Shown: positions 1 through 64,000 of the stretch, one piece after another
How the letters are laid out: every line of letters starts with the position of its first letter
How positions within the stretch are numbered: the first letter of the stretch is position 1
Position numbers and translations under genes: made by a program
Notes under the pieces: generated by a model
Databases searched by the model: none
What the model saw: the letters and a program-made list of their open reading frames with translations, nothing else
Told to the model about the DNA's origin: nothing
Virus record (IMG/VR): IMGVR_UViG_2529292852_000001
Span: 32,714 to 96,713 of that record
Strand: one strand, 5' to 3'
Origin: a virus
Lineage: Duplodnaviria; Heunggongvirae; Uroviricota; Caudoviricetes
Length of the DNA: 64,000 nucleotides

Positions 1-3000
1 TTGATATATGTCTTGTCATCAACTACTTGGCTACCTTCTACCCAATGCTTACTTGTATCTTGCTTGAAGGTAACGATTTGTGGAGTGTTTGTATCAACTG
101 TATGGTTGTTGATACGACCAGAACCACGGTTTGTGAAGGTTGTGCCAGACTTAACGTCATGGTTAACTTCAAAAGTAGCAATTAAGGAAACTTTACCACC
201 TGGAGTTGTAGCTGCATTCTTACGTATAGCTTGGAGTAAGCCACCGAAGTTTATAACCGTATATTGAGATGTTACATCAGTACCATTTTCAAGCACCTTG
301 TAAGATTGTAAAACAGCTTTATCTTTAAAGTCACGATAATCATCAGTAACTGAAACGTAAGATAAAGTCTTAGCTAATTGACTAGGATTAGGTAAGTCCA
401 TATCAACCTTAGTTGTGACAATATCATTGTTGATGTAAGTCTTGCCATCAACAACTTGACTACCTTCAATCCAATGCTTAGTTGGCTTTTGAGTAAATGT
501 TACAATTTGTGCATCAGGAGTTGGTACAGTTTGAGTATTGATTGTACCTGAACCTGAGTTCACAAGTTTAGTTCCTGAAGGTACATTAGGGTTAACCTTA
601 AAGTCAACTACCAATGATACAGTTCCACCGTTAACTGTAGCTGGGTTCTTACGTGTAGCTGTAACAGCGTTATTTGCGTTAGTGATTGCATAATCAGCTG
701 TCGCATTACGTTCGTTTTCATAAACGTTAGCTCCTGTTACAGTTACAAACTTAGCAAATCTACTATAGTTATCAGTTAATGAAACATGAGTTAATTTACC
801 GTTTACAGTTGATGGGCTTGGAACCGTCATATCAACTTTGGCATGAGCTATATCTTCATTAATTTCCATCTTACCATTTACAGTTTGACTACCTTCCTTC
901 CAATTCTTATCGGAAGTTGCTTGATAGACAATGTTGTAGTTGGTGTAGGAAGTGGATAAATATCTTTTTTTAGGTGGTGTCGGTGGAGTATCAGGCATTT
1001 TCATTTGGTACTCCGTATAGTTGGCTTTAAGCGGAGTTGGTGGTTGCAAAGCAACATTAGTACGATGATAGTGGATTGTTGGTGGAGTTGGTGGAGTTGG
1101 TGGAACTAATGTCTTAGCCATACCATATAAATCTGTCGACATTGCCCATTGGTAATAACTATTAACATCGTTTCCTGCACTTGTAAATTCAGTATTATCA
1201 TAGCCAGTTTTTGATGGTAGATAAATTTTTTTACTTTCATCCCAATGGAAATTGCCAGCATTATTGTAGCCATTTTTAGACCATCTAAAAGTTGCACCAT
1301 TTGAAATTTTTGCTACTGCAAAACCAGAGTAATCAGTACCATTAACTCCATAGAATCCGTTACCTAAATCATGTGCTGGAAGTTGATCTTCGTGAGTTTT
1401 GCCATCATCACCTAAAGTAATATTACCTCTAGGGGTATAAATTTTAGCTCCTGATAGAGCTTTAACAGTTTCAGTTACTTCTTTTTGCGTATACCAATCC
1501 CACATAGAAGAATTAAAATGATTTAGTGAGGCTATTCCAAACCAAGCTGTACCGTCCTTAAAGTTAATTAATTTACCAGTATCGTCATAGAAATAGAAAG
1601 TTTCGTCTACTGAATTAGCAAAGGCTGAGAAAGCGTGCATAATTGGATTATTGAAGAATCCAAGAATTACCCTATTACTATTATCTCCGCTGGCTACAAC
1701 ATTGCTAAGAACACCAACAACTTTAGCAATTCTAACCTTAGTGCCATCTAAATTTTTATAGTAAGCACCGTCAGGCATAAGCCATGTAGCTGTGGCAACC
1801 GTTCCACTGTGAGAACCTTGGAAGACTGCACTATATTCTAAAGATTTTGCAAAGTCTTGTTTATAATCATCATCACCACTTGTTTGATTTTGATGTGTCT
1901 CAATAGGTTTAGCATTCCATTGAACTGATAGCTTGGCTCCTTGGCCAAAATTTAAGAATAAATTCTGCCAAATAACTTTAGAATCAATGGAATCTTTTCC
2001 TTGAATACTAGCTAAGTAATCGTTATATTCTTTTTCATATTTAGCCAAGTTATTTTTGTATTCATCTAACTTGTGTTTGTATTGTTGTACTTGAGAATTA
2101 ATACTATCCGCCTGTTGCCTGTTATCACGCTCAATTTCAGCTTTTTTAGAGTTGTAATTATTTACATCAACAGTAACATTACGTGTACCATCATCTATAA
2201 ATTTTACACCATTAGTTGATTTGGCATTTCTTATAGCTGAATCAAGTGAATTACGAGTTGAGTTACTATCTGAGTTAAGATTTTGTGCATCAGTTCTTGC
2301 ACTATTATACCTGTTATTAAGGTCTTTTTGTGCATCTGTAATACTCTTCAAACTTGAAACTTGTTGGTTGTACTTATTATTAACGTCTTGTTTAACTCTA
2401 TTATAAGTAGAGTTGTCTGTAGCCATTACAGTTTGTGTTTGATTTTGAGTAACTTGAACTCCAGCAGCTTTTGCAGCTTGAACTGCAGCTTGCAACTTGT
2501 CTGAATTTTGCTTGTTGACTGTTGTTGAATCTTTACTATTAGCTTGCGAAGTATCGTAGTCAGCCTTAGCATTAGCATATTGATTGTTTAGTTGCTTTTG
2601 TTGTTGAGCTACAGCATTAATCTTATCAGCTTGTTGTTGGTTAGCTTGGCTAACTCGTTGTTGAGCTTGTTGTACTTCTGTTGTATTATGAGCAACAATT
2701 GTTTGACTGTTGTTTTGAGTAACTTGTACCCCTTGCTTTACAGCATTGTTAACAGCATTTTGTACGTCTTGGCTCTTTGGAGATTGAATTGGTACTGAAG
2801 CATTTTGCGTTGTTGAAGAAACACTATTTGTATTACTTTGAGTGCCTACAGTATCAGCACTTGCTTCTTCATGATTAGCCATCATCATCACTGTTCCAGC
2901 AACGGTAAAGCCTAACAATACACTAGCGGTACCAGAAGAAAACTTACGAATACCGTAACGCATATTCTTACGGTTCTGCTTGTTTTCCAACAGCATCATA

Positions 3001-3017
3001 TTGTTTTTTGAAACCAT
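1..3017 (-). CDS. AgI/II-family cell-surface adhesin, N-terminal ~1000 aa (partial, continues past window start): YSIRK-type signal peptide, Gln/Ala-rich coiled-coil A-region, lectin-like V-region, Pro-rich P-region, then repeated Ig-like C-terminal domains
   Basis: Continuous minus-strand frame from ATG at 3017-3015 (RBS AGGAGG at 3021-3030) to the window edge. N-terminus MVSKNNMMLLENKQNRKNMRYGIRKFSSGTASVLLG is a YSIRK-type signal. Coiled-coil QVQQYKHKLDEYKNNLAKYEKEY, and PPTPPTPPTIHYHRTNVALQPPTP. Tandem ~150-aa repeats (KHWIEGSQVVDGKTYINNDI...) visible at 60-130 and 440-540. Not in the ORF track because no stop falls inside the window. Confidence 0.75.
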   Translation of the reverse strand, partial: MVSKNNMMLLENKQNRKNMRYGIRKFSSGTASVLLGFTVAGTVMMMANHEEASADTVGTQSNTNSVSSTTQNASVPIQSPKSQDVQNAVNNAVKQGVQVTQNNSQTIVAHNTTEVQQAQQRVSQANQQQADKINAVAQQQKQLNNQYANAKADYDTSQANSKDSTTVNKQNSDKLQAAVQAAKAAGVQVTQNQTQTVMATDNSTYNRVKQDVNNKYNQQVSSLKSITDAQKDLNNRYNSARTDAQNLNSDSNSTRNSLDSAIRNAKSTNGVKFIDDGTRNVTVDVNNYNSKKAEIERDNRQQADSINSQVQQYKHKLDEYKNNLAKYEKEYNDYLASIQGKDSIDSKVIWQNLFLNFGQGAKLSVQWNAKPIETHQNQTSGDDDYKQDFAKSLEYSAVFQGSHSGTVATATWLMPDGAYYKNLDGTKVRIAKVVGVLSNVVASGDNSNRVILGFFNNPIMHAFSAFANSVDETFYFYDDTGKLINFKDGTAWFGIASLNHFNSSMWDWYTQKEVTETVKALSGAKIYTPRGNITLGDDGKTHEDQLPAHDLGNGFYGVNGTDYSGFAVAKISNGATFRWSKNGYNNAGNFHWDESKKIYLPSKTGYDNTEFTSAGNDVNSYYQWAMSTDLYGMAKTLVPPTPPTPPTIHYHRTNVALQPPTPLKANYTEYQMKMPDTPPTPPKKRYLSTSYTNYNIVYQATSDKNWKEGSQTVNGKMEINEDIAHAKVDMTVPSPSTVNGKLTHVSLTDNYSRFAKFVTVTGANVYENERNATADYAITNANNAVTATRKNPATVNGGTVSLVVDFKVNPNVPSGTKLVNSGSGTINTQTVPTPDAQIVTFTQKPTKHWIEGSQVVDGKTYINNDIVTTKVDMDLPNPSQLAKTLSYVSVTDDYRDFKDKAVLQSYKVLENGTDVTSQYTVINFGGLLQAIRKNAATTPGGKVSLIATFEVNHDVKSGTTFTNRGSGRINNHTVDTNTPQIVTFKQDTSKHWVEGSQVVDDKTYI

Positions 3018-3181
3018 TTAAATTCCTCCTTATAGTAAGTTAATGGTTATATTTACATGATACATTAAAGGTTTATCGAAGTGTTACAAAATATAATTCT
3101 TTGTTTACGAAAATATTTTAAATTTTAGCATTAAATACAGTTATTTTAAGAAGTTAGATTGATAATTTTATGTAGTTTTAA

Positions 3182-4183
3182 AAAGCAATTTACGTTCAAG
3201 TACAACAATACAAGAAGGATTTAGACAACTATAATCAAAAACTCCATCAAGCTGGAAAGAATGTGGTTGATTCACGTTCGCTAATCCAAAAGTTGACTAT
3301 TGAAAGTGAGCCTAATGCTAAGTTGGCTATTAGTAATATTAATAACGTCAATGTAACTCCAGGAGAACATTTGAAATTTAATAATCTTGACGATATGGGG
3401 AATGGTTATTTTGTTGATATAAAAGATAGTAGTAAAGCTGCAAGCTTTGATGCAACCTATACTAATCTACAGAAATTAACTTATAAAGGTAAGAAAATTA
3501 CCAAAGTTATTATGCACTTTTCTACTGCATCTGGATATTGGCATGACCAATACTGGCACGCAGAACTTGCTAATAATATCTACTATGGTTTTCGTTCTTG
3601 GGGCGGAGCTAAAAATATTAGATTTGAATGGTTTTATGAAGACGGATCTAAAGTTAATTTTGAAAATGGAACAGCTTATTTAACTGTTGCTTCGTTAAAT
3701 ACCTATCTTCAAAAAAATCAATGGGGACATGAAAGAACAACTGTTATTTCAGGTGGGAAAGGATTAGCCTTATATGGATCATCTGTATCACTTCATAATG
3801 GCAATGAATTGTATTCGTCTAAAGCTAATAGTATTGATATAAGCGGGAGAGCTAGAGCAACAGATGGGCCAGATTCTAAACCAGATCAAAAATTGATTGA
3901 TAATTTTTTCCCTAATCAAAAAGATATTACTAATACTAACATGCCTTACAAATGGGATACTGCCAGTTCCCCAGATCGCTATTATGGAGCAGGCTTAATC
4001 GCCTTAAATGGTAGTGATTTAGCAGTTATAATTGACGTTAAAAATGATGATAGACCTAATGGTACAGAACCTTGGAACGCTCAATGGGCTAACTTTGGAA
4101 CAATCATTCCAGAGACTCCTAATATTAACAGACCAGAGCTAACAGTCCACTATCATCATACGAACGTTGCTTTGCAACATTAA
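3182..4183 (+). pseudogene. Promoterless adhesin V-region cassette (end of A-region coiled coil + lectin-like V domain + start of P-region). No signal peptide or N-terminus
   Basis: The frame opens right after an in-frame stop at 3179-3181 and the listed ORF starts with GTG. Upstream in-frame residues LQQYKKDLDNYNQKL match the adhesin A-region. Domain motifs are shared with the big adhesin and with 7947-8900 (YYGAGL..NG, HNGN.LYS.KAN, C-terminal TVHYHHTNVALQH). Confidence 0.55.
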
Positions 4184-4337
4184 TAACGCAAATAAACCTT
4201 GATATAACAACACTTTAAATTTTATTACGAGTCACTTTTGGTAAAATAATACTTGAAATTAGCTTTGATTTGCAGCTTTAATGATAAGTAAAATTTACAA
4301 TATAATATAATTTTTTGTTAATGGAAAGGATTTAAAA

Positions 4338-5273
4338 ATGACACAAAGAGTAAGTAAAAAATTAGTACATAAGTATTACAAGGAATGGATTGAATTGTAT
4401 AAGAAAGGAGCTGTTAGACATTCTACCTACCTCAAGTACGAGCTTGCATACCAGCACTTAAAACGACTATGCCCTAACTTGCATATGAACGAATTGAATA
4501 GAAAAAGATATCAACTGTTATTAAACGAGTATGCTGAAGACCATGTTAGAGAAACTACTATGGACTTTCATCATCATCTAAAAGCAGCTTTTGTCGATGC
4601 CTATGAAGATGGTTTAATCAAACAAGACCCTACTAGAAAAGCGATTATCAAAGGTAAACCTAAAGCTGATAAAAAGAAAAAATTCTTGGACTTGTTTGAA
4701 CTTAAGGCTTTAATGAAACAGTTGAATTTGCCTGAAAATGAAATTAACTGGGATTGGTTTATTTATTTGATTAGCAAAACTGGACTAAGATTTGCCGAAG
4801 CTTTGGCTTTAACTCCAAACGACTTTGATTTTAAAGGTAAGCAAATAATTATTAATAAATCTTGGAATTATAAGTTCGGCGGTGGTTTTCAACCTACTAA
4901 AAACGAAAGTTCTAATCGTAAAGTCATCGTTGATCCAAGCTTACTAAGAAACTTCAAAGGACTATTAAAAGGACTGGATCCAAACGCACCTATCTTTGTT
5001 AAAGAAAATCAAAAGATATTTAACTCAACGATTAACAGTCGTTTAAACACACTATGCAAACGAGCTAAAATCTCCCCTATTACTATCCATGGGCTAAGGC
5101 ATACTCATGCGTCCCTATTGCTATTTAGTGGAGTGTCGATTTTAAGCGTATCTAAGCGTTTAGGACATGCAAGTACCCTAACTACTCAAAAGACTTATTT
5201 ACATATTATTCAAGAGCTTGAAAATAAAGATAATAATAAAGTGCTAAAACACCTTAGAGAACTAGAAAATTAA
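4338..5273 (+). CDS. Tyrosine site-specific recombinase / integrase (phage integrase family)
   Basis: C-terminal catalytic region HGLRHTHAS...RLGH...TYLH (R-H-R-Y type motifs). N-terminal SAM-like core-binding region. Confidence 0.85.
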   Translation: MTQRVSKKLVHKYYKEWIELYKKGAVRHSTYLKYELAYQHLKRLCPNLHMNELNRKRYQLLLNEYAEDHVRETTMDFHHHLKAAFVDAYEDGLIKQDPTRKAIIKGKPKADKKKKFLDLFELKALMKQLNLPENEINWDWFIYLISKTGLRFAEALALTPNDFDFKGKQIIINKSWNYKFGGGFQPTKNESSNRKVIVDPSLLRNFKGLLKGLDPNAPIFVKENQKIFNSTINSRLNTLCKRAKISPITIHGLRHTHASLLLFSGVSILSVSKRLGHASTLTTQKTYLHIIQELENKDNNKVLKHLRELEN

Positions 5274-5280
5274 TCTAAGA

Positions 5281-5320
5281 AAAGAGGCTAGGAAAACTAA
5301 TTCCTAACCTCTTTTTTTGT
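5281..5320. terminator. Bidirectional rho-independent terminator between the integrase and the wzx-like gene
   Basis: Hairpin GAGGCTAGGAAAACTAATTCCTAACCTC followed by TTTTTTT, with an A-run on the 5' side. A similar sequence recurs at 8950-8980. Confidence 0.5.
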
Positions 5321-6746
5321 TTCTAATCAGCTTTATCTTATCTAAAATTGTAGGTTTTAAGACTAAAAGTACTAAAATGTAAATTGCTATTCCTATTATC
5401 ACTTCTAGCCCTGTATACATAATTCCTTGTAGGTTCATGTCTTTTGGCTTCCAAAGCAACTCTAGGTAGTAAACAGGAACAAACATTACGATGCCTGCTA
5501 TTAGATATTTAATAAAGTTTTCAAACATCTTCTTTAAATCAACGCTGTATCTAACTACCCATAATTGATAAGCTGTAACAGCTAGTTCTGATAACACTGT
5601 TGCCCAAACGGCTCCATATAAGCCCCATAAATAGATAAATGGGAAGTTAAGTACAATATTAACAACTGCCCCAAATACTACTGATATTGTAAAAGACCTA
5701 ACTTTATTTGTAGGTAAAAGATACTGAGTCCCAACAACGTTGCTCCAACCAATTAGAACAATTACTATTGATTCAATCATTAAAGCTAATCCCACTGGGT
5801 CAAAACCTGGGCCATAAAACATTGTACCTAGATATTTTGATACAGCAGCTAGTCCAAACATCATCGCAATAGCTAAACAGGACACGAAATCAAACGAATT
5901 ATATAACAGTTCATTTACTTTCTTAGTTTCTCCTTTAGCAAAAGCATTAGATACATGAGGTAACATAACTGTTCCAGTTGCTGTTACTAGACCTAAAACA
6001 ACCTTAACAAGAGCGTCAGATTGATTATAAAATCCAGCAGAAGTTGATCCAGCAAAAATACCTAACATGTTTTTGTTTAAGATTAAATAAATTTGTGTCG
6101 CAATTTGTGGAACAAACAATGATACAGTTGGAACAAAGTGCCTTAATGGTTGTAATTCTTTAATACTTATCTTGGTTAATAAAACCCTTAGATGGGGCCA
6201 TAGGGTTAAATTACCACCAATTAAAGACAAAGCTAGAATTACAATGTATACACCTACGTCACTAGCATCTCTAACAAACATAAAAATCATTACTAAAGAC
6301 GCTAGTTTAACCATTGTATTTCTAACAACTGTTCGTTTGAAGTCTTCAATTCCCATATATAGCCAAGAAATATCTATCGCAGCTGCGACAATGTTTAAAG
6401 ATTGTAATATCATGTACCAGTAATACTTACGGTAAACTTGGATAAATAGTGCAAATAAGAAAAAAGCTACAACCGTCATTATTACTTTAAGGATCTGAAT
6501 TTCCCAAAAAGTTTGAGTCATTTTCTTCTTATTTTCACGCACATACGCTATCTCACGATTACCATAATAAGAAATACCAATACCAGCAATTAAAACAAAC
6601 CATTGAATTAAAGAGTTCGTGTAAGAATTAATTCCAACTCCCTCAGGCTTTAAAACACGTCCAATATAAGGGCCTGTTATTAATGGTAAGATCAACGCTA
6701 AGATATTATACCCTGCATTGTAAAGATAATTTTTGATTACCCTCAT
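5304..6746 (-). CDS. Wzx-like oligosaccharide flippase / polysaccharide biosynthesis membrane protein
   Basis: 480-aa polytopic membrane protein. N-terminus MRVIKNYLYNAGYNILALILPLITGPYIGRVL is typical of the Wzx/RfbX (Polysacc_synt) family. Confidence 0.7.
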   Translation of the reverse strand: MRVIKNYLYNAGYNILALILPLITGPYIGRVLKPEGVGINSYTNSLIQWFVLIAGIGISYYGNREIAYVRENKKKMTQTFWEIQILKVIMTVVAFFLFALFIQVYRKYYWYMILQSLNIVAAAIDISWLYMGIEDFKRTVVRNTMVKLASLVMIFMFVRDASDVGVYIVILALSLIGGNLTLWPHLRVLLTKISIKELQPLRHFVPTVSLFVPQIATQIYLILNKNMLGIFAGSTSAGFYNQSDALVKVVLGLVTATGTVMLPHVSNAFAKGETKKVNELLYNSFDFVSCLAIAMMFGLAAVSKYLGTMFYGPGFDPVGLALMIESIVIVLIGWSNVVGTQYLLPTNKVRSFTISVVFGAVVNIVLNFPFIYLWGLYGAVWATVLSELAVTAYQLWVVRYSVDLKKMFENFIKYLIAGIVMFVPVYYLELLWKPKDMNLQGIMYTGLEVIIGIAIYILVLLVLKPTILDKIKLIRNKKRG

Positions 6747-6748
6747 AA

Positions 6749-7864
6749 CTATCCCTCAAATTCATTCTTGACAGTTATTAAAGCAGCTCCTATAACTTGA
6801 TCCATATTGTAGTAACGATATTGACCTAAACGTCCACCAAAGATTACATTTTCAGTTTCTTTACTGGCCAGTTCTTGATATCGCTTGTAAAGGCTGTTGT
6901 TTTTACTGTCATTCACTGGATAATAAGGTTCATCGCCACGTTTCCAATCAGCTGGATATTCACGAGTGATAACAGTTTTACCTTTTTCACCTTTACCAAA
7001 TTCAAAATGTTTATGTTCAATTACTCTAGTATAAGGTGTTTCAGCGTCTGTATAGTTCACCACAGCATTACCTTGATGATTATCTTCATCTAACACTTCT
7101 GTTTCAAAGCGTAAACTTCTATATTCTAATTCTCCAAGTTTGTAATCGAAGAATTGATCAATCATACCTGTGAAGATAACTTTATCGTATTCTTTTAGAT
7201 ATTCTTCTTTACGGTCGAAGAAATCTACCCCTGTTTCTACAGTGATATTATCATGATCTAACATTTTTTCGACAATTTGTGTATAACCGCCGATTGGAAT
7301 ACCTTGATATGTATCATTGAAATAGTTGTTATCATAAGTTAAACGTACTGGTAAACGACGAATAATAAAAGCTGGTAATTCTGTAGCTTTACGTCCCCAC
7401 TGTTTTTCTGTATAACCCTTGATTAATTTTTCATAAATGTCTGTTCCAATTAATGAAATAGCTTGTTCTTCAAGGTTTTCTGGTTTCTTACCATTAAGAA
7501 CTGCACGTTGTTCTTCAATTTTAGCCATAGCTTCTTTAGGAGTTGCAACTCCCCAAAGTTTATTAAATGTGTTCATGTTAAAAGGCAAGTTATAAATTTC
7601 ACCATTATAATTAGCTACTGGACTATTAGTATAACGATTAAATTCAGCAAATTGGTTTACATATTCCCAAATTTCTTTCTTAGAAGTATGAAAGATATGT
7701 GCGCCAAATTGATGAACTTGAATACCGTGTACTTCTTTTGTATAAATATTTCCAGCAACGTGTTCTCTTTTTTCAATAACTTTTACTTTATGTCCTCTTT
7801 GAGCAGCTTCGTGTGCAAATACTGCACCAAAAAGACCTGCACCTACTACTAAATAATTTGTCAC
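6749..7864 (-). CDS. glf: UDP-galactopyranose mutase
   Basis: FAD-binding N-terminus VVGAGLFGAVFAHEAAQRGHKVKVIEKR..AGN.YT, HIFHT, and a conserved C-terminus GRLGQYRYYNMDQVI. Length 371 aa. Confidence 0.9.
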   Translation of the reverse strand: MTNYLVVGAGLFGAVFAHEAAQRGHKVKVIEKREHVAGNIYTKEVHGIQVHQFGAHIFHTSKKEIWEYVNQFAEFNRYTNSPVANYNGEIYNLPFNMNTFNKLWGVATPKEAMAKIEEQRAVLNGKKPENLEEQAISLIGTDIYEKLIKGYTEKQWGRKATELPAFIIRRLPVRLTYDNNYFNDTYQGIPIGGYTQIVEKMLDHDNITVETGVDFFDRKEEYLKEYDKVIFTGMIDQFFDYKLGELEYRSLRFETEVLDEDNHQGNAVVNYTDAETPYTRVIEHKHFEFGKGEKGKTVITREYPADWKRGDEPYYPVNDSKNNSLYKRYQELASKETENVIFGGRLGQYRYYNMDQVIGAALITVKNEFEG

Positions 7865-7946
7865 TTTATAGTTCCTCCAAATTTTATATATTACTTTTAC
7901 TAACAGAACGTATTAATCTTATCATTAAAATCTCTTAATTGGTAGC

Positions 7947-8900
7947 TTATAACAGTTTTAGCAAAGCAACATTCGTACGATGATAGTGGATTGTTGGTGG
8001 AATAATGCCACTGCTTGACTTAGGAATAGTCGTTGATATTGTTGCCCACGTTCCAGGGTTTACAAATACAGCTCTCTTAGTTCCATAAGTAACGTTTAAG
8101 CCGTTTCCGTTAACTTTAAAAATTCCTGCTCCATAATAAGCATGTGGATCATCTAAACCTTTATCCCAACTATTTGTACCCCATGGATAATTTGATGTTA
8201 CATCAGATGAATATGTGGTTTGCCAATTATCACCAATCCTTGATCCTATATCATTAGCTTTATCTGAATAAAGAGTATTTCCATTATGAATGGTAACACT
8301 AGAATCTTTAAAGCCATAAACCCTACCTGAACTGTTTAATTTAACTGATTCATACCGACCTTTTCCTGAATTTAAAGAACCAATTGTAATCCATGAATTA
8401 TCTGTATTATCAAAGCTAATCAAATGATTATTTTCGTCATAGAATTTGTAATTTACTGTAATTTTGGAAGATTGCCAATACCAAAAGCCATAGTAAGGAT
8501 TTGAATATATTGCAAATGAAATACCGTAAGGAGAAAGATTCTCTTGAGTTACATTAGAAAAAGTGGCAATGATTTTTGAAATTTTTTTGCCTCTATAGCT
8601 ACTTCTGCTAAGGTTCGTATACGTAACTTCAATAATATCTCCTGTTAGGTTACCTCTGTTATGAGCATCTACTATAACAGTATGTTTATAATTATCGCGA
8701 CTTACACCTCCTTCAAACCATTTATCGTAAGAAGCATCAACATCTTTTGATAACAATTTATAACTAAGTTCAGCATCTTTTTCACTACCCAACATTAATT
8801 CTTGCTTGATTAAGTCAGGATTAATTTGATCTGAGTTAAGATTTTTTTGATATGCGTCTAGCTTTTGCTTGTATTGTTGTACTTGAGTGTTATTTAGCCT
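7947..8900 (-). pseudogene. Second promoterless adhesin V-region cassette (A-region end + V domain + P-region start), same orientation as the expressed adhesin
   Basis: In-frame upstream residues QVQQYKQKLDAYQKNLNSDQINPDL match the adhesin A-region, and stops occur immediately 5' (about 8903). The C-terminus PPTIHYHRTNVALLKLL matches the P-region start of the big adhesin. Confidence 0.55.
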
Positions 8901-9075
8901 TAACTTACACTAATTAGCATACCTTAACTCTAGCAAATAACTCAACTATTTTATTAACTTTCACGATAAAAAAAGAGCTAGGATTTCTCCTAACTCTTGT
9001 CATCATCACAGGTTTTTCCGTTGCCTGCCAACCGACCAGCCCATACGTCTGGCATTGTTATAAGTTTATCACACT

Positions 9076-9861
9076 CTAATTACCTTGTCTAAGTGTATAA
9101 GCGTAATAGAACATGTTGTACTTGTTTAGTATTGTTTTATCCATCGAAACGTTAAAGTAATCTTTACGGTGAAATACCTTAGAGGCATAGTATTTAAGTG
9201 TAGTTTCGTCAATGTCTTGAATAAACTCTTTTAGCTCATCTTCACTAAGTGGTTTGATATTGTTCACTCTACTAGCGTAAATAACACATTTATCAAAGCT
9301 GTGAGTAGTTCTACTATCGTGAATAAAATCTTTTTTACTTTTACGAAATTCTTGACTAGCTTTTTCGCTCATGCCAATTAGCCTTAAAAAGACCATATCG
9401 CTAATGCTTTCATCACGCTTTAAAAATTCGTTATAAATATACTTAGACTTAGCATAAACTAAAGCGTTGCCTATAATGCGATTACCTTTAATAATATCGT
9501 ACATATCATAATAATCTGCCTTTTCGTGTAACTGCATCGCAATCTCTAAAATATCATCAAGTCCACTAGCTTGCTTTAAGAGTTTTTGATAAAGTTCACC
9601 CTTGTCTTTAATAATATCGTCAATTAAAACGTAAAGTTCGCCTATTTTAGGATAGTTATCAAGCTTATTTTTATAGCCTGGATAAATTGTGCTATTCCAT
9701 GATTTCAAAAACTCAGGAGAAGGTTCTGACGTACCATGTAGATAACTGATAACTTTTTTCTTATTACGATCGACAATATTAAGACTCTTAATAAATATTC
9801 TATCGTCAATTCTAGGATCTAATTTACATAGTTCTTGATATTGTTCTTGCACCGTTGTCAT
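9076..9861 (-). CDS. Hypothetical protein
   Basis: 261-aa ORF co-oriented and abutting 9862-10593. No recognisable motif. Confidence 0.4.
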   Translation of the reverse strand: MTTVQEQYQELCKLDPRIDDRIFIKSLNIVDRNKKKVISYLHGTSEPSPEFLKSWNSTIYPGYKNKLDNYPKIGELYVLIDDIIKDKGELYQKLLKQASGLDDILEIAMQLHEKADYYDMYDIIKGNRIIGNALVYAKSKYIYNEFLKRDESISDMVFLRLIGMSEKASQEFRKSKKDFIHDSRTTHSFDKCVIYASRVNNIKPLSEDELKEFIQDIDETTLKYYASKVFHRKDYFNVSMDKTILNKYNMFYYAYTLRQGN

Positions 9862-10593
9862 TTAAATCAACCCCATGTAAGTTGTATCTTGATCTTTACG
9901 CTTAGAAAAATCAAATGAATAGTTAGGTAATAATCTGTAAAGTGTATTAGCGACTTCGTTATAAGTACGAGCATCTTTACAGATTTTTTCTGGGTGTTCA
10001 AACAAATCTACGTCAAAATTTAACTTTTTAGCAAGATCCGTATTAGATAAAACGTTAAATCCATCGCCTAATCTGGAGCGGAAAATAAGATCACGAATTT
10101 GGCGATAGTTTTGGATCGTATTAGTAAAGTTATAATCTAACTTATATGACGGAACTAAGTCTAAGCGTAGCAATTCGTATACATCAATGGCCGCAAGAGT
10201 TGGTTTACTTTCAAGATTACCATTGAATATTTTAGATATAGCACCATCACTTAAATCTGCTAATACTGCTAGTTGAGATCTGGAAATATTTTGTTTATAC
10301 AAGCTATATTCAGAATAGGCATCAACTATATCCTGAACGATTAAATCACTGTAATCAGGTAAAGACTCATCAAGAATTGTCAATGCGTCAAATATAACAT
10401 CGTATGTTCTAGGATCATCAGAATATTTATCAAATCTAATGAATGACCCCATTGCTGACGTTGAATAGTAATTGAAAAAGCCAAAGATTGTGTTGAAATA
10501 CTTTACGGTTATTCTAGGGTCTTTTTTAGATACTTTTTCAAATAGTTTAGGAACTTGTTTAATTCTTTCTGGACTTGCCATATTAATTACCAC
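9862..10593 (-). CDS. Hypothetical protein with a possible HTH segment
   Basis: 243-aa ORF. ISRSQLAVLADLSDGAISKI resembles an XRE-type helix-turn-helix. Confidence 0.4.
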   Translation of the reverse strand: MVINMASPERIKQVPKLFEKVSKKDPRITVKYFNTIFGFFNYYSTSAMGSFIRFDKYSDDPRTYDVIFDALTILDESLPDYSDLIVQDIVDAYSEYSLYKQNISRSQLAVLADLSDGAISKIFNGNLESKPTLAAIDVYELLRLDLVPSYKLDYNFTNTIQNYRQIRDLIFRSRLGDGFNVLSNTDLAKKLNFDVDLFEHPEKICKDARTYNEVANTLYRLLPNYSFDFSKRKDQDTTYMGLI

Positions 10594-10740
10594 CTTTATA
10601 TGTTGATTTTATACATTAAAAAGAAATTCAATATGAATTACTCATATTACACCATCAGTTTAAAGAAAAAATAAGTTCAAATCAAATCAAAATTAATCGT
10701 TATTTGCGATTTCAAGCGTTTTCTTTACTTTTTGTTACAT

Positions 10741-10775
10741 AAAAAAAGCCCCATAAACGTTGATTTACAGGGCTT
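10741..10775. terminator. Bidirectional terminator hairpin downstream of the FtsK-like gene
   Basis: AGCCCCATAAACGTTGATTTACAGGGCT flanked by an A7 run (5') and TTTAAAG (3'). Confidence 0.45.
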
Positions 10776-10859
10776 TTAAAGTAAAAGCAAATATTTTTAT
10801 TAACTTTTTGTTACAAGGGTCATTTTGACCCTCATTAAGAGTTGATATTTTGTTAATTT

Positions 10860-13712
10860 TTAAATTTGACCTTTATCGTTGCCTTCAGTCACATCTTTAA
10901 CCTTATCTCTTGAAGTTGCGACAATACTTCCAGTAGATCTATGTGCATCTACGTTCTCAGCATCTTTTTGAGCCTTATACCACTCTTCAAGTTCTTTTTT
11001 GAAAGAATTGTAAGGTGAATTTGATTTACGCATAAGCTTAAATGTATTTTCCCCTTTACTTTTATCTTTATCTTCACCTATATCTTGCTTTTTATCTTCG
11101 CTATCATCTTCAGGTTTATCAAACTTAGGTATATCTTTATTTGTATTATTAACAAGCAGTTCTTCACGGTGATTGTATAAGTAGAACCAGTACTTTTTAT
11201 CTAAAGCTTTAAGTCGATCCAAAGTCCAATCTGGTGTTGGTTTAGGGTCTGGAATATCAACGTCTTCTGTATCTATAACGTCAACGTTGCTACCATCGCC
11301 ATCAGAAACTGTGGTATTCATTTCTGCTAAAATTTCTTCACGACTGATTACATATTCGTTTCTACCAAACTTCTTAGTCAAACTATCATTTAAAGCGTTC
11401 ATCGTATCTTCAGAAAGATATGGTGAGTTACCATGTTCAAAGTTAGAAACACCATTCATGATAGAGTAGAACTCACCAGGTTGTGAGATGAAGTGAGCTT
11501 TAATACCAGTGTCTGGTAAAGCAATGTCAGATTCGATTGCTTCACTAAGTCCTAACGATACACGACCTGTGATGTTAGCGGTAATGTTACCTCTAATCTT
11601 ATCTTTACGTGCTGTTTGGTTAGCGAATAACAAACGTATACCTGTAGAACGAGCCATCTTAGCTAAGTATTCAAACCTATCAGCTGTTCCTAACTTACTC
11701 ATTTCAGATGGGTTTAGATCGTTATCTTTATCCATGATTGCAGAAAATTCGTCAACGATTACCAAAAGTTCTGGCATCTTTTGATCTGGGAATTTTTTAT
11801 TAAATTCGGCCAACTTTTGAACCGAGTTTTCTTTAAAGATAGCAATTCTTCTTCTAACTTCGTTTTCAAGATGTTTGATTAAAGCTCTGGCATACTCAAT
11901 ATCTCCTGAAGCATCAGCTGGTTGAGCATAAACATATGGATTAGGGTGTCCTTTATCGTTACGCATAAATTCAAAGGAGTTACCTTTACCATCAATGAAT
12001 ACCATTTTAACTTGGCTAGGATCAACAGCTGCCATAACCGAATAAACAATTGTCATGATTGTAACTGTCTTACCTGTACCAGTCTTACCAAACAAGATAG
12101 CGTGAGGATTGCTGTCACCTAGTTCAAAGTAGATAGGGTTGCCTAATTCGTCAACACCTAACATACCTGAGATAAGAGTTGGTACACCCTTCTTACGAGC
12201 TAAGATCATATCGCTAAATGAAGCTGGCACGTTTACACCATTATCAATCGAAAGTTTTAAAATACCAGCAGATAACGTAATAATTGGTGTTGCTTTAATA
12301 CGTAGGTAGTTAGCAATTTGTTTTTGAATACGATCAAAGTTATCAGGTAAGTTTGGATCTTGTGGTAATACGTATTCGTAAATAGCGTTGTTACCGCCAA
12401 CTTCAACTTTCTTGAATTGACCGTTAATCTTAACAGCGTTTAAAGCCATAGTTACATCAGGAATACGAGCTTTGGCTTTACGCATAGCAATTGTACGTTG
12501 AGTTTTTGCATCATTTTTAGTTTTAGGATCAATAGCAGGTGGAATTACGCTTAGGTCAAGATTTTGTTGAACCTTGAAGTTAGCTACTTCTGCACTTTCA
12601 TCAATCGCATATCTATATTCAGATAATTTAACAAAACGCTTGTAAATAGCATAAGGTGTTAAATGACCGATATAATTAAAGATTGAACCAATTTTTTCAA
12701 AATATGAAATTAAGTAACCTTTGCCACCTCGACTAGTGCTATTGTCAGGATTAAATGGATTAGTAAAAATATCCTTCCATGCGCCTAGTTGTTCATCAGC
12801 CTCATAACTAACCGAAGAATTAAAAGTATAACCTTTTAGCTTAGAGTTATATGTAGGGTCTGATGGAAAGAAGATTGAATTACCAGAAATACGATCGCCT
12901 AAACCTTTAAGCGCATTTTCAATTGAACGGTCTGTTTCTGTTTCTCTTGACTGTCTAATTAAGATTTTAGCTTCTCTAATCCCATTAGCGGTAGTTTTGA
13001 CCTTAATCTTAGTTCTTCTCATCGCTACAGCCGTAGCTTTTTTAGTTTGCGTAGCAGCAGTTCCTCCTGCCCCATCTTTAAACGGTTGACCGTTGTCTTG
13101 GTAGCCTTGAACAGCAGCTTCATAACTGTCGTTTAGGTTTTCTTTGATTTTAGCTCTTAGTTTACCAGCTAGAATAAAGTCTTCAATCGGTGTTTGTCTG
13201 CCAACTAAATACAAGAATATTCTAGGGAATGTTAAGTAAGCTGGAACAATTACATTAGCTGTTCGTGGGAATGACACTCTCCAAACTAAAGCAATACTGT
13301 CGATGATTGCTCCAAATAAGAAAGTAACCACAAATGCTTGCCAGTAATACCAACGATAATCACCAATTTTAGCGTTGATCCAGTGAGAGATTAGAAGATA
13401 CTTTTGATGAATTGTTTGCATAATTGGTGATTGCATAAGCATTTGCCAAACAGCATTTATTCTACTTGCTATCATGACCCAGATTGTCTGTTTTAATAAC
13501 CATGGGTGAACCGTCCAATGCCAGAAAGCCCAAATTACAGCTAAAAGTCCAATTACAACTGCCCAAGTAATAACCTTGCTCCAAGCAATATCCAAGTTAG
13601 CTTTAATCCAAGCTCTAAAACTAAATTCAATCAACCAAAACAAGATTGCAAAGGCAATACCATAAGGCAAGACGTAGTGTAGGATAAACCAAATAATTGA
13701 TTCAAAATTCAC
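10860..13712 (-). CDS. FtsK/SpoIIIE-family DNA translocase, membrane-anchored (conjugative coupling-protein-like, TcpA-type)
   Basis: N-terminal TM helices. Walker A GKTGTGKTVTIMT, Walker B LLVIVDEFSAIM. A single FtsK-type ATPase domain, 950 aa. Confidence 0.8.
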   Translation of the reverse strand: MNFESIIWFILHYVLPYGIAFAILFWLIEFSFRAWIKANLDIAWSKVITWAVVIGLLAVIWAFWHWTVHPWLLKQTIWVMIASRINAVWQMLMQSPIMQTIHQKYLLISHWINAKIGDYRWYYWQAFVVTFLFGAIIDSIALVWRVSFPRTANVIVPAYLTFPRIFLYLVGRQTPIEDFILAGKLRAKIKENLNDSYEAAVQGYQDNGQPFKDGAGGTAATQTKKATAVAMRRTKIKVKTTANGIREAKILIRQSRETETDRSIENALKGLGDRISGNSIFFPSDPTYNSKLKGYTFNSSVSYEADEQLGAWKDIFTNPFNPDNSTSRGGKGYLISYFEKIGSIFNYIGHLTPYAIYKRFVKLSEYRYAIDESAEVANFKVQQNLDLSVIPPAIDPKTKNDAKTQRTIAMRKAKARIPDVTMALNAVKINGQFKKVEVGGNNAIYEYVLPQDPNLPDNFDRIQKQIANYLRIKATPIITLSAGILKLSIDNGVNVPASFSDMILARKKGVPTLISGMLGVDELGNPIYFELGDSNPHAILFGKTGTGKTVTIMTIVYSVMAAVDPSQVKMVFIDGKGNSFEFMRNDKGHPNPYVYAQPADASGDIEYARALIKHLENEVRRRIAIFKENSVQKLAEFNKKFPDQKMPELLVIVDEFSAIMDKDNDLNPSEMSKLGTADRFEYLAKMARSTGIRLLFANQTARKDKIRGNITANITGRVSLGLSEAIESDIALPDTGIKAHFISQPGEFYSIMNGVSNFEHGNSPYLSEDTMNALNDSLTKKFGRNEYVISREEILAEMNTTVSDGDGSNVDVIDTEDVDIPDPKPTPDWTLDRLKALDKKYWFYLYNHREELLVNNTNKDIPKFDKPEDDSEDKKQDIGEDKDKSKGENTFKLMRKSNSPYNSFKKELEEWYKAQKDAENVDAHRSTGSIVATSRDKVKDVTEGNDKGQI

Positions 13713-14455
13713 TTCATACCACCGTCCTTAACAATTTTGATGGCTTGACTTGGTGAAACAACATTAGCTTTATCCTTGTTTAACATTAAGATACAAGGAT
13801 ATTTATCAACCATAATGTTTAAGCTTGGCTTAGCTTTTTTAACTCTAGCTAATTGTTCTTCATTAGATAATTGGAACCATGTTTCATCTTTAAACTTAGC
13901 TCCAGCTAAATCTTTATTACGCTTAAAAAGTAAGAATGAATTTACATCATTAATAGTTATGTTAGACATTGGTAATGCTGATTTAGCCTTTTCTTCTTTC
14001 TTTTTTGCTTGTTCTTTCTTCCAAGCTTCAAAACTAGCCTTTTTCTTACGATAAGCTCTGATGCCTAACGTAATATAAATTGCATATAAAATGATTAGTG
14101 GAACCATTACATACAGTAATAAAGCCGTTAGCGGCAAAGCGTTTAAAGCACCGTTAATTGCTTTATTTATAAAGTCAAATAGCTTATGAAACCACCCATA
14201 TTTAAGGAAATACCACAAGCCAAACACAAGGATAAATTCAACCAATGTGATTGCTACATAAACAGCAATGATCTTAACTTTATTTGATTTTTTAGTAAAA
14301 ACTTTTTGAAAAAGTCCTTTAAACCCACCGTCTAAATTAATTGCTTCATCGCTACTCGGACTTGTGTAAACCATTAAATTAATATTTGCGATTAACATTA
14401 AAGCGAACATTATCCAAGGCAATAAATAAATCCAAGGTACGTTGATACTATTCAT
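13709..14455 (-). CDS. Membrane protein, hypothetical (transfer-region associated)
   Basis: Several hydrophobic helices. Translationally coupled to the neighbouring genes. Confidence 0.4.
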   Translation of the reverse strand: MNSINVPWIYLLPWIMFALMLIANINLMVYTSPSSDEAINLDGGFKGLFQKVFTKKSNKVKIIAVYVAITLVEFILVFGLWYFLKYGWFHKLFDFINKAINGALNALPLTALLLYVMVPLIILYAIYITLGIRAYRKKKASFEAWKKEQAKKKEEKAKSALPMSNITINDVNSFLLFKRNKDLAGAKFKDETWFQLSNEEQLARVKKAKPSLNIMVDKYPCILMLNKDKANVVSPSQAIKIVKDGGMK

Positions 14456-14938
14456 TTATTTCAGCACCTCACTTATGTTAGCTTTGGAGTTAGTGTTATC
14501 GAATTTAACTACTAACCAATGGTTGCCTAAAGACGTAATCTTAGCTACAGTTGGTGTTTTAATACGGTTTTGATCGACTAGTAAAACAGGGAAACTCTTA
14601 GCGATATACGATAGTTGTTTCTTATCCATCTTAGCTAGGTCTAACACATATACCCTTTTACCCTTCTTTCTTAATTGCTTAACTTTAGGTACAATGGTTG
14701 ATTCCATCTGTTCGCAATGCTTGCAACCAGTTCGTCTTAATACTAGATAAGCCTCGCCTTGATGTTTGTTTAGTTGGCTTATACTTAAGTTGATTGGTGT
14801 ATCAATTTCTTGATACGAACTTTCATTATTTCTATGTGTAATTCCTAAAATAGCTCCTACAATAATGGCGATTGTAATAAGACCAGTAATAGTTATAGCT
14901 ATTGTTTGAAAGTATGACTTTAACTTCAATAAAACCAC
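14456..14938 (-). CDS. Membrane-anchored thioredoxin-like protein (CxxC)
   Basis: N-terminal TM helix, then LRRTGCKHCEQMESTIVP with a CxxC motif in thioredoxin-fold context. Confidence 0.5.
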   Translation of the reverse strand: MVLLKLKSYFQTIAITITGLITIAIIVGAILGITHRNNESSYQEIDTPINLSISQLNKHQGEAYLVLRRTGCKHCEQMESTIVPKVKQLRKKGKRVYVLDLAKMDKKQLSYIAKSFPVLLVDQNRIKTPTVAKITSLGNHWLVVKFDNTNSKANISEVLK

Positions 14939-14948
14939 CTACTTCTTA

Positions 14949-15773
14949 TTAGTACCAACCATGGCTTTGCCAGAATTGTTGTGCGCCAGTCCATGAACCA
15001 TAACGACTAGCTACATACTGGTCGGCTACACGTTCTTGATTAGCTGGTGAGTAATCTCCATTTAAATATGAAGATGAAAGTTGGTACTTACCGATGTATT
15101 GACCGTTTCTTGCGTTGTAGTTATTGCTAGATTCACGTTGAGCAATCCACGCTTTAGCGGCTTGGTCTGAGCCTGATACATTAGATGTATAGCCAGTGTT
15201 AGCACTAGCTTGCACATTATTAGAACTTTGCTTAGCTTGCCAGTTGTACAAGTTTTGACGATTTTGAATTTGTTGTTGTGTTTGTTGCACTTGCTGATAT
15301 GGTGTTTGAGCTTGTGCTTGTGTAGAACTTTGTGCGTTGGCTTGTGCATCGCTTTGTGCTTGCACTTGAGTTTGCGTGTTATCTTGGCTTTGACCTTTTT
15401 CTAAATTCAAGACCTGTCCTACTAGAATTAAATTGCTAGTTAAGTTATTAGCTGACTTTAATTCATCAACACTTAAACCATTAGCTTGGGCAATCTTCCA
15501 AAGTGAGTCCCCTGCCTTAACTGTGTAAGTCTTAGCACTGGTTTGAACATTACCGTCAACTTTTAGTTCTTGTCCTGGATAAATTTTATTTACATCTTGT
15601 AAGTTATTGTTAATCTTTAAGCTCTCAACCGTTGTTCCAGCCTTATTTGCAATTTGTGATAAAGTATCTCCACTTTTGACTGTAACTTGATCGGCATTAG
15701 CCTTAGAACTTACTGAAATAGCAGCACCTACCATAGCACTAGACATTAATAAACCTTTATAAATATTCTTCAT
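14949..15773 (-). CDS. Secreted protein with 2 LysM domains and an Apf-like (aggregation-promoting factor-type) C-terminal domain. Candidate transfer-associated cell-wall hydrolase
   Basis: Signal peptide. Two LysM repeats (TVKSGDTLSQIA..., TVKAGDSLWKIA...), a Q-rich linker, and a C-terminus AWIAQRESSNNYNARNGQYIGKYQLSSSYL...QYVASRYGSWTGAQQFWQSHGWY. Confidence 0.6.
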   Translation of the reverse strand: MKNIYKGLLMSSAMVGAAISVSSKANADQVTVKSGDTLSQIANKAGTTVESLKINNNLQDVNKIYPGQELKVDGNVQTSAKTYTVKAGDSLWKIAQANGLSVDELKSANNLTSNLILVGQVLNLEKGQSQDNTQTQVQAQSDAQANAQSSTQAQAQTPYQQVQQTQQQIQNRQNLYNWQAKQSSNNVQASANTGYTSNVSGSDQAAKAWIAQRESSNNYNARNGQYIGKYQLSSSYLNGDYSPANQERVADQYVASRYGSWTGAQQFWQSHGWY

Positions 15774-15958
15774 AAAATACCTCCATTGAATTATTGCAAA
15801 ATGTATATAATGACTGTTGTAATCAATATCTTGTCCCAGCTTACGTCAATCACTCCAAACAACCTTAGAAATATGATTAGTAAAATCGTTAGGTAAGCGA
15901 TGATGTGACAAAGCTCCTTAATGAAATAAATTTTCTTATTACTCATAAGCAACATGGC

Positions 15959-16198
15959 TTACTCTAAGTTTTCAGCTGGCACTTGAAGTTGTCTGTTTGT
16001 ATAAAGTGGCACTACACCTTTCTTAGATAAAGTAAAGGCCACTGCTCGAATGTTATGTGCTTCAATGTGTTGTACCATTTGAATACCTTGTTCTGTTTTA
16101 GGAGCTTCTGGATCTACAAAGTTAGAACCTAGGCTTGCTCCTTCTTCAGCTGTTAATAAGTATTCTCCATCGTTAATATCTCTTTTAAGTAAAATCAT
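15959..16198 (-). CDS. Hypothetical small protein
   Basis: 79-aa ORF next to the IS right end. Confidence 0.3.
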   Translation of the reverse strand: MILLKRDINDGEYLLTAEEGASLGSNFVDPEAPKTEQGIQMVQHIEAHNIRAVAFTLSKKGVVPLYTNRQLQVPAENLE

Positions 16199-16327
16199 GT
16201 TTTATCCTTCTTTCTTGTTGTTATATTTTTGTTGATAAAGAAAATTAAAATACGACTCTTTATTACAAATGGACGTCAAGCCTACGACTTTAGTCGTGGG
16301 ATATAAGCCCTAGTTTGCCTAAACAAA

Positions 16328-17704
16328 CTAAATATTTTCCATTTTCGTTTCTAGCATTCCATTTACATGATATAAGCTAACAATGTTTTTAACTGTGCTA
16401 GATTTACCACTTTGAAGAATAACGCTTTTCCCTCTACTAATAACACTTTTAACTCTTTCAATTCTGTTAGTTTTGGTATTTAGCACAACATCATGTGGTC
16501 TTAATTGGTAGTGATTTCGTCTAATCGAAACACGCCCCTTTTTAACTTTTTCTTTTCTAAATTGTCTTAAATTGGTGTAATTAAGCTCTCTTGAACGTCT
16601 AGTTCTACCTGAACTTAACTCTTTACCAGCTTTTTGCTTACCATCACGGCTATCAATATATTTAGCGTCATAAAATAATTGCAACACTCGGTTATTATTC
16701 CTTAACTTTTGTCTTGAATAAATATTATTTGTTCTAAAAGTTGTATCAGTCCCACCAGCGATCACAAAAGCGTCATTTAAATGTGATTTTTCAATCTCAT
16801 ACTTTTGTCTTAAGTTAGCGGTTAGATAACCTTGGGTTGTCGTATATTCATCAAAATAATCACTTAATCTTGCTGCTAAAATACTCATAAAGTAAGCACC
16901 ACGATAATCAAGCATCTTTTGTCGATTTTCTCTCAACTTAGCTAAGATACCGTTATTATGGTTAGCTTGATTATGATTAATATCTGACAGTAAAACTAAA
17001 TTATCTGGCTGATTAGATCCACCATCTTTTCTTTGAACTAAGTGATGGACTCTTAATTGACTAGCTGGATATTGTTTACCATCTAAAGCATCACGATAAT
17101 TATCTCTAGCTAGGAGATAATCTTTAATCGTCTTAAAACCATACATTTTGCCTTTTTGATATTGCCACCCTTTAATGTTTGGGTTTAATAATTTTTGATT
17201 GTCGAATGGTGTAACTTCAACGACTAAATTAGTAATTGGCAAAAACGTATATAAGCGTTTGATTTCTTTAATTGTAAAATCTAATCTATGTTGAATACTA
17301 GGAGCTAACCAACCGTCTTTGTGTCTGCGATTATCAAATCTAGCCTTACGGTATCTTAAACGATTTCTTCTAGTTCGTCTTGATTCACGTCTACTAGTAA
17401 TCCTATCTTTTTCTGATTTTCTTAGACTTTCTGACACATAATATTCACGGTTGTTACCCACAACTGATAAACCTAAGTGGAAACCAGCGTCTACTCCTAG
17501 TGTTAAATCTTGAGTATTTGTAGTAACAGGTCTAACAAATTGGATAGTATTTCTACTATTTCCGTACCATTTTGCTTGACCTGTTTTTAACCAACGGCGA
17601 ACCATACCTAATCTTGAAGTTGGCATGAGTGGTGTACCGTTGGAGTCTACTACATAAATATAATCAACTTTTTTAATTTTTGACATCATGTCAACTCCTT
17701 TCAA
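16328..17704 (-). CDS. iscB: IscB RNA-guided nuclease (PLMP domain, RuvC-I, Arg-rich bridge helix, HNH, RuvC-III). True start probably MMSKIKK at ~17689
   Basis: PLMP motif (NGTPLMPTSR), RuvC-I GVDAGFHLGLSVV, bridge RRESRRTRRNRLRYRKARFDNRR, HNH LRVHHLVQRKDGGSNQPDNLVLLSDINHNQ. The RBS AAAGGAG lies inside the annotated 5' end. Confidence 0.8.
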   Translation of the reverse strand: MKGVDMMSKIKKVDYIYVVDSNGTPLMPTSRLGMVRRWLKTGQAKWYGNSRNTIQFVRPVTTNTQDLTLGVDAGFHLGLSVVGNNREYYVSESLRKSEKDRITSRRESRRTRRNRLRYRKARFDNRRHKDGWLAPSIQHRLDFTIKEIKRLYTFLPITNLVVEVTPFDNQKLLNPNIKGWQYQKGKMYGFKTIKDYLLARDNYRDALDGKQYPASQLRVHHLVQRKDGGSNQPDNLVLLSDINHNQANHNNGILAKLRENRQKMLDYRGAYFMSILAARLSDYFDEYTTTQGYLTANLRQKYEIEKSHLNDAFVIAGGTDTTFRTNNIYSRQKLRNNNRVLQLFYDAKYIDSRDGKQKAGKELSSGRTRRSRELNYTNLRQFRKEKVKKGRVSIRRNHYQLRPHDVVLNTKTNRIERVKSVISRGKSVILQSGKSSTVKNIVSLYHVNGMLETKMENI

Positions 17705-17949
17705 TCATAATTCGCACCTAACATAAAGTTGGTACGTGTGTACCCTTCGCCAATGTTATAGGTTGGTTTAATGTTAATTACACTAAGCCTGAACTCAGCT
17801 TTGTTTAATAATCAACCGTAGTGTTTGAAACTAGGGTGGCATTCCAAAGTACCTATTTATTCAACCCTAACGTAGTTATTTAAAACTTAGGCTAATCAAC
17901 CAGCTTGTATTTCTACAAGCCACCTACCTTAGTCGGCGGTTCTGTTGAC
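17705..17949 (-). ncRNA. Putative IscB omega-RNA scaffold (upstream of iscB, guide expected at the LE junction)
   Basis: ~240 nt immediately 5' of iscB, near-identical to 36947-37194 in copy 2. IscB omega-RNAs are known to be encoded at this position. Confidence 0.5.
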
Positions 17950-18385
17950 GATAGGCTTGGTCGTACCATGTTATTAAATCAATTTGCATACTCTCTTCAT
18001 GGCTAACTTTTCTTAGATTTCCTTTGTATTTAACTTGTAGATAATAGATGAATGTTTCACCATCTTCTACAAACTTCCAGCCTTGCATTTTTTCTAATTT
18101 GGCTGTATCTACTGCGTCCCACATTTTCTTAATGCGTTTATCATTGTTTTGATTAATAAAGATATACAGTTTGGCTTGCGTTGACTCAGATTGGTCTTTT
18201 AAGTTCTTAACCAACGAATTTACAATCGTGGCATAATGCTTAGCTATTCTCAAATGGACTTCAACTGCTTTTGACTTTTGATAGTTGTTTTCTTCCATGA
18301 TTTTGTCGAACCAACGCTCGGTTGTCATGTAATAATAGTCTGGTTTATCCATTTTTTTCTGCCTATTATATTGGGTATTTATCAA
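17924..18385 (-). CDS. Hypothetical protein whose 3' end is replaced by the IscB IS insertion
   Basis: The last 8 codons and the stop lie inside the IS left end (…QAYRQQNRRLR*). Confidence 0.4.
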   Translation of the reverse strand: MINTQYNRQKKMDKPDYYYMTTERWFDKIMEENNYQKSKAVEVHLRIAKHYATIVNSLVKNLKDQSESTQAKLYIFINQNNDKRIKKMWDAVDTAKLEKMQGWKFVEDGETFIYYLQVKYKGNLRKVSHEESMQIDLITWYDQAYRQQNRRLR

Positions 18386-18836
18386 GCAATTTTCTAACGT
18401 CCTTTGGAGTGCTTTTGACTAGCTCTTTAGAACCTAAATCAACCTTTTGACCCTTCTTGAATCCTTGCTTTTTACTTAAATTTCTTGCAGCGTCATAATC
18501 AATTTTTTTAACTTTGCCTGTATCACTTTTTACAACAATGTTATCCTTATTAACTTCTTTAACCGTATATACGACTGGCTTACTGTAAGCTGAAGCAAAC
18601 GCTGAACTTACTCCTAAATAAAACCCAGTTGCTAATCCTGATAAAACCATGATAATTAACACAAGTGCCTTAATTGGTTTTACCGTGTATTTAACAATCG
18701 GTCTAGCCTTACGCTTATCAAACTTTTGAAAAAGCAATAACGCAAATGCTAGTACCAATAACCCACAAGATATGTAGGTCAAAATGTAAACCAAATTGTG
18801 TGCCTGACTCGCTAGTTGGGCTACGCTGTTGGGCAT
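18366..18836 (-). CDS. Hypothetical membrane protein
   Basis: N-terminal TM helices, K-rich C-terminus. Confidence 0.4.
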   Translation of the reverse strand: MPNSVAQLASQAHNLVYILTYISCGLLVLAFALLLFQKFDKRKARPIVKYTVKPIKALVLIIMVLSGLATGFYLGVSSAFASAYSKPVVYTVKEVNKDNIVVKSDTGKVKKIDYDAARNLSKKQGFKKGQKVDLGSKELVKSTPKDVRKLLDKYPI

Positions 18837-18842
18837 AACTCA

Positions 18843-18983
18843 CCACCACCTTCCTAAAATTTCTTGATGTAGTTCATCAAGCTTTTCGTTTAGCTCTTTC
18901 CAAGCTTGCTTTAGCTCAGAAAATGCTTTTCGCAACTCTTTTAAGCTTTGTTTGAATAACGCTTTTGGATCTTGGTCTGGCAT
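18843..18983 (-). CDS. Small coiled-coil protein (46 aa), paralog of 18988-19125
   Basis: MPDQDPKALFKQSLKELRKAFSELKQAWKELNEKLDELHQEILGRWW. Not in the ORF track (<60 aa). Tandem paralog of the next gene. Confidence 0.4.
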
Positions 18984-18987
18984 AAGT

Positions 18988-19125
18988 TCACCTGCTTTCT
19001 AAAATCTTATTTAGCTCATCGAGCCGTTTATTCAGCTCTTTGATAGATTGGTTCAACTCAACAGCTGCTTCTTCCAAGCTTTCTAAACCTTGTATAAATT
19101 CTTTTCTTGGGTTTTGATCTTGCAT
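18988..19125 (-). CDS. Small coiled-coil protein (45 aa). The listed 70-aa ORF is probably over-extended at its 5' end
   Basis: Alignment with the paralog starts at MQDQNPRKEFIQGLESLEEAAVELNQSIKELNKRLDELNKILESR. The longer start would overlap the flotillin gene. Confidence 0.4.
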   Translation of the reverse strand: MQDQNPRKEFIQGLESLEEAAVELNQSIKELNKRLDELNKILESR

Positions 19126-19141
19126 GAGTCCACGTCCTTTC

Positions 19142-20542
19142 TTACTTTCGGCTTGGCTCTTCTGTAACTGGAACTTGGCCTTCAATTGTGGTTGTTCCAA
19201 CTGCTTGTTTTTGTATATAATCAGCTAGATCAATACCTGTTGCTTGCTTAACAAAACTTAGAGTTTCACTTAGTCCAGCTACACTTTGACGTCCAACACC
19301 ATCAGCTCCATCAAATACAGTTAGACTATCAATGTTAGCAACTGATTGAGCAAAACTATCAGCAATTTGTGGCAAAGCGTCAATAATCGCCTTTTGTAAA
19401 GCGTATTGTCCGTTCTTTTCTAATGCTTCTGCCAAAGCTTTTTGTGCGTCAGCTTGAGCCTTACCTTCTTTAGTAATCTTTTCAGAATTAGCGTCAGCCA
19501 ATAACTTAGTTTGATTAGCTTGAGCTTCAGTTTCAATTTGGATTTGTTCTGCTTTTGCTTTACTGTCGATAACCAAAGCTTGAGCGTCTGCCTTTTGTTT
19601 AGTGATAATCGTAGCTTGATATTGAGTTTCGTTAGTTTTAACCAACTTTTCGTTAACGTATTGTTGTTGTTCTACTTCAGCAATTTTATAAGCATTGTCA
19701 GCTACAGCTTGTTGTTTCTTAACTTCAGCCGTATATTCAGCCTTAGCCAAATCTGTATCACGTTGATTTTGAGCAATTAATTTATCAGCTTCTAACTTAG
19801 CCTTTTGTGCTTCTTGAGTATTTCGAGCTTCAACCAAAGTTGCTTCCTTGTCAGCTACAGCTTGAGCTTGACGTGCTTTAGACTTTTTATCAGCTACTTC
19901 TTGTGCAGACAACGATTCAAAGTAACCTTCATCATCGTTAATATCCTTAATTTGAAATGCTGTAATCTCTAATCCCATATTAGAAAATGTTTCTTCAATG
20001 CCAGCCACAACTTCTTCTCTAAACTTGGCTCTATCGTTAGCTTCTTGTGGAGTTAATCCTGAAAGCACTTCACGTACACCACCGTAAACAACTTGTTTCA
20101 TTTGGTTCTCACGTTCTTCTTCGTCTAAACCTAAAATCTTTTCTGACGCTGTCGCAATCATCTTAGGTGTAGAACCAACTCTTAATACAGCATTGGCAGA
20201 AGCGTTAACCTTAACCATTCCTTTTGTCATCACGTTCCTTACATCGACATCAACATTAAATGTATCTAAACTTTGTACAAATCCTTGTTGGACGATTGGA
20301 ATAACAAAAGTTCCACCGCCCTTAACAACTTTAATTCTAGTATTTGTGTCTTTGTTTTCTTGGACATAAGGGCCTGTTAGCAACGCACCTGTAACTAACA
20401 AGACTTCGTTTGGAGCTACTTTTTTATAAGAATTAAGTATAAGAATAACTATTCCAACTACTAAAATGACCAATAATCCTAAACTTATCATATGTAACAT
20501 TAAATCAAATCCTTTCTTATATAACACGAATGCAATAGCCAA
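19142..20542 (-). CDS. Flotillin-like SPFH/Band-7 protein with a long EA-rich coiled coil
   Basis: N-terminal TM helix, SPFH domain (VVKGGGTFVIPIVQ...), then ~200 aa of AQ/EA-rich coiled coil (FloT/YuaG-like). Confidence 0.75.
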   Translation of the reverse strand: MAIAFVLYKKGFDLMLHMISLGLLVILVVGIVILILNSYKKVAPNEVLLVTGALLTGPYVQENKDTNTRIKVVKGGGTFVIPIVQQGFVQSLDTFNVDVDVRNVMTKGMVKVNASANAVLRVGSTPKMIATASEKILGLDEEERENQMKQVVYGGVREVLSGLTPQEANDRAKFREEVVAGIEETFSNMGLEITAFQIKDINDDEGYFESLSAQEVADKKSKARQAQAVADKEATLVEARNTQEAQKAKLEADKLIAQNQRDTDLAKAEYTAEVKKQQAVADNAYKIAEVEQQQYVNEKLVKTNETQYQATIITKQKADAQALVIDSKAKAEQIQIETEAQANQTKLLADANSEKITKEGKAQADAQKALAEALEKNGQYALQKAIIDALPQIADSFAQSVANIDSLTVFDGADGVGRQSVAGLSETLSFVKQATGIDLADYIQKQAVGTTTIEGQVPVTEEPSRK

Positions 20543-20834
20543 CGCTTGTCCCAGCCCATTTAGCTTTTTCTAACAACTGTTTTTCAGACAATTTACGCAC
20601 GGAAGCGATAAAATATGAACCAACATTATAATCTATCCTAGCGTATTTTGATAACTGACGTGCTAACCATCGGTATTTCCTAACAGTTAGTATTTCGTAT
20701 CGCCAGTTAGTTACGTCTATACTATCGTCCACTCTTGGTGTGAGATCGACATAATATTCTATTTTTTTGGTTAACCTATGTCTTGTGCCAACATAGATAT
20801 ACTTACTCCCTCCATAAGTAATACTTGTCATCAC
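20517..20834 (-). CDS. Hypothetical protein
   Basis: 105-aa ORF. Confidence 0.3.
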   Translation of the reverse strand: MMTSITYGGSKYIYVGTRHRLTKKIEYYVDLTPRVDDSIDVTNWRYEILTVRKYRWLARQLSKYARIDYNVGSYFIASVRKLSEKQLLEKAKWAGTSVGYCIRVI

Positions 20835-20912
20835 TTGACCTTCCTTTCAACCTGCATTAGACCAGCTTGTTGACGCGTACCATAACGCTCTAGCAAATCT
20901 CTGTACGTCACT

Positions 20913-21182
20913 CTATTTGCCATCAGTTACAACCTTTTGCAAAAAAATGAAAGTAACTGTCGAAGCAAAGATAACAATCCACATACTAGGCAAAAGCAAA
21001 GCTGGGCCGAAGATTAAAGCAAAAATGATTTTTCCTATATAATTCCATTCAACAGCGATGAAAGCTACAAATCCTGCTAGAATCCCCACTACTATTAACG
21101 TTTGGACTATCCTATCTTTCATTGTTAACCCCTTCTTTCTAATCATCTGTATATCTAACTTCAACCAATTCATTATCTTCAA
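20913..21182 (-). CDS. Small membrane protein
   Basis: Two hydrophobic helices. Confidence 0.3.
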   Translation of the reverse strand: MKIMNWLKLDIQMIRKKGLTMKDRIVQTLIVVGILAGFVAFIAVEWNYIGKIIFALIFGPALLLPSMWIVIFASTVTFIFLQKVVTDGK

Positions 21183-21768
21183 CGCTAATGTCTAGGTTAT
21201 CTTCATATTTTTTGATGTAACGGTAGAGTGGGTGTCTAACCACACTACTCTCATCGGTTGCACCATCAAAATAATCAAAGTGCAAGGTTACCGAAATTTC
21301 GCCTTGATCGACTAAGGCAAAGTCAATGAACTTTTGGTTCAACTCATTAACCAGCTTTTGTCTACCCTTGTTTTTATCAGCCGTTTCCTTGATTTTCAAA
21401 GCTGGAACGAAAACACCAACCCTAACTAGTTCTTTAGGCTCTTTCCAGCTGACAACAAAAGTTTGCTTACCACCTACAAACGAACTTTGTGTAAAACTCA
21501 TAGTAAAACCTCTTGAAATAACTTCGGCATACAATGGTTCGACAAAAGAATCTAAGTCTAGTTCGTATAAGTCGATTCTTTGTTTTCCTAAACTATAATC
21601 ATCAATGCTAAACCAAAGTTTGTGATAGTTGATCTCAATTTCATATAAACCTAACTCAGAAGCTAGTTTAGCTTGATCAGTGATTTTATTAGCCAATGTT
21701 TCAACAATGAAACGACTTCTAGCCACGTCTGAATTTTTTGTAATGTCATCTAAATTAAAAATACTCAT
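21139..21768 (-). CDS. Hypothetical protein
   Basis: 209-aa ORF downstream of the replication genes. Confidence 0.35.
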   Translation of the reverse strand: MSIFNLDDITKNSDVARSRFIVETLANKITDQAKLASELGLYEIEINYHKLWFSIDDYSLGKQRIDLYELDLDSFVEPLYAEVISRGFTMSFTQSSFVGGKQTFVVSWKEPKELVRVGVFVPALKIKETADKNKGRQKLVNELNQKFIDFALVDQGEISVTLHFDYFDGATDESSVVRHPLYRYIKKYEDNLDISVEDNELVEVRYTDD

Positions 21769-21782
21769 CTAATCCCTCTTTC

Positions 21783-23024
21783 TTATTCAGCATCTACTTC
21801 TTTAAACAACATATATTGCCCTTCAAAGTAATAACTAATGTCTCCGAGTTGACCTTCACGGTTCTTTTTAATGGATAATTTAACTACTGACCTATCGTCT
21901 TCGTCAGGTCGATACAAGAAGGCAACTACGTTACTATCCTGTTCAATTGAGCCTGATTCTCTAAGGTCAGATAACATTGGTTCTTTGACTTGCCTACTCT
22001 CTACCCCACGGTTTAATTGAGCCAAAGCCACAATCGGTATGTTATACTCGTTAGCCAGGATCTTAAGTTCTCGTGTAATCTGCCCTACTTGAATCCATCT
22101 ATCCTGGCGACTGTTAACTTTAACTAAACCAATATAATCAACGATTGCTACATATTTATTAGGCTTAGACTTAGCAGCATTTTTTCTAATTACATTAACA
22201 ATTCCACTAAGGTTTAAGATACGGTCATAAATTCTTAGTTTGTGGTTTCTAACCCAGTTAATTCCATCGGATATAAGCCTAGTAATTGCTAAGGTTAGTT
22301 CATTGGAAGGATTTTTCAATCTCATGCTTGATACCTTAGCCTGACGTGAAATGAAACGATTGAGCATCTCACGCTTGTTCATTTCTAGGGTAAAAAAGTC
22401 AACTTGAACTTCTGGATCTCGCTCTAAAATCTGGTAAGCAAGATTCACTGCGTAAGCTGTCTTACCAACACTTGGTCTAGCTCCGATTGTGAAAAGCATA
22501 GATCCATATAAGCCGCCAGCTAAAAGTTCATCTAACTTAGGGTAACTCTTGATACCAACTGGTTGATTAGTAGTTAGGCGAACTTTCAATTCTTCAATGG
22601 CTTCATCTAATTCACCAGTATCTTCTTCTTCATCAACTCTAGTTAGCTCTGTAATTGCGTTTGATAAATTGTCTAACTCTTGTTTAGTTTTTGAGTTTTG
22701 ATAGGCTTGCATACCAAGTTCTAAGTTTCGCTCAGCGTAAGCTTTATGTATGGACTTAAGATCACTGCTTAAATTAGCGCTGGTAATAGACATGCCTTGT
22801 AGTTTAATCAAGTCAGAATATTTAATTGCACTTTTATTTTGAACTTCATTAAAAACGTTAAGCAATGAGCGTTCGTTAGGGTCTAGCGTACATAAAGCGT
22901 CTATCACACACCTTATGTTAAAGTTCTCAAACCAGTTAGGATCAACGTAGTTTGCTTCTAATAAATTAGGCTGATTTAATAGTACTGCTGCGACTCTTAG
23001 CTCTAGTTCTTTCAATCCTTTCAA
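21783..23024 (-). CDS. DnaB-like replicative DNA helicase
   Basis: Walker A GARPSVGKTAYA, and SDLRESGSIEQDSNVVAFLYRPDED (RecA-fold helicase motifs H3/H4). N-terminal DnaB-type domain. Confidence 0.85.
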   Translation of the reverse strand: MKGLKELELRVAAVLLNQPNLLEANYVDPNWFENFNIRCVIDALCTLDPNERSLLNVFNEVQNKSAIKYSDLIKLQGMSITSANLSSDLKSIHKAYAERNLELGMQAYQNSKTKQELDNLSNAITELTRVDEEEDTGELDEAIEELKVRLTTNQPVGIKSYPKLDELLAGGLYGSMLFTIGARPSVGKTAYAVNLAYQILERDPEVQVDFFTLEMNKREMLNRFISRQAKVSSMRLKNPSNELTLAITRLISDGINWVRNHKLRIYDRILNLSGIVNVIRKNAAKSKPNKYVAIVDYIGLVKVNSRQDRWIQVGQITRELKILANEYNIPIVALAQLNRGVESRQVKEPMLSDLRESGSIEQDSNVVAFLYRPDEDDRSVVKLSIKKNREGQLGDISYYFEGQYMLFKEVDAE

Positions 23025-23925
23025 CCTCTTTTCTAATTATCTCGTCAGTTTTTAGCACATCTGGGTTTTCTTCAACGTAAGCTAAAATACTTCGATCGTT
23101 TTCGCTAATCTCTGGTTCATCGTTTTTCTTAGGTTTTGACTTAACCTTTTTCCTAGACTGCTTTTTAGCTTGTTTTTCTTCCCAGTCTTTAGCGTCTTGC
23201 AAGTAGTTATCAAAATGCTTAGGTATAAATAAGGTATCAGGTCTCAAATAGCGTTTCATCTTATCGTTATCCTTCCACTCATTTACCTTGAACCTAGTAA
23301 TTAAGTAAAAGTCATCTTCTTTAAACCCTTCGTTTAACCTAGCTCTAATTAACTTGCGCTTATCTTCTGTATTACGGAATTTTTTACCTGTAATCTCGTT
23401 AAACCAATCAATAAACTTAGCGTAATCGAAGTTATACTTATCTTTTGAATTATTGTTTGGTTTATCTTGAGCTTTAGTCTCAGTCTTGGCCGTAGCTGAA
23501 GTTTTAACTTGATTATCTTTAGTTTCAGCTTTTGCTTCAGTTTGGACTTCAGGTTTAGCTTCAGCAGCTGGATTAACACTACTAACTGCCATAGAACTAC
23601 TTAGTTTACTTAATTCTTCGTAGTTTATTCGATACCAGTTAGTCTTATCAAACTTCTTTTTGTTATGGTTCTCGATTACAAGCAAGTTTTTGTCTTTGAG
23701 TTTCTTAAACTTTCGATCTAAGCTTCGTTTTGACAACCATGGAAACTGTTTTTGCCACTCTTCCATACTGTTATAAACCCAGCTATAACCGTCAACTACA
23801 TTCATATTCTTTTGCGTCCAATAGTGAATTTGCTGTAAAATTGCAGCTTCATCTAAATCACCTAAAGCTACAGCTAAAGATGGCAAAATCACTAAGGGTC
23901 GTTCATCAAAAAGTAAATTGTTCAT
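22966..23925 (-). CDS. Replication initiator / replisome-organizer-like protein (winged-helix N-terminal domain)
   Basis: The N-terminus LPSLAVALGDLDEAAILQQIHYWTQ...WLSKRSLDRKFKKLKDKNLL resembles phage replisome organizer / DnaD-like initiators. Overlaps and precedes the helicase gene. Confidence 0.5.
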   Translation of the reverse strand: MNNLLFDERPLVILPSLAVALGDLDEAAILQQIHYWTQKNMNVVDGYSWVYNSMEEWQKQFPWLSKRSLDRKFKKLKDKNLLVIENHNKKKFDKTNWYRINYEELSKLSSSMAVSSVNPAAEAKPEVQTEAKAETKDNQVKTSATAKTETKAQDKPNNNSKDKYNFDYAKFIDWFNEITGKKFRNTEDKRKLIRARLNEGFKEDDFYLITRFKVNEWKDNDKMKRYLRPDTLFIPKHFDNYLQDAKDWEEKQAKKQSRKKVKSKPKKNDEPEISENDRSILAYVEENPDVLKTDEIIRKEVERIERTRAKSRSSTIKSA

Positions 23926-23930
23926 TGCAT

Positions 23931-24203
23931 CTAACTTCCCTCCTTTTTATGTTTACAAACAGTTGCATTTTGTATCTCTTTTCTAAAATAAGGGGTCGCA
24001 CTAATCCTTATTTTAGAGCCATTAGCAAGCTTTTTTAGCCTGAGTTTACCTAACATTCCTAAATATACAATCTCACCATTTAACACACCCTTTTGGATAT
24101 GCTTGTCGTAAGACTGTAGGATTGTTGCAACAATATCAGGATCAAGCCCAGTATCTTTGCTTACATCTTTGATTAGCTTTTCTCGTGATAACAGTCTTAT
24201 CAC
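23931..24203 (-). CDS. HU/IHF-like DNA-binding protein
   Basis: 90 aa with a bacterial histone-like fold signature (…GEIVYLGMLGKLRLKKL…). Confidence 0.5.
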   Translation of the reverse strand: MIRLLSREKLIKDVSKDTGLDPDIVATILQSYDKHIQKGVLNGEIVYLGMLGKLRLKKLANGSKIRISATPYFRKEIQNATVCKHKKEGS

Positions 24204-24454
24204 CTTCGTTCTTGAAGAAATCTATAATACAATTCTATCATGAAGAGGAGCTTAAGGGTTGGAAAATTTCGTTAAAAATAGTTTACAAAAAGTATGTTAA
24301 ATCAAGTGCTTAATATTTAGAGTAACTTAGCTCCAAATGTTTTTGTAGCTTAATCCATTTAGATATGTATATAAAAAGTAGCATTTTTCCATTGTATCTT
24401 ATGCCATAAGTTGCTAAAATGTATTGTAGAGAAAATAATTTTGAGGTAATAAAA

Positions 24455-25336
24455 ATGAATAAAAATGACAAGAAGTTATCAGCTTTAATTAAAAACCGCA
24501 AGCAAGCTTTTAGCCTCACAATTGGTAACCAAAAAGGTGGAGTTGGTAAAACCGCTAGTTCCGTTATCTTGGCTTACCTGTTAGCTAAAAAAGGTTTTAA
24601 AGTCTTAGTCGTTGACCTTGACCCTCAAGCTAATGCAACCAAAATGCTTATTAATACTGGTATGCGTCAAGCACAAGAACAAGGAGTTGAAAAAGACTTT
24701 AGCTTTAATAAGACCTTGCTTGATGCTATTTTAGAAAAAAACATTGACAATACAATTATCAATATTATCGACAACCTTGATATTGTGCCTTCTGATGATT
24801 CGTTTGAAGACTTTGCTCGATATGTTTATTTAAACTCTGGAGCTAAAGATGATTATAGCTTCGATCATATCTTAGAACCATTGTTTGCAGATATTAAGCC
24901 AAAGTATGATTTCATCGTTTTAGATACTCCCCCTTCTAACAAGGAAATTAGATCTAATGCGGTTGTAATGACTGACTACGTTTTAATCAGCTTACAAACT
25001 CAAGATGATTCACTAGCTGGGGCTAACCTTTATATCTCAGCTTTAGTTGACCTAAAGCAAAAATATGATTTACCTGTTGAAGTCGTTGGTGTACTCGCCA
25101 CTTTAAACGATCCTAGAAACACGGTAGACAAGCTCGTGCTTAAACGTGCAATTGAACTATTTAGCGATGAAGTTGTCTTTAAGCACGTCTTACCTAATAT
25201 GTCACGTATGAAACGGTTCCCTATTCAAGGGGTAGGTACATCAGATCGTTTTGACAAGTATGTTTTAGATGAATACGAAGTTGTGGCCAACGAATTGATT
25301 AGCAAGATATTATTCTACGAAGAAGGGAAAGATTAA
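24455..25336 (+). CDS. parA: ParA/Soj-family partition ATPase
   Basis: Deviant Walker A GNQKGGVGKTAS. Start taken at ATGAATAAAAATGAC (24455, after GAGGT) rather than the longer listed ORF. Confidence 0.85.
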   Translation: MNKNDKKLSALIKNRKQAFSLTIGNQKGGVGKTASSVILAYLLAKKGFKVLVVDLDPQANATKMLINTGMRQAQEQGVEKDFSFNKTLLDAILEKNIDNTIINIIDNLDIVPSDDSFEDFARYVYLNSGAKDDYSFDHILEPLFADIKPKYDFIVLDTPPSNKEIRSNAVVMTDYVLISLQTQDDSLAGANLYISALVDLKQKYDLPVEVVGVLATLNDPRNTVDKLVLKRAIELFSDEVVFKHVLPNMSRMKRFPIQGVGTSDRFDKYVLDEYEVVANELISKILFYEEGKD

Positions 25337-25338
25337 CT

Positions 25339-25599
25339 ATGGCTGGAATCCTAGAATCAAAAATTGGTAATAACTACCAATCTAAAAAAAATAATATTGA
25401 TGAAAAAATCGCTAAGTCTAAGGAAAAACAAAAGCTTATAAATACTAAAATCAGTACCAATACCCTAAGAGAAGTTAAGTTCTTGAAACAAATCTGGGGA
25501 TTAAAGTTTAATTACGAAGTCCTAGATGAACTAGTAAAAAGAGTTCAACTCAGCGATGAAGAAAAGAAAAAGTACGAAATTTTAAAAGAACTATTATAA
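25339..25599 (+). CDS. Small ParB/ParG-like partner protein (centromere-binding candidate)
   Basis: 86-aa basic protein immediately after parA, followed by a repeat array. Confidence 0.45.
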   Translation: MAGILESKIGNNYQSKKNNIDEKIAKSKEKQKLINTKISTNTLREVKFLKQIWGLKFNYEVLDELVKRVQLSDEEKKKYEILKELL

Positions 25600-25605
25600 A
25601 AAAAT

Positions 25606-25638
25606 TAAGCCACACCTAAATCAGATGTGGCTTTTTCG
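25606..25638 (+). terminator. Rho-independent terminator of the par operon
   Basis: GCCACACCTAAATCAGATGTGGC followed by TTTTTCG. Confidence 0.6.
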
Positions 25639-25640
25639 TT

Positions 25641-25945
25641 TGTCCCATGCACGCATAGATATCATCCAGATAACAATATTGTATCATTTATGGCTCCAGT
25701 CTGTCCCATGCACGCATAGATAGCGGTCTGTCCCATGTACACATGGGTAGTACAATAACGATTTCTCAACTGCAATGGCTCTTAGAGTCTATCCCATGTA
25801 CGCATGGGTAGCACTGCCTAATTCTTCTAGTTCTTCTTCATTTTTTAGTCTATCCCATGTACGCATGGGTAGTACCGAATAACTTTAACTGGAAGATCCG
25901 CATCTGTAGTCTATCCCATCGTACTAGGGTTTTGAGAACTCCTAA
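25641..25945. repeat. Six imperfect ~22-27-bp direct repeats with an internal CCCATG..CATGGG palindrome (centromere-like parS/iteron array)
   Basis: TGTCCCATGCACGCATAGATA (x2) and GTCTATCCCATGTACGCATGGGTAG (x3, plus one degenerate). Spacings are 61, 26, 59, 71 and 60 bp. Confidence 0.5.
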
Positions 25946-26074
25946 TTTTTTAGGGTTGTCAAAATTTCATTAGATACACCGTTGCCTTTGTATCAGAAAA
26001 ATCTGAAATAAAGGTCTTACATGGTAATTACCAAATGCTTTAGAGTCCGCAACAGACAAACGGACTACCTATTT

Positions 26075-27328
26075 CTAGGCTAATTGTTCTAATCCTTTGT
26101 CTAGGATATTCTTTGCTGCGTTTATATCACGTATGTGGTAAGTGTTGCATACAGGACAAGTCCAACTCCTATCTTTTAGCGTTAGTTTATCAGTATCTTT
26201 TGTTCCCATAACATGCCCACATTTATTACATGTTTGTGTAGTATTTTTAGGGTTTATGGTAACAAAAGTTTTACCATATAATTCAGCTTTGTATTCTAAC
26301 TTCTGTAGGAATATTCTCCAACCCACATCAGAAATTGACATAGCTAAAGCGTGATTTTTCAACAAATTCTTACTTCTTAGATTTTCAGCCACAACCAAAT
26401 CGTGGTTCTTGATAAGTGTTATTGACATCTCGTCTAAGAATTTATTACGCTGATTACGCACTCTATTCATGAGTTTTGATACCACCATACGTTGTTTTTG
26501 ATAATTTTTGCTATCACGTAAAGAACGTCCCTCTTTCTTGGCTCTGACTTGTCTACGTGATAACTTGCGTTGTGCTTTGGCTAACCTACCCTTGATTGTT
26601 CTATAAAATCTTGGGTTAGCTACAACATTGCCTTCACTTGTTGTTAAGAAGTTATCTGTGTTTAAGTCAATTCCAACTTGAGAGTTAGTTTTAGACAGTT
26701 CCTTAACAAATGGTGTATTAGAACCTAACTGCATAGAAACGTAATAGATACCAAAAGCATTCTTAGAAATAGTAGTTGTACCAATTCTAATATCGTCTTT
26801 ATTATCTAGTAGCTTTCTATAAGAACCACTTACACGAATAATGCCCAGCTTAGGAATATTGATATGTTTATTGTCTACAAATCTAATTGAGCCAGTCCAC
26901 ATATTAACTGGTTTCTTGTTTTTATAAGTCCCACTTGTCTGATACTTTTCTTCATAAGTCTTCTTATGAAAGTTTGGTGTACCAGCATTGTGTACTTTTC
27001 TAAACATGTTCCACGCAGCTTTATATGAACGCATTGCCATATTGCGACAATAACTATCAATATAAGGGTGGTTCATATAGTAATAATGGTTTGCTAAATG
27101 GTTTTGAGCTTTCTTGCGTTGTTCTAATTCTTTAATACGATCTTGAACCATATCAATAGGTAACTTAACTTGTTTAAGTTGATATAACTCTTTATCAATT
27201 GCAACCATAGCGTTGTATACAGCCCTAGATACATCACTGTTCATCTTGATGATTTGTTTTTGCTTTGTACTAGGGTGAATACACATTTTTAAACCATAGT
27301 GATATTTCAACTCACTCATCGTTTTCAT
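26075..27328 (-). CDS. tnpB: TnpB (IS605 OrfB-type RNA-guided nuclease), 417 aa
   Basis: RuvC-I GIDLNTDN, RuvC-II LVVAENL, zinc finger CNKCG...CPVCN, RuvC-III RDINAAKNI. Confidence 0.85.
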   Translation of the reverse strand: MKTMSELKYHYGLKMCIHPSTKQKQIIKMNSDVSRAVYNAMVAIDKELYQLKQVKLPIDMVQDRIKELEQRKKAQNHLANHYYYMNHPYIDSYCRNMAMRSYKAAWNMFRKVHNAGTPNFHKKTYEEKYQTSGTYKNKKPVNMWTGSIRFVDNKHINIPKLGIIRVSGSYRKLLDNKDDIRIGTTTISKNAFGIYYVSMQLGSNTPFVKELSKTNSQVGIDLNTDNFLTTSEGNVVANPRFYRTIKGRLAKAQRKLSRRQVRAKKEGRSLRDSKNYQKQRMVVSKLMNRVRNQRNKFLDEMSITLIKNHDLVVAENLRSKNLLKNHALAMSISDVGWRIFLQKLEYKAELYGKTFVTINPKNTTQTCNKCGHVMGTKDTDKLTLKDRSWTCPVCNTYHIRDINAAKNILDKGLEQLA

Positions 27329-27420
27329 TTTCTCACCTTCTTTCTAATTAATTTTTTGAGGCTTGTTTCAACCTCTATTAGCACTAACGGAATCGAACCG
27401 CCATAAAACAACCATGTGTA

Positions 27421-27589
27421 GTCTTATACCTATGTCATTTAACTTAGGTTCAGAACAAAGTATGACTTAAAAGTCCCTTATTTAAAGTCTTGCACCTATG
27501 CCATTTAACCTAGGTTCAGAACGTGGCGGTAGCGAAAGCAACTCATACCAAGGTCTTGCACCTACATCAATTCAACTTAGGTTCAGAAC
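27421..27589 (-). CRISPR. CRISPR-like mini-array A: 3 repeats (36-37 nt), 2 spacers (30 nt)
   Basis: Plus-strand repeat GTCTT(A/G)CACCTATG(T/C)CATTTAAC(C/T)TAGGTTCAGAAC at 27421, 27487 and 27553. Unique spacers. Confidence 0.6.
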
Positions 27590-27730
27590 CGTTGTTTTCT
27601 AACCTATATTTAATTGTGACATAAGCTTCTTGGGAACTCTCCATACTTGCGATGTACTATTGTTAGATTAACTAACTAACACCGTAGAGGTTAGAGATAT
27701 TAACCAAGCTGAAAAGAACAAGCGCCCTCC
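27590..27730 (-). ncRNA. Conserved scaffold A (~140 nt) with an anti-repeat at the array-proximal end. tracrRNA/omega-RNA-like
   Basis: One of 8-9 homologous copies. The array-proximal 30 nt (minus strand CTTATGTCACAATTAAATATAGGTTAGAA) is complementary to the repeat. Confidence 0.5.
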
Positions 27731-27783
27731 TACTAGCACTAGTGGAATCGAACCACTATTGTAGCAACCATGCGTGCCAAATT
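27731..27783 (-). ncRNA. tRNA-like mini-element (acceptor-like stem + T-arm mimic, no anticodon arm)
   Basis: Minus strand GGCACGCATGGTTGC...AGTGGTTCGATTCCACTAGTGCT. T-loop GTTCGATTC. Confidence 0.45.
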
Positions 27784-27831
27784 GTATATTATTTTCAAAC
27801 AAAAACATTAGTGAAACACACGTCAAACTCT

Positions 27832-28057
27832 GTCTTATACTATGTCTTTTTAGCTAGGTTCAGAACATATTGATTCGTACATAAAATTATAACTATGTCT
27901 TACACCTATGCCATTTAACCTAGACTAAGAACTCTAATCAAGTAGCAACTTCAACAGGTGCTGTCTTGCGCCTATGTCATTTAACCTAGGTTCAGAATAT
28001 TATCTAATATACTAAGAGTGTGTCTTGTACCTATGTCATTTAACTTAGGTTCAAAAC
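27832..28057 (-). CRISPR. CRISPR-like mini-array B: 4 repeats (first is degenerate), spacers of 29, 30 and 23 nt
   Basis: Repeats at 27832, 27897, 27963 and 28022. Confidence 0.55.
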
Positions 28058-28197
28058 CGTTGTTTTCTAACCTATATTTAATTGTGACATAAGTTTCTTG
28101 GGAACTCTCCATACTTGCGATGTTTTACCGTTAGATTAACCAACAACACCGTAGAGGTTAGAGATATTAACCAAGCTGTCGAGAACAAGCGTCCTCC
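28058..28197 (-). ncRNA. Conserved scaffold B with anti-repeat
   Basis: Homologous to scaffold A (CGTTGTTTTCTAACCTATATTTAATTGTGACATAAG...GAGAACAAGCGTCCTCC). Confidence 0.5.
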
Positions 28198-28862
28198 AAA
28201 TTTTATTATCTAACGCTCAAATAACACTTCAAACATGAGCTTTCACTCTGCTTATAATGTGCTACCGTTTATTATGTGAACGTCCCACAAGGTCTGAGCA
28301 ATAAGGAGCTACCCTATTACTTCCTCGTGCTATTTAACGACGTGGCTACTATGATAAGTACCAACTTTCAGGCGATCATTCAGAACTTTGTTTTTATTTT
28401 AATCTTAATTGTTGTATGTGGATTTTAAGTCCAAGACAACAATTACTGTCTGTAATCTTGATGCCATTGCCCTACTTGTTCTTGTTTCCGTTGTTATAGC
28501 TCAGTTTCCTAAGCGTCAAGGCAAACACTGTCTTTGGTTATTCCCATCGCATCACTTAGCTACCACACTAAGCTGCCAATGGGTTATTCCCACACCGTGA
28601 GCGTCTATTTTATCCAGTGCCAACGGTCAACAAAGCACTAACGTCACACACTTCCACATACGTACCAAACGTCCTAGCTTTTACCAGGTTTGATAGTTAT
28701 TGCTAACAATCTCTCGACTTATCTAAGCTATCACTCAGACTACATCTACTACGAATTACAGGTACATATCCGACAAGATTTGACTAAAACCCTTATGCAA
28801 TCGGTTATGCTTGAAGCGTTATTTGAACGGTAAATAATTTCTGATTCTGGATCCTCTATATA
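28198..28862. other. Unassigned ~665-nt noncoding segment, higher GC than its surroundings. Possible structured RNA
   Basis: No convincing ORF (the only listed one, 63 aa, looks spurious). Sits between array C and scaffold B. Partial resemblance to 40965-41221. Confidence 0.2.
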
Positions 28863-29228
28863 GCCTTACACCTATGTCATTTAACATAGGTTCAGAACAG
28901 AAAACATTCTTTTCTTTTATAGAATATTGTCTTCAACCTATGTCATTTAGCCTAGGTTCAGAACTAAAAACGATGAAAGCGATAGATGATTTTGGTCTTA
29001 TACCTATGTCATTTAACTTAGATTCAGAACCCCACCACAGTTGCAAAACAAACTCAAATAGTCTTACACCTATGCCATTTTACTTAGGCTCAGAACCAAT
29101 CTCGCTATTATCCAAGAATGTAATTAGTCTTACACCTATGTCATTTAACCTAGGTTCAGAACCATCATGAAAGGAGGTGAGATTGTGGCAGAGTCTTGCA
29201 CCTATGCCATTTAACTTAGGTTCAGAAC
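28863..29228 (-). CRISPR. CRISPR-like mini-array C: 6 repeats (36 nt), 5 spacers (29-30 nt)
   Basis: Repeats at 28863, 28929, 28995, 29061, 29127 and 29193. On the minus strand it lies directly downstream of the scaffold, which lies directly downstream of the tnpB stop. Confidence 0.65.
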
Positions 29229-29369
29229 CGTTGTTTTCTAACCTATATTTAATTGTGACATAAGCTTCTTGGAAACTCTTCGGACTTGCAATATCTCTCT
29301 GTTAGATTAACTAACTGATACTGTAGAGGTTAAAGATATTTACCAAGCTGTCGAGAACAAGCGTCCTCC
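29229..29369 (-). ncRNA. Conserved scaffold C with anti-repeat, in the position expected for a TnpB omega/reRNA (immediately 3' of tnpB)
   Basis: Homologous to the other scaffolds. Begins (minus) GGAGGACGCTTGTTCTCGACAGCTTGG right after the tRNA-like element that overlaps the tnpB stop. Confidence 0.5.
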
Positions 29370-29370
29370 T

Positions 29371-29436
29371 ATAACGATGGCAGGAATCGAACCTGCATCT
29401 GTTACCTTGCCTTACCGTTAGGCTACATCGCTACTT
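29371..29436 (-). ncRNA. tRNA-like element with acceptor stem, D-arm (GCCTAACGGTAAGGC) and T-arm but no anticodon arm. Overlaps the tnpB stop codon
   Basis: Minus strand AGCGATGTAGCCTAACGGTAAGGCAAGGTAACAGATGCAGGTTCGATTCCTGCCATCGTT. Only 13 nt lie between the D- and T-arms. Confidence 0.5.
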
Positions 29437-30873
29437 GTTTCTTCTTTAGGTGTGGTTTTATTTTTAGCTCCACACTTAGTACATGTCCACTTTTCATCTT
29501 GCGTGATAACCGTACGTTCATGCCCACATTTCTTGCAAGTATCATTCATCTTATCTAGTAAATCCAAGCCTTCATCTAAGATGTTTTTAGCTGCGTTTAT
29601 GTCTTGATCATGGTGAGAATTACATACAGGACAAGTCCAATTACGATCCTTTAATTTAAGGTTGTGCTTAATGTAACCACAAGTATGGCAACGCTTTGAA
29701 GTTGGTGACCAACGATCAATAAACACAATCTTTTTATCAGCCCAGTCCATCATGTAAGTGAGCGTATCTCTAATTTCACGAAAGTTTGATCTAGTGATTG
29801 CTCTAGCACGGTATTTGTTCTTTTCCATGTCTGAAACAGCTAGGTCTTCCATAACGATTACATCATATTCATTAGCAAGCTTTGAACATGTCTTTTTAAT
29901 ATAGTCTTTTTTCAAGTTCTTAATACGTAAGTGTAACTTAGCAATTTTCTTTTTGTTCTTTTGGTAATTGCTACGTTCAGCTAAAGTAGGAACATGCTTT
30001 GGAATTAAGGCTTTTTTATTATCTTCTTCAATAATTGCGACCTCTTTTTTCCATTGTTCATACTTACGACTACGCTTTATGTTTTCTTTTTCAATCTTTT
30101 GTTCTAATTTTCTGATTTTGTCATATGGTAATTGATACCTTGTGCCATCTTGTAAAACAATATGACTATTACCTGTTACGTTTAAGTCAATGCCAGCTGC
30201 TAAACCAGTTCTAGGACGATCTACAGTATGTTCAGCTTGTTCAAACACAATTGACGCATACCAAGTATCGCTAGATTCATGCTTAATTGTTACTTTATAC
30301 AAACGACCATCACTAGGATAATGGTTAGCAATTTCAATTAAGCCTAACTTAAACTTCTTTAATTTACCTACTCTAAGGTAATTTCCATCTTCGCTTATAC
30401 CACAAACTTGAGCGCCTGAAGTATAGCTTCCGTTATTGTCAACGTCCATCGTTGTTTTAAATCTAGGAATACCAAAGTGTCTAGGGTTTTTCAAATGGTT
30501 GCTCATCGCTGTTTTTAAAGTACGTAAAGTGTAACTATACATACTAGTGTCAGCATCTTTCAAAGTCCAACCACTTTTAAATACAGTTTCATCAGCATCG
30601 TAAATTGCCTTAGTTGATAATTCACGTACACCTTTGAACAAATCACGTTGTTCTTCCCATGACATTCTTTCAATACGTTTGTAAACTTCTTTGCTTTGTT
30701 TATTTTTAGGTAAAGCTTGAACTTCATCTAATTCACTAACTGGCTTATAAACTTCAGCTAGTAACGCATTCCACATTTTGATGTTAGCAAACATATTAAA
30801 CGTTAAGTATGCTTGTTGTTCTTTAGTAGGATAAATTCTAATTCTACGACTTTCTAAAACTTTTTCTTCCATT
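29418..30873 (-). CDS. tnpB: TnpB paralog (~485 aa) with an extra C-terminal zinc ribbon. The annotated 551-aa ORF is probably over-extended at the 5' end
   Basis: RuvC-I GIDLNVTGN, RuvC-II VIVMEDL, ZnF CHTCG...CPVCN, RuvC-III QDINAAKNI, then a second ribbon CKKCG...CTKCG. The first 67 codons of the listed ORF are homologous to the noncoding scaffold. The internal Met (MEEKVLESRR) has RBS AAGGAG 9 nt upstream. Confidence 0.75.
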
Positions 30874-30879
30874 TTTTCC

Positions 30880-31073
30880 AACTCCTTTTTTGAGTTAACA
30901 TGTAATTTACGCATAGTCTTTTGGCTGACTACACCTAACGCTAACCCTTCCACAATGGACGTCTTTATTTGTGCCATCAGCACTTTTTGGGAACTCTTCA
31001 ACAAAGAAATGCAATTAGCAACACTTTGTTTGCGAAGATGTTTACCAAACTGTGAAGAGCAAGCACCCTCCAA
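30880..31073 (-). ncRNA. Decayed scaffold copy (5' leader of tnpB) without an adjoining repeat
   Basis: Minus strand GGAGGGTGCTTGCTCTTCACAGTTTGGTAAACATCTT...GAAGAGTTCCCAAAAAGTGCTGATGGCACAAATAAAG aligns with the scaffold 5' and 3' blocks. Confidence 0.45.
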
Positions 31074-31074
31074 T

Positions 31075-31138
31075 AACGATGGTAGGAATCGAACCTACGT
31101 CGCCTCGCTTTGCTCTACCATTGAGCTACATCGTTGTT
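31075..31138 (-). ncRNA. tRNA-like element (7-bp acceptor, canonical D-arm TAGCTCAATGGTAGAGCA, T-arm, no anticodon arm), immediately upstream of the tnpB leader
   Basis: Minus strand AACGATGTAGCTCAATGGTAGAGCAAAGCGAGGCGACGTAGGTTCGATTCCTACCATCGTTA. Confidence 0.5.
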
Positions 31139-31165
31139 TTGACTTTAATTAAGCCCATGATTTCA

Positions 31166-31399
31166 TTCTTACACCTATGTCAATTCAACTAGGTTCAGAA
31201 CATTTGATTGCACTATCGAACTCATCACGTCGTCTTACACCTATGTCAATTCAACTAGGTTCAGAACTATCCTAAGAGTAATTGGAGTCCACTCGAAGTC
31301 TTACACCTATGTCAATTTAACTAGGTTCAGAACGGATCTCCCAAGCGAAGGAATCGAAGGCACGTCTTGCGCCTATGTCAATTTAACTAGGCTCAGAAC
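31166..31399 (-). CRISPR. CRISPR-like mini-array D: 4 repeats (variant GTCTTACACCTATGTCAATTCAACTAGGTTCAGAAC), 3 spacers of 30 nt
   Basis: Repeats at 31166 (5' end degenerate), 31232, 31298 and 31364. Confidence 0.6.
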
Positions 31400-31539
31400 C
31401 ATTGTTTTCTAACCTATATTTAATTGTGACATAAGCTTCTTGGGAACTCCCCATGCTTGCGATGCCTTACTGTTAGTTTAACCAACAACACCGTAGAGGC
31501 TAGAGATATTAGCCAAGCTGTCGAGAACAAGCGTCCTCC
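31400..31539 (-). ncRNA. Conserved scaffold D with anti-repeat
   Basis: Homologous to scaffolds A-C. Confidence 0.5.
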
Positions 31540-31592
31540 TATTAGCATTAGCGGAGTCGAACCACTATTAAAGTAACCGTACATGCCAACCT
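31540..31592 (-). ncRNA. tRNA-like mini-element
   Basis: TATTAGCATTAGCGGAGTCGAACCACTATTAAAGTAACCGTACATGCCAACC (plus strand). Confidence 0.4.
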
Positions 31593-31669
31593 ACAATAAA
31601 CATAAAGGAGATGCAGGCTAAATTCCTGCGATAGACACAATGTACGCAGGGGTTAAGAAGAAACCCCCT

Positions 31670-31720
31670 ATTAGCACTGGTAGAATCGAACCACCATTAA
31701 GCAACCATACGTGCCAACCT
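31670..31720 (-). ncRNA. tRNA-like mini-element preceded by a GGGG..CCCC hairpin
   Basis: TTAGCACTGGTAGAATCGAACCACCATTAAGCAACCATACGTGCCAACC. Confidence 0.4.
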
Positions 31721-31774
31721 TGAGTAAATCATTCAGTACAATCACACCGCCGCCACGAACCCTAGATGGCGGCA

Positions 31775-31945
31775 GTCTTACACCTATGTCAATTCAACTA
31801 GGTTCAGAACCCTAACCTATATTTAATTGTGACACAAGTTTCTTGGGAACTCTTCTTACTTACAATGTTGCTAACTAAGTAATCTAAGTTGCAACACTGT
31901 AGAGGCTAAAAATATTAACCAAGCTGTCGAGAACAAGCGTCCTCC
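31775..31945 (-). ncRNA. Solo repeat (31775-31810) fused to a scaffold copy (31811-31945)
   Basis: One perfect D-type repeat followed directly by CCTAACCTATATTTAATTGTGACACAAG...GCGTCCTCC. Confidence 0.5.
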
Positions 31946-31996
31946 TATTAGCACTAGTGGAATCGAACCACTACAAGATAACCGTATGTACTAGCC
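31946..31996 (-). ncRNA. tRNA-like mini-element
   Basis: TATTAGCACTAGTGGAATCGAACCACTACAAGATAACCGTATGTACTAGCC. Confidence 0.4.
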
Positions 31997-32067
31997 TCAT
32001 AAGTAACTTTATAGAAAAGGAGTTTGTTACATAACCACTCATACATGGGAGTATTATTACACTCCCT

Positions 32068-32123
32068 ATTAGCATAGCTAGAATCGAACTAACTTTTATT
32101 CCAAAATGCTTATATTTGCTAAG
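32068..32123 (-). ncRNA. tRNA-like mini-element (variant type, as at 40806-40860) preceded by a GGGAGT..ACTCCC hairpin
   Basis: ATTAGCATAGCTAGAATCGAACTAACTTTTATTCCAAAATGCTT. Confidence 0.35.
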
Positions 32124-32132
32124 TTATGATAA

Positions 32133-32432
32133 GTCTTACACCTATGTCAATTCAACTAGGCTCAGAACCTCGTCTAAGGCTTTTTAATTGTTCTTCTGGT
32201 CTTACACCTATGTCATTTAACCTAGGTTCAGAACTGAAAGGAGATGATTAAATTGAGCAATATAGTCTTACACCTATGTCAATTCAACTAGGTTCAGAAC
32301 CTACTTTGAAATCACTACATCATAACCACGGTCTTACACCTATGTCAATTCAACTAGGTTCAGAACCCTTGACTAATAGTGATAAACGTATCAGATGTCT
32401 TACACCTATGTCAATTCAACTAGGTTCAGAAC
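32133..32432 (-). CRISPR. CRISPR-like mini-array E: 5 repeats (36 nt), 4 spacers (30 nt)
   Basis: Repeats at 32133, 32199, 32265, 32331 and 32397. Confidence 0.65.
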
Positions 32433-32575
32433 CGTTATTTTCTAACCTATATTTAATTGTGACATAAGTTTCTTGGGAACTCTTCTTACTTGCAATGGCG
32501 CTAACTAAGTAATTTTAATTGCGACACTGTAGAGGCTAAAGATATTAACCAAGCTGTCGAGAACAAGCGTCCTCC
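32433..32575 (-). ncRNA. Conserved scaffold E with anti-repeat (middle section is of the variant family)
   Basis: CGTTATTTTCTAACCTATATTTAATTGTGACATAAG...CTGTAGAGGCTAAAGATATTAACCAAGCTGTCGAGAACAAGCGTCCTCC. Confidence 0.5.
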
Positions 32576-32640
32576 AATAGCGATGGCAGGAGTCGAACCC
32601 ACTTGATTGCTCTACCGTTGAGCTACACCGCTACACCAAA
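32576..32640 (-). ncRNA. tRNA-like element with a canonical D-arm (TAGCTCAACGGTAGAGCA) and T-arm, no anticodon arm
   Basis: Minus strand GTAGCGGTGTAGCTCAACGGTAGAGCAATCAAGTGGGTTCGACTCCTGCCATCGCTATT. Confidence 0.45.
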
Positions 32641-32981
32641 ATGTACATAACGAATAAAGATAAAGTTAAGATTATAAGGGTTGTGCTAATGCTTACAGGA
32701 ACGATAGAGGCTTACATGTAGTTTACTGATGTCCCTGTAGGCTTAACCCTTTGCCTTACGTTTATTATGATACACTATCTCGCACCCTAAGTCAAATGTT
32801 TTTGTATACTTTTTTAAAATAAAATTCAAAAAAGTTGAAAAATAAAAAAAGCCACAAGCCTAGGTAACCCTAAGTGTAGCTTTCTTTTACACAGCAAAAC
32901 AAACATTAAGGAGCCTTAACTGTTTTTCGCTAGTTTTATTCTAGCATAAACATTAGTGTTTTCCCAGCGGTTGTAGCTGAG

Positions 32982-33173
32982 TTAATAACGTTCTTTCAAT
33001 TGCTCGTTAGCAAACTCTATAATAGCTTGTATATCTTCTTTTGTAGCAACTCTTAGAAAACTCTTTGCCGTACTTCTTTTGCTTAGGTATCGCTTATGCT
33101 CTCGGTTTTGCTCGTTCCATTTTCTGTTATAAGCTACTTGCTTTTTTATTTTATCATTAGTTTCTTTTGCCAT
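32982..33173 (-). CDS. Hypothetical small basic protein
   Basis: 63-aa ORF flanked by ~30-bp direct repeats (32851-32885 and 33351-33385). Confidence 0.3.
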   Translation of the reverse strand: MAKETNDKIKKQVAYNRKWNEQNREHKRYLSKRSTAKSFLRVATKEDIQAIIEFANEQLKERY

Positions 33174-33425
33174 TTTGTAACGCTTCTTTCAATTGTTTTT
33201 CTTTACTTTTGAGTCTATGCCATGTATTATTGTATATGAAAAGAGAGCAAACAGTTGCGACCTGCTTGCCCTCAAGCGTGAATGTTTAAGACTATTGTGG
33301 TGTATAAGCTGGTTACGATTATTTAAAATCGTGATTAGCTTTTTTTATAAACTAGGTAACCCTAGATGCAGCTTTCTTTTATTGTATGTGATATAATGTA
33401 TTTGCAGCATTACATATGACTGACT

Positions 33426-33468
33426 TAAAAACTCCACCCAATCATGAGTGGAGTTCTTTTATTTTTTG
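33426..33468. terminator. Bidirectional terminator
   Basis: AACTCCACCCAATCATGAGTGGAGTT followed by a T-run. Confidence 0.5.
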
Positions 33469-33505
33469 GCAAAGACTAACGATAACGTAGTTTTTGCCGT
33501 TTTTC

Positions 33506-34162
33506 TTATCTTTGATACACCTTTCCATTAATCTTTATATGCCTATCGTCCACAAGCTTTACCTTATCGCCTTTATTAACCTTTTTCCAAATGTTTTCAG
33601 GCACGAAGATTACTTTGTCACCAACTTTGATCCAACGTCTAGGCTTACCTTGATTGTCAGTTGGAATGTTTGCTGGTGCAACGTTGTTTCTATTTTGGCT
33701 ATTAAGCAAGATCCAGTAAGGAATCCAATAGTAGTAACTACTGTAGATGCTGTTTGCAGAACGTCCTGGGTAGTTTCTTGCATAATAGTTAGACCATCTG
33801 CTGTAACTAGATCTTTGATTACTGTCAGTCAAACTCTTATACTCACTCATGCTGCCAATGCTTCTACGAACGTTACTACCAGCCTGCAATCCATTTTTCG
33901 ATCCAGTGCTTGTTATAGGCGATGTCCTAACTGGAGAAGTTGGCCCTTTATTAATGTTAGCCTTAGGTGATGTACGTGGAGTAGTCCGTGCGCTTATTCG
34001 TGGTGACGTTCTTCTAGGACTAACTCTCGGTGTTGATCTAACCGTTACGTGTGGGGTTGTAGCACGTGATGTACTTACTGCTTGACCGTTAGCTGGGAGC
34101 AAGCTCAAAGTTAAGCCACAAACAACGAGGCTCAATAAAAGTTTTCTATTCACCTTTGTCAC
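33506..34162 (-). CDS. Secreted protein with SPR/TSPR-rich repeats
   Basis: Signal peptide. TPRVSPRRTSPRISARTTPRTSPK repeats. Locally GC-rich. Confidence 0.45.
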   Translation of the reverse strand: MTKVNRKLLLSLVVCGLTLSLLPANGQAVSTSRATTPHVTVRSTPRVSPRRTSPRISARTTPRTSPKANINKGPTSPVRTSPITSTGSKNGLQAGSNVRRSIGSMSEYKSLTDSNQRSSYSRWSNYYARNYPGRSANSIYSSYYYWIPYWILLNSQNRNNVAPANIPTDNQGKPRRWIKVGDKVIFVPENIWKKVNKGDKVKLVDDRHIKINGKVYQR

Positions 34163-34581
34163 TCACTTTCCCACTAATGTTAGTATCTTGCAAATTGTAC
34201 ATCTGGCTATAAGGTGAACGATGAATGTACCAGCCATTATCAGTTTTAACAACATATGGTGTATCTAGGTCTGCCTGGATAACTTCAGCAAACTTGTCGC
34301 CAAAAGTTTCAGTAGAAACGTTCTTATAAGCTATTTTCCCATGCGAATAATAACCAATAGTATAAGTTATCGCTATCGTGGGTTGTACGGCTTTCAAAAA
34401 ATGCTAACTTATACACCTTACTATGAGTATTTTCTTTCTTGGCTTTCTGATAACTCAAGCGAGAACTAGCAATGGTATCAGGGTCACTGTTAGCAGAAAC
34501 TCCACTATCCAAACAACCAGTTAGCGTAACCCCAGCCATCATTGTAATCCCAGCAACTAACAACTTCTTGTATAAACTCAT
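34146..34581 (-). pseudogene. Lipoprotein gene apparently split by a frameshift (ORFs 34324-34656 and 34146-34397 overlap)
   Basis: Lipobox LTGC after MSLYKKLLVAGITMMAGV. The downstream ORF continues a plausible mature domain in another frame. Confidence 0.3.
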
Positions 34582-34649
34582 ATTCAGTCCTTCTTTTCTA
34601 CTTTTCTTCCTGCATTTTAGCAACTTTTGCTTCAGCTTCTTCGATGGAA

Positions 34650-35474
34650 TTAGCATTGACTATAATGTTCCCATGCACTTTTCCGTCTACCACGTCGATT
34701 TGGTACCAACCCATATTTCTTCACTCCTTCCAAGCCGTTTTCAAAGTATTTAAAGCGTTCGTAATAGCTTAAGTATCGGCTCTTTTTAACTTCTAAATTC
34801 CTAGGGTTAACTTTTAGTTTAGCTACCCAATCACCCTTACGTTGATAGTTGCTACAGATGAGTATGTTCTCTTGTGGATCGTCATCTTTAACGTAAGGCA
34901 TACCTACTTGTTCAATCGTGATGTCTTTTAAACCAAACTTAGTAGCGTAGAATCCATGTTCAATTCGGCCACGATAAGTGCCAACCATCGCTGTGAAATG
35001 AATTGTATCGCCAACTGAGATATAAATAGTTTGATCATCGCTATTTTCAAAGTTAGTAATATCAGAAAACCTAATCCATAAATGAGTGGCTAGTTTCCTG
35101 AACATATCAACTCTAGTTGCACCTTGAGTGTACTTGTATTCACTGAAATAAGATTGTTCAACTAACAGTTGACTATTCCATGGATCCTCAGGGTCGATTT
35201 TAATGTCAGATACGATTGCAAATACGTCTAATTTAGTGTTGACGTAATCTTGTAAAACAAAGCGACTAGAGCTTTTTTCAGGCTTTGTTTGTAGTAAGAG
35301 TGCAGCTGTAGCTATTCTAGCTTGATTAGCGTTTTGTTTAACTTCCTTGTAACCACTTAGGATAAAGCCAAACGGTGAATGATGTTTATCAGCCGTTGGA
35401 ATTTTAGGTACAGTTTGTTTTTGCTCTTGTTTTTTGTTTTTCTTTAAGCGTTTAGCATACTTCTTTTTATCCAT
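34650..35474 (-). CDS. Hypothetical protein
   Basis: 274-aa ORF with a basic N-terminus. Confidence 0.35.
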   Translation of the reverse strand: MDKKKYAKRLKKNKKQEQKQTVPKIPTADKHHSPFGFILSGYKEVKQNANQARIATAALLLQTKPEKSSSRFVLQDYVNTKLDVFAIVSDIKIDPEDPWNSQLLVEQSYFSEYKYTQGATRVDMFRKLATHLWIRFSDITNFENSDDQTIYISVGDTIHFTAMVGTYRGRIEHGFYATKFGLKDITIEQVGMPYVKDDDPQENILICSNYQRKGDWVAKLKVNPRNLEVKKSRYLSYYERFKYFENGLEGVKKYGLVPNRRGRRKSAWEHYSQC

Positions 35475-35569
35475 AATTCATCAACCCCTTTTGATTAATT
35501 TTTATTACAAACGGACGTAAAACCTATGATTTTAGTCGTGGAATATAAGCTCTAGTTTGCCTAAACAAA

Positions 35570-36946
35570 CTAAATATTTTCCATTTTCTTTTCCAACATT
35601 CCATTTACATGATATAAGCTAATTACATTTTTAACTGTGCCATATTTACCGTTTTGGAAAACAATGCCCTTTCCTCTACTATTAACTCCTTTGACTCTTT
35701 CAATCCTGTTAGTTCTGGTATTTAACACAACATCATGTGGTCTTAATTGATAATGACCTCTTCTAATCGAAACACGACCCTTTTTAACTTTTTCTTTTCT
35801 AAATTGTCTTAAATTGTCATAATTAAGCTCTTGGGATCGTCTAGTTCTCCCTGAACTTAACTCTTTACCAGCTTTTTGTTTACCATCGCGACAATCAATA
35901 TACTTAGCGTCATAAAACAACTGTAATATACGATTATTATTCCTTAACTTTTGTCTCGAATAAACATTGTTTGTTCTAAGGGTTGTATCAGTTCCACCAG
36001 CAATCACAAAAGCGTCATTTAAGTGAGATTTTTCAATCTTATACTTTTGTCTTAGGTTAGCGGTTAGATAACCTTGAGTTGTCGTATATTCATCAAAATA
36101 ATTGCTTAATCTTGTTGCTAAAATGCTCATAAAATAAGCTCCACGATAATCAATCGTCTTTTGCCGATTTTGTCTTAATTTAGCTAAGACACCATTATTG
36201 TGATTAGCTTGATTATGGTTAATATCTGACAATAAAACTAAGTTATCTGGCTGATTAGAACCACCATCTTTTCGCTGCACTAAGTGATGAACTCTTAATT
36301 GACTAGCTGGATATTGTTTACCATCTAAAGCATCACGATAGTTATCTCTAGCTAGTAGATAATCCTTAATCGTCTTAAAACCATACATCTTACCTTTTTG
36401 ATACTGCCAGGCTTTAATATTTGGATTAGCTAGTTTTTGATTATCAAATGGTGTAACTTCAACGACTAAATTAGTAATGGGTAAAAACGTATATAAACGT
36501 TTGATTTCTTTAATTGTAAAATCTAATCTGTGTTGAATACTAGGAGCTAACCAGCCGTCTTTACGTCTACGATTATCAAATCTAGCTTGACGGTATCTTA
36601 AATGTCCTCTTCGAGTACGTCTTAATTCTCTTCGACTAGTAATTCGATCTTTTTCTGACTTTCTTAAGCTTTCTGACGCATAATATTCACGTTGGTTTCC
36701 AACAACAGATAATCCTAAGTGAAAACCAGCATCTACTCCTAAAGTTAAATTTTGTGTATTTGTAGTAACAGGTCTGACAAATTGGATAGTCTTACGACTA
36801 TTTCCGAACCATCTTGCTTGACCTGTTTTTAACCAACGACGCACCATGCCTAATCTTGAAGTTGGCATGAGTGGTGTGCCGTTGGAGTCTACTACATAGA
36901 TATAATTAAATTTTTTGATTTCTGACATCATGCCAACTCCTTTCAA
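35570..36946 (-). CDS. iscB: IscB RNA-guided nuclease, copy 2
   Basis: Same motifs as copy 1 (PLMP, RuvC, HNH), with a handful of substitutions. Confidence 0.8.
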   Translation of the reverse strand: MKGVGMMSEIKKFNYIYVVDSNGTPLMPTSRLGMVRRWLKTGQARWFGNSRKTIQFVRPVTTNTQNLTLGVDAGFHLGLSVVGNQREYYASESLRKSEKDRITSRRELRRTRRGHLRYRQARFDNRRRKDGWLAPSIQHRLDFTIKEIKRLYTFLPITNLVVEVTPFDNQKLANPNIKAWQYQKGKMYGFKTIKDYLLARDNYRDALDGKQYPASQLRVHHLVQRKDGGSNQPDNLVLLSDINHNQANHNNGVLAKLRQNRQKTIDYRGAYFMSILATRLSNYFDEYTTTQGYLTANLRQKYKIEKSHLNDAFVIAGGTDTTLRTNNVYSRQKLRNNNRILQLFYDAKYIDCRDGKQKAGKELSSGRTRRSQELNYDNLRQFRKEKVKKGRVSIRRGHYQLRPHDVVLNTRTNRIERVKGVNSRGKGIVFQNGKYGTVKNVISLYHVNGMLEKKMENI

Positions 36947-37194
36947 TAATTGTAATTCGCACCTAACATAAAGTTGGTACGTGTGTACCCTTCGCCAATG
37001 TTATAGGTTGGTTTAATGTTAATTACACTGAGCCTGAACTCAACTCTGTTTAATAATTAACCGTAGAGTCTAAGACTAGGGTGGCATCTTAGAGTACCTA
37101 TCTATTCAACCCTAACGTAGTTACTTAAAACTTAGGCTAATCAACCAGCTTGCATTTCTACAAGCCACCTACTTTAGTCGGTGGTTCTGTTGAC
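36947..37194 (-). ncRNA. Putative IscB omega-RNA scaffold, copy 2
   Basis: Conserved with 17705-17949. Confidence 0.5.
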
Positions 37195-37389
37195 CTACTT
37201 TGCCAAATAGTCTTTTACGCTGTCACTAGCAGCTTGGTCTAACTTACGTCTGTGATATAGTCGATTACCCATGCACCAAGGACAAGTTCCATGGTTACGG
37301 CAAGTTTGGTCTACAGCTTTTGAGCCGTAATAAGGTTTGCGATGTTCTTTTCCATGTTTGATTGCTTTTTCTAAGCCCATATAAATCAC
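37195..37389 (-). CDS. Small Cys-rich (zinc-ribbon-like) protein
   Basis: CRNHGTCPWC motif. 64 aa. Confidence 0.35.
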   Translation of the reverse strand: MIYMGLEKAIKHGKEHRKPYYGSKAVDQTCRNHGTCPWCMGNRLYHRRKLDQAASDSVKDYLAK

Positions 37390-37409
37390 CTCTTTTTGAC
37401 AACACTAAC

Positions 37410-38477
37410 CTAAGCCACAGCGTATTGAGGTTTAGTTCCAAAGCTAGTTAAGCTATTGACTTCAATTAGTTCATCTTGAGCTAATTCAAAGTTGTCAGAC
37501 AAGTATGTCTTAATGCTATTAGCGATGTTGTTACGAATGTAAGAATACATAAAGCTTTCAGTGTTTCTAACCTTTTCTTGACCTTTGTAAATAATTTCAG
37601 TCATTCTAATTAATGCAGACTCTAAGCCTTTGATTAACAAGCTGTTAGTTTCAAATCTTGTAGCTTCTTGACTTGCAGGATTGTATAACCAATTAGAACT
37701 AGACAATAACTTATTAGTTACTTGGCTTTTAGCTTTAAAGATAGTATTAACAATAAACTTAGCTTGTTTGTAATCACCTTGAGCTAAGATTTTAACTCTA
37801 CCCCATACAGCAGGAGTTAAAACGTTAGATATTCTGTTTTTCAAAGCTAACATAGCTGTTCTATTAACGTTGTAGTCTACCTTTGAGTCGATAGAAGAAG
37901 GAGATGGTTGATTGCTAACTTTTTGTAAGTTAGGATCTGATTCATATGTTTCATTTGTATTATTATATATATCTCTCTTAGAGTCTTTCTCACTTATAGG
38001 ATTATTTTTCATGCCTGTAGCTGAATTATCTTCACTCACGTACTGGTCAATTATTCTAACAAGGTCTTCATTAACGTTATTACTATCGTTGATACTATTA
38101 CTTTTATCAGTACTTTGAACCTTTTTTTGAACACTCGCTTGTGGTTCATGCACGTAGATTTTATAATGCTTTAAACCAAGTCTTTTTACGCTAATTAAAC
38201 CATGGTTAACTAACTCTTTACGTAACTTAGATACAGTTCTGCTAGTTGTACGTACTTTTTCAGCTGCTTCTTCATTAGTGAAGATAATGTATGGATTACC
38301 TTTTTCATCAACAAAATCTTTATTACCTTTTTTAGCACTATTGATAGAGCAAGTTAAACGTCTTGCATAAAATGAATACAGTAAGATTGATAAACCACTT
38401 AAGTCCTTGTATTTTTCATCTTCAATTAATGTATCTGATACTTTTGTGAATGTTCCTTCAACGTTGGTTTTAGTCAT
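37410..38477 (-). CDS. RepA_N-family plasmid replication initiator
   Basis: N-terminus FTKVSDTLIEDEKYKDLSGLSILLYSFYARRL...NPYIIFTNEEAAEKVRTTSRTVSKLRKELVNHGLISVKRLG matches the RepA_N winged-helix pattern of Firmicute theta plasmids. Confidence 0.6.
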   Translation of the reverse strand: MTKTNVEGTFTKVSDTLIEDEKYKDLSGLSILLYSFYARRLTCSINSAKKGNKDFVDEKGNPYIIFTNEEAAEKVRTTSRTVSKLRKELVNHGLISVKRLGLKHYKIYVHEPQASVQKKVQSTDKSNSINDSNNVNEDLVRIIDQYVSEDNSATGMKNNPISEKDSKRDIYNNTNETYESDPNLQKVSNQPSPSSIDSKVDYNVNRTAMLALKNRISNVLTPAVWGRVKILAQGDYKQAKFIVNTIFKAKSQVTNKLLSSSNWLYNPASQEATRFETNSLLIKGLESALIRMTEIIYKGQEKVRNTESFMYSYIRNNIANSIKTYLSDNFELAQDELIEVNSLTSFGTKPQYAVA

Positions 38478-38492
38478 AATAAAATTTCCTTT

Positions 38493-38765
38493 CTAGTATT
38501 CGTCCTCGTCTTCGTCATCATCTTCATCAAATAAGTCATGAATGCCTAAGTTATCGAGCAGTAAGCTTACGATTAAGATTTTTACATCTTCGTGTAATGG
38601 TTCAAACAAAGATGTGATAACCTTAATAGCTGTTTCAGAGCCTAGTTGACCCTCCATCATAGTTCTTTCATCTTTTCTAAGTACCATCAAAGTTTCGTTA
38701 TAACCTGCGTCTTGCAGTAATTTAGTAGTTTCATCAGCAATTTTTTTAATTTCGCTTGAACTCAT
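38493..38765 (-). CDS. Small acidic protein (poly-D/E tail)
   Basis: 90 aa, C-terminus DEDDDEDEDEY. Confidence 0.35.
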   Translation of the reverse strand: MSSSEIKKIADETTKLLQDAGYNETLMVLRKDERTMMEGQLGSETAIKVITSLFEPLHEDVKILIVSLLLDNLGIHDLFDEDDDEDEDEY

Positions 38766-38781
38766 CTATAAGCCTTCTTTC

Positions 38782-39537
38782 TTAGTCTATATTTTCTTGG
38801 TATGGATCGTATTTCCAAATATAAGTCCAACGATCGTCTATCCATTCTCGTTTACTTAAAATCGTGCCTTGGTTATCAAGCATGGTGTACTTCCAGTGCA
38901 AACCGTCGCTTTCTTGCCAAACAAACGCTAACCAAATAATGTCTTGCTTGTTTGACATACGTAAGATGTAAGTTTCAAACGTGTTCATTGGTGTACGGTT
39001 TAGCCAACTGTCAAAATCAATAAGTAAACCCTTGTGTCTTTCAATGCCTGTAATCTGCGATGAAATTAAGTGTGTTCTATCAACGTGATTAGGACTTAGG
39101 CTACCTGTAATCTTAGAGTTAGGATTTTCTGAATTTAAGTCAGCAACAATGTAAGACTCATGCTTAACTCTTTGACTTTTAGTAGCACTTTTTTCAATTG
39201 CAGGAAAATGTCCCCTCGTATTTTTGCCATTTCTTTGTCGCCAAGCTTCTCTAAACTTTTCTTCACTGTCGATACCGTTAGCAATCAAGTCTAAATAATC
39301 TCGGTTATAAGCAAAGCCAGTATTTTGTTTTACGTACACACAAGCAACGTGATGTGTTGGTGTGTGTTGCCACAAAACCGTGTTAGGATCTACTTGATTA
39401 ATGTATTTTAAAGCCTTAGATAAGCTAAAAATATTGGCACTGGTTACTTCATAAACATCAGTGCCGCCATTGTTAACATTATCTAAAATCGTATTAAACT
39501 TTTTTATTGCATAATCTCGAGTAATGATTTTAACCAC
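38782..39537 (-). CDS. Hypothetical protein, possible DNA/RNA non-specific endonuclease (weak)
   Basis: NHVDRTHLISS loosely resembles the DRGH motif of beta-beta-alpha-Me nucleases. Sits directly downstream (minus strand) of a scaffold plus solo repeat. Confidence 0.3.
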   Translation of the reverse strand: MVKIITRDYAIKKFNTILDNVNNGGTDVYEVTSANIFSLSKALKYINQVDPNTVLWQHTPTHHVACVYVKQNTGFAYNRDYLDLIANGIDSEEKFREAWRQRNGKNTRGHFPAIEKSATKSQRVKHESYIVADLNSENPNSKITGSLSPNHVDRTHLISSQITGIERHKGLLIDFDSWLNRTPMNTFETYILRMSNKQDIIWLAFVWQESDGLHWKYTMLDNQGTILSKREWIDDRWTYIWKYDPYQENID

Positions 39538-39557
39538 CTCCTTGATATAATCATTTA

Positions 39558-39719
39558 GTCTTAGCTTATGCTTTCAACTAGGATCAGAACCTATATCCAA
39601 TTGTGACATAAGCTTCCTGGGAACTCTTTGTACTTGCAATGCCGCTAACTAAGTAATCTAAATTGTAGCACTGTAGAGGTTGAAGATATTAACCAAGCTG
39701 AAAAGAACAAGCGTCCTTC
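39558..39719 (-). ncRNA. Degenerate solo repeat (39558-39590) + scaffold copy (39591-39719), directly upstream of gene 38782-39537
   Basis: ...TTCAACTAGGATCAGAAC then CTATATCCAATTGTGACATAAGCTTCCTGGGAACTC...GAAAAGAACAAGCGTCCTTC. Confidence 0.45.
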
Positions 39720-39786
39720 AAATAGCGATGGCAGGAGTCGAACCTGTATCTCATGCCTTGCTCTACCGTTGAGCTACATCGCTACG
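39720..39786 (-). ncRNA. tRNA-like element with a canonical D-arm and T-arm, no anticodon arm
   Basis: Minus strand GCGATGTAGCTCAACGGTAGAGCAAGGCATGAGATACAGGTTCGACTCCTGCCATCGCT. Confidence 0.45.
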
Positions 39787-39869
39787 CTTACACTTTTTAT
39801 TTTAGGGAGGAAAAAGTGTAGCCCCATACACATTCCGATTAGTTGGCTCGCCCTTGTTTTTCAACAAGG

Positions 39870-40860
39870 ACAATTGGCACTGGTAGGATCGAACTACCAT
39901 TAAGCAACCGTGCGTGCCAACCGTGAATTAATGTTATGATTTATTTAGGGCTTATTTTTGCCCTATTGGCAAACAAGGAGTCGAACCTTGACGTCACAAC
40001 CGTGTTACCAACTGTATTTCCAAAGGTGAACTAACGAAATACAAGGAACTGTCTTGCAAACACCCACTCTTGTCAGATGTACAGTCTTAGTTTGTTTAAC
40101 AGTTCGTTTTGACTTTTTTCATGGCCCTGTACAGGAGGCAAAGCCCAGCACCAAAAACAACATAAGGTAGGTAGTTAGGATTAACCTTAACCTATTGGCA
40201 CTAGCAGAGTCGAACCGCTATGAAAGCAACCGTGCGTGCCAACTTATTGAGAGAAAAAACTTTAAAGGAAAGATATTTTTGTTGTCCCACTAGGGTTATT
40301 TTCGCCTTCGTTTTACCAAAGGCAATTAGCACCAGTGGAGTCGAACCACTGTAAAAGCAACCGTACGTGCCAACCAAATCATAAATATTAAATCAAGGAG
40401 TTATGTTAGTTAGAGTAATTTTTTTATTACTCTAAAGAGAAAAAGTTTTGAGTTTGTAGCTTAATGCTACAATTGGCACTAACAGAATCGAACTGTTACA
40501 AGACAACCATGCGTGCCAGCCGATAAGTAACTTTTAAAAAAGGAGTAATATACAACCATCTTAGGGTTTATTCAAGCCCTATTGGTGTTAGCGGAATCGA
40601 ACCGATATACAGCAACCATGCACACCAACCAATATTTTAAGAGTTTATATAATAAGGCATTTAAGCCTAAATAAGAGGAAATAGTTTTAGGGTTGTTACA
40701 CCCTATTGGTAGCCAAGGAATCGAACCTTGATACAACCACTCTACCAACCTATAAGTAATAGTTTAAGTGCAAGTGTGAATGCCACTGTGAAGCTTGTCA
40801 GTGGCAATAAGCATAGCTAGAGTCGAACTAGCTTTTATTCCAAAATGCTTGTTAGATAAA
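39870..40860 (-). repeat. Tandem array of 8 tRNA-like mini-elements (~48 nt each: 5-bp acceptor-like stem, 3-bp mini D-hairpin with a YGGT loop, T-arm with a GTTCGAYTC loop), spaced 60-120 nt apart, each followed on the minus strand by an AGGGTT..AACCCT hairpin
   Basis: Units at ~39873, 39962, 40193, 40323, 40468, 40573, 40697 and 40806. Stems covary while loops are conserved. Confidence 0.55.
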
Positions 40861-40870
40861 CCTGTGATAT

Positions 40871-40964
40871 GTCTTATCTTATGTTTGTTTTAGCTAAGTT
40901 CAGAACATAACTCTCTACACAGTATTCTGTCTTATACTTACGTCATTTTAACTAGGTTCAAAAT
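40871..40964 (-). CRISPR. Two degenerate repeats with a 22-nt spacer (array remnant)
   Basis: GTCTTATCTTATGTTTGTTTTAGCTAAGTTCAGAAC and GTCTTATACTTACGTCATTTTAACTAGGTTCAAAAT. Confidence 0.35.
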
Positions 40965-41221
40965 GTCAAGAAATATATATATCCTATGTCAACTGCCCCA
41001 GTCTAAAGACATGGAGCTTGTAACTCACGACCTTACGGTCAGTGGTAATAACGCAACTTCGTTGCTCCCACACTATACATGGCTACATCATTGGGTGGTT
41101 GACAACACCCACTTAACTAACACGTTTACGCATTAGTTGTTAATTCAAATTTAGGTTGTTCTTGTCCACTAATATACTGAGTTCCAAGTAATTGGATATT
41201 CATTGATATGGTGGTCTTTTA
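40965..41221. other. Unassigned ~260-nt noncoding segment, relatively GC-rich. Possible structured RNA
   Basis: No ORF. Lies between a scaffold and the repeat remnant. Weak similarity to part of 28198-28862. Confidence 0.2.
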
Positions 41222-41377
41222 CCTATAATAATTCAATTAGGATCAGAACCTATATTTAATTGTGACACAAGCTTCTTGGGAACTTTCCATGCTTGCGATG
41301 TTTTACCGTTAGATTAACCAACGTTACACCGTAGAGGCTAGAAATATTTACCAAGCTGTCAAGAACAAGCGTCCTCC
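41222..41377 (-). ncRNA. Degenerate solo repeat + scaffold copy
   Basis: ...AATTAGGATCAGAAC then CTATATTTAATTGTGACACAAGCTTCTTGGGAACT...GTCAAGAACAAGCGTCCTCC. Confidence 0.45.
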
Positions 41378-41900
41378 AATTAGCACTAACGGAATTGAAC
41401 CGTTATTACAGCAACCATGCGTGCCAACTCAATAATTACTATAGAAAGGTTTTACTATGGCAAAACACTAGCATTACCATCTTTTAGGGTTTATCCAACC
41501 CTATTGGCACTAGCGGAGTCGAACCGCTATGAAAGTAACCGTACGTGCCAGCCGTAAGTCGAATCGAATATATAAAGGAGTAAAGAGATGCGAGTATTCG
41601 CAATCTTTTAGGGTCTGTTTCAACCCTATTGGCAGCCAAGGACTTGAACCTTGATGCAACCATTCTGCCAACCAATTTAATTAATTCAATAAAATAAAGG
41701 AGAATAGGGTCTATGGCAACCCTATTGGCACTGGTAGAATCGAACCACCATAAAAGCAACCATGCGTGCCACACCCAGTTAGTAAGTAACATATAATAAA
41801 AGGAGCGATGCAAACAATGTTTGCAGCCTAGAGCTAAGCTTAACCTAGCTCTAATTAGCAGGTAGGGAATCGAACCCTAGCTTAAGCAACCATGCCTGCT
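41378..41900 (-). repeat. Tandem array of 5 more tRNA-like mini-elements with preceding AGGGTT..AACCCT hairpins
   Basis: Units at ~41385, 41498, 41617, 41716 and 41846 (e.g. GGCACTAGCGGAGTCGAACCGCTATGAAAGTAACCGTACGTGCCAGCC). Confidence 0.55.
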
Positions 41901-41909
41901 AGAAGATGA

Positions 41910-42971
41910 CTAAAATGGTAAGTCATCGTTACTGATAAAATCATCTTTTGGTTTATTGTCAGTATAGTTATCTAAAAAGCTTGAATAATCTTCTTTTTTT
42001 GTTTCATTTTCTGTAGCTGTAGAATTAGTATCAACTACTGGTTGATCGTTTAGAACTGATACAATCTTGCTCCAGTCTTCTGGTTGACCTAAGAATTTAG
42101 TTAATGTTTTGTTATCAACTACTCCTAAATTGCCTAATCTTTTAATTGTATTTGCTTTTACCACATTATGAGCAAGTAGTTTAGCTAACATTTGATCGTT
42201 TTCTTCAATTTCATTTTTATAATCAGCAATCAAATCAAGAATTTTCTTAGCTTTAACATTCATTCTCTCTTTTTTTTCTTCTGATAATTCTTTCAATGAA
42301 AATTTAGGAATAAAAGATCCACCGTTGGAATTAGGTGCAAAGTATTGTTCATCACTGTTTGAAGTAAATTCTTCAACCTTTAATAACTTACCTTTAATAA
42401 GTTCAGGTGCATTTCTAAAATCAAGATGTAATTGATTTAATAATCCAAAATACTTTTTGGGTGTAAGTTCTAAATAAGCTAAAACAATATTATTATTGAC
42501 TTTAGAAAAACTGGCTAAGTCTTCGTCTGTATTAATTAGTTTGTTATCTTTTTTAGTTAACAAACCAAAAATTCTACGTCGTTCTTTAACCTCTTCATTA
42601 GGGAAATTTTCCTTAAAGTTGTTACTACCACCTGGGTAAATACCTAAACTAGAACTTGTGCGTCCTTGAGCAGTATCTTTGTAGCGGTATAAATCATATA
42701 CACCTAGCAAAGATGGATTTGAAGAAATTCCTTTATCGCTTTTAGCAACTTTAGTCATAAATAATGGAATAAATTCATACGATTTAGCTTGAAGCATTTG
42801 TCCACGTTCTTTGTTATTTTCAGGAAATTGGATAGTTAACATACCTGATTGCCCATTATGGCGAAGATTTAAAATATCTACACCATTAGGTCTTAAAGGC
42901 ACTCCTGTTCGTGTTCCTTCATCTACATTTACCATTAAAGAGTCTAGTGTGTTCATAATAAAGTCCTCCAA
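41910..42971 (-). CDS. Hypothetical protein. Its stop directly abuts the tRNA-like array
   Basis: 353-aa ORF with RBS GGAGG. No recognised motif. Confidence 0.45.
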   Translation of the reverse strand: MEDFIMNTLDSLMVNVDEGTRTGVPLRPNGVDILNLRHNGQSGMLTIQFPENNKERGQMLQAKSYEFIPLFMTKVAKSDKGISSNPSLLGVYDLYRYKDTAQGRTSSSLGIYPGGSNNFKENFPNEEVKERRRIFGLLTKKDNKLINTDEDLASFSKVNNNIVLAYLELTPKKYFGLLNQLHLDFRNAPELIKGKLLKVEEFTSNSDEQYFAPNSNGGSFIPKFSLKELSEEKKERMNVKAKKILDLIADYKNEIEENDQMLAKLLAHNVVKANTIKRLGNLGVVDNKTLTKFLGQPEDWSKIVSVLNDQPVVDTNSTATENETKKEDYSSFLDNYTDNKPKDDFISNDDLPF

Positions 42972-43429
42972 ATTTTATATTAAATTGTTTAAAAAGTTTT
43001 TGTAGGCTTGAAATAAAGTGATTTAAATTGCAATTCTATAATAACACATTTCCTTATCTACGGTTATAATAATACACCTATTTTTCATTAAAAGCAATAC
43101 TTTTAATGAACTTTTTTAAAACAAATTAGTATACTTTTTATGCAATGAAAATTCCCTTCCTATATAAAAGTTAACAAAAAGTTCTTATTTTTATTAACTC
43201 TAAAATAAATTAAAAAGCCTATATCTTCGCTGTTATAGGGTTTATGTTGTAATTTAATTGCATCAAAATTACGTTTATTATAATTATGGTATTTTTTATT
43301 AACTTTTATTATTTACAAATGTATATAAAAATGTTAGTATTACATTGTAAATTTCTTTGGCACACATTCTACAACTAAATTAGTAGAAGGGTAGGCCTAA
43401 TCTTTTAATAAAGGAAGGTATAATAAATT

Positions 43430-44536
43430 ATGACTCAAAAGAAAAATCAACCAACAAACTTTTTTGCATTAGATATTGGTAACAAGCAAAGCAAACTTAA
43501 AAATAGTAAAGACAGTTATGTATTTCCATCATCTTTAATTAATCAAAGAGATGTAGCATCAGTTTTTTCAACATCTAAACCAGACGGTGTAATCGACTTA
43601 TCTTTAAATGGTGATACACAAAAATATTACTGGGGAGCTGGCATCTTAAATTACTCTCAAGATAAGATCCAAGACTCACTTGGTTTTGAAGGTAGATACC
43701 AACGTAATATCTATCGCTTGTTAAACGAATTTGCTTTAGCCTTTTTAGCAAAGGATTATATTGAAAGTGAATTAACAGCTGTATCAGTTATCGCAGGTGT
43801 TCCTACAGGCGATTATAATAAAGAAACAGTTGATGAAATTAAGAGCATCTTTTTAGAAAAAGACGGACAAGACTTTAAGCCACGTAGACATTTAGTTACG
43901 GTTGACGGCAAAGAAATAATTGTACGTGTGGTTCAAGTTTTGGTAGTACCACAGCCAATTGGAACATTCTATGATGTTGTTTTAAACGATGAATTAAAAC
44001 CTAATAGTAACAATGTAGCTTTAAATCGTGTTGGTATTATTGACGTTGGTGGTGGAACATTATTGTTAGATCAAATTATCAACGCTAATTTAGACCGTCA
44101 AGCACGCTTGCAACTACCAACTGGAGCAGATACTTTATACAATTCAGTTAAGTCTTTGATTGAACTTGAATTAGGCATCAGTCCTGACGTGCATAAAATT
44201 GAAGCAATGGTAAGAGATGGATTAGAACGTGGTTTTGATAATGCTAAGTTTGTCTATAAGCAATCAGCTAATAACATCTTTGATATTACAGAGTTAGTTT
44301 TAGGTGAAATCGACCACTATACTTCAAATGTAATTGACAAGGTTTATGGTGCATTTAAAAATATTGCTGAAATTGATACCTTATTAGTTACTGGTGGCAC
44401 ATCTAACATCTTAAATCACGATATGTTTGAAAAAGCTTTTGCTAAACAAGCTGCCGTAGTGTTTGTTGATAATGCTGAATATGCTAACGTTAACGGTTTT
44501 TTGAAGTATGACAAATACCTTAATAGTAACATGTAG
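43430..44536 (+). CDS. parM: ParM/StbA-type actin-like segregation ATPase
   Basis: Phosphate-1 ALDIGNKQSK and phosphate-2 IIDVGGGTLLLD motifs. 368 aa. Confidence 0.7.
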   Translation: MTQKKNQPTNFFALDIGNKQSKLKNSKDSYVFPSSLINQRDVASVFSTSKPDGVIDLSLNGDTQKYYWGAGILNYSQDKIQDSLGFEGRYQRNIYRLLNEFALAFLAKDYIESELTAVSVIAGVPTGDYNKETVDEIKSIFLEKDGQDFKPRRHLVTVDGKEIIVRVVQVLVVPQPIGTFYDVVLNDELKPNSNNVALNRVGIIDVGGGTLLLDQIINANLDRQARLQLPTGADTLYNSVKSLIELELGISPDVHKIEAMVRDGLERGFDNAKFVYKQSANNIFDITELVLGEIDHYTSNVIDKVYGAFKNIAEIDTLLVTGGTSNILNHDMFEKAFAKQAAVVFVDNAEYANVNGFLKYDKYLNSNM

Positions 44537-44643
44537 CATAATAGCTTAAGCTACTAAGACACTAATGTTAGAATATACGAATATACTAAGGCATAAGTAA
44601 ACAAATAGCTTTATGTTTTAGTTAACGAAAGGGTGTGAGGTGA

Positions 44644-45075
44644 TTGCCTGAGAAAAGAAAAGTTGGTCGTCCAGCTAAGAAAAACAAAAAGACTAAGCGT
44701 TTAGTAACTTTGATTGATCCGATCGAAGACGCTGATATTGTTGCTTTGTTGATTAAAGAAAAGAACAGAGGCGAAAACACATCTAATATCGTGCGTAGAG
44801 CCTTACGCTTTTACGCACATCAAGAGTTCTTAAATCAACATGAATACTTTGTTGAAAGACAAGCTAATTTAAACAATAATATGATTGCTAAAGATACAAG
44901 TGGATATAGCAATATAGATACTAGTGAACAAGAGAATAAATCTACTAGTGAATTTGTAGCTAAAGATACAAATAGCGCAAATAATAAACCAAAGCCAAAA
45001 ATTACTAAAATTAAAGCAGAAAACAATGATGATAATGTCTTGGATATATTAAACCAAGGATTCAAGCCTCTCTAA
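44644..45075 (+). CDS. ParR-like DNA-binding adaptor (RHH-like N-terminus), TTG start
   Basis: Basic N-terminus KVGRPAKKNKKTKRLVTLIDPIE. Immediately downstream of parM. Confidence 0.45.
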   Translation: MPEKRKVGRPAKKNKKTKRLVTLIDPIEDADIVALLIKEKNRGENTSNIVRRALRFYAHQEFLNQHEYFVERQANLNNNMIAKDTSGYSNIDTSEQENKSTSEFVAKDTNSANNKPKPKITKIKAENNDDNVLDILNQGFKPL

Positions 45076-45221
45076 TGTTTTCTTTCACTTTGCCACTGGT
45101 AGTTAATGCTACTGGTGGCTTTGTTAGTTTAGATATTTATATATTTGTAGCTTAGTATCTTAGTTGATAAATAACTTAAGATATACATGGCAAAAACAAT
45201 CAAGAAAAAGGAAGTGATAAA

Positions 45222-46469
45222 GTGAAAAAAGCAATTCATCTAACGTCAAAAGAACGTCAAATCTACTTAGCCTTATTATCGCCAGAACAACGTAAAACAC
45301 TGAATGAATACCGTAAATATAAGTATAATTCAGAAGTTCTAACAGAGTTCAGTCAAAGTGGTGGCGACTGGAAGTTCCTAGAAATGCAAATCAACTATAA
45401 TTACGATCCATCGCACCCACAAGACTCAACATTAAAATGTAGTTGTGGCAAAGGTGTTAAGTACCTGTATTATTGTCAGTCTAACATCACTAGTGAGGTC
45501 TTAGGTTTTGGTAGCGAACATCTCAAACAAGAAGCAGGCATCAGTAACGCTGTAGTTAGAGAAATTCTTAACGGTCAACATAGAATAGATCGAGGGTTAG
45601 ACGAAATCCTGTATTGGTACGCTAGAGGTTATACTTTTCCTAAGTTGATGTACGAGTTTGTCCAAGAGTTTGCTTATGATTGTGAAGTTGACGAATATTT
45701 CAAGGCTAAGGATCTAAAATTTCTAGCAGCGTTTGAAGAGCAAAATCTACCTATATACAACCGTGATTACAAGAAGTTAGAAAAGCTAGTTCAAGACGTA
45801 AACTCACGTAAAAGCAGCGAAGAATATGAACGCAAGCTTGAAGAAGAAGAAAAACTTAGAAAAGAACGTGAGGAAAAAGAACGTCAAGAAAGGAAAAAAC
45901 GTGAGCAAGAAGAGGCTGAAAGAAGAGCTGAAGAAGAACGTAAAGCAAGGATTGAAAAAGCTAAAAAAGAAGCTGAAATCAAAAGACTTAAAGAAAAGTT
46001 CAAGTACTATTTAGATGAGCAAGCTAACTGGGAAGAAAAGCATCAAACAAAGCTAGAAGAAAAAGCTAATCAAATTGATAGTTCCAAACGAAAACAAACT
46101 CTACGCAAAGACTTTTCAGGGCTTGCTAATAAACGAAAAGAAGTCACACGTAGAGCTAGACTATTGTTTGACAAGTTGTTTGATGAAGAAACAAGTGAAA
46201 TGTATGCTTTAGATCCAGATAATTACGGCTTAATCCTTGTTTTGTATGGAATCTTAGGGCAAGGTAAAACTAAAGCTAACGAAAGCGTCAATATCGCTAA
46301 TGTGGCCGTAGGTTTTGTCACACGCTTAGCTAAGAAGTTTGAGTACCCAGTCGAGCAAACAGATCAAGAGTTGTACCAACTTTATGACAAGCTTGTTGGT
46401 ATTTTGTTGTCTAAGGGTGTACTCAGAAGGCAAGGCAATAGGGTCGTGTATGGTGTAAATATACGGTAG
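45222..46469 (+). CDS. Hypothetical protein with a central KE-rich coiled coil
   Basis: 415 aa. An RKEREEKERQERKKREQEEAERRAEEERKAR stretch. Confidence 0.4.
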   Translation: MKKAIHLTSKERQIYLALLSPEQRKTLNEYRKYKYNSEVLTEFSQSGGDWKFLEMQINYNYDPSHPQDSTLKCSCGKGVKYLYYCQSNITSEVLGFGSEHLKQEAGISNAVVREILNGQHRIDRGLDEILYWYARGYTFPKLMYEFVQEFAYDCEVDEYFKAKDLKFLAAFEEQNLPIYNRDYKKLEKLVQDVNSRKSSEEYERKLEEEEKLRKEREEKERQERKKREQEEAERRAEEERKARIEKAKKEAEIKRLKEKFKYYLDEQANWEEKHQTKLEEKANQIDSSKRKQTLRKDFSGLANKRKEVTRRARLLFDKLFDEETSEMYALDPDNYGLILVLYGILGQGKTKANESVNIANVAVGFVTRLAKKFEYPVEQTDQELYQLYDKLVGILLSKGVLRRQGNRVVYGVNIR

Positions 46470-46707
46470 AATAATATCCAAGTATACAAGTAGCTTAATA
46501 TCTTAGTACATTATAGATATAAATATCTTAGTAGCTTATTTTCTACGAAAAATACACGATGTCGATAAGCTTTGTTATATCAGCGATATTTTATTTTCTC
46601 TGAAAAATACATTTCAATTTTTTATGTATTTTAGATATAAGTATACAAGTAGCTTAATATCTTAGTATCTTAAGACATAAAAATACAGTTAGAAAGGACG
46701 TGGTTAT

Positions 46708-48291
46708 TTGGCTTATGAATTATACGGTTATCAAAAAGAAATAATCTATAAGGTTTGGCATGAGTTTGCTCATGGAAAAAAGGCAGTTATGGTTGTTTCC
46801 CCAGCTGGTTCAGGTAAATCAGTGATTATTTCTGATATTATCAAAACATTAACTGACGAGAAAAAATATGTTTATTTTATGGTTCATCGGAAGGAATTAG
46901 TCGAGCAAATACGAGCTGACTTAATTGCATCTGATGTTAACATGGATTACGTAACGGTAACATCAGTAATTAAGCTTAAAAACAGGTTAGGTAAGTTGCC
47001 AGACCCTTATATGATTGTAACCGATGAAACACATCATTCTAAGGCTAACTCCTACATGGAAATATATAAATATTATGATAAAGCGTTAAGATTAGGTTTT
47101 ACCGCAACTCCAGTCAGACTTAGTGGCGAAGGCTTTAAAGACGTATATGATACGATGGTTGAGGGTAAGAGCGTCAAATGGTTGATCGAAAACCACTATC
47201 TAGCTCCATTCAAGTATTACTCATTGTCGGTTTTAAATAGAAAGAAGCTTAAGAAAAATCGTGGTGAATACACGAATAAATCAATTTCATCAGCCTTAGA
47301 TCAAGCCGATATTTTTGGCAAAGTAGTTGATACTTACCTTGATAAAGCTAAGGGTCAACAGGCTATTTTATATGCTCATAGCGTCGAGTTTTCCAAAAAG
47401 TATGCTAAGGAGTTCCAAGAAGCTGGCATTAGCGCTATTCATGTTGATAGCGAAACTCCAGCCGAAGAACGAGAAAGAATTATGACTGGGTTCAAAAACA
47501 AGGAATACCAGATTTTGTGCAACGTTGACCTAGTGTCAGAAGGGTTCAATGTTCCAGACTGTAACACGGTTATTCTCATGCGTCCAACTGAGTCGCTAAC
47601 AGTGTTTATTCAACAATCCATGCGAGGTATGCGATACCGTCCTAATAAACAGTCAATTATTATAGATCATGTCGGTAACTACTTAAAGCATGGTTTGCCT
47701 ACAACTGAGCATTTCTGGTCGTTAGAGAAAAGCAAAGACGAAGGTCAAGTCGAAAGCTGTTGTTGTAAAATCTGCAAAGGAGTTTTTGAAAACTGGTTAA
47801 CCAAAAAAGAAGATGGCATTGAGTATCGTGTTTGTCCTAACTGCGGTCATAGATTCATGGTATTTGAAAAAGAAGTAGAACCAAACACAGATAAAGTTGA
47901 AGACAAAGACGCTAAATTAGAAGAAATAACAGCAGAGGATCAAGAGTATTTGGAACTTAGAAAACTGGCTAATTCCAGTGTTAATTTCAAATGGAATATC
48001 AAACGCATTGTGGCAATCTTTGTTGCAAAGCATAAATTAAGCTTAATGGAAGGGGAAGTTCCAAAAATAAAATCACCTATCTATTTTGCAATAAGAAAGT
48101 TCTTAGAAATAAACGATTTGGAAACCTTGAATAAAGGCTGGTTATTCAACCAGTTAAAAGAAATATCAAACCATTATAATGATGAATACAAGGTTAATTA
48201 CAATTTTTTGGTGCAATACACAGAAAAGTTGATTCCAGAGTACCTTAACAAGCAAAGACAAGCTAAAAGAAGATACGGTTATCGCTGTTAA
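46708..48291 (+). CDS. SF2 DEAD/DEAH-box helicase (phage-type) with a C-terminal Cys4 ribbon
   Basis: Walker A SPAGSGKS, DEAH-like VTDETHHS, motif VI QQSMRGMR. CCKICK...CPNCGH. Confidence 0.75.
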   Translation: MAYELYGYQKEIIYKVWHEFAHGKKAVMVVSPAGSGKSVIISDIIKTLTDEKKYVYFMVHRKELVEQIRADLIASDVNMDYVTVTSVIKLKNRLGKLPDPYMIVTDETHHSKANSYMEIYKYYDKALRLGFTATPVRLSGEGFKDVYDTMVEGKSVKWLIENHYLAPFKYYSLSVLNRKKLKKNRGEYTNKSISSALDQADIFGKVVDTYLDKAKGQQAILYAHSVEFSKKYAKEFQEAGISAIHVDSETPAEERERIMTGFKNKEYQILCNVDLVSEGFNVPDCNTVILMRPTESLTVFIQQSMRGMRYRPNKQSIIIDHVGNYLKHGLPTTEHFWSLEKSKDEGQVESCCCKICKGVFENWLTKKEDGIEYRVCPNCGHRFMVFEKEVEPNTDKVEDKDAKLEEITAEDQEYLELRKLANSSVNFKWNIKRIVAIFVAKHKLSLMEGEVPKIKSPIYFAIRKFLEINDLETLNKGWLFNQLKEISNHYNDEYKVNYNFLVQYTEKLIPEYLNKQRQAKRRYGYRC

Positions 48292-48449
48292 TATCTAAGT
48301 ATCTAAATGTATAAGTGTCTTAAGATACTTATATACTAAGTCATTAATAAATGTAGTCGCAAAGCTATAAATAACGTAAGCCATAACGCTATATTTTGTT
48401 TTAATTATTTATTTTATATCAAACTATGTTATATGATATAATTTATAGT

Positions 48450-49056
48450 ATGAAAGCAAATGAAGTAATGAAATTATTACAAATTAGTCGTTCCACTTTA
48501 CTAAGATGGCGAAAAGATGGCATTTTAAAAGCTACTAAATTGCCTTCTGGGCAATATGATTGGGACGCTAATTCTGTTTTTAAAATATTAAATAAAGGTG
48601 AAATTCGTGGTGTTTATTTATATGCTAGAGTAGTCTACACCTAAACAAAAACAAGACCTTGAAAACCAAATTGAAAACCTGCAAAGTTTTGCGATGAAAA
48701 ATGGTTATCAAGTTAAAGGTCTATACAAAGATATAGCTAGTGGAATTTCTTTTGAAAGAAGAAAGGAGTTTTTTGAATTATTAGACCTTGTAATTGGTGG
48801 TAAAGTATCAAAGGTTATTATCACCTACAAGGATAGATTAAGTCGTGTTGGTTTCGATCTGTTTAAATACTTATTTTCCAAGTATCATACCGAGATAATT
48901 GTGATGTCAGAATTAACCGATAAAAAGGCAGACCAACAAGAAATATTTGAAGAAATCATTAGCTTGTTGCACGCATTTTCAATGAGAATGTACTCGAGTA
49001 GAAGAAAGAAAATTAAAGAAGCTTTGGAAGATAAGGAGGTGAACAAGGATGGTTAA
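48450..49056 (+). pseudogene. tnpA: IS607-type TnpA serine recombinase, disrupted by a +1 frameshift at the catalytic-Ser codon (~48633)
   Basis: ORF1 ends ...LYARVVYT*, and the next frame reads STPKQKQDLENQ...MKNGYQV. Deleting G48633 restores YARVSTPKQ. Confidence 0.55.
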
Positions 49057-50392
49057 AAAGCAAAAATCAAAGAAGAAAGTCATAAAAACTTTTAAAGAAG
49101 TAAGAGCAGAGAAAACGGAAGTTCAATATGAGTATTTGGTGGAAAAGCATATTATTAAATCTAATGATGCACGTTATGCTATTTTAGATAAATACGCTCA
49201 TCTATCCAATAATGTCTACAACCAAGCTCTATATCGTTTTAGACAGGCTTTCTTTAAGGGTAAGTGGCTGAGTTACGAAAAACTAGACAAATCATTTAAA
49301 CAATCTTTTAATCAAAAGGACTGTATGCTGTATCGTTCTATGAAAAGTGTACATTTAGCTCAACAAATTTTAAAGTTAGTCAATCAAAATATGACTTCTT
49401 GGAATAAAGCTCGTAAAGCATATTTAAAGGCACCGCAAAAGTTCACTGGCAAGCCTAAAATACCCAAATATAAACCCAAAGGCGGTAAAAATATTGTTAT
49501 CGTAGATAACCAAACTGCTAAATTAAGAGCTAATGGAATTGTAGAAATACCAGTGATGGATAGCTTGAAAATTAAGTTACAACACAAAGAAACTAATAAA
49601 ATTCAACAAGTTAGAGTCATTCCTAAAAATAATACTTTTGTAATTGAAATAGTTTATAAAACTAACAAGGTTATTGACTACAAAGAAGATAATGGACGCT
49701 ATTTAACGATTGACCCAGGACTTGATAATGCCTTTACGTTGGCATCTAATGTTAAAGGATTTAAACCTGTCATTATTAATGGACGTCCTTTAAAGTCAGT
49801 CAATCAATACTATAACAAGCAAAAAGCTAGATTAACTAGAATTTATGACTTGTCAAAACAAAATCGTAATACTAAACGTTTAAATAAACTTGATTTTTAT
49901 CGTAATCAAAAAATGTTAAAATTCGCTCATGAAGCAAGCAAACGCATTGTTGAGATAGCGTTAAGCCATGAGTTAAACACGATTGTTATTGGTAAAAATA
50001 AAGGACAAAAACGTTCTAGTAATATGGGAAAACGAATAAACCAAAACTTTATTGGAATTCCACATCAAAAAATGATTGAGATGATTGAATATAAAGCTAA
50101 TTTAGCAGGGATAGTCGTAATTCAAGCTAACGAAGCTTATACAAGTCAAACTTCATTTTTAGATAATGAAATACCAATTAACCAAAATGGTGATAAAGCT
50201 CGTAAACGTAAAGGGTTAAGTCCTGTCAAAAGACGCGTTAAACGTGGTTTATTTAAATCAAATAAAGGTATCTTAATTAACGCTGATGTTAATGGAGCGT
50301 TACAGATATTAAGAAAAGTAGTACCAAATGCTTTTGCTGACGGTATAGATGGAATCGGATTAGTTCCAGTTAAGCTAAACTTAAATTTCTAA
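49049..50392 (+). CDS. tnpB: TnpB (IS607/IS1341-type, no zinc finger)
   Basis: RuvC-I TIDPGLDN, RuvC-II IVIGKNKG, EAYTSQTSFLD, RuvC-III NADVNGALQI. Confidence 0.75.
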   Translation: MVKKQKSKKKVIKTFKEVRAEKTEVQYEYLVEKHIIKSNDARYAILDKYAHLSNNVYNQALYRFRQAFFKGKWLSYEKLDKSFKQSFNQKDCMLYRSMKSVHLAQQILKLVNQNMTSWNKARKAYLKAPQKFTGKPKIPKYKPKGGKNIVIVDNQTAKLRANGIVEIPVMDSLKIKLQHKETNKIQQVRVIPKNNTFVIEIVYKTNKVIDYKEDNGRYLTIDPGLDNAFTLASNVKGFKPVIINGRPLKSVNQYYNKQKARLTRIYDLSKQNRNTKRLNKLDFYRNQKMLKFAHEASKRIVEIALSHELNTIVIGKNKGQKRSSNMGKRINQNFIGIPHQKMIEMIEYKANLAGIVVIQANEAYTSQTSFLDNEIPINQNGDKARKRKGLSPVKRRVKRGLFKSNKGILINADVNGALQILRKVVPNAFADGIDGIGLVPVKLNLNF

Positions 50393-50693
50393 TTTAGGAA
50401 GCTTACGAACAATTTTTGAAACAAAACATGACTGCCAAACGAGTTGTAAAGTTGTCCACGAGAGTTTTTAGAATTAATTCTAAAAGTTTGTTGACTGGTT
50501 AATTCTATTAGGTTGAGTGAAGTGTCTTTTTAATTAGTATCATTTGATATGATTTATTTAAAAAGACTAGAAAATTATTAATCTAAAGAACCAAATAGGC
50601 GAACACAAAGTCAATTCTTTTTGTTAACAAAGAATTGACTTTTATACTACTTTAATAACAAATTAAGGTATTATATAAGTATATAGAAAGTAG

Positions 50694-50951
50694 GTGATTT
50701 TATTGTCAACTTTAGATAATTTAGCTAATGCAAGTTACGAACGCAGACAACAACGTATTATGAAGTTGCGCCGAGATTTCAATGATATGAAGTATATAAC
50801 GGTTGACAGTGTGGTTAAACTAACTGGTTACACCGAAGCTACTGTTATTAAGTGGGCAAAGGACGGCAATATACCATTGTTAATTGACAATGGAACAACG
50901 GTTGTGCCAGTTACAGATGAAAATCGCCCTACCTGGATGGGGGGATCTTAA
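50694..50951 (+). CDS. Hypothetical small protein
   Basis: 85-aa ORF translationally coupled to the next gene. Confidence 0.3.
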   Translation: MILLSTLDNLANASYERRQQRIMKLRRDFNDMKYITVDSVVKLTGYTEATVIKWAKDGNIPLLIDNGTTVVPVTDENRPTWMGGS

Positions 50952-51695
50952 ATGAAAAAACTTCCAGACATCATGTTAACCATGGGTATTGTTTCTTTGA
51001 TATTCTTTGGTGGCTATTACATCTATTCTGCCAACCTTTTTAATAGCACTCAAGCTGTAGCTAGTTCCAGCCATAAGCCTTTAGTTGTATCAGACTCTGA
51101 GATAACAAATAACCACATCGAAGACATTAAGCAAAACGTCGTTAAAAACGATCAAGAAGGTTTAAACAGGGTTGGTACAGTAGCTATTCCAGACTTAGGA
51201 ATTTTACTTCCTATATACAATAAACCTTATGATGAACAGGCTTTGTTAGTAGGTGCGCAACAGCTAGAAGCTAAGGGTAAAGATGCCGATCGAGCAGGCA
51301 TAGGTCAAGGTAATTTCTTACTTGTAGCTCACAATTATACTGACGGTAAGAAGATGTTTAGCCCACTCCAACAAAACGTAGGGCTTAACGCTCCTTATTT
51401 AGTTAATCGACACGCACAAGACAACCATTGGTTAGACGGTAAAAAGATCTATTTAGCCAATGATAAAGGTTTATATGAATATACAATTGACGTTCAGCAT
51501 ACAATTCCTGAATACAAAACAGATATTCAAAACAACACTGATAAACCTGAAATTAACGTGATTACTTGCCTTGAGCCTGACGATAGTTGGAGAATTGATA
51601 CTCACGGTAATTTAAGTCAAAAATGGAGCTGGAATCAAGCACCTAGCGACATTGTTAATTACTTTAACTTAAGCAAGCAACAATTCAATAAGTAA
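50952..51695 (+). CDS. Secreted/anchored protein, possibly sortase-like (weak)
   Basis: N-terminal TM helix. VAHNYTDG and INVITCLEPDDSWR are loosely reminiscent of the sortase His and TLxTC..R motifs. Confidence 0.25.
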   Translation: MKKLPDIMLTMGIVSLIFFGGYYIYSANLFNSTQAVASSSHKPLVVSDSEITNNHIEDIKQNVVKNDQEGLNRVGTVAIPDLGILLPIYNKPYDEQALLVGAQQLEAKGKDADRAGIGQGNFLLVAHNYTDGKKMFSPLQQNVGLNAPYLVNRHAQDNHWLDGKKIYLANDKGLYEYTIDVQHTIPEYKTDIQNNTDKPEINVITCLEPDDSWRIDTHGNLSQKWSWNQAPSDIVNYFNLSKQQFNK

Positions 51696-51699
51696 GGAA

Positions 51700-52485
51700 G
51701 TGATTTGTGTGAAAGTCAAAAAAGATAAGCAGGAACGTTTAAACCTTGTTAAAAAGATTGCTAGAAACACCTTTTGGGGATTGATGGTAACGCTGGTTAT
51801 AACTTTGATGATGGTAGTTGTTGCTACTATTACTCAACCTAAATACTTACCAGTAATGTCTAACAATATTTTTGAGTTGAAGTATGTTGCTGACTGGGTA
51901 TTTTTGATGGGCATTGTTTTACTTATTGTTTTAGGCGGATTTATTTTGTATAAGACCGTAAATAAGCAAAGCAGATGGAACTTTATTTTTAGTAACCTAG
52001 CTTTAATAATGACGTCAAGTGGTTTAGGCTTTATAATTTTGTCTTTTCTTTTACCTAGAAATACTAAACTTACAGTAAAAACTGTTAGTCAAGCTGTTAA
52101 ATTGGTTAACATTAGCTATTTTCTTACTTTTATTATTATCGCAATTACTACCATACTTGCGGTTCATATAAGTAGAAAATACATTGATAAAAACAATTGG
52201 TACTTATACTTTACGTTGCTACCATATATCATTTGGGCAGGTTGGACGTATCAACAATACCAACATTGGCAAAATTTCTTGGCAACTAGGAATTTTAATA
52301 TTGAAAAATTAACAGCTATGTTTATCTATTATCAATCGCACATGACAAAGATAGACATGAATTTGATGTTTGAAGGCTATAAGAGTTGTGCTTTTATAGC
52401 TTTACTAGCTTTTATTTATCTATTAACAGTAGGAGGGGTATATCTTGTTTTTAAAGTCAAAGAAAAAGTCCAAAGAAAAGCCTAA
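51700..52485 (+). CDS. Polytopic membrane protein
   Basis: Multiple TM helices. Confidence 0.4.
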   Translation: MICVKVKKDKQERLNLVKKIARNTFWGLMVTLVITLMMVVVATITQPKYLPVMSNNIFELKYVADWVFLMGIVLLIVLGGFILYKTVNKQSRWNFIFSNLALIMTSSGLGFIILSFLLPRNTKLTVKTVSQAVKLVNISYFLTFIIIAITTILAVHISRKYIDKNNWYLYFTLLPYIIWAGWTYQQYQHWQNFLATRNFNIEKLTAMFIYYQSHMTKIDMNLMFEGYKSCAFIALLAFIYLLTVGGVYLVFKVKEKVQRKA

Positions 52486-53554
52486 AAAAGAAAAGAAGAA
52501 AAAGAAAGTAGATAAAGTAGATAAAGTTGATAAGGTTAATGAAAAAGTAGCTGAAAAAGAGCATACTTTTGCTGATGTAAAGATGTATCGAATTATGCCT
52601 TTGATAGCATTAGTAGGTTTTATAATCATGGCTTTTAGTTTTGGTACTATTATAAAAAATAATCATGATTATAAAGTTATGTTGTCAAGAATAACCATGA
52701 AAAAGGGTACAAACCTACCATTATTCCAAGGTGGGTCTAAGGGTAATTTAACGGTTGGAAATGTTATTGTTTCTAAAGATAAAAAGCATTTAGCTGCTGA
52801 AATTAAATACGATGATACAGCTCATCAACAACTATCAGCTTTTGGTAAGAAATACAAATTGTATATTGTTACTAGCAAAGGTTATCGTATTGAAAACTTA
52901 TCTGCTAAATACGGATTTTTCGGTACTGATGGTAATGGTGTTTTAACGGTAGCTAGTAAGGTGCCATTTCCTGATGAAGCATTTGTTGTAATGTTGTACG
53001 ATAAAGGACAATTAATTTCAACTCAAGATATTCAAGCACAAGCTGTACAAGATGATACGTTAGATAAATCAATCACTAAACAATTAGCTGGTGCAAGTTC
53101 TTCAAGTACAATAGATCCAAGCAGTAATTCTAATTCAGATACACGTCCACCAGTTTATTATGTACGGTTAAATCCAGTTTCATCTAAACATGTAGACTAC
53201 AACTGGGGTGATAATGAACGTAAGCTAGTTGATAATTTATTTATAAAGCAAAACATTGCTAAATATAAAAAACAAGTTAAAGATGCTAATAAAAAAATTA
53301 AGTTAGCACAAAATACACTAAATGAATATAACAAGCGTTTAAAAGAAAACCCAGAAGATGATACAGCTCAAAGTGGAAAAGAACAAATTGAACAATCAAT
53401 TGATAGTCTAAAGCATCAAGCACAAGTAGCTACTAAAAACTATAAGCGTATGGAAGCTTACCGAATTAAAAAAGATGCTTTAGGTGAAGAACAAACTAAC
53501 TTCAAGCGTTTAACAACTAATAATATGCAAGCTTTTAGTGGTTCAACTAATTAA
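52445..53554 (+). CDS. Membrane-anchored protein with a Lys-rich N-terminus
   Basis: KKKSKEKPKKEKKKKK then a TM helix then a soluble domain. Confidence 0.4.
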   Translation: MFLKSKKKSKEKPKKEKKKKKVDKVDKVDKVNEKVAEKEHTFADVKMYRIMPLIALVGFIIMAFSFGTIIKNNHDYKVMLSRITMKKGTNLPLFQGGSKGNLTVGNVIVSKDKKHLAAEIKYDDTAHQQLSAFGKKYKLYIVTSKGYRIENLSAKYGFFGTDGNGVLTVASKVPFPDEAFVVMLYDKGQLISTQDIQAQAVQDDTLDKSITKQLAGASSSSTIDPSSNSNSDTRPPVYYVRLNPVSSKHVDYNWGDNERKLVDNLFIKQNIAKYKKQVKDANKKIKLAQNTLNEYNKRLKENPEDDTAQSGKEQIEQSIDSLKHQAQVATKNYKRMEAYRIKKDALGEEQTNFKRLTTNNMQAFSGSTN

Positions 53555-53567
53555 TAATAGAAAGGAT

Positions 53568-53813
53568 ATGATGATGTTGACAAAAACAGAACTTTTACTA
53601 GCGGTAACTAAATACTGTGAACAATATCCTGAAACATCGCTAGAAAGTATTATCAAAGATGTTTCAGACGTTTATCATGAAGTTCAAGCTAAAACAATTA
53701 ACCCTTACGATCCTGAAGAACTGACAGGGCTTGATTTAGATAGGGCTGATAGTTATGAAAGTGATATCTCCAAGAATGCTCTTGATGGAACTAATAATGA
53801 CGATGCTTTATAG
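53568..53813 (+). CDS. Small hypothetical protein
   Basis: Start at one of three tandem ATGs after AAAGGA. Confidence 0.3.
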   Translation: MMMLTKTELLLAVTKYCEQYPETSLESIIKDVSDVYHEVQAKTINPYDPEELTGLDLDRADSYESDISKNALDGTNNDDAL

Positions 53814-53834
53814 GAAGGGGGTGCTTTTGTTTTA

Positions 53835-56702
53835 ATGTTAGGTTTAGAAAATAAACTAAAATTAGTTATACCAGAAGAAATAGCTAAAGAGTATAACTAT
53901 TCTTTAGAAGAAATTCAAACTAATGATAAAGAAATTTTAGGCTACGACAAGCAAATCAGTGATTTAAACGCAGTCTTATATAACCCTAAAGCACCAACTG
54001 GAATGTTGCTAGGTATGCAAGGTTCAGGTAAAACTTCTCTAGTTAGATACTGGGTTAAGACACGAGCTAAAACTTCTATTCCATTAATTGTAGTACAGCT
54101 TGATATTGAACGTTTAGGCGAACTTGGATCAGACGTTATGGTTTCAAGAATGCGTAAGCTTTTAACTAACATGCAAATAATCAAGAATGCTACTCAAGAA
54201 GCAAACCCTGGAATTAACTTTCAGATGGCTTTGTTTATAGATGAAATTCATAAGTTAAACAACTATGGTGAAGCTACTAAAGGAATTGGTGAGAAGGCTG
54301 GTTCTAGTGGTGCGATGAATGCTTTTAAAGAAGAAACAGCTGAAGGTGTATTTCCAGTAATTGCTGCAACAACTGATTATGAATATCGCATTAATATCAA
54401 GCCTGACGGAGCGTTTGATAGACGTTTTGCTAAGATTTATATCACACAACCAGCTAAGTCAATTGTATTTAAAATCTTAAAGACTAGCTTAAATACTTGG
54501 TTGAATGCAGGTAAGTTTATACCAGAAATATCAGATAAGACGCTAAGTGATTTAATTGATTACACTAACGCTTATATCTACAATCAGGCTAACCCTGGTA
54601 AATCACTTGATATTTTAGCTTCGGCTGTAGGGTTATGTACTAATAGACACTTAGAAAATCCTAATGATGGCTGGGAGATTACGCACGAAGTCTTAGAACA
54701 AGTCTTTTTAGCTAATGGTTTTAGGATTGGTTCATATGATGAACGAGATATTAACCTAGTTATTCCTCCAGATATTCAGAAGAATTATAACGACTCTTTA
54801 TCTAAGATGGAAAAGGGTAAGAATACCTTGATAGGTTATAAAGAAGAGATTATTAAACTTGATTCAACCATGTATCGACCAGAAAAACCGTCTGCCTTAC
54901 TTTTAGGTAAGCAAGGTATTGGTAAAACAGCTTTGGTTGAACAATGGATTTACAATCGTTCACTGACAACAATGCCAGTAGTGGTTGTAGAGTTAAACGT
55001 TGAAAAATTAGGGACTTTAAATGAAAATGATATGATTTCTAAGATGAAAGACCTACTTCCAACTTTAAACGAAATAAAAAAAGCAACTATTGAAGCCAAT
55101 CCAGATAAAAAATTTCAGATGGTTTTATTCATAGATGAAATTCATAAGTTGTATAATTATGGTAAGCCAGATAGCGATAAAGCTGGTTCTTCGGCAGCAA
55201 TGAACGCTTTAAAAGAAGGGCTTGCTAGAGCTAAGTTTCCATTGATTGGAGCTACAACTGACTATGAATACCGTGATTATATCGTTAATGATGCTGCTTT
55301 TGATAGACGTTTAGGTAAAGTTATTATGACTCCGCCTAGCTTAGATACAACTGTTAAGATCTTACGTAGACGTGTTGATTCATGGGAAGGTAAGTTAGAT
55401 TTTGTTCCAGAATGTTCAGACGATATTTTACGTGAAATTGTAAAATACGCTGATGCCTTCATTCAAAACCAAGTTAACCCAGACAAATCTTTAACAATTT
55501 TAGATAGTTGTGTAGGAATTGCTAGAAGGGTGCATGTTTTAGATGAAAATAAAGGTAATAAAATTACACACGAAATTGTAAGACAAGCGTTTTTGGCTGA
55601 AGATTATGAGATTGACACAGACGTTCCTCCAGAACATATCATTAAAGTTGTTAATGAGTCTGTTTTAGGTCAACCATTAGCCTTATACCAACTAGCTGAT
55701 GTTGTTAATACTGCTTTTTATTCCGAACGTAATTTCAAACGACCTTTATTTACAGCCTTCTTTGTAGGTTCAACTGGGGTAGGTAAATCAGAAACAGCTA
55801 AGGCTTTAGCTCAAGCATTTTACGGACGTAGAGATGCAATTTTAACACTTAACGGTGGTGATTACGCAACTCCAGAAAGTTCAATTAAGGCTCAACGTTT
55901 TATTGCGGCTCAAATGACAGTAAATAAGCGTCAAGTCATCTTACTAGATGAAATTGAAAAGTCACATAAATCGGTGATGGATATGTATATGCGAATGATT
56001 GATGAAGGTATCGTTGTAGATAAATATGGCAATCAACGTTCTTTGAACTCTACTGTTATTATTGCTACATCTAACTTAGGAGCTGATATCTTTAGTGACT
56101 TATCGGAAGTTATGCACTTAAATCAACAAGCAAACCCTAATAAGTTAGATCCACGACTAGAAGAAGCGTGGTGGAGAAGAGAATCGTCAGTACGTAAGGC
56201 TTTACAAAACGGAGATGCTGGTTTAAACAATGGTATTAAACCTGAATTTTTGGAAAGATTTAGTCTATTTGTACCATTCTTGCCATTAGCTAGAAAAACT
56301 ATGGCTATGATTGCAAGAATGCAATTAGAAAAGTTTAAGCAAAACATGACTCACGCTAGATATGGAATAGATATTATGTTACCTAAGAAAATGAGTCATG
56401 AATGGTGGCAAAATCAAATGTCATTTGTTGATACTCCTTATGGTAACGATGATGCAATTTCAGTAATGATTGCTGAAGACTTAGTCGGAAGTGAAGCAAA
56501 AACTTCAGGGGCAAGATCCATTACACGTTATATTGATGGTTCAATTAAAACTAAAGTTACACGTTTATTAGCACAAAGATTAAGGCATAATCAACCAATT
56601 GATGGAGCATTTAAGCTTGAAGCTAAAAATGCCAGCTTTACAACTAATACTGGTGATAGACCAACGGTTGAAGTAAGCTATATTCCTGTTGAGAAATTAT
56701 AA
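53835..56702 (+). CDS. Clp/Hsp100-family AAA+ ATPase with three ATPase modules (duplicated D1-like + D2)
   Basis: Two D1-like units (GMQGSGKT...ALFIDEIHKL and LGKQGIGKT...VLFIDEIHKL), then a D2-like unit (VGSTGVGKSETAKALA...LLDEIEKSH...ATSNLG). Confidence 0.6.
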   Translation: MLGLENKLKLVIPEEIAKEYNYSLEEIQTNDKEILGYDKQISDLNAVLYNPKAPTGMLLGMQGSGKTSLVRYWVKTRAKTSIPLIVVQLDIERLGELGSDVMVSRMRKLLTNMQIIKNATQEANPGINFQMALFIDEIHKLNNYGEATKGIGEKAGSSGAMNAFKEETAEGVFPVIAATTDYEYRINIKPDGAFDRRFAKIYITQPAKSIVFKILKTSLNTWLNAGKFIPEISDKTLSDLIDYTNAYIYNQANPGKSLDILASAVGLCTNRHLENPNDGWEITHEVLEQVFLANGFRIGSYDERDINLVIPPDIQKNYNDSLSKMEKGKNTLIGYKEEIIKLDSTMYRPEKPSALLLGKQGIGKTALVEQWIYNRSLTTMPVVVVELNVEKLGTLNENDMISKMKDLLPTLNEIKKATIEANPDKKFQMVLFIDEIHKLYNYGKPDSDKAGSSAAMNALKEGLARAKFPLIGATTDYEYRDYIVNDAAFDRRLGKVIMTPPSLDTTVKILRRRVDSWEGKLDFVPECSDDILREIVKYADAFIQNQVNPDKSLTILDSCVGIARRVHVLDENKGNKITHEIVRQAFLAEDYEIDTDVPPEHIIKVVNESVLGQPLALYQLADVVNTAFYSERNFKRPLFTAFFVGSTGVGKSETAKALAQAFYGRRDAILTLNGGDYATPESSIKAQRFIAAQMTVNKRQVILLDEIEKSHKSVMDMYMRMIDEGIVVDKYGNQRSLNSTVIIATSNLGADIFSDLSEVMHLNQQANPNKLDPRLEEAWWRRESSVRKALQNGDAGLNNGIKPEFLERFSLFVPFLPLARKTMAMIARMQLEKFKQNMTHARYGIDIMLPKKMSHEWWQNQMSFVDTPYGNDDAISVMIAEDLVGSEAKTSGARSITRYIDGSIKTKVTRLLAQRLRHNQPIDGAFKLEAKNASFTTNTGDRPTVEVSYIPVEKL

Positions 56703-56741
56703 GCTTAAAGAGTTGTATTTTATATTACTTTATTAACGAAA

Positions 56742-59700
56742 ATGGAGGCGATTTTCTTGGATTATGTAAAAAGTGTTAGGCCTTCTCTTAAAAAACAAAG
56801 CTTACTTAAGTTTTTAAAAAGTAAATTTGTTGTTTTAGGTGTTTTGCTCCTAACAATCTTTGGTAGCTTTGGTATGTTGTCACAAACTACCAAAGCTGAT
56901 GATAGTGATAACATCGCTACAGTTTATCAATACTTCCTATTAAAAAACCGTTCGTCAACAAGTAAACAAAGCTTTACGGATAAAATGATGAAAGGCATTT
57001 TAGGACAAACGGATAAAAGTGGTATTTTAGGTTCTGGTGGGGCTAGTGGTACTTTTGGTTATCAAGAATTAATTGATAACTCTAAAGATAAAACACAAGC
57101 CAAGCGTTTTTCAGAGTTGATGGCAACTTTATCCTACTATAATTATATTTCTACACAAGGTAATGGTTTTGCTTTACTTTTATCGTATGTAGGTAGATTT
57201 TTTGTAGGTTTAATTTTAACTATACTAGGAGCAGTCATGGATATTATGATTAACTCTTGGTATTTGATTATTAATTTCTTGGCTAAATGGAATGTATTTA
57301 ATCTAATTGGTGGAACGTTAGCCAAAAGTAAAACTTCAACAGAAATTGTTCAAGCTTTAGGATTAAATGCTGATTCTGTACAATGGTTTATTACTACCTT
57401 TCTGGTATTAGGTGTAACAACTTTAGTTGCAACTTTTGCTTTTGCTGTTATGAAACGTGGCATGAAAGATGCAGATTACTCAAAAGTTAAAGGTAGAATT
57501 ATAGGTTTGTTGTTAGTTCCTATTTCAATGATGGCTGGCTTTGAACTATTATCAGATATTACAAGCTATACCAGCAAAGACGATGCAGGTAATACACCTT
57601 TTGCTAGTTATCTAATGGACGTTAAAACTTGGGCAGAAAAGTACAATTTTGACTTAACTGTAGCTAATGTTAAAACGGACGGTAAGACTAAAGGTTTTGT
57701 TATGACGAAGTACAACCCATATTCAGGGTTTAATCCTGTTACAGGACAAAGTGCTTCTGACTCATTAACACAAACTATTTTCCATTCATCGGATATGTCT
57801 AAAGGATTGTTTCCAAATACTAATTTAGCGATTGATTATTTGTCGAGTAAAGTATTTGATGGATATAGTTACATTAGTTATTTACAAGGTGAACAATCTA
57901 AAAAAGATGGAGCCTATGGTTCGATTTCATCTTTAATTGATTCTAAGGGTGGTAAATGGATTTATGATTTTGATAAGCCTTATTCATCAACAGGTATTAA
58001 ACTAGACGATGATTATTTAAAGCAAAATCCAATGAGTAAAGCAAAAGATGATTACGTAGGTAAGATTGACGATGAAGAAAAGAATGTTAAATCACTTGCC
58101 TCAATTTGGACTGACCGTTACATCTACGGTTATAAAAATGAAGGTTCTAAAATTGAAGACTACTATAAGGAAGGCCCTTCAGGAGAACAAATCTCGGCTG
58201 CATACGGACGTAACGATAAAGCTGATGGTACAGCTTTAAGTGTTCCTTCCATGTTTTATGTTTTAAATACACATTGGAATGAACAAGGTGGAACGTTCTC
58301 AATTGCTTCACCACCTACAGGAGCATTTAAAGACATCGCAAAATTTGCTGATGACCGAGCTATTTATTATGATGTTTCTATGGTTGGTGTACCATTCTTT
58401 AGCGTTTGCGGTTTAATTGCTATTCCGTTGTTTACAGTATTGGTATTTGTCGCTGCTATTGAAGCATTTTTAGCAATGGGTGTACTAGATATGAACATTC
58501 GCCCACTTAGAGCCTGGATGCTGGCTATTATCAAAGGTGATTATGAATACTCAGTTGCTGTTTTAGTTTACGGATTAGGTCTTGTAGGTTCAATTATTAT
58601 GGCTACAGTTGTACCTAATATGTTAATTAAATTCTTTACTGGTTCTTTAAGTGGAATATTTAGTCGTTTAAGTAATTCTGCCGATAATGGTTCGATGTCA
58701 GGTGGAATTGGGCTATTCTTTACAGCATTCTTAGCAATTATATTTTGGGTTGCTTACGTCAAGAATGCTTCTGGTATAAGAGATAAATTAACTGGCTTTA
58801 TTATGCTACCTTGGACATGGGCTTCTTCTACAGGTCAATCATTAGAAGATCAAGCTAACGGTGGAGCAAAAGGTCTTATCGGTAAAGGTGCTGCTTTACG
58901 TAATCAAAAACGTGAACGAGCTGCACAAAGAAATAGAAATATGATGGACACTGCTGAAACTTGGGCTGCTGGTGGTGGCATGAAGAAGACTAGATTTGGA
59001 AGAAAGCTTGATGATTTAACTGGTAATCGTATTAGTGGAGCGCAAGGAAAGCTTAGTCGAGCTGCATTATTAGCTCAACATGCGATGGGTAATTATGCAG
59101 AGGGTGTAACTGGTGACGATACACATACAGCTGGTGAAAACAACTTAGAACGTATCAAACGTTTAGGTTTAGCTCAACGTCAAGCTCAAAAACTTGCTCA
59201 ATTATCACGTAATGCTAAAAACGGTAAGTTAGGTGTTGATGATAAGGCTAGTGAGCAAATTGATGATAAGATCAAAAACAAGATTCACCCTAACGATCTA
59301 TCTAACTTAGAAAATGGCGATGCTTTAGCTAATGCGTATAATCAAATTGGTAAAGCTGATGAAAAGATTAACAAAGATGACGATCGTATCAAAGATCTTA
59401 AAAAGAAAATTGCATTCCAAGATGATATTGCTACTAACCCTAACAGTGATCCTAAAACAGTTGAAAAAGCATTTGCTAAGAAACGTAAACTCATGCAAGA
59501 ACTTGATAAAGTACAACAAGATAAGAAAGAACATCAAAATCAAAAAGCAAATCTTCAACAAATTGCTGATGAAACTGCTGGTAAGATTAAGTTTAACGAT
59601 AATGTTGAAGGCTTGAGTAAAGCTGATACTAAATATCGTCAAGATCTTAACAAAGAAGTTGATCGTATCAATGCTAAACAAGCTGATATTGATAAGAGTA

Positions 59701-60611
59701 GGGCTGTTCTTAATGAAGGATTGGAAGATCCTAATATTAGCGATGCAAACAAGGCTAAGTTAAGAGAACAACTTCAAGACTTAGACAAACAACAAGAAGT
59801 GTTAGATAATGCTAAAGCTATTCATACTAAGAAGGCTAAAACTTATGCAAGTAGCTCTATCAAACGTGCTGCAAAGATGAATGATCCAGCTAAAGTTAGA
59901 GCAAGTATGCAAAAACTTGCTCAACAAGCTACGAACCAACTTAATGAATTTGTTGATAATCCTGATGAAAAGAAAGTTAAAGTCATTGCAGAAGACTTTA
60001 GAAACCTTAAAGCACAAATGCAACGTTATAACATTACTCCAGAAGAAATTGGCTTTAACCCAGACGAGGCTTTGGTTGACTTAGAGCAAAATAGTAGTAA
60101 CTTGCCAGATAGTGTATTTGATGAAAATGCCTTAGCTATTGATGAAAACGGCTTGACTGATTATGCTGCTGATTACGGACGTAGAAATATGATTCGTAGA
60201 AAGGGTAGCATTGATTCAAATCCAACTCCAGACGGTTCAACTTTAGGCGATGTTATGAAGAGTAAGGTAAGCTTTGAAACTAAAGCTCCAAAAGAATTTA
60301 ACAATGCTGATAAGTTAGCTCAACAAGTTCAACAAATGAGAAAAGCAACTCCTAAGTCAGGTAATGGAATTGGTGGATCTGATGGCAAGACAATTATTCA
60401 AAATAACCCTGCCAATAATGGTGAAACAAAGGTAGTTCAAGATACTGTTAGTGGAGGAAACAATCCTTCTCAAACAGTAGTTCAAGGACAAAACAACCCA
60501 GAACAAACTATCCTTAGACGTAATGCTAACAACGGTGAAACAAAGGTAGTTCAAGATGTAGTTAGTGGTGGGAACAATCCTACGCAAACAAGTACAAGGA
60601 CAATAATGTAA
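56742..60611 (+). CDS. Large polytopic membrane protein with a C-terminal coiled coil (VirB6/TcpH-like candidate)
   Basis: ~10 TM helices in the first 700 aa, then ~500 aa of coiled coil. Terminal NANNGETKVVQDVVSGGNNP repeats. Confidence 0.35.
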   Translation: MEAIFLDYVKSVRPSLKKQSLLKFLKSKFVVLGVLLLTIFGSFGMLSQTTKADDSDNIATVYQYFLLKNRSSTSKQSFTDKMMKGILGQTDKSGILGSGGASGTFGYQELIDNSKDKTQAKRFSELMATLSYYNYISTQGNGFALLLSYVGRFFVGLILTILGAVMDIMINSWYLIINFLAKWNVFNLIGGTLAKSKTSTEIVQALGLNADSVQWFITTFLVLGVTTLVATFAFAVMKRGMKDADYSKVKGRIIGLLLVPISMMAGFELLSDITSYTSKDDAGNTPFASYLMDVKTWAEKYNFDLTVANVKTDGKTKGFVMTKYNPYSGFNPVTGQSASDSLTQTIFHSSDMSKGLFPNTNLAIDYLSSKVFDGYSYISYLQGEQSKKDGAYGSISSLIDSKGGKWIYDFDKPYSSTGIKLDDDYLKQNPMSKAKDDYVGKIDDEEKNVKSLASIWTDRYIYGYKNEGSKIEDYYKEGPSGEQISAAYGRNDKADGTALSVPSMFYVLNTHWNEQGGTFSIASPPTGAFKDIAKFADDRAIYYDVSMVGVPFFSVCGLIAIPLFTVLVFVAAIEAFLAMGVLDMNIRPLRAWMLAIIKGDYEYSVAVLVYGLGLVGSIIMATVVPNMLIKFFTGSLSGIFSRLSNSADNGSMSGGIGLFFTAFLAIIFWVAYVKNASGIRDKLTGFIMLPWTWASSTGQSLEDQANGGAKGLIGKGAALRNQKRERAAQRNRNMMDTAETWAAGGGMKKTRFGRKLDDLTGNRISGAQGKLSRAALLAQHAMGNYAEGVTGDDTHTAGENNLERIKRLGLAQRQAQKLAQLSRNAKNGKLGVDDKASEQIDDKIKNKIHPNDLSNLENGDALANAYNQIGKADEKINKDDDRIKDLKKKIAFQDDIATNPNSDPKTVEKAFAKKRKLMQELDKVQQDKKEHQNQKANLQQIADETAGKIKFNDNVEGLSKADTKYRQDLNKEVDRINAKQADIDKSRAVLNEGLEDPNISDANKAKLREQLQDLDKQQEVLDNAKAIHTKKAKTYASSSIKRAAKMNDPAKVRASMQKLAQQATNQLNEFVDNPDEKKVKVIAEDFRNLKAQMQRYNITPEEIGFNPDEALVDLEQNSSNLPDSVFDENALAIDENGLTDYAADYGRRNMIRRKGSIDSNPTPDGSTLGDVMKSKVSFETKAPKEFNNADKLAQQVQQMRKATPKSGNGIGGSDGKTIIQNNPANNGETKVVQDTVSGGNNPSQTVVQGQNNPEQTILRRNANNGETKVVQDVVSGGNNPTQTSTRTIM

Positions 60612-60689
60612 CGTCCTATGCCTTATAAGGAATAGGACGTTACATTATTGTCCTTGTACTCGGACGCTCTCCCTCGCTCCCTTATGTCT

Positions 60690-60830
60690 ATATATTTATT
60701 TATATTTTTGATGATTTTGTTCTCTTTGTCCTTTTATTCGGACACTTATATTATTTTATATATTTTATATTCTTTTTGTTTTTGTCCTTTTGTTAGGACA
60801 CTTATATTATTTTATATATTTATGTACATG
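60690..60830. repeat. AT-rich direct repeats (~38 bp, 2 copies) downstream of the membrane-protein gene
   Basis: TTTTATTCGGACACTTATATTATTTTATATATTTTA and TTTTGTTAGGACACTTATATTATTTTATATATTTA. Confidence 0.5.
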
Positions 60831-61109
60831 GTTATTTTTGTATACCTTTTTTGAAATAAATTTGTTTATATTTTTTATGGCTTTGTGGAGTTGTAGCAAA
60901 GTAGCTTTTTATCTTTTGAATCTAAAATGATCTGAATAAGTTGGATAAATGTTACTTAGGCAAGCAATAGAGGGATATTAGTTTACAAATGTGTTATAGG
61001 AACTTAAAAAGGCAACTTCGGAAAAGCCCTGAACTTTAGTTGCATCAAGGGTTTTAGCCTCTAAGTTACCTTTGTTATATATATTTGTAATTATCATGAA
61101 AGCCTAAAC

Positions 61110-61160
61110 GGCCCATAACGACAAAATGGCGCAATCCATTACGACAAAATGGCGCAACCT
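61110..61160. repeat. Iteron-like direct repeat ACGACAAAATGGCGCAA, 2 copies
   Basis: 61120-61136 and 61143-61159. Confidence 0.5.
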
Positions 61161-61399
61161 ATACCATAGACTACCAGAGATTAACTATATAGTGTCTCGG
61201 TACTAAGTTAGTTTTGATACGAAATAATAGTCTTTGCTATGTAGTCTATGACTGTTATTTAGTTCTTTATTTTTTTTTTTTTGAAAACTAAAAATAGTTA
61301 TTCTCTTACTTAGTTTTTATGATTTAGAGATCTGTTATGCAACTAAGTTAGTTTTGATTGCTATGTTAGTTAAGCAAGTTTTATTTGCTTTAGCTGCTA

Positions 61400-61545
61400 T
61401 GTTAGATATACAAGTTATTTTGGCTTTGATTGCTATATAGCTATGCAAGTTATTTTGGTTTTTCGCTTTTTTGTATTTTGGTTTTGATTGCTAAGTTAGT
61501 ATGCTCAACTAGGTTAGTGTGTTTGGCTATGTTAGATATACAAGT
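61400..61545. repeat. Direct repeats GCTATGTTAGATATACAAGTTATTT (2 copies) plus multiple GATTGCTA motifs. Origin-like region
   Basis: Copies near 61403 and 61516. Confidence 0.45.
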
Positions 61546-61844
61546 TATTTGAGTTTGAGATTGCTTGTTAGCAATGCAAATAGTTTTTATAGTGATGATC
61601 TTTGAAAAGTGGTAGTTAACTGCATAGATTTTGCTCTGTTTAGTTATATTTGCGATAAAGGGGATAGTGTTTAATTGCAGCATTAGTGTTCCTAGCCCAA
61701 TGTTTTCCTGAACCACAATGAGTCTATAAGGCAATAGAGGTGAATACATTCAGTTATTCGCTATCATAGTGGTTGAAAACCAAGTAATGTGTGCCGCCGC
61801 CGCCCCGCCCGCCGAGTGACACCCTGTCATAATTAGGGTAAAGA

Positions 61845-61892
61845 AAAAGTAGCCTAACCACGCAGACTAGAGTGGGGCTACTTTCTTGTTTT
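61845..61892. terminator. Terminator hairpin downstream of gene 61878-63353
   Basis: AGTAGCC...GGCTACT with a T-run after it on the minus strand. Confidence 0.4.
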
Positions 61893-63353
61893 AAGCGAAG
61901 GTAGGCTAGTTGTACGACCTTTTTTAGGACTCCAGACACGTTTGTCACGTTCCCCTTGACCGCCAAATTGCCACCAAGCAGTTTTTATCCAGTTTTCAAG
62001 GTTATTACTAGCACGTTCAAATTCCGAGTAAGCATTGTTAAAGGCGACAACCTGTTTGTCAGTAGCACTTATAAGCCTTTCAGTTTTAACTTTGAATTGC
62101 ATGATGTATCTCAGTCCTCTAATGCTGTTTCTTTGTCCTTGTCCGACTTGGTTAGCAAGGTCTAAGAGTTGTGTTACTTTCCTGTTGAAGTCAGCACTCA
62201 AAGCAACTGTTTCTGTTTCTAACTCTATGTCAGGTAGGTTGAACTGACTAGCTATTTCATTGATTCGATCCGTGTTTTCAGAAGTCCTGTTGTATGCTCC
62301 AGATGAAAAGTGATTTAATTCAGCTAAAACATCTTCAGGTATTCCGTCCTCAACGTCATGAACATCAACATCTCTAATATCAGGGTAAGTACTGATTAAA
62401 AGTGGCTCAATGTCTTTAGCTTTCCTAACTCTTTTAGTTGTTTTGTGGAGTTTAAAGGGAAGTGGGTTAAGGTATCTACTTTCCAGTTCGGCTAACTTGC
62501 TATCGCCTTTTTTTAGGGGTTCATTAGCAAGGTAAGCCTGATAAGCCTCTTCGGAGTAATCAAGGCTGCCAAACATTAGAACCATGCCTAAAGCCCTTTT
62601 GAAATCAGCAAAACTAACTTTTTCGTAGCTCATGTAACTCCTGTTTTCAAGGTCATGTAGCTTGTAGTTAAGTCGGCTTAGCCATCTTTGATACTGGGCG
62701 TATGCGTCAGCAGTAGCCACTACATTAAGTTGATTTCTAGTAGTTTGAGCTTTATATAAAGTCAGCCCAACTCTGTTATTCAAAACACTAACTATGTTAT
62801 CGACACGTTCTTTGAGCTGTTGATTTAAAGCTAGTTTATCTTCGTCAACTACTTGAACCACCTCAAAACTCTTGTCTTTTTTAGCGATCCACTCTTGAGT
62901 TTCAGTGTAGTTACGCAAAAGGTTGCTTTTATAGTAATCGACTTCTTCTAACAAGACTTCAGCAGCCTCAGGACTAACTTTTGATGCAAGTTCTTCAAGC
63001 CTGGACTTGCTATTTTCAGCTTGTTGCATTAACTGAGTTAGCGTGTTTAAAGTCCGTTTTGCTGTTTGCTTACTGTCAACTTGGATTCCGATAGCTAATA
63101 CATCGTTTAGTTTTTCCGTGTATCTGTTTAAAGCAAGTTCATAAGTCTGTTTTTCGATGCTATGGAGTCGGCTTTCTTCTTGTTTTTGCAAAGCCATTTT
63201 AACGTTGATTCTCCAAGCTCTAATCTTGTTTGTATTTTTCTTGTGAGTATTCTTTTCAGCGTGTGCCTCTTGAGCCATCGCCTTGACTTCTTTAATCAAA
63301 GCAAGTTCTTCTTCAATTTGTTGAGTTATTTTGTAACCAGAACCATCTGCCAT
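61878..63353 (-). CDS. Hypothetical coiled-coil protein (491 aa)
   Basis: Long helical protein. No catalytic motif recognised. Confidence 0.45.
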   Translation of the reverse strand: MADGSGYKITQQIEEELALIKEVKAMAQEAHAEKNTHKKNTNKIRAWRINVKMALQKQEESRLHSIEKQTYELALNRYTEKLNDVLAIGIQVDSKQTAKRTLNTLTQLMQQAENSKSRLEELASKVSPEAAEVLLEEVDYYKSNLLRNYTETQEWIAKKDKSFEVVQVVDEDKLALNQQLKERVDNIVSVLNNRVGLTLYKAQTTRNQLNVVATADAYAQYQRWLSRLNYKLHDLENRSYMSYEKVSFADFKRALGMVLMFGSLDYSEEAYQAYLANEPLKKGDSKLAELESRYLNPLPFKLHKTTKRVRKAKDIEPLLISTYPDIRDVDVHDVEDGIPEDVLAELNHFSSGAYNRTSENTDRINEIASQFNLPDIELETETVALSADFNRKVTQLLDLANQVGQGQRNSIRGLRYIMQFKVKTERLISATDKQVVAFNNAYSEFERASNNLENWIKTAWWQFGGQGERDKRVWSPKKGRTTSLPSLKTRK

Positions 63354-63417
63354 TTTTATCCACCACCTTTAAGTTTAATTCGACACTAGAATGTGCCTGA
63401 GAGCCAAAATTTTGCAC

Positions 63418-63610
63418 GTAGAGCAATTTTAAGTCTTTTTGAGTATAATTATACCCTTTTAGTCTAAACGATCTTAAAAGAGCTTATATTAAATTTTAAG
63501 GGTATATATTAAATAGCTTCTCTTATTTGCTACCTAAGAGCTACGTAGAACGATTTTAAGACTATTTTAGTGTAATTATATCCGTCAGCATCTAAACGTC
63601 CTTAGAAGAG
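63418..63610. repeat. Two imperfect ~65-bp direct repeats upstream of gene 61878-63353
   Basis: GTAGAGCAATTTTAAGTCTTTTTGAGTATAATTATACCC... and GTAGAACGATTTTAAGACTATTTTAGTGTAATTATATCC... Confidence 0.4.
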
Positions 63611-64000
63611 CTGTGAGAGCCTCAAAAAACTATCTAAGATATTTCAGATTGCTCGAAGAGCAATTCCTTGTTCTAACTCTTAGAAACATCGCTAGACCTA
63701 TCTTTCTTCAAACTCCAAAGTCAACTTTCCTAACTTCCAAAAACCAACTTCTGTTTTTCCTGTACCAAAATGTCGCAACGAAGATCAAAAACCAGTTTTT
63801 TCTGTTTTATTCCTGAACCCTGTGAGCCACAAGAGTTTGAGCCTTGTTTCTGTTCTTTATAACTGAGCAAAAACTAGCTTAAAAAGCACGCTAGAAACGT
63901 TGTTATGCCAAAGCAAAACACACTTTTGCAATTAACTTTTGTTTTTTCTGAGTCAAAACGGAACTTCTAAAAGTCAAAAAGTTAGTTTTACATATGCTTC

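Follow-up and report, generated by a model that had tools for sequence, protein, structure and literature searches.

A very probable shufflon exchanging the lectin-like V domain of a plasmid-encoded AgI/II-like adhesin

Why should an adhesin gene be accompanied by two silent cassettes, with a tyrosine recombinase gene lying between them? We addressed this question on a 64-kb stretch of DNA (the window), which is a plasmid of the type carried by the gut bacterium Ligilactobacillus salivarius and contains three GbpC/V-type lectin domains, one in the adhesin gene and two in the silent cassettes. The anatomy of the locus, its in-frame chimeras, the reciprocal isomers of near-clonal relatives, reassortment at the recombination cores and the kinship of the recombinase make it very probable that the locus is a multiple-inversion system (shufflon), in which a wall-anchored AgI/II-like adhesin encoded on the plasmid exchanges its lectin-like V domain. 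The design resembles that of an hsdS inverton, with an adhesin as its new target; a published account of such an adhesin head-domain shufflon was not found in the literature.

The expression-site adhesin gene (1–3017, minus strand) has its 5' 1005 codons inside the window and its C-terminus beyond the window start. The encoded protein is composed of a YSIRK signal peptide, an A-like region (Adhesin_P1_N), the V3 domain, a short Pro-rich linker and C-terminal repeat domains, and the annotations of its relatives name SspB-related isopeptide-forming adhesins or LPXTG adhesins. Specifically, an invertible 'driver' segment (2095–3195, minus strand) comprises the N-terminal coding part (signal peptide and A-like region), the start codon at 3017 and the promoter region, with a promoter-like -10/-35 site upstream of the start at 3149–3122; this segment is 92.7% identical to that of the relative ZSA5, and the homology stops exactly at 3213. 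The currently expressed V3 cassette (1047–2093, minus strand) is a GbpC/AgI-II V-type lectin domain, whose homologues carry PF08363 and whose AlphaFold model matches only GbpC, SspB-V, AgI/II-V, Pas-V and the PrgB adhesin domain. The constant C-terminal part (1–1045, minus strand; D_C context), kept with any V domain, is 90.6% identical in nucleotides to ZSA5 up to the core termed IR-R. PF18652 (A-like) and PF08363 (V) are both present in the adhesin. Since its scores against NCBIfam NF033804 (AgI/II LPXTG adhesin), 22.7–60.2 bits, are far below the equivalog cut-off of 1500 bits, and its P region is only a short PPTPP linker, the adhesin is AgI/II-like (SspB-related) and stands outside the AgI/II family proper.

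Silent cassette 1 (V1; 3182–4183, plus strand) is inverted with respect to the adhesin and matches PF08363 with E=2e-13, while silent cassette 2 (V2; 7947–8900, minus strand; PF08363, E=1e-16) is oriented as the adhesin and inverted with respect to cassette 1. Cassette 1 has neither a start codon nor a signal peptide of its own. The first-pass annotation had pointed to stop codons 5' of a shared core, and these do lie 5–8 codons upstream of IR-L in both cassettes; stop codons are also found directly 3' of IR-R in both, those of cassette 1 mapping to 3179–3181 and 4181–4183. The V-domain identity, previously put at ~40–60%, is actually 24–29% at the protein level, and nucleotide similarity among the three V domains was not detectable outside the cores, which makes the conservation of the cores more striking. 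A simpler explanation would be a static locus, in which an integrase-borne island was inserted beside the adhesin gene, the fragments are what is left of decaying paralogues, and switching is not programmed. The lack of starts and signal peptides in the cassettes is in keeping with this explanation, as is a foreign wzx–glf pair within the block; both cassettes, however, have kept their full length and reading frame, without internal stops. In addition, the predicted chimeras in which V1 or V2 is joined to the N- and C-terminal parts of the adhesin are both open and in frame.

The cassettes are bounded by two short cores. IR-L (TCAAGTACAACAATACAA, 18 nt) encodes QVQQYK at the A/V junction and occurs in three exact copies in the 64-kb window, against a chance expectation of 0.03: at the expression site (2077–2094, minus strand), in cassette 1 (3196–3213, plus strand) and in cassette 2 (8869–8886, minus strand). 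An identical 18-nt core had been reported at these three sites, correctly except for coordinates that were off by 1–3 nt. IR-R (28–41 nt, 89–98% identity) encodes HYH(R/H)TNVAL at the V/P junction and is present in exactly three copies in the window, with a chance expectation of 0.00. At the expression site it maps to 1046–1073/1086 (minus strand, encoding (T)IHYHRTNVAL), and sequence matches place it at 4141/4148–4178 (plus strand) in cassette 1 and at 7961–8001 (minus strand) in cassette 2; the second conserved block of ~35 nt described earlier is thus present in three copies, although its first coordinate (1057–1095) was ~11 nt off. Both cores occur three times, in both orientations and in frame, such that inverted repeats within coding sequence flank alternative gene segments at a locus holding a site-specific recombinase gene, as in gene-altering inversion. 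IR-L and IR-R show no obvious shared motif, and no obvious dyad symmetry, from which a binding site could be defined. Core codons are identical in 11/14 columns, compared to 11/30 for the other invariant amino-acid columns, and the IR-L variant is uniform within each locus while differing between lineages (CAAGTACAA, CAGATACAA, CAGGTGCAA); together, these observations indicate that selection acts on the DNA of the cores. In every lineage, the cassettes have their limits at conserved cores, which is difficult to reconcile with a static locus.

The tyrosine recombinase gene (4338–5273, plus strand), correctly recognised between the cassettes by the first-pass annotation, encodes a putative invertase that matches PF00589 above the cut-off (E=2.4e-21). 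Its ORF is intact, the catalytic domain contains H-x-x-R, H and the nucleophilic Y, and the motif HGLRHTH...LGH...Y (TYLH) is conserved across 12 homologues. The gene lies 160 nt from an IR-R, and a recombinase gene adjoins an IR-R in every related locus, even with a different backbone. The nearest non-salivarius homologues (57–61% identical; L. ultunensis, L. intestinalis and Listeria innocua) are flanked by hsdS genes in inverted orientation, belonging to type I R-M systems, and copies that are 70–82% identical adjoin half-hsdS genes on L. salivarius megaplasmids. In an NJ tree, adhesin-associated copies are interspersed with R-M-associated ones. By sequence, the enzyme would be placed within the hsdS-inverton invertase clade, whose other members are hsdS invertases as judged by gene context. 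The possibility that the window locus is itself an hsdS epigenetic inverton was considered and rejected, as the cassettes are GbpC-type domains and no hsdS, hsdM or hsdR was found among the window ORFs of at least 120 aa.

Do such loci rearrange? The first-pass annotation had proposed looking in related strains for alternative junctions, and four configurations of the locus are indeed found in six badger-isolate plasmids, which are 99.5–100% identical over 29 kb and share the same three-slot layout. These genomes are Nanopore+Illumina assemblies (PMC10483869), and the isomer comparison was carried out on S35, S40, S103, S91 and S96 over 28.9 kb, with 0–2 SNPs in most pairs. Compared to S35, S40 carries an exact 2089-nt inversion with IR-R at both ends, and S96 an exact 5572-nt inversion with IR-L at both ends and 0 mismatches elsewhere. 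The latter turns the segment homologous to the driver and leaves the adhesin split, with an N-term-V protein of 768 aa on one side and, on the other, a V-LPXTG part that lacks a promoter. In S103 and S91, the expressed V and a silent V are reciprocally swapped with respect to S35, while the intervening 5572 nt are unchanged. The crossover in IR-R could be located to at most 19 nt, and flanking polymorphism moves with the V domain. The badger recombinase is only ~70% identical to that of the window, and the core variants differ too. The differences among these near-clonal plasmids of like architecture are confined to exact inversions or swaps with IR-L and IR-R at their ends; this supports the cassette-switching, shufflon-like interpretation advanced earlier. 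The badger isomers are reciprocal inversions rather than gene conversion; accordingly, of the swapping previously ascribed to a recombinase or to gene conversion, the first part is favoured and the second is not. If those assemblies are right, the isomers also contradict a static locus, whose supposedly decayed paralogues prove to be intact, in frame and reciprocally permuted, and the same layout is found again in at least five plasmid backgrounds. We consider the static explanation extremely improbable.

Another explanation would ascribe the exchanges to RecA homologous recombination or gene conversion at short conserved blocks, the recombinase being irrelevant (an R-M inverton leftover or an integrase). 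In its favour, the cores are conserved coding motifs, the part of the recombinase in the exchange is argued only from adjacency and homology, and in ZSA5 one V domain is present a second time in inverted orientation, identical over 898 nt, which is compatible with conversion. On the other hand, the junction repeats measure just 17–28 nt, very short for RecA-dependent exchange, and the exchanges are reciprocal, with all three V domains kept. Moreover, four configurations among plasmids with mostly 0–2 SNPs per 29 kb imply a rearrangement rate far above background, and a recombinase of the hsdS-invertase clade abuts IR-R in every locus despite differing backbones, with no hsdS partner among the window ORFs of the above size. 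On balance, RecA-type exchange appears quite improbable as the general explanation, and the shufflon reading, with this recombinase as the probable catalyst, is preferred; the ZSA5 duplicate could reflect gene conversion or RecA-type events in addition, or an assembly artefact.

Closer relatives of the window likewise carry other V types in the same slots, further supporting cassette switching together with the hsdS-invertase kinship of the enzyme. In ZSA5 (recombinase 95% identical), the slots hold V4/V4/V5 and homology breaks exactly at the cores. In L017 (recombinase 100% identical in amino acids), a V2-like cassette adjoins the recombinase where the window has V1, and L022, which has the same backbone including glf, holds V3 in slot 2. 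In CICC 23174, the V domain fused to the C-terminal part of the adhesin shares 96% nucleotide identity with the V2 of the window. For the window lineage, the evidence consists of V reassortment between non-clonal relatives. Plasmid pMP118 of UCC118 has a split configuration; a split or OFF state exists besides the alternative heads.

The genes near the recombinase called wzx and glf by the first-pass annotation match PF01943 (flippase, 5304–6746, minus strand) and PF03275 (UDP-galactopyranose mutase, 6749–7864, minus strand), respectively. The pair is present in L017, L018 and L022 and missing from ZSA5 and L019, and sits inside the segment that recombination between the IR-R copies of cassettes 1 and 2 would invert. 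A bidirectional terminator-like hairpin maps to the recombinase/wzx interval (5279–5319; dG -20 to -22 kcal/mol, z about -5.8), and an intrinsic-terminator-like hairpin (8973–8998, minus strand) lies upstream of cassette 2, insulating it from upstream genes. The terminator-like structure of both is real (z = -5.6 to -5.9), and they share stem sequence, but they are not near-identical, as had been stated, nor do they bracket the inserted block, since the segment missing from relatives is 5278–7960, i.e. the wzx–glf pair.

This insertion raises the question of whether the family is an active shufflon of which the window copy is frozen or crippled, by diverged IR-R cores or by a wzx–glf insertion that may disturb the module. 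The IR-R copies of the window (CGTACTAAT, CATACGAAC and CGTACGAAT) differ at 1–3 positions, compared to identical cores in ZSA5; these differences fall inside the 19-nt region where the badger-plasmid crossover maps and could slow exchange with the expression site. The 2.7-kb insertion, in turn, separates the recombinase from cassette 2. Nevertheless, the IR-L copies of the window are perfect, the recombinase retains its ORF and catalytic motifs, and badger IR-R copies 1 nt apart are recombining all the same. In addition, L017 and L022, with the same wzx–glf insertion, carry different V domains in their slots, and reassortment therefore went on after the insertion. A frozen copy is thus unlikely, and the window's own locus probably switches.

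According to the mechanism that we propose from the sequence, the recombinase would catalyse reciprocal site-specific inversion between inverted copies of one core. Recombination between IR-L copies (2077–2094 with 3196–3213) would turn the 1.1-kb promoter and N-terminus segment onto V1, predicting a 636-aa unanchored N-term-V1 protein and a promoterless V3-C-term part, i.e. a split/OFF state. Inversion between IR-R copies (1046–1086 with 4141–4178) would change the partner of the anchor part, and the two inversions combined would yield a full-length adhesin with V1. Inversions between cassettes 1 and 2 (IR-L 3196/8869 or IR-R 4141/7961) would turn the recombinase–wzx–glf block and place V2 in the inverted slot, ready for loading. 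If so, a clonal population would display three adhesin binding heads in addition to split states. Antigenic variation is one possible role; with V domains that are ~25% identical, it is no more likely than a change in ligand specificity, and the switch may well serve the latter.

In comparison with known adhesins, the protein shares with AgI/II, GbpC and PrgB (S. mutans SpaP/GbpC, S. gordonii SspB, E. faecalis PrgB) the A-like PF18652, the V domain in PF08363, a modelled V fold that matches these proteins only, and isopeptide-type C-terminal repeats with an LPXTG anchor (here in relatives), whereas it differs in its reduced P region (PPTPP linker) and many C-terminal repeats. To our knowledge, none of these adhesins varies by DNA inversion.

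Among inversion systems, those of Mycoplasma and Ureaplasma (M. pulmonis vsa/HvsR, M. agalactiae vpma/Xer1, Ureaplasma mba; PMC3047005) similarly combine one expression site (promoter and 5' end with signal peptide) with alternative silent 3' cassettes and an adjacent tyrosine recombinase gene, producing chimeric surface proteins by site-specific inversion. Their products, however, are lipoproteins whose whole mature part is replaced, and one crossover is enough because there is no constant C-terminal anchor to re-join. The R64/IncI1 shufflon (Rci, sfx, PilV tip adhesin; see also PMC9881135) is likewise plasmid-borne; there, a tyrosine recombinase drives multiple inversions, by which one or another of several cassettes supplies the receptor-binding part of an adhesin, giving a population of mixed specificities. 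It belongs to a Gram-negative type IV pilus, while the window target is clearly not PilV, and it exchanges C-terminal ends only, through one 19-bp sfx site class, whereas the window locus exchanges an internal domain via two site classes. We tentatively suggest, as a possible though doubtful reading, a Gram-positive counterpart of this PilV shufflon, in which the lectin head of a PrgB-like aggregation/mating adhesin is switched by a recombinase from an R-M inverton. The PrgB adhesin domain is among the matches of the V fold model, the adhesin neighbours include SEC10/PgrA surface-exclusion genes, an FtsK/SpoIIIE ATPase, an aggregation-promoting factor and a plasmid sortase, and related megaplasmids additionally carry relaxase and ArdC genes. 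In that case, one plasmid lineage could attach to different recipient or host surfaces, and the single-inversion split state would be an OFF state or release a soluble lectin.

The hsdS epigenetic invertons, such as the S. pneumoniae SpnIII/cod locus with PsrA/CreX and E. faecalis Efa4125I with EfiA (Huang et al. 2020, PMC7672463), share with the window locus a homologous recombinase, the gene order cassette(+), recombinase(+), cassette(-), several short inverted-repeat pairs (15–60 bp) within coding sequence, and a domain-wise exchange leading to in-frame chimeras, with one enzyme for dissimilar repeat pairs. In contrast, the target in the window is a secreted, wall-anchored adhesin instead of a DNA-specificity subunit, the hsdS repeats of L010–L012 show no relation to IR-L or IR-R, the promoter and 5' end are themselves invertible, and single inversions give a split, unanchored state.

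L. salivarius megaplasmids account for 22 of the 23 plasmid records with nucleotide matches to the window, which also carries RepA_N, ParA and Alp7A genes, and on its sequence we take the window to be a stretch of an L. salivarius-type plasmid. On the minus strand, an adhesin open reading frame runs unbroken for 1005 codons from position 3017 to the window edge, and comprises, in this order, a YSIRK signal peptide, an A-like region (PF18652), a middle domain of ~350 aa, a short PPTPP linker and repeated C-terminal domains. Related genes span 7.5-9 kb and are annotated as 'SspB-related isopeptide-forming adhesin' or as LPXTG proteins. The adhesin is AgI/II-like: with respect to the AgI/II layout proposed in the first-pass annotation, the A-like region and a GbpC-type V domain are present, but the P region is reduced to the PPTPP linker and the protein falls far short of the cut-off of the NCBIfam AgI/II equivalog. 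Searched with phmmer, the PDB sequences contained no match to the adhesin. By contrast with this sequence search, an AlphaFold model of the expressed V domain (V3), although moderate (pLDDT 60, pTM 0.64), retrieved 19 significant PDB matches in a fold search (TM 0.33-0.43), all corresponding to GbpC, to V domains of SspB, AgI/II or Pas, or to the PrgB adhesin domain. Together with the presence of PF08363 in V3 homologues, these matches point to a lectin-like ligand-binding head as the swapped module; a model of this quality supports the family assignment and is silent on the ligand.

Two open reading frame fragments, cassette 1 (3182-4183, plus strand, encoding V1) and cassette 2 (7947-8900, minus strand, encoding V2), align with the middle domain of the adhesin from end to end, and both match the GbpC domain PF08363 (E=2e-13 and E=1e-16, respectively). 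Between them lies a tyrosine recombinase gene (PF00589, 4338-5273), along with a wzx flippase and a glf mutase gene. Each V-coding stretch is bounded by two short cores, IR-L at the A/V junction and IR-R at the V/P junction. Specifically, the 18-nt IR-L core TCAAGTACAACAATACAA occurs in three exact copies in 64 kb (2077-2094 minus, 3196-3213 plus and 8869-8886 minus), against 0.03 expected by chance, while the IR-R block is found in three copies that are 89-98% identical (1046-1086 minus, 4141-4178 plus and 7961-8001 minus), against none expected. The earlier claim of two cores in three copies each is thus borne out, with corrected coordinates. The V-domain identity of 40-60% that accompanied it was too high: between the cores the three domains share 24-29% protein identity, which makes the contrast with the cores sharper, and a sensitive self-BLAST detected no nucleotide similarity among them outside the cores. 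Across the three copies, codons are identical at 11 of 14 degenerate core columns, compared with 11 of 30 other amino-acid-invariant columns, indicating that the core DNA itself is conserved and not the peptide alone.

In each cassette, stop codons are located a few codons 5' of IR-L, as already described in the first-pass annotation, and also immediately 3' of IR-R. A strong terminator-like hairpin (8973-8998) stands ahead of cassette 2. The hairpins previously described as bracketing an inserted block are real and have a stem sequence in common, but they are neither near-identical nor the bounds of inserted DNA. Since a promoter scan of the window was uninformative overall (36 sites versus 29 expected), the cassettes are called promoterless on the basis of their missing starts and signal peptides, the upstream stops and the terminator. 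Within one locus all IR-L copies agree, while lineages differ (CAAGTA-, CAGATA- or CAGGTG-CAACAATACAA); such concerted variation would be expected of sites having to pair with each other. No common motif emerged when IR-L was compared by eye with IR-R, nor from comparison of the cores with the inverted repeats of related hsdS invertons. Eight V types were counted over ten loci and a ninth in one contig, the only one returned by a metagenome scan for IR-R; a metagenome scan for the junction between the N-terminus and IR-L gave no matches.

Comparison with the same locus in related genomes, a check proposed at the outset, revealed exact inversions and reciprocal swaps at the cores. We compared 28.9 kb of six plasmids from L. 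salivarius badger isolates, available as complete Nanopore+Illumina assemblies (PMC10483869), using S35 as the reference. All six show the layout adhesin(-)/repA/cassette(-)/cassette(+)/recombinase(+), and their flanking proteins are all accession-identical. S39 is colinear with S35 (99.8% identical) and has an unchanged configuration. S40 carries an exact 2089-nt inversion, at 100% identity, bounded by IR-R copies, and S96 an exact 5572-nt inversion, with no mismatch elsewhere, bounded by IR-L copies. In S103 and S91 the expressed V (981 nt) and the recombinase-proximal silent V (1026 nt) are reciprocally exchanged between both cores, leaving the intervening 5572 nt as in S35; this swap is the outcome of one IR-L inversion plus one IR-R inversion. 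In S96 the adhesin is split into a 768-aa signal-peptide/N-terminal/V protein, which stops after IR-R, and a promoterless gene encoding V, the C-terminal part and LPXTG. When every cassette was tabulated, the three V types were found to combine freely with three upstream and three downstream contexts, as expected of crossovers at both cores. The junction repeats of these plasmids measure 25 nt (IR-L) and 28 nt (IR-R), and polymorphism 5' of the final 19 nt of IR-R moves together with the V domain, which places the IR-R crossover inside CACACGAACGTTGAGCTAC. Four configurations are observed at 0-2 substitutions in most pairs, which implies that the rearrangement rate far exceeds the point-mutation rate. 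In conclusion, this family of loci very probably undergoes site-specific cassette inversion.

The same repA/cassette module is present in small badger plasmids (L013, i.e. NZ_CP114547, 59.7 kb, at 4741-7891; CP114503; CP114504), with a recombinase just 54% identical and the adhesin C-terminal context after the V3 cassette. These plasmids look like a deletion/fusion product at the cores, possibly generated by plasmid fission via direct-repeat recombination.

In the window's own lineage, ZSA5 (NZ_CP123973) carries a recombinase 95% identical to that of the window, an identical IR-L core and the same three cassette positions (slots); its homology to the window (88-93% nt) breaks off exactly at the cores, and its slots are occupied by V types V4, V4 and V5. 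The recombinase-proximal cassette of ZSA5 duplicates its expressed V domain in inverted orientation (898 nt at 100% identity, 10046-10943 and 12025-12922), through gene conversion or else because mixed isomers were merged into one assembly consensus. Exact matches to the window recombinase were limited to metagenome contigs of 1.2-1.4 kb, which are still informative on slot content. In the metagenome contig L017, whose recombinase protein is 100% identical, the cassette next to the recombinase is V2-like and not, as in the window, V1. The Logan contig L022 has the right-hand backbone and the glf junction in common with the window, and its slot 2 holds V3, the type expressed in the window (92% nt), where the window holds V2. 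The V domain that CICC 23174 carries on the anchor part of its adhesin matches the window's V2 at 96% identity. A split arrangement is found on pMP118 of the reference strain UCC118 (NC_007930, 123560-128918 in record coordinates), where the N-terminus reads toward the recombinase: an anchor part without N-terminus accompanies a 595-aa N-terminal-V open reading frame facing the recombinase. These pieces carry separate or hypothetical gene annotations, and probably represent a shufflon state rather than pseudogenes.

Three short-read or metagenome contigs (L018, L019 and L020) break at, or a few bases from, IR-R copies, and the type-strain scaffold consists of two head-to-head cassettes alone (1926 nt); draft assemblies will fragment this locus systematically.

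The shufflon-like cassette switching put forward in the first-pass annotation is therefore supported both by the badger inversions and swaps at the cores and by the slot differences in the window's lineage, and we have good confidence that the full shufflon explanation holds for this window. Its present state would be ON, with V3 expressed. Recombination of IR-L 2077-2094 with IR-L 3196-3213 would invert the 1.1-kb segment of promoter and N-terminus, joining it to V1 and giving an unanchored protein of 636 aa, and inversion between the IR-R copies at 1046-1086 and 4141-4178 would swap what the anchor part is joined to. Combined, the two inversions would yield a full-length V1 adhesin, whose predicted reading frame is stop-free over the 982 codons within the window. 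Cassette 2, being direct to the gene, would first have to turn against cassette 1 (through IR-L 3196/8869 or IR-R 4141/7961), an inversion that would also flip the recombinase-wzx-glf block. As a caveat on this mechanism, the IR-R copies of the window differ at 1-3 positions.

The wzx flippase and glf (UDP-galactopyranose mutase) genes (5278-7960) form a pair without glycosyltransferase. As an insert they fill exactly the space from the recombinase stop codon to the IR-R of cassette 2, and are thus part of a segment predicted to invert; their expression might depend on orientation. ZSA5 and L019 lack the pair, L017, L018 and L022 have it, and its nearest plasmid match is from Bacillus velezensis (74%). 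At 9076-10593 lie two conserved hypothetical genes, of 261 and 243 aa, the latter weakly matching HTH_3. In the lineage of the window (ZSA5, L022) slot 2 is never without these two genes, which could be regulators of the locus. Farther away, a 1.7-kb element encoding a 458-aa RRXRR-domain (IscB-like) protein is present in two copies (16260-17943 and 35501-37194, 89% nt), the first of which behaves as a mobile insertion, as it is precisely missing from the otherwise colinear L022. TnpB-type open reading frames (OrfB_IS605 plus Cas12f-like TNB) map at 26075-27328, 29418-31073 and 49049-50392, and a cluster of 77-91% repeats at 27.4-32.6 kb. The third TnpB is preceded by a serine-resolvase fragment (48694-49056) in an IS607-like arrangement; this fragment was rejected as the invertase, being 120 aa long, fused to an IS607-type TnpB context and 44 kb distant.

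As for function, with V heads ~25% identical, altered binding specificity would be the most natural consequence of switching, and immune evasion is a possible role. The neighbours of the adhesin gene vary by plasmid and include SEC10/PgrA surface-exclusion proteins, an FtsK/SpoIIIE ATPase, an aggregation-promoting factor and a plasmid sortase, while relaxase and ArdC genes occur in related megaplasmids. Pfam searches on the putative transfer genes of a badger plasmid returned almost nothing and no direct T4SS evidence, so the link to conjugation derives from neighbour annotations (SEC10/PgrA, FtsK/SpoIIIE, relaxase). These neighbours and the PrgB-like fold raise the tentative, rather doubtful idea that the adhesin serves aggregation or mating and that the locus is a functional analogue of the R64 PilV shufflon. 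In the window, the replicon of the variable LPXTG-type adhesin also encodes a sortase (50952-51695) and an aggregation-promoting factor (14949-15773; LysM; NF052398, 233 bits).

In the freely accessible full-text literature we found programmed inversion of coding sequence reported neither for lactobacilli nor for any AgI/II-type adhesin anchored by sortase. Neither the inverton surveys (Milman 2023, Chanin 2023, Huang 2020, Sekulovic 2018 and a 2025 Microbiome paper) nor the badger genome paper (PMC10483869) mention inversion at this locus or of an LPXTG- or AgI/II-type adhesin. When 185,579 species-representative genomes were searched with a V-domain profile, the L. salivarius type strain was the single match, with no sign of the system outside this species; the profile depended on the HYH(H/R)TN motif and is hence blind to systems with other junctions. 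If confirmed, our reading would mean that, in a widely used probiotic species, members of one clone come to differ in the binding head of a major surface adhesin. This would be relevant to the way adhesion, aggregation and host range vary from strain to strain and from batch to batch. On L. salivarius megaplasmids, the many short open reading frames labelled 'GbpC/Spa domain-containing protein' or 'hypothetical', and split adhesin 'pseudogenes' such as that of pMP118, would then be shufflon states and not decay. Our reading would also show that an unrelated gene family can become the target of an R-M-type invertase, and compact 17-28-bp sites that perform in-frame domain swapping with a recombinase would be of interest as a tool.

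The recombinase, which has the tyrosine-recombinase motifs HxxR, H and Y, connects the locus with known systems. Its closest homologues beyond L. salivarius (57-61% identity) sit between inverted type I R-M hsdS genes in L. ultunensis, L. intestinalis and Listeria innocua, and the classical hsdS inverton has the order cassette(+)/recombinase(+)/cassette(-) in common with the adhesin locus. On other L. salivarius megaplasmids, copies ~70% identical to the window recombinase, and up to 82% identical to other adhesin-linked copies, adjoin a half-hsdS gene and a methylase; in a neighbour-joining tree, R-M-linked and adhesin-linked recombinases interleave. No hsdS or hsdM was found among the window's open reading frames of at least 120 aa, leaving the adhesin locus as the only plausible substrate of the recombinase here. 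Single invertases of hsdS invertons act on several dissimilar 15-60-bp repeat pairs within coding sequence (PMC7672463), an activity that matches the two-core design of the adhesin locus.

In conclusion, the locus combines the logic of hsdS invertons and shufflons with a homologous recombinase. Programmed inversions that rewrite coding sequences are well known from hsdS genes, PilV, phage tail fibres, and mycoplasma and Bacteroides surface proteins; what is new here is the target family and the exchange of an internal domain.

Follow-up and report, generated by a model that had tools for sequence, protein, structure and literature searches.

The stretch of DNA analysed here (the window, 64,000 nucleotides) contains two copies of an element that carries iscB and an omega-RNA region. 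Both loci are a known kind of small mobile element, coding for a Cas9-like RNA-guided nuclease (IscB) together with its guide RNA, and both parts are already caught by standard annotation. The features of the two copies, and of a third site between them, are as follows.

16259-16263, + strand: TAM of copy 1, TTTAT, 5' of the left end; ATAAA on the iscB strand
16264-17949: element proper, copy 1, 1686 nt
16264-16327, + strand: left end of copy 1, with hairpin CCTACGAC-TTTA-GTCGTGGG at 16281-16300, 17 nt from the cleavage site
16328-17689, - strand: iscB of copy 1, 452-453 aa from ATG; ORF open from TTG at 17704
17736-17949, - strand: omega-RNA scaffold of copy 1 (HEARO, Rfam RF02033), 130.2 bits, model positions 1-211 of 211
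17920-17949, + strand: right end of copy 1, with hairpin CCACCTAC-CTTA-GTCGGCGG at 17920-17939, then 10 nt
17945-17949, + strand: right-end cleavage motif TTGAC of copy 1
17950-17965, - strand: presumed guide of copy 1, RNA 5'-UACGACCAAGCCUAUC-3'; last retained codons of ORF 17924-18385
20870-20874, + strand: probable scar of a lost third copy, TTGAC in place of TTTAT between the flanks of site A
35501-35505, + strand: TAM of copy 2, TTTAT; in the ZSA5 plasmid it overlaps the stop codon of a 187-aa SocA-like gene
35506-37194: element proper, copy 2, 1689 nt
35506-35569, + strand: left end of copy 2, with hairpin CCTATGAT-TTTA-GTCGTGGA at 35523-35542
35570-36931, - strand: iscB of copy 2, 452-453 aa from ATG; ORF open from TTG at 36946
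36981-37194, - strand: omega-RNA scaffold of copy 2 (HEARO, Rfam RF02033), 135.2 bits
37165-37194, + strand: right end of copy 2, hairpin and TTGAC
37195-37210, - strand: presumed guide of copy 2, 5'-CUAUUUGGCAAAGUAG-3'; stop and last codons of ORF 37195-37389

The source of the window is a Ligilactobacillus salivarius plasmid. It is collinear with a linear plasmid of L. salivarius ZSA5 ('unnamed2', 166.6 kb), the two being about 89-93% identical, and the gene content of this replicon family includes RepA_N, ParA/ParM, a DnaB-like helicase, FtsK, flotillin, and several TnpB genes. Neither the element nor the 25 kb around it had a match in the phage collection. The four Rfam tRNA matches in the window are tRNA-like fragments, since ARAGORN detects no tRNA there. 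The initial annotation had placed two RNA-guided nuclease lineages on one replicon, and a TnpB gene is indeed present beside IscB: the ORF at 26075-27328 (417 aa) matches NF040570 at 285.3 bits, with a cutoff of 100. Between the repeat arrays (27.4-32.6 and 39.5-41.8 kb) and the IscB elements, no linking repeat family was found.

The two copies align end to end, as had been reported, and are about 89% identical (0.889 across the whole elements, ~1.69 kb each). The repeat begins TTTATTAC (at 16259 and 35501) and finishes ...GGTTCTGTTGAC (at 17949 and 37194), and the flanks of the two copies are unrelated. These end sequences occur exactly twice in the window, where none would be expected by chance. 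The top strand of the transposon is the + strand of the window, on which the order is the TAM TTTAT, the left end with its hairpin, iscB (reverse), the omega-RNA (reverse), and the right end with its hairpin and TTGAC terminus. The initial claim of a two-copy IscB element holds together with its interpretation, and its slips are of naming and detail only. The start of copy 2 had been put at 35499 instead of 35501. The extent of the repeat from 16259 was correct, but its first 5 nt, TTTAT, are the TAM and lie outside the element. No strand had been given, and both iscB ORFs are on the minus strand. Lastly, the ends had been swapped: the subterminal hairpin exists as described, but what was called the right end is the left end in the IS200/IS605 convention, and the end with the omega-RNA and guide, called left, is the right end.

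The boundaries come from a paralogue on plasmid p1 of L. salivarius SNK-6, which sits cleanly 3' of TTTAT, without target duplication, when compared with three empty-site plasmids (pMP118 and two others of this type). The empty site reads ...TTCTAATTTAT joined to AATCTATTTT..., and the filled site reads ...TTTAT, then the element (TACAAATGG...GGTTCTGTTGAC), then AATCTA.... The boundary is unambiguous, and it follows that the element is TAC...TTGAC, that the TAM is TTTAT, and that the right-end motif, which differs from the TAM at two positions, is TTGAC. The limits of both window copies, including the TTGAC boundary of copy 1, were set by analogy with these sites. Two other delimitations are excluded by the same empty sites. 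One took TTAC as an IS608-like TAM, with the left end starting from AAATGG. The other, drawn from the comparison of site A in the window (CCAGCTTGTTGAC/GCG) with ZSA5, had the element start at TATTAC and counted the GTC at the 5' end of HEARO as host DNA. Site A in the window carries the derived flanks of occupied sites and is therefore a scar and not an ancestral empty site.

TTTAT adjoins the left end in 5/5 copies of the salivarius type and, as judged by eye, in the L. equi copy. On the iscB strand the TAM reads A-TAA-A and overlaps stop codons, which accounts for the position of the elements at the 3' ends of genes; in copy 1 the overlap is with the ancestral stop of the 145-aa ORF upstream. 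The features expected of the IS200/IS605 family are present in part. Similar hairpins lie on the same strand at both ends, with spacings of 17 nt (left) and 10 nt (right). Insertion 3' of a motif without duplication is seen in the SNK-6 p1 paralogue, while at both window copies the TAM is present and the sites are replacements rather than simple insertions. No Y1 (HUH) TnpA is encoded within the element. The family prototype, IS608 of Helicobacter pylori, likewise has subterminal hairpins on its top strand and makes no target duplication, and it is likewise cleaved 3' of a short motif, which lies beyond the left end but within the right end (PMC3201880). In IS608, however, the hairpin spacing is 19/10 nt rather than 17/10 nt (PMC3201880), the target is TTAC rather than TTTAT, and both tnpA and tnpB are carried, whereas the window elements have only iscB, inversely oriented. 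In four copies the left-end hairpin is directly preceded by AAAA, and in copy 1 by CAAG, a change that may impair left-end cleavage of copy 1. A pairing pattern in IS608 was reportedly described by Barabas and colleagues in 2008. Opposite the AAAA that precedes the left-end hairpin, the TTAT that closes the TAM makes what we take to be a pattern of this kind.

Each copy retains the intact 458-aa ORF first described, when counted from TTG (16328-17704 and 35570-36946). The likely start of iscB is the ATG, which is preceded by a GGAG ribosome-binding site and gives a protein of 452-453 aa, as in annotated homologues. The proteins match the NCBIfam equivalog for IscB, NF040563, at 284.3 and 283.2 bits (cutoff 175), the Pfam RRXRR family (PF14239) at 1e-47 over residues 16-185, and solved IscB chains in the PDB at 1e-34 to 1e-35. 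The domains that had been named, PLMP/RRXRR, RuvC-I, the Arg-rich bridge helix, RuvC-II, HNH, and RuvC-III, follow each other in the same order as in OgeuIscB (PDB 7UTN, 7XHT, 8CSZ; E = 8e-34), and the catalytic residues are aligned. GVDAG (the RuvC-I D), VVEVTPF (RuvC-II E), and SHLNDAF (RuvC-III H..D) correspond to GIDPG, VLELNRF, and DHYLDAY of OgeuIscB, and RVHHLVQRK...DNLVLLSDINH (HNH HH/N/H) corresponds to HYHHVVPRR...ENRVGLCEEHH. Only residues ~15-320 align; the C-terminal ~140 aa, presumed to be the TAM-interacting part, do not align with OgeuIscB by sequence. NCBI already lists, from a 180-kb contig, a protein that is 100% identical by BLASTP and bears the name 'RNA-guided endonuclease IscB [Ligilactobacillus salivarius]'. 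More than 250 full-length homologues were found at E < 1e-100, and the named ones among them belong to L. salivarius, L. agilis, and L. equi. Outside Ligilactobacillus, no relative in the genome scan exceeds ~43% identity.

The HNH domain differs from that of other IscB proteins. OgeuIscB has a CxxC...C..H arrangement there and the Ligilactobacillus clade has none. No cysteine is present in the HNH segment of copy 1 or of two related copies (L005 and L006), against 4-6 cysteines in 74/74 more distant IscB relatives fetched from genomes. By this comparison the Ligilactobacillus clade has lost all four zinc-binding HNH cysteines, which are typical of the IscB family and not strictly defining. 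With the four cysteines kept by every one of those distant relatives absent, activity of the HNH domain is not assured. Could these proteins be nickases, RuvC-only enzymes whose HNH domain has been disabled or destabilised by the cysteine loss, and so nearer to IsrB in function? The missing cysteines are what that reading would predict, and the Pfam HNH match is partial and under the cutoff (19.5 versus 21.4 bits, profile positions 12-36 of 47). However, the catalytic HH, N, and H of the domain are retained and align with OgeuIscB, and the HNH segment is identical between the window copies even though the proteins as a whole differ at ~10% of residues. The HNH domain of Cas9 works without a zinc site, which also counts against the nickase explanation. 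We regard it as doubtful.

The ~245 nt 5' of iscB had been predicted to be the omega-RNA scaffold, and a covariance-model search of Rfam bears this out. Both copies match HEARO (RF02033) at full length, beginning exactly at the repeat boundary, with scores of 130 and 135 bits that exceed the gathering score of 83, and the RNA shows no notable difference from the family. HEARO is the omega-RNA of IscB (Meers et al., bioRxiv 10.1101/2023.03.14.532601; Nature 2023). The matches stop 31-34 nt short of the iscB ORF on the same strand. The functional omega-RNA reaches ~30 nt past the Rfam model (Meers et al., 10.1101/2023.03.14.532601), and here the extension contains a small conserved hairpin just ahead of the iscB ribosome-binding site. 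In copy 1 the scaffold runs on to ~17705 and this hairpin, at 17731-17744, is like a 3' terminator. Six omega-RNA copies were aligned (the window pair, three found on other replicons of L. salivarius, and one from L. equi), and in their consensus fold compensatory, two-sided changes are present in 20/72 predicted pairs. The omega-RNA segment is 92% conserved, compared with ~89% for the iscB coding sequence.

The flanks immediately 5' of the HEARO start differ between the copies. By analogy with the known systems each would be used as a guide, as initially proposed and consistent with Meers et al.; the guide length of 16 nt is an assumption. Both IscB copies are co-oriented with their upstream genes, which fits the orientation bias of Meers et al. 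(10.1101/2023.03.14.532601), and promoter-like matches in the scanned regions were in no excess over shuffled sequence. Together, the co-orientation and the lack of a promoter excess fit transcription by read-through. Read-through out of the co-oriented upstream host gene would thus produce the omega-RNA as a minus-strand transcript, so that the ~16 nt at its 5' end, the guide, would be host flank, followed by the ~215-245-nt HEARO scaffold. With this RNA, IscB would cut DNA that matches the guide and has ATAAA after it, although such cleavage is putative. A guide match followed by ATAAA is also the joint that would be left if a TnpA acting in trans excised the element. The occupied site would be spared, since there GTCAA follows the guide match. 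Repair of the break from an element-bearing copy would then keep or spread the element, an outcome that has been shown for the Geobacillus IscB (Meers et al., 10.1101/2023.03.14.532601). In the sampled relatives the guide matches are followed by GCAAA or GTAAG (copy 1) and by GTGAG or GTGAT (copy 2), and no target adjoining ATAAA was seen there for either guide.

Among the closest described counterparts is the IscB element of Geobacillus stearothermophilus (ISGst; Meers et al., 10.1101/2023.03.14.532601). It is likewise a non-autonomous element of the IS605 type, in which the right end bounds a HEARO-type omega-RNA that precedes iscB and the left end adjoins an AT-rich 5-nt TAM; its right-end motif differs from the TAM at two positions, and it is co-oriented with the upstream gene. 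The TAM is TTCAT there and TTTAT here. The Ligilactobacillus elements also differ in having no identified cognate TnpA and an HNH domain without cysteines.

As first reported, there is no tnpA: tblastn of the window with TnpA of IS608 and IS200 as queries gave a best E of 0.39. A search of 354 kb of sampled Ligilactobacillus loci (partly redundant), to which a real TnpA from a control locus was added as a query, found none at E <= 0.01. In five non-Lactobacillus loci, which serve as a positive control, the same queries do detect tnpA next to iscB. For Y1 TnpA, tblastn against PLSDB returned 2,967 records, and Ligilactobacillus is outside the ten genera listed. Only ~1.5% of iscB genes have tnpA nearby, so its absence is usual (Meers et al., 10.1101/2023.03.14.532601). 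Without tnpA the window elements are non-autonomous, and since none was found in the window or in the 354 kb, their current mobility is only putative. At least 5 distinct insertion sites are present across Ligilactobacillus replicons.

At both window sites host DNA has been replaced. The initial annotation had copy 1 replace the last codons of ORF 17924-18385, and this is the case: relatives end ...AYRKQV(N/S)EGILLA (n=11), while in the window the ORF finishes ...AYRQQNRRLR, its end being encoded within the right end of copy 1. In those 11 relatives the 145-aa ORF stands directly before a 79-aa ORF with no element between them, and the final 31 nt of the 145-aa ORF are gone from the window, beside the right end. 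Copy 2 does abut the stop of ORF 37195-37389, as had been noted, because the 187-aa gene of all examined relatives is missing there. This gene lies between 61-aa and 274-aa ORFs in 8/8 relatives shown, and its ZSA5 homologue is annotated as a SocA-domain antitoxin. Copy 2 occupies its exact place, with the TAM at its former stop codon and the right end against the stop of the upstream ORF. A metagenomic copy (L096) and the common insertion at site A likewise have mismatched flanks. In 4/5 comparable sites the element replaces everything between TTTAT and a downstream TCAT, TCAC, ACAC, or TTGC. The missing DNA thus ends, on the top strand, in sequences loosely like the TTAT of the TAM and the TGAC of the right end, although the common motif, TNAY, is loose and was derived post hoc. 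The right end is exact within 0-2 nt at the replacement sites.

What removed this DNA? The endpoints suggest a second cleavage of the transposase type, and slippage or end joining is possible. Both L096 and another related copy, L114, may be chimeras of the assembly. Recombination between two genuine insertions fits L114, as a hybrid copy or an assembly chimera, and fails for the window copies, since in relatives their right-end flanks are not followed by a TAM. Self-cleavage by IscB is disfavoured as the cause of the deletions: a Cas9-like cut, falling ~3 nt within the target, should spare a few nucleotides of old flank, and the right end is kept too precisely for this.

Site A bears on the proposed retention. 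Its flanks surround an IscB element in at least 6 related replicons and are joined directly at 20862-20881 in the window, where TTGAC stands at 20870-20874. This is probably the scar of an element loss in which the TAM was destroyed. A deletion between the 4-nt repeats TGTT...TGTT would yield the exact junction, and a loss that removes the TAM would escape cutting by IscB. If this is true, the scar would be a natural footprint of retention enforced by IscB, in which only TAM-destroying loss survives.

The iscB genes are under purifying selection. Pairwise among five copies, dN/dS is 0.09-0.16 at dS 0.18-0.50; for copy 1 against the other copies it is 0.10-0.16, and the window copies compared with each other give dS 0.50 and dN/dS 0.10. 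The latter values indicate that they are old paralogues, both maintained intact. Decay into relics without function would agree with the lack of a nearby transposase, with the deletions at both insertions, and with a DSM 20555-type chromosomal relative in which an in-frame deletion in iscB leaves 420-426 aa. It is nevertheless scarcely credible given two intact ORFs at dN/dS ~0.1, an omega-RNA region that is better conserved than iscB and has compensatory pair changes, and more than 250 full-length close homologues.

Selection of this kind might instead mean that these are fixed, domesticated IscB-omega-RNA modules with frozen guides, kept because they benefit the plasmid, for example by cutting competing plasmid variants or by regulating through binding. 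A related copy that has lost its left end (L118) still has an intact iscB, the bases ahead of the copy 1 left-end hairpin are altered, tnpA is absent from the window and the 354 kb, and old copies remain under selection. A model of selfish retention predicts purifying selection too, though, and wherever a salivarius-type copy still has its left end, the hairpins of both ends and the TAM are conserved. The several insertion sites, one of them clean at TTTAT, imply transposition within the history of the clade, and no guide target beside ATAAA was seen in relatives. Domestication is thus a possibility, but an unlikely one. The explanation that best accounts for the two loci, and which we hold to be very probable, is that they are non-autonomous elements of the IS200/IS605 family, with iscB and an omega-RNA, no transposase, and putative RNA-guided retention.

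A more speculative proposal joins three points: that the deletion-coupled insertions are a side reaction of TnpA, in which one end would be joined at a second cleavable site with deletion of the host DNA between; that the TTGAC scar is a footprint of retention; and that the HNH domain works without zinc. That all three hold together is rather improbable. Such a side reaction, if real, would be an undescribed route by which IS200/IS605 elements remove genes next to them and give their nuclease a new guide. The deletion-coupled insertions and the TAM-less scar are seen by comparison of sequences; if confirmed, they would bear on how plasmids are reshaped and on the model of selfish retention. 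Whether IscB needs its zinc site is a question for which the cysteine-free HNH domain offers a natural experiment.

The new detail on a known element is modest, and the lineage-specific traits are of moderate interest. The chief value is a correct annotation of a compact 452-aa IscB with a ~245-nt omega-RNA, a deduced ATAAA TAM, and natural guides. The host is a food and gut species of the Lactobacillaceae, and the clade is abundant in close homologues and maintained by purifying selection. It is a reasonable candidate source of genome-editing tools native to lactobacilli.

The place that IscB copy 2 occupies in the window is exactly that of a 187-aa gene, which the window lacks. When window 35493-37197 is set against L004 12469-13047 and loci L088-L095, this gene is found in all eight of the related replicons shown, and its homologue on the collinear plasmid of Ligilactobacillus salivarius strain ZSA5 is annotated as a SocA-domain antitoxin.

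At a further site, window 20862-20881, no element lies between two flanks that meet directly; in ZSA5, and in at least five replicons besides, these flanks border an IscB element. TTGAC, the terminal motif of the right end, is present at 20870-20874 in the place of the TAM, TTTAT. Judged from this junction, the site looks like a third IscB copy that was lost through deletion between TGTT repeats, an event in which the TAM would be destroyed. The left end of copy 1 is also altered. The four bases preceding its hairpin (16277-16280) are CAAG, the same as the corresponding bases of the right end, rather than the AAAA of copy 2 and three other copies; from the sequence, this change may have altered or abolished cleavage at the left end.

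The HNH domain lies within IscB as follows.

16970-17090, minus strand: IscB HNH region of copy 1, residues ~205-245
36212-36332, minus strand: IscB HNH region of copy 2, residues ~205-245

Among more distant relatives of IscB, 74 of 74 have four cysteines in this domain. The Ligilactobacillus IscB clade has none of these four, and the catalytic HH, N and H of the domain are retained there.

Dense repeat families are found at 27400-32650 and 39570-41800, and are comprised of 66-nt tandem units, units of 76-187 nt, and tRNA-like units of 60-80 nt. Despite four short Rfam tRNA matches (55-62 nt), ARAGORN identified no tRNA in these two regions. Repeats flank the TnpB-type ORFs 26075-27328 and 29418-31073, which have a 91-nt repeat in common, and the same arrangement of repeats and TnpB-type ORFs is present on the ZSA5 plasmid. 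An RNA adjoining the TnpB genes is also located within the repeat region.

28218-28828, minus strand: full-length ROOL RNA (231 bits with Rfam RF03087, gathering score 99)

Related IscB elements on other replicons include one of mixed type.

L114 (ENA ERZ27280521 k141_62604) 2233-3923: hybrid IscB element

Its first ~200 nt and right-end flank are of the type of other L. salivarius plasmids, SNK-6/pMP118 (rpiA-rpe locus), and the remainder, together with the left-end flank, shows full identity with the ZSA5 type. Either copies on two replicons have recombined, or the element is a chimera of metagenome assembly. A pMP118-type megaplasmid (L003, NZ_CP117984.1 ~211888-211949) carries a lone 62-nt piece from the right end and the 5' hairpin of the omega-RNA (GTCAACCGAACC...), with no iscB nearby. 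Two metagenome contigs (L106 and L107), whose IscB has 85% identity, carry ACCCTAA in place of the final 7 nt of the left end. This repeats the 8 nt preceding the right end (CACCCTAA), and the element is bordered by a short direct repeat, which is unusual for this family.

Follow-up and report, generated by a model that had tools for sequence, protein, structure and literature searches.

A likely TranC-like nuclease system with scaffold-fused CRISPR arrays on a Ligilactobacillus salivarius-type megaplasmid

The closest described systems are the type V-U6-U45 candidates (Altae-Tran et al., 2023; PMC10691335) and TranC, the transposon-CRISPR intermediates (Jin et al., Cell 2025, cited in PMC13565253 and 10.64898/2026.03.27.714800), a kind of system that has been known since 2023-2025. 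Such systems have a TnpB-grade RuvC protein that is stably linked to short arrays without cas1 or cas2, and a guide scaffold that derives from an omega RNA or reRNA and contains an anti-repeat complementary to the repeat. Their arrays comprise 3-20 repeats of 32-38 nt, and the systems are often phage- or plasmid-borne.

We have analysed a locus that appears to share these features in a window of 64,000 nucleotides (the whole stretch of DNA studied), and its carrier is a Ligilactobacillus salivarius-type megaplasmid. The original prediction read the locus as a TnpB/Cas12 intermediate with scaffold-fused arrays. Scaffold covariation, co-divergence of scaffold and protein, the scaffold position in one relative (L016), spacer turnover, protospacers and the lack of a cas operon support that reading, and we consider it likely that the locus is a plasmid-borne RNA-guided nuclease system in the TnpB-to-Cas12 transition, TranC-like or type V-U-like. 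The concept was already known from type V-U6-U45 and TranC. In contrast with those systems, one effector is accompanied here by at least eight scaffold copies, every one of them fused in cis to an array of its own, and tRNA-like elements and a ROOL RNA punctuate the cassettes. The arrays are upstream of the gene in most relatives of this locus, whereas they are downstream in almost all the conserved associations of PMC10691335. The multiple cis-fused cassettes serving one effector, the tRNA-like elements without an anticodon arm that abut scaffolds and the conserved linkage to ROOL RNA are new, and so is an additional array that follows tnpB2 and is apparently nascent.

The repeat consensus GTTCTGAACCTANNTNAAWTGRCATAGGTNNAAGAC has 21 matches with three or fewer mismatches, all on the minus strand between 27421 and 32432, and none was obtained in 100 shuffles. 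The 36-nt repeats form five arrays and one solo repeat:

32133..32432, minus strand: array E, 5 repeats and 4 spacers of 30 nt
31775..31810, minus strand: solo repeat; a GC hairpin comes next (31747-31774)
31166..31399, minus strand: array D, 4 repeats; the first spacer is common to two related plasmids
28863..29228, minus strand: array C, 6 repeats and 5 spacers, terminal repeat degenerate
27832..28057, minus strand: array B, 4 repeats, one 23-nt spacer, final repeat degenerate
27421..27588, minus strand: array A, 3 repeats

The spacers are unique and, apart from the 23-nt spacer of array B, 30 nt long. These are thus genuine CRISPR-type arrays with 36-nt repeats, as predicted, although the spacers are not strictly 29-30 nt.

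On the minus strand each array is preceded by an abutting, conserved scaffold of about 140 nt, and the array-proximal 3' end of the scaffold is an anti-repeat that is predicted to form a hairpin with the first repeat. Both the fusion of a scaffold to every array and the complementarity to the repeat had been claimed, and both are confirmed. The scaffolds are as follows:

32433..32577, minus strand: scaffold E, omega-RNA-derived and tracr-like, with a 3' anti-repeat
31811..31947, minus strand: scaffold of the solo repeat, anti-repeat loop shortened
31400..31541, minus strand: scaffold D
30961..31073, minus strand: repeat-less scaffold variant in the tnpB1 5' leader, ending ...AAATAAAGAC, then a conserved non-variable segment
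29229..29371, minus strand: scaffold C
28058..28199, minus strand: scaffold B
27589..27732, minus strand: scaffold A

The repeat-less scaffold in the tnpB1 leader, which had been overlooked, is conserved in L001, L024 and L080. The cis hairpin between anti-repeat and first repeat is predicted across all lineages. Truncated hairpins (the solo unit, L001c and L014) retain just the base stem CYUAUGUCA/UGACAUAGG and a 7-8-nt tail, and these natural loop truncations resemble the trimming of engineered Cas12f/TnpB sgRNAs; unlike in engineered single guides, the fusion of scaffold to first repeat is genomic here. The order of scaffold, anti-repeat:repeat duplex, short tail and 3' guide, the miniature effector and the 5' T-rich PAM that we infer below are all Cas12f-like (type V-F).

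Covariation analysis of 26 distinct scaffold copies gave a structure of five helices and 23 pairs, 12 of them with compensatory changes. Within the helices 97.3% of cells are paired, compared with 46-54% when the partners are slid, and the observed covariation values were reached in 0 of 500 shuffles. G-U pairs are frequent when the helices are read as minus strand. Together, the covariation and the G-U pairs assign the scaffold RNA to the minus (tnpB) strand. Folding of scaffold plus repeat in silico, which had been proposed with the original prediction, gave the cis hairpin and a z-score of -3.0 for the minus strand and -0.1 for the plus strand.

The candidate effector lies among the cassettes:

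29418..30872, minus strand: tnpB1, 484 aa

Both Pfam and NCBIfam class the protein as TnpB (183 bits against NCBIfam guided_TnpB). The RuvC residues D229/E342/D424 are invariant (alignment A2) and align to the TnpB RuvC motifs, so that the D-E-D triad is intact as in type V-U effectors. Among solved structures (PDB, Foldseek) the ISDra2 and ISFba1 TnpBs are on top, and LaTranC, the only TranC member compared, is fourth, a distant match (E 2.5e-15) over the C-terminal RuvC region only. TnpB1 is therefore closer to TnpB than to established Cas12 subtypes, and nearer to bona fide TnpB than to Cas12f; its best sequence and structure match is with the IS200/IS605 TnpB-omega RNA systems (e.g. ISDra2). 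The clade is narrow, with P0001-P0023 at least 47% identical (alignment A2) and the next matches at about 30%. All clade loci for which there is upstream DNA carry, on the same strand as tnpB, a homologous scaffold and an array of 36-nt repeats, a clade-wide association of the type V-U kind. Repeat and scaffold sequences diverge in step with the protein, and array and scaffold are kept beside tnpB1 across relatives of 50-97% identity. In L016 (48% identity) a homologous scaffold adjoins the 3' end of tnpB, where an omega-RNA would canonically lie, with an array behind it. This and the covariation support the reading of TnpB-linked, scaffold-fused arrays on the tnpB strand. Unlike in IS200/IS605 elements, no TnpA or IS ends were seen adjoining tnpB1, there is no multicopy spread (tnpB1 is single-copy, and a clade member is present in only 1 of the 72,556 plasmid records and in none of the 50,697 phage records) and multi-spacer arrays replace the single flank-derived guide.

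There are no Cas1, Cas2, Cas4 or Cas9 Pfam domains in window ORFs of at least 100 aa, in agreement with the original prediction. Its authors had also considered that a cas operon just outside the window might own the arrays, and the complete related plasmid NZ_CP123973.1 has no annotated cas genes or cas operon. Adaptation genes cas1 and cas2 are thus missing near the arrays in both these sets, as they are from most V-U/TranC systems.

The window and L001, L024 and L080 represent near-identical plasmids (TnpB1 96-97% identical) that have few spacers in common. Such variation in spacer content between close relatives is a feature of CRISPR arrays. Spacer 2 of array E has a 100% match in small L. 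salivarius plasmids. In all there are three independent protospacers on other L. salivarius plasmids (100% in small plasmids, 100% in a megaplasmid and one with 1 mismatch), and on this small sample the 5' flanks are TTTTTTA, TTTTTT, TTTTTG or TTTTTTT, i.e. TTTTN. The protospacers sit in intergenic, partition-proximal plasmid regions. A search against phage and plasmid sequences, as originally suggested, thus gave plasmid but no phage matches, and most spacers had no database match. Because some spacers match rival plasmids, the system looks like a plasmid-borne weapon for inter-plasmid warfare, and as the targets are other L. salivarius plasmids, its likely role would be the exclusion of competing replicons. 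Plasmid carriage, the lack of adaptation genes and spacers against other plasmids are shared with plasmid-borne type IV and type V-M systems, but the effector family is different and a nuclease-competent RuvC is predicted here.

Several further elements lie 5' of scaffolds or bound the block:

32767..32795, minus strand: sigma-70-like promoter candidate (TTGACT-17-TATCAT), a consensus match only, upstream of the entire ncRNA/tnpB block
32578..32632, minus strand: tRNA-like element without anticodon arm (Rfam tRNA, 38 bits), arm replaced by 1 nt
31948..31995, minus strand: T-arm/acceptor minihelix without D or anticodon arm, abutting scaffold 31811..31947
about 31671-31718, minus strand: minihelix
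31542..31589, minus strand: minihelix abutting scaffold D
31074..31135, minus strand: tRNA-like element without anticodon arm (Rfam, 52 bits), arm replaced by 8 nt
29372..29432, minus strand: tRNA-like element without anticodon arm (Rfam, 49 bits), overlapping the tnpB1 stop codon
28218..28828, minus strand: ROOL RNA between array C and scaffold B, the latter coming immediately after it
27733..27780, minus strand: minihelix abutting scaffold A
25607..25633, minus strand: intrinsic terminator that closes the block

The three tRNA-like elements, the minihelices and the ROOL RNA had all been overlooked. The tRNA-like elements fold as acceptor, D and T arms. ARAGORN called no tRNA at them and they have 1-8 nt in place of an anticodon arm, so we rejected true tRNA genes and refer to them as tRNA-like only. 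They stop 1-2 nt short of the scaffolds with no encoded CCA, and scaffold E begins right after the discriminator of the element at 32578..32632. The ROOL RNA (Rfam RF03087) reaches 231 bits, well above the gathering score of 99, and the order of ROOL then scaffold is also found in L001, L012 and L014. The 5' neighbour of the scaffold varies by lineage and is not always a tRNA-like element: it is ROOL in L012/L014, a promoter-like site in L091 and tnpB in L016. Strong terminators occur outside the block only.

It is very unlikely that these are orphan type II-like arrays read from the plus strand, in which a Cas9-style single guide would serve a chromosomal Cas9 with a 3' NAAAA PAM. Owing to the mirror symmetry of the topology, the order read from the plus strand (spacer, repeat, loop, anti-repeat, scaffold) does fit a Cas9 single guide; 36-nt repeats and 30-nt spacers are typical II-A sizes, the T-rich flank is a 3' A-rich PAM on the opposite strand, and the repeat has a loose likeness to lactobacillar II-A repeats, which is a lead only. 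However, the plus strand folds like shuffled sequence, turns the G-U pairs of the covarying helices into A-C mismatches and has no terminator after the scaffold. Additionally, scaffold and repeat co-diverge with TnpB1 relatives on contigs without visible cas9, one scaffold homologue occupies the omega-RNA position of a tnpB, and cas9 was not found in the window or on NZ_CP123973.1. The conserved array and scaffold also make it extremely unlikely that TnpB1 is an ordinary IS200/IS605 homing nuclease with arrays beside it by chance: the family assignments and the real IS-type TnpB and IscB copies nearby would suit such a nuclease, but a rare, single-copy gene with no TnpA or IS ends seen beside it would not.

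The locus could also be made of decaying or recombining remnants in a highly transcribed tRNA/ROOL island, without current guide function. Degenerate repeats, the solo repeat, truncated loops, the repeat-less scaffold, irregular spacers, scattered fragments at 39.5-41.4 kb, the absence of adaptation genes and the many unmatched spacers all point that way. We nevertheless think it unlikely, given purifying covariation over the 26 scaffold copies, a conserved, intact RuvC triad, spacer content that varies among 96-97%-identical loci, and protospacers on present-day L. salivarius plasmids that match perfectly and are consistently flanked. Mobile elements carry solitary repeat units as RNA anti-CRISPRs, and the cassettes might similarly encode RNA decoys, or transcriptional or copy-number guides, rather than cleave foreign DNA. 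The fixed, conserved 'guide' on the tnpB1 leader scaffold and the position of the targets would fit this idea. Spacers that vary and have a PAM-like flank are more in keeping with targeting, and together with the intact catalytic residues and repeats that are cognate to the co-encoded TnpB scaffold they render it decidedly unlikely.

In the TranC-like system that we favour, the effector would be TnpB1, a TnpB-grade RuvC nuclease, and the scaffold its omega-RNA/reRNA-derived, tracr-like RNA. Scaffold and mini CRISPR array would be transcribed as one RNA from the tnpB strand, and because the anti-repeat at the scaffold's 3' end is predicted to pair with the first repeat of the same molecule (in cis), scaffold, repeat 1 and spacer 1 would form a natural single guide. 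Each later repeat-spacer unit has a copy of the terminal hairpin, with the scaffold presumably supplied in trans. Transcription across the block, from about 32.8 to 25.6 kb, probably yields a single long RNA or a small number of them. The CCA-less tRNA-like elements that abut scaffolds probably mark sites for processing by the host's RNase P and RNase Z, and RNase Z cleavage is predicted to create the scaffold 5' end. Guides would then be loaded and TnpB1 would cleave 5'-TTTTN-flanked DNA, a putative PAM drawn from three protospacers. Array anatomy, the structure and strand of the RNA, the linkage to the TnpB1 clade, spacer turnover and the protospacers are direct observations; we infer transcription, tRNA-like processing, guide loading, DNA cleavage and where new spacers come from.

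The tRNA-shaped elements directly 5' of guide scaffolds recall engineered polycistronic tRNA-gRNA arrays, and tRNA-like-driven processing has precedents in mascRNA/MALAT1 and plant mitochondrial t-elements (PMC1920247, PMC8457004). Unlike the engineered arrays, these elements are natural, bacterial and without anticodon arms, and their processing is predicted. We put forward only tentatively, and with some doubt, that this is a natural polycistronic tRNA-like/guide RNA operon in which tRNA mimics and minihelices are RNase P/Z punctuation releasing many scaffold-array guides for one TnpB-grade nuclease within a conserved ROOL island. If so, engineered tRNA-gRNA arrays would have their first equivalent in nature, array birth would be visible in the 3'-end duplications of the tnpB2 omega-RNA, and a culturable Lactobacillus would allow direct tests of how TnpB gave rise to Cas12 and of a possible link to ROOL. 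It also suggests that bacteria already use tRNA-like processing for guide-RNA multiplexing.

TnpB2 is a separate system with its own omega scaffold and array:

26075..27328, minus strand: tnpB2, 417 aa, 26% identical to TnpB1
25638..26074, minus strand: omega-RNA scaffold of tnpB2, extending to 25909 and followed by a mini-array with 28-nt repeats GTACTACCCATGCGTACATGGGATAGAC and 33-nt spacers

Of the two, only TnpB1 is tied to the 36-nt arrays. The 28-nt repeat array had been overlooked; it is apparently nascent, with the omega-RNA 3' end duplicating into a new array. Nor are two paralogous TnpBs and IscB the sole nuclease genes, as had been stated: there is a third TnpB, of IS607 type, at 49049-50392.

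In a host that can be cultured, this one locus would hold several stages from transposon nuclease to CRISPR effector: a single guide encoded as such in the genome, hairpin truncations, multiplied cassettes and a neighbouring omega RNA with an apparent 3'-end duplication. With only 484 aa, TnpB1 is also a candidate compact nuclease for which an sgRNA design already exists in nature and whose putative PAM is simple and T-rich, and the locus adjoins a ROOL RNA.

Finally, there are outlying scaffold and repeat units that the original prediction overlooked:

39556..41378, minus strand: whole span of the outlying scaffold and repeat pieces
41378-41250 and 41249-41214, minus strand: scaffold and repeat, respectively
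40964-40929 and 40906-40871, minus strand: repeats with a tnpB2-type omega remnant
39783-39723 and 39722-39592, minus strand: tRNA-like element and scaffold, respectively, with a degenerate repeat

The original prediction described CRISPR-like mini-arrays, each fused to an anti-repeat-bearing scaffold, and this description is correct. The 36-nt repeat occurs 21 times within 27421-32432, always on the minus strand, where none would be expected by chance; the copies form arrays of five, four, six, four and three, plus one solo repeat. A conserved scaffold of ~140 nt adjoins each array. The spacers, said to be strictly 29-30 nt, are 30 nt nearly throughout, but one is 23 nt. The layout is clearer on the minus strand, where scaffold, anti-repeat, repeat 1 and spacers follow in that order. 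Further scaffold and repeat units, overlooked in the prediction, lie at 39.5-41.4 kb of the window. Features of the locus are:

32795-32767, minus strand: candidate promoter-like site
32632-32578, 31135-31074 and 29432-29372, minus strand: tRNA-like elements, anticodon arm replaced by 1, 8 or 7 nt
30872-29421, minus strand: tnpB1, 484 aa, TnpB by Pfam and NCBIfam
28828-28218, minus strand: ROOL RNA (structured RNA family RF03087), 231 bits, preceding scaffold B
25638-26074, minus strand: omega-RNA and array of tnpB2, scaffold ending ...CGATGGGATAGAC

An alignment of 26 distinct scaffolds, taken from the window and from relatives, gives a consensus of five helices and 23 pairs, 12 of which show compensatory changes. 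Paired cells make up 97.3% in this alignment in comparison with 46-54% when the partners are slid, and none of 500 shuffles reached the observed values. Several pairs are mostly G-U on the minus strand and would read A-C on the opposite strand. Co-folding of scaffold and repeat, a check proposed with the prediction, gave a minus-strand energy of -46.4 kcal/mol (z -3.0); the plus-strand energy was -31.4 kcal/mol (z -0.1). The strand-specific G-U pairs and the minus-strand fold energy therefore place the scaffold RNA on the tnpB strand. A Cas9-like reading of the plus strand was rejected because of its fold, the G-U pairs and the positions of the terminators.

The 3' end of the scaffold is predicted to pair with the first repeat in all lineages. 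The base stem of this hairpin is conserved (CYUAUGUCA/UGACAUAGG) and leaves 7-8 nt of the repeat single-stranded before the spacer. The distal part is deleted in natural variants (the solo unit, L001c and the related locus L014), most strikingly in L014, where only CCUAUGUcaaauaACAUAGG, UACACAAC and the spacer are left. Each free repeat alone can form an equivalent hairpin (ACCUA...UAGGU), which fits an origin of the repeats by duplication of the scaffold's terminal stem-loop.

A repeat-less scaffold variant lies in the tnpB1 5' leader (30961-31073, minus strand; hairpin GUGCUGAUGGCAC, end AAAUAAAGAC) and is found in all four related plasmids. It is followed by a segment of ~55 nt, conserved rather than variable, and then by the RBS (down to 30873). 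This fixed 'guide' has no second match within the window. The leader scaffold may act as an RNA with a fixed guide or in autoregulation.

TnpB1 has conserved D229, E342 and D424, and its nearest solved relatives are the TnpBs of ISDra2 and ISFba1, with LaTranC fourth. Its clade is narrow (at least 47% identity; the next matches are at about 30%). In all clade loci with enough upstream DNA (L012, L013, L014/L015, L018 and L087-L091), a homologous scaffold with an array of 36-nt repeats and 30-nt spacers lies on the tnpB strand, shortly upstream of the gene, which bears out the predicted link of the arrays to TnpB. The repeats have diverged in step with the protein. In L016 (48% identity) the place directly after the tnpB stop codon, where an omega-RNA canonically lies, is taken by a homologous scaffold, and an array comes next. 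This argues that the scaffold is a cognate omega-RNA derivative of the TnpB1 lineage.

Four plasmids with 96-97% identical TnpB1 have only a few spacers in common. The terminal repeats are degenerate, like CRISPR trailer ends. Searches of the spacers found protospacers in plasmids and no match in phages. Spacer 2 of array E has 100% matches in eight or more small L. salivarius plasmids. A spacer of an IMG/VR relative matches three tandem copies beside parM in the megaplasmid NZ_CP117984.1, and the L024 variant of spacer 5 of array C matches the same parM-adjacent region with one mismatch. The 5' flanks of the protospacers, read in guide sense, are TTTTTTA, TTTTTT, TTTTTG and TTTTTTT; as a sequence pattern, this resembles a type V/TnpB 5' PAM or TAM. 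Spacers of the tnpB2 array and of L012, L014, L016, L018 and L088 gave no meaningful match to plasmids or phages.

The small-plasmid protospacers (records L093, L095, with the protospacer at 1501-1530, and L094, region 959-2022) lie in unannotated intergenic DNA of mobilizable L. salivarius plasmids. In one record the gene of a mobQ relaxase is about 1.1 kb off, and in another lnu(A) is at about the same distance. The megaplasmid protospacer sits within a ~496-bp tandem repeat adjoining parM. In the phage-like relative L012, the spacer at 5854-5883 matches the ROOL genes of L014, L015, L087 and L088 with 1-2 mismatches and its own ROOL with 4. The 5' flank here is AGTTGG, not T-rich. The match suggests that this spacer may target competitors' ROOL loci.

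As predicted, there are no cas genes in the window, and none is annotated on the complete related plasmid NZ_CP123973.1 (locus L001). The 36/30 repeat/spacer geometry suggests, as speculation, that a type II-A module of the host supplies the spacers in trans.

The three tRNA-like elements, which are Rfam tRNA matches missed in the prediction, keep the acceptor, D and T arms and have the anticodon arm replaced; ARAGORN calls no tRNA at them. Each ends 1-2 nt ahead of a scaffold. Other scaffolds have in front of them a minihelix formed by an acceptor stem and a T arm (consensus TTGGCAC...GGTTCGAYTCC...GTGCCAA), whose stems covary over about 18 copies. The tRNA-like elements have no encoded CCA, and RNase Z acts on such precursors in Bacillota. 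Strong terminators are found only at 33273-33243, upstream, and at 25633-25607, after the tnpB2 array. Transcription would start at the promoter-like site and meet strong terminators only outside the block, and cleavage after the discriminator of the tRNA-like elements would generate the scaffold 5' ends.

About 12 tandem minihelices, spaced about 100-130 nt apart, occupy 39720-41900 on the minus strand. They have a 7-bp acceptor stem and a T arm, without D or anticodon arm, and both stems covary. A small hairpin (AGGGnn...nnCCCT) comes after most of them, varying in sequence between copies and keeping its stem complementarity. T-loop motifs number 22 on the minus strand of the window against 3 on the plus strand.

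The order ROOL then scaffold is kept in L001, L012 and L014. ROOL RNAs upstream of a scaffold-array unit are at:

28218-28828, minus strand: window
11434-12034: L001
4743-5308: L012
5072-5639: L014

In gene order, ROOL-scaffold-array-tnpB is a conserved neighbourhood. ROOL is directly upstream of the unit even in lineages with TnpB1 about 64-69% identical to that of the window. In a paper on L. salivarius lncRNA (PMC5643018) the gene context differs, and neither CRISPR nor repeats come up.

TnpB is recognised to have captured CRISPR arrays about 50 times independently, and a catalogue of V-U6-U45 candidates exists (PMC12669027, PMC10691335). TranC intermediates, in which the reRNA is split, were reported in 2025, as cited in PMC13565253 and 10.64898/2026.03.27.714800. 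The locus fits this array-capture/TranC kind. The predicted observation is confirmed and its interpretation supported. In contrast with TranC and V-U6-U45, the locus has multiple cis-fused scaffold-array cassettes per one effector, punctuated by tRNA-like elements and ROOL RNA; most relatives carry the arrays upstream of the gene, and the spacers target plasmids. The locus matters mainly for its natural single-guide and tRNA-like multiplexing architecture.

After the tnpB2 scaffold, a 28-nt repeat (GTACTACCCATGCGTACATGGGATAGAC) occurs three to five times with spacers of 33 nt; a terminator comes next. The array was defined by pattern search; TRF missed it because the spacers differ. They have no match in plasmid or phage databases. 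In L001 the ortholog, at 65% identity, comes with a related scaffold and no 28-nt repeat array, so the tnpB2 array looks newly born from the omega-RNA 3' end. Elsewhere (window 40929-41160, minus strand; L001 13900-14190) a tnpB2-type scaffold end (...GTCTTTAGAC TGGGGYAGTTGAC) runs straight into 36-nt-type repeats, with no tnpB after it in the window. This suggests that a tnpB2-type element inserted beside an array and that modules recombined. NZ_CP123973.1 has three genes annotated as TnpB-family, each 1257 nt, the length of the tnpB2 ortholog.

The window, a megaplasmid of the Ligilactobacillus salivarius type, carries genes for RepA_N, ParA, an Alp7A/ParM-like protein, a DnaB-like helicase, an FtsK/SpoIIIE protein, a sortase and GbpC adhesins. 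It is taken as plasmid rather than phage because a PHROGs search of ten large ORFs without known function found no phage protein. L. salivarius plasmids match the flanking DNA at 86-96%, and the locus is shared with only one plasmid record, NZ_CP123973.1 (166.6 kb; 85% over 62% of the locus). Megablast of 20 kb against phages gave no match, and the sole match in a distant search of the region was a ROOL segment in an Aerococcus phage. A 20-nt scaffold motif had only five matches in 185,579 species-representative genomes, in unrelated phyla and taken to be chance; representative genomes therefore lack the element. Scanning metagenomes and viral contigs by protein yielded just three more close relatives, the remaining matches being ordinary TnpBs (about 25-30% identical). 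TnpB1-clade genes occur in none of 50,697 phage records and one of 72,556 plasmid records, which argues against a mobile IS.

Upstream of each of two IscB genes (35570-37194 and 16328-17949, both minus strand; 458 aa, RRXRR domain) lies a HEARO omega-RNA (135 and 130 bits). At 48694-50392 (plus strand) a serine-resolvase ORF extends into the start of a 447-aa TnpB; this pair is an IS607-type element and the third TnpB of the window. In relatives with the TnpB1 system there are also a gene for a large kinase-phosphatase-RNA ligase protein (AAA_33, Metallophos and RNA_lig_T4_1) of the T4 Pnkp/Rnl1 tRNA-repair type and nucleoside-salvage genes. The positions are:

13165 onward: L012
13343 onward: L014
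6505-8640: L018
41946-44351: NZ_CP123973.1

Follow-up and report, generated by a model that had tools for sequence, protein, structure and literature searches.

A family of tRNA-like elements lacking the anticodon arm, with at least 23 copies that all lie on the minus strand, was found in the window, that is, the whole 64-kb stretch of DNA analysed here. Its units stand on this single strand at the exact borders of functional RNAs, the arrangement that marks a punctuated transcript, and two of them flank tnpB-485. Judging from these sequence features, RNase P and RNase Z probably excise the elements from long transcripts and thereby set the 5′ ends of the guide scaffolds.

The two elements at the ends of tnpB-485 were matched by the tRNA model RF00005 (gathering score 29) in an Rfam scan of the 64-kb window, at 31074-31135 with 52.0 bits (E 2.7e-8) and at 29372-29432 with 49.2 bits (E 1.7e-7), both on the minus strand. 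The model was matched over its full length, with the 17-nt anticodon arm reduced to 8 or 7 nt, and the RNAfold minimum-energy fold of both elements comprises acceptor, D, and T arms. The first-pass annotation had proposed both elements, and they are real, with borders that shift by 1-4 nt from those first given. Two further Rfam tRNA matches, at 32578-32632 (38.1 bits) and 39723-39783, likewise lack the anticodon arm, giving four matches in the window that range from 38 to 52 bits. Chance is excluded for the two elements at tnpB, since these additional armless matches exist and all 20 strict T-arm motifs in the 64-kb window (20/20) are on the minus strand. ARAGORN called no tRNA in the window or in the relatives L001 and L014-L017, and the 17 anticodon-arm positions of the model are reduced to 1-8 nt, leaving no readable anticodon stem-loop; the copies are thus tRNA-like elements and not tRNA genes.

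The elements are 42-62 nt long. They share an acceptor stem of 7 bp, a T arm that has a TTCGAWT loop and the G53-C61 pair, and a D-loop GG; neither this GG nor the T loop nor G53-C61 varies across the family. Class A elements possess acceptor, T, and D arms, and class B elements combine the GG with an acceptor stem and T arm; one copy (27378-27413) is 5′-truncated. In class A, 99.2% of the cells are paired vs. 28-51% when the alignment is slid, with double changes in five of 16 pairs, and in class B 91.7% vs. 26-47%, with double changes in eight of 12 pairs. Compensatory changes are present in every stem of the family, and the many G-U pairs indicate that the minus strand only is the RNA strand. 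Small plus-strand ORFs were considered as the origin of the class B conservation and of the AGGAG complements of the CU-rich motifs; no consistent starts or ORFs were found, and the G-U covariation specific to the minus strand also rules this origin out. None of the copies encodes CCA, and the nucleotide after the discriminator is T in every copy, with the downstream RNA starting U(A/U)G. In the structure of a complex between B. subtilis RNase Z and tRNA, the enzyme contacts the acceptor stem and the T arm, both of which are kept by the elements. RNase Z cleaves 3′ of the discriminator, and CCA or downstream cytidines block the cleavage.

The upstream member of the pair (31074..31135, minus strand), a class A element recognized by its Rfam match, fold, and covariation and conserved in L001, L015, L017, and L023, lies directly 5′ of the tnpB leader (30873..31073, minus strand). 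The leader had been placed correctly, 3′ of the element, but it is not a plain leader: alignment and a scaffold HMM (nhmmer E 2.4e-9) identify it as a decayed guide-scaffold copy, in which the 5′ hairpin and long-range helix survive, the 3′ part has diverged, and the end lies at the RBS and ATG (fold z -2.6). The tnpB-485 ORF (29418..30872, minus strand) then runs from 30872 to 29418, with 484 aa and a TAA that is included in these coordinates. Over its 3′ end lies a second class A element (29372..29432, minus strand), supported by Rfam, fold, and a D-stem of GCCT/AGGC that is compensatory vs. GCTC/GAGC. Position 1 of this element (29432) is the first base of tnpB codon 481, and the overlap comprises four codons and the TAA (AGC GAT GTA GCC TAA, for S, D, V, A, and stop), and the stop codon falls within the D arm (element positions 13-15). 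Its discriminator A (position 29372) adjoins scaffold C (29232..29371, minus strand), a tracrRNA/omegaRNA-like RNA of repeat family D3/D5 (nhmmer 1.8e-41), which starts with UAGGAGG, forms a 5′ hairpin from nt 4, and carries an anti-repeat at its 3′ end. Array C (28863..29228, minus strand) follows, in which repeat analysis resolved six 36-nt repeats with 30-nt spacers. The minus-strand order first proposed (array D, tRNA-like element, leader and tnpB, tRNA-like element, scaffold C, array C) is correct, as is the start of the 3′ element within the last tnpB codons, directly against scaffold C.

The elements are not special brackets of tnpB, as had been suggested, because the same family also heads about 14 small hairpin RNAs outside the TnpB scaffolds. 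All of the following units are on the minus strand. Module E (32133..32632) consists of a class A element (32578-32632), scaffold E (32436-32577), and array E with five repeats (32133-32432). The block at 31671..32111 comprises, in order, a short tRNA-like variant with a hairpin (32069-32111), a class B element with scaffold E1 and a single repeat (31775-31993), and a class B element with a hairpin (31671-31716). Module D (31166..31588) contains a class B element (31542-31588), scaffold D (31403-31541), and array D with four repeats (31166-31399). On the other side of tnpB-485, past array C, a ROOL RNA (28218..28828, Rfam 231 bits) is the only structure preceding a scaffold that is not tRNA-like; scaffold B (28061-28199) starts 18 nt after it, and the ROOL-then-scaffold order is also found in L001, L015, L016, L023, L002, L004, and L010. 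The region 27378..28199 contains scaffold B and array B, then a class B element (27733-27779), scaffold A (27592-27732), and array A (27421-27588), and finally the 5′-truncated element with its hairpin, just upstream of a second tnpB (26075-27328). A distant tandem run, delimited by Rfam, motif, and repeat evidence (39588..41901), starts 8 nt past the stop of the ORF at 41910-42971 and holds 12 class B or short-variant elements, 11 with a hairpin RNA and one with scaffold G (41247-41379), followed by the class A element at 39723-39783 and scaffold F (39588-39722).

The junctions between the elements and the RNAs behind them are fixed. Eight of the nine scaffold-type starts in the window adjoin a tRNA-like element, with the tnpB leader counted as a decayed scaffold, and the ninth, that of scaffold B, comes after the ROOL RNA. 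Every scaffold of the window type in L001/L012-14, L015-L018, and L023 starts 0-1 nt past the discriminator, and the exceptions follow ROOL. The sequence type of the scaffold is independent of the class of the tRNA-like element, since one scaffold headed by class B groups with those headed by class A. In 22 of 23 cases, a hairpin begins 1-4 nt past the junction in the downstream RNA, vs. 26% of control positions (p 7e-10), and the remaining case goes back to a misplaced coordinate. It was also considered whether the last array repeat always lies one spacer length before the next tRNA-like element; this is true for array D only (30 nt), the distances for the other arrays being about 0, 21, 34, 48, or 58 nt. 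The reading as a tRNA-punctuated polycistron, raised in the first-pass annotation, is thus borne out in its anatomy, its minus-strand covariation, and its 0-1 nt junctions, but the counts of promoter- and terminator-like sites in the window are the same as in shuffles. The best promoter-like site upstream of the block (TTGACT-17-TATCAT, 32767..32795, minus strand) is a consensus match only and lies downstream of a terminator-like hairpin (33243-33273).

The same layout is present on a plasmid of the cultured strain Ligilactobacillus salivarius ZSA5 (L023, NZ_CP123973.1), with the corresponding elements at 6246-6306 and 7942-8003 of L023. A relative with 73% identity keeps the tRNA-like element and the scaffold-derived leader upstream of tnpB, with a compensatory change in the acceptor stem (AACGATG/CATCGTT to AACAATG/CATTGTT). 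The compared relatives are mostly close (86-97% DNA identity), and some of the conservation therefore reflects shared ancestry. In the relatives with 64-70% identity, the locus is located within a tRNA gene cluster (Arg, Ser, and odd tRNAs), the tnpB stop is followed after 8-9 nt by a full-length tRNA-like element with no scaffold behind it, and the scaffold comes after ROOL; in L006, a 48% relative, tnpB, scaffold, and array follow each other with no tRNA-like element. Both arrangements count against the element being necessary. The overlap with the stop codon had been likened to the usual start of a reRNA inside the ORF. It is not homologous to that start, and judging from these comparisons, it is a young, clade-specific read-through tail. 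The possibility that the C-terminal tail over the element is a selected protein feature was rejected, the tail being missing from all homologues of ≤73% identity. The source element is plasmid-like and not a known phage, and IMG/VR lists its relative as viral; no match was returned when the locus was searched by megablast in 50,697 phage records. A scan of 185,579 species genomes with the scaffold pattern also gave no match, and the class B motif scan gave a single, chance-level match in an Acidobacteriota MAG. The paper on L. salivarius lncRNA (PMC5643018) contains nothing on tRNA-like elements or CRISPR.

From its sequence, the tnpB-485 product is identified as a TnpB-family RNA-guided nuclease. 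It carries the Pfam OrfB_IS605 domain and a Cas12f1-like TNB domain, scores 182.8 bits against NCBIfam guided_TnpB (cut-off 100), and has ISDra2 TnpB as its nearest PDB entry (E 6e-28). Among the invariant columns is the RuvC triad D229/E342/D424, which is unchanged across 17 homologues, and the protein has an additional zinc ribbon at its C-terminus. It resembles LaTranC weakly and in the C-terminal part only (E 2.5e-15), no Cas12 NCBIfam model reaches its cut-off, and the PADLOC matches to Cas12u4 and Cas12f are at the generic TnpB level, the unrelated second TnpB scoring higher. No cas1 or cas2 was detected among the 23 ORFs scanned in the window, and apart from the RNA modules, no ORF in the ORF list adjoins tnpB-485. 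Repeat-spacer arrays with 36-nt repeats and 30-nt spacers lie beside this RuvC effector together with a scaffold bearing an anti-repeat, as in type V/TranC-like systems. The scaffold consensus structure contains 13 covarying pairs, and a cis duplex is predicted between the scaffold anti-repeat and the array repeat. Compared with close relatives, 11 of the 17 spacers occur in this element alone. A spacer of module E (32301-32330) matches at least eight small MOBV/MobQ plasmids of L. salivarius over 30/30 positions, with the target CGTGGTTATGATGTAGTGATTTCAAAGTAG and a T-rich 5′ flank, TTTTTTA; the spacers gave only a chance-level match among the 50,697 phage records. With its intact triad, covarying scaffold, predicted duplex, spacer turnover, and plasmid match, the TnpB-485 guide system looks active.

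In the proposed mechanism, long minus-strand transcripts, for which we infer co-transcription, would span the elements and their cargo RNAs. Host RNase P would cut the 5′ side of each element and RNase Z would cut just past the discriminator, releasing scaffold-plus-array guide precursors for TnpB-485, a tnpB mRNA with a scaffold-derived leader, and a series of small hairpin RNAs. These products would start with U(A/U)G and form a hairpin within 1-4 nt, so that their 5′-monophosphate ends may be shielded from 5′-exonuclease. The element at the tnpB stop would serve as the head of guide module C. As it starts four codons before the stop, the RNase P cut would leave a tnpB mRNA without a stop codon, and any one transcript could then either release its guides or serve for tnpB translation, not both. 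Archaeal RNase Zs process arm-deleted pre-tRNAs and are contrasted with B. subtilis RNase Z in the same study (PMC7479834), which for this reason does not establish that bacterial RNase Z tolerates substrates without an anticodon arm. Long 5′ extensions impair B. subtilis RNase Z (PMC1874595); RNase P would therefore have to cut first, at the cost of destroying the tnpB stop by its cut at 29432. More broadly, and only tentatively, it is possible that a Ligilactobacillus megaplasmid turned degenerate tRNAs into general RNA punctuation, which would serve both guide modules and hairpin RNAs by way of host RNase P and RNase Z. This broader reading includes a TnpB in transition to a CRISPR effector, guide release tied to the inactivation of tnpB mRNA, and a second set of units that would free about a dozen small hairpin RNAs with anti-Shine-Dalgarno-like motifs.

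The direct fusion of element and scaffold and the selected structure would fit equally well if the element were retained as a folded cap, either at the scaffold's 5′ end or at the 3′ end of the upstream RNA, stabilizing the guide RNA against exonucleases or aiding RNP assembly in the manner of synthetic tRNA scaffolds, and both element classes do fold stably. Retention is nevertheless unlikely, because such elements also stand before about 14 RNAs that have no relation to TnpB, the scaffolds after ROOL and those in L006 and L002 work without one, and a cap would need neither the missing CCA nor a T at position 74 nor the separate 5′-proximal hairpin of the cargo, all of which are features expected at a cleavage junction. 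The decoying of anticodon nucleases is impossible without an anticodon arm, and the 0-nt scaffold junction would be left unexplained if the elements were tRNA mimics that bind or titrate host factors (the CCA-adding enzyme, modification enzymes, toxins, or sensors) and stood beside scaffolds only secondarily; this idea, which the preserved tRNA elbow and the many tandem copies would suit, is highly improbable.

Two other explanations dispense with a role in RNA processing. The elements might act as DNA, as recombination or duplication joints left from an ancestral tRNA gene cluster; the tRNA gene cluster around the locus in the 64-70% relatives, the clearly duplicated and reshuffled modules, and the independence of scaffold type from tRNA-like class agree with this. 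We regard it as quite unlikely, since only on one strand do the compensatory and G-U changes preserve RNA helices, recombination would not require the invariance seen in the T loop, G53-C61, and GG, and every copy lacks exactly the anticodon arm. Decaying, functionless tRNA pseudogenes, with the fixed junction arising by duplication of tRNA-like-plus-scaffold units, would account for the absence of intact tRNAs from the ARAGORN result for the window, as well as the length variation and the truncated copy. In at least 23 copies, however, double substitutions have left the acceptor and T stems paired, different element classes share one junction with a hairpin after 22 of 23, the family is kept at 86-97% identity, and the leader copy is kept in the 73% relative, all of which makes simple decay very doubtful.

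If RNase P and RNase Z do make the proposed cleavages, the locus would be a precedent from nature for the multiplex expression of tRNA-flanked guides, in a system transitional between TnpB and CRISPR, and engineered tRNA-gRNA arrays would gain their first natural counterpart. Host tRNA-maturation enzymes would then represent a third route to guide RNA ends, besides self-processing by the effector and RNase III with tracrRNA, and the locus would show how a transposon nuclease gained several arrays on a plasmid apparently fighting other plasmids. The class B units of 42-47 nt would also be very compact processing tags for multiplexed TnpB/Cas12 guides in bacteria. The cultured carrier, L. salivarius ZSA5 (NZ_CP123973.1), makes the locus open to direct experiment.

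tRNA punctuation is familiar from mitochondria, where tRNAs in polycistronic transcripts recruit RNase P or RNase Z and free the neighbouring RNAs. In the TMERs of the gammaherpesvirus MHV68, where the adjacent RNAs are liberated in the same way, hairpins (miRNA) come immediately after a viral tRNA-like element, and the run at 39.8-41.9 kb likewise places a hairpin after each of most tRNA-like elements. Those systems are eukaryotic, organellar or viral, whereas the window represents a bacterial plasmid, on which the elements have TnpB guide scaffolds, an mRNA, and small hairpin RNAs as their cargo and cleavage is a proposal. The tRNA-like domain of tmRNA and acceptor/T-arm minihelices have a reduced D region and no anticodon arm and are still recognized by tRNA-end-processing enzymes. 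The elements resemble tmRNA in combining an acceptor stem and T arm without an anticodon arm, and differ from it in having no mRNA-like domain or encoded CCA; the Rfam tmRNA models did not match them.

ISDra2-type IS200/IS605 systems resemble the tnpB-485 locus in the TnpB protein, in a scaffold RNA beside the 3′ end of the gene, and in a guide 3′ of the scaffold. Their omegaRNA/reRNA starts inside the ORF and ends at the right end of the transposon with a single guide, whereas the scaffold here starts at 29371, so that only the tRNA-like element overlaps the ORF, and is followed by a six-repeat array. The window differs further in its eight additional scaffold copies, each followed by a CRISPR-like array, and no tnpA or transposon ends were seen beside tnpB-485 on inspection. 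TranC and tracrRNA-dependent type V systems (LaTranC, Cas12f) likewise combine a RuvC effector of the size of TnpB with a scaffold that pairs with the repeat through its 3′ end, and their spacers are also directed at other mobile elements. The present locus differs from them in having multiple scaffold-array modules per effector, all headed by a tRNA-like element or ROOL.

The closest parallels to the proposed processing are man-made. Xie et al. reportedly engineered polycistronic tRNA-gRNA arrays in 2015, and engineered designs also include a Haloferax icrRNA flanked by t-elements (PMC4326828) and a pre-tRNA-like crRNA for Cpf1 (PMC6037731); literature searches for tRNA-headed guide RNAs returned such engineered cases only and no natural precedent. 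As in these constructs, a tRNA or tRNA-like unit stands against the guide RNA and multiple guides would come from each transcript, the cleavage being a proposal in the present case, whereas in the constructs RNase P and RNase Z define the guide ends independently of Cas proteins. The engineered units are full tRNAs or t-elements, while those in the window are natural, plasmid-encoded, armless elements of 42-62 nt, and where an engineered array places its tRNA before a single guide, the elements described here head a tracr-like scaffold together with a whole array.

The tnpB-485 ORF (30872..29418, minus strand; 484 aa plus TAA; Pfam OrfB_IS605 and a Cas12f1-like TNB domain) lies between two of the four class A tRNA-like elements, which have acceptor, D, and T arms. 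All four are on the minus strand and exceed the gathering score of 29 of the Rfam tRNA model: 31074–31135 (52.0 bits) and 29372–29432 (49.2 bits) beside tnpB-485, 39723–39783 (45.2 bits), and 32578–32632 (38.1 bits). Each copy matches the model from end to end, except that 1–8 nt replace the 17-nt anticodon arm. The elements fall outside the tRNAs proper because this arm is absent, and ARAGORN called no tRNA across the whole 64 kb. The minimum-energy RNAfold structure comprises acceptor, D, and T arms in three of the four, including both tnpB-flanking copies, while 39723–39783 keeps the acceptor and D arms and not the T arm. The first base of element 29432–29372 opens codon 481 (AGC GAT GTA GCC TAA), placing the tnpB stop codon in its D arm, and the discriminator A (29372) abuts scaffold C, followed by array C. 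The first-pass annotation had described this layout correctly, with borders within 1–4 nt of those of Rfam.

It had also likened the overlap with the stop codon to the start of reRNAs inside canonical tnpB genes, a parallel that is not borne out. Most TnpB-485 homologues terminate in ...CTKCNAKNK, and the additional C-terminal tail TTPKEETSSDVA occurs only in the window clade, with in-frame length variants in L015 (a metagenome contig) and L023 (the ZSA5 plasmid), so the overlap represents recent read-through into the spacer and tRNA-like element. A conserved protein feature was rejected, as the tail is absent outside this clade. Bacillus subtilis RNase Z handles precursors with long 5' extensions poorly, so that an earlier RNase P step is presumed (PMC1874595). 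At 29433|29432, a cut by RNase P would strip the final four codons and the stop, leaving a non-stop tnpB mRNA; a given transcript could then either release guide module C or be translated into TnpB, but not both. This would resemble canonical TnpB, which uses up its own mRNA in making omegaRNA.

The elements had been read as brackets of tnpB-485, but they belong to a much larger family. A strict T-arm search (5-bp T stem plus TTCRANT loop) found 20 sites in the window, all on the minus strand, and looser criteria gave the four class A elements and about 19 class B or short-variant elements of 42–47 nt, including further copies heading scaffolds. The class B plan consists of an acceptor (TGGCAC./.GTGCCA), a D-loop remnant (..ATGGTTGC), a short linker, and the T arm. 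An HMM built from eight scaffold copies recovered these and one additional scaffold-type sequence in the window, the tnpB leader (31073–30963, E 2.4e-9), which retains the 5' hairpin and long-range helix, for a total of nine. Eight of the nine start 0–1 nt past a tRNA-like discriminator; the exception, scaffold B, starts 18 nt after the ROOL RNA (28218–28828, minus strand; 231 bits with Rfam). A tandem run at 41901–39784, beginning 8 nt past the stop of ORF 41910–42971, contains 13 of the elements: the first 12 are class B or short-variant, and the last is class A. A short hairpin RNA follows 11 of the 13, and a scaffold (G, F) the other two. The second tnpB (ORF from 27328) also has an upstream tRNA-like element (27378–27413, minus strand), which is 5'-truncated, abuts the final repeat of array A, and is followed by a hairpin and RBS.

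Among 23 distinct class B sequences, standard pairs occupied 91.7% of pair cells, compared with 26–47% when the partner was slid by 1–3 columns. Both sides had changed at 8 of 12 pairs, the observed covariation score was reached by none of 500 shuffles, and the G53–C61 pair, T loop, and GG were invariant. The eight class A sequences were paired in 99.2% of cells (28–51% slid), with double changes at 5 of 16 pairs, including those in the D stem of the copy that overlaps the tnpB stop (GCCT/AGGC versus GCTC/GAGC). G-U pairs are frequent in the stems and are compatible only with the minus strand. These results indicate that the elements retain the acceptor stem and T arm without the parts needed for decoding; in the B. 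subtilis RNase Z–tRNA structure, the acceptor stem and T arm touch the enzyme. No copy in the window encodes CCA, and T directly follows the discriminator in every copy. RNase Z cleaves CCA-less precursors just 3' of the discriminator, and CCA or cytidines there are inhibitory (PMC1874595, PMC7479834). When the first 32 nt were folded, a hairpin began 1–4 nt past this junction in 22 of 23 downstream RNAs, compared with 26% of control positions (Mann-Whitney p 7e-10), and the 23rd also has a hairpin. This junction hairpin is common to scaffolds, tnpB leader, and small RNAs, and its stems covary among copies. In Bacillus RNA decay, a stem-loop near the 5' end shields from 5'-end-dependent exonucleolytic decay. 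RNase Z would leave 5'-monophosphate ends, and the hairpin would supply the protection those need.

In the best-supported reading, which we consider reasonably probable, the elements are cut out of long minus-strand transcripts by two host enzymes, RNase P and RNase Z. Excision would determine where each scaffold-array precursor begins at its 5' side and would also generate the termini of tnpB mRNA and small RNAs. The earlier proposal of a tRNA-punctuated polycistron is partly supported, by anatomy and comparison; a candidate promoter (32795–32767) lies upstream of the 32.6–26 kb block, although promoter and terminator scans as such were uninformative.

Retention of the tRNA-like element as a 5' cap is an unlikely alternative, yet the foremost of those considered. 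Somewhat less likely still, the elements may be DNA-level recombination joints left from an ancestral tRNA cluster. Inert pseudogenes are improbable, and tRNA mimicry directed at host factors is the most doubtful. Four observations speak against all of the latter three: stems that covary, the same single arm missing from every copy, a T74 junction without CCA, and a hairpin regularly placed behind it.

The linear 166.6-kb 'plasmid unnamed2' of Ligilactobacillus salivarius ZSA5 (NZ_CP123973.1) shares 90% identity with the window in the FtsK-like protein and 86% in the locus. The plasmid character of the replicon is confirmed by ParA, an Alp7A-like actin, DnaB, and a DnaD-like loader. A 93-kb, 96% relative (L001/L012–L014, IMGVR_UViG_2791355382_000001) is entered as a virus in IMG/VR, and the complete relative (L023) is deposited as a linear plasmid. 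This family carries ParA, Alp7A-like actin, RepA, DnaB, FtsK/SpoIIIE, and the antitoxin of a toxin-antitoxin pair; a plasmid or phage-plasmid is the probable identity. Four copies of a palindromic unit of about 36 nt (AGTCTATCCCATGTACGCATGGGTAG; 25698–25882) lie downstream of ParA (24419–25336) and resemble centromere (parS-type) repeats.

The ZSA5 plasmid has the order of the window: tRNA-like element, scaffold, array; tRNA-like element, leader, tnpB; tRNA-like element over the stop, scaffold, array; and ROOL, scaffold, array. The same order is found on the IMG/VR contig, and the shorter metagenome contigs L015–L018 agree where they cover it. Upstream of tnpB, the 73% relative (L019, L022) retains the scaffold-derived leader and the tRNA-like element, whose acceptor shows a compensatory change; after the stop it has a HEARO RNA and no tRNA-like element. 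The 64–70% relatives (L002, L004, L009, L010) have tRNA-Arg, ROOL, scaffold, array, and tnpB, with a full-length odd tRNA ('Asp-ATC') 8–9 nt past the stop and then tRNA-Ser where contigs reach that far. The 50% relative L008 has tRNA-like element, hairpin, scaffold, array, and tnpB, and the 48% relative L006 has tnpB, scaffold, and array without a tRNA-like element, adjoining a SIR2 protein. These layouts place the origin of the system inside a tRNA/ROOL gene cluster. In the window clade, the tRNAs shrank to armless elements, increased in number, and became joined to scaffolds. In scans for the class B motif, only members of this plasmid family had it.

Several features of these relatives deserve mention. 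The odd tRNAs behind tnpB (L002 6433–7724, L004 6441–7815) comprise 'Asp' with anticodon ATC at position 37, one with a 4-nt anticodon, and 'Tyr' ATA, with about 340 nt of unassigned, apparently structured sequence between them. In L006 (1787–6750), the TnpB-485 homologue directly follows a 1066-aa SIR2_2 protein, with a scaffold homologue, a four-repeat array of a different 28-nt repeat, and an integrase and tRNA-Ser nearby; this may be a defence-island version of the system. ROOL lies within the guide-RNA block with a scaffold next, 18 nt later in the window and after a short gap (up to about 30 nt) in relatives (L001, L002, L004, L015, L016, L023). The abundant lncRNA of L. salivarius UCC118 is presumably ROOL. 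A ROOL-like lncRNA was reported to account for >75% of non-rRNA reads in that strain (PMC5643018).

TnpB-485 passes NCBIfam guided_TnpB (182.8 bits, cut-off 100) and none of the NCBIfam Cas12 models. Among solved structures, ISDra2 TnpB is the nearest (E 6e-28), with LaTranC a weaker match (2.5e-15), and D229, E342, and D424 are invariant among 17 homologues. The scaffold consensus has 13 covarying pairs, and its 3' end is predicted to pair with the repeat, so that scaffold and first repeat would form an omegaRNA-like unit in cis. The locus departs from the canonical TnpB-omegaRNA layout and, in operational terms, has the features of a type V (tracr-dependent) or TranC-like system, with no clear match to a named subtype. 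Repeats are 36 nt and spacers 30 nt, and 11 of 17 internal spacers are not found in close relatives. For one spacer (32330–32301, minus strand), 30/30 matches occur in at least eight small L. salivarius plasmids of MOBV/MobQ type (e.g., 1501–1530 in both L024 and L025), in a non-coding inverted-repeat region right after a terminator; the 5' flank TTTTTTA/T hints at a T-rich TAM, and the match suggests plasmid-plasmid competition. No spacer matched the phage collection. Overall, the system thus appears to be an active, TnpB-based weapon of one plasmid against others. Two spacers (29163–29192 and 32235–32264, minus strand) read as antisense of an RBS and start codon (…CACCTCCTTTCATG…, …CATCTCCTTTCA), which suggests targeting of translation-initiation regions. 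The window also holds two IscB genes (16328–17949 and 35570–37194, minus strand; 458 aa, NCBIfam guided_IscB, 87–92% identical duplicates), each with an upstream HEARO/omegaRNA (130 and 135 bits), a second TnpB (26075–27328, 26% identical to TnpB-485), and a third (49049–50392), giving five OMEGA-type nucleases within 64 kb.

Between the tRNA-like elements at 39784–41901 and 31589–32068 (minus strand), 10 of 13 short RNAs carry a CU-rich anti-Shine-Dalgarno-like pentamer (CTCCT, TCCTC, or TTCCTT), usually 22–34 nt ahead of the next element. Shuffles averaged 1.5 and none of 2000 reached 10; the opposite strand of these RNAs had no such pentamer, and no consistent plus-strand ORFs run across them. 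This arrangement could represent small RNAs that target SD sequences, produced from a tRNA-punctuated array.

A full-text literature search found no natural fusion of tRNA-like elements to guide RNAs for TnpB or CRISPR. As the locus is present in a cultured strain, L. salivarius ZSA5, the proposed processing is directly testable there. Natural tRNA punctuation occurs in mitochondria and in MHV68 TMERs. The closest systems in function are man-made: tRNA-gRNA arrays and, also among the closest, the engineered Haloferax icrRNA with flanking t-elements (PMC4326828) and pre-tRNA-like crRNA (PMC6037731).
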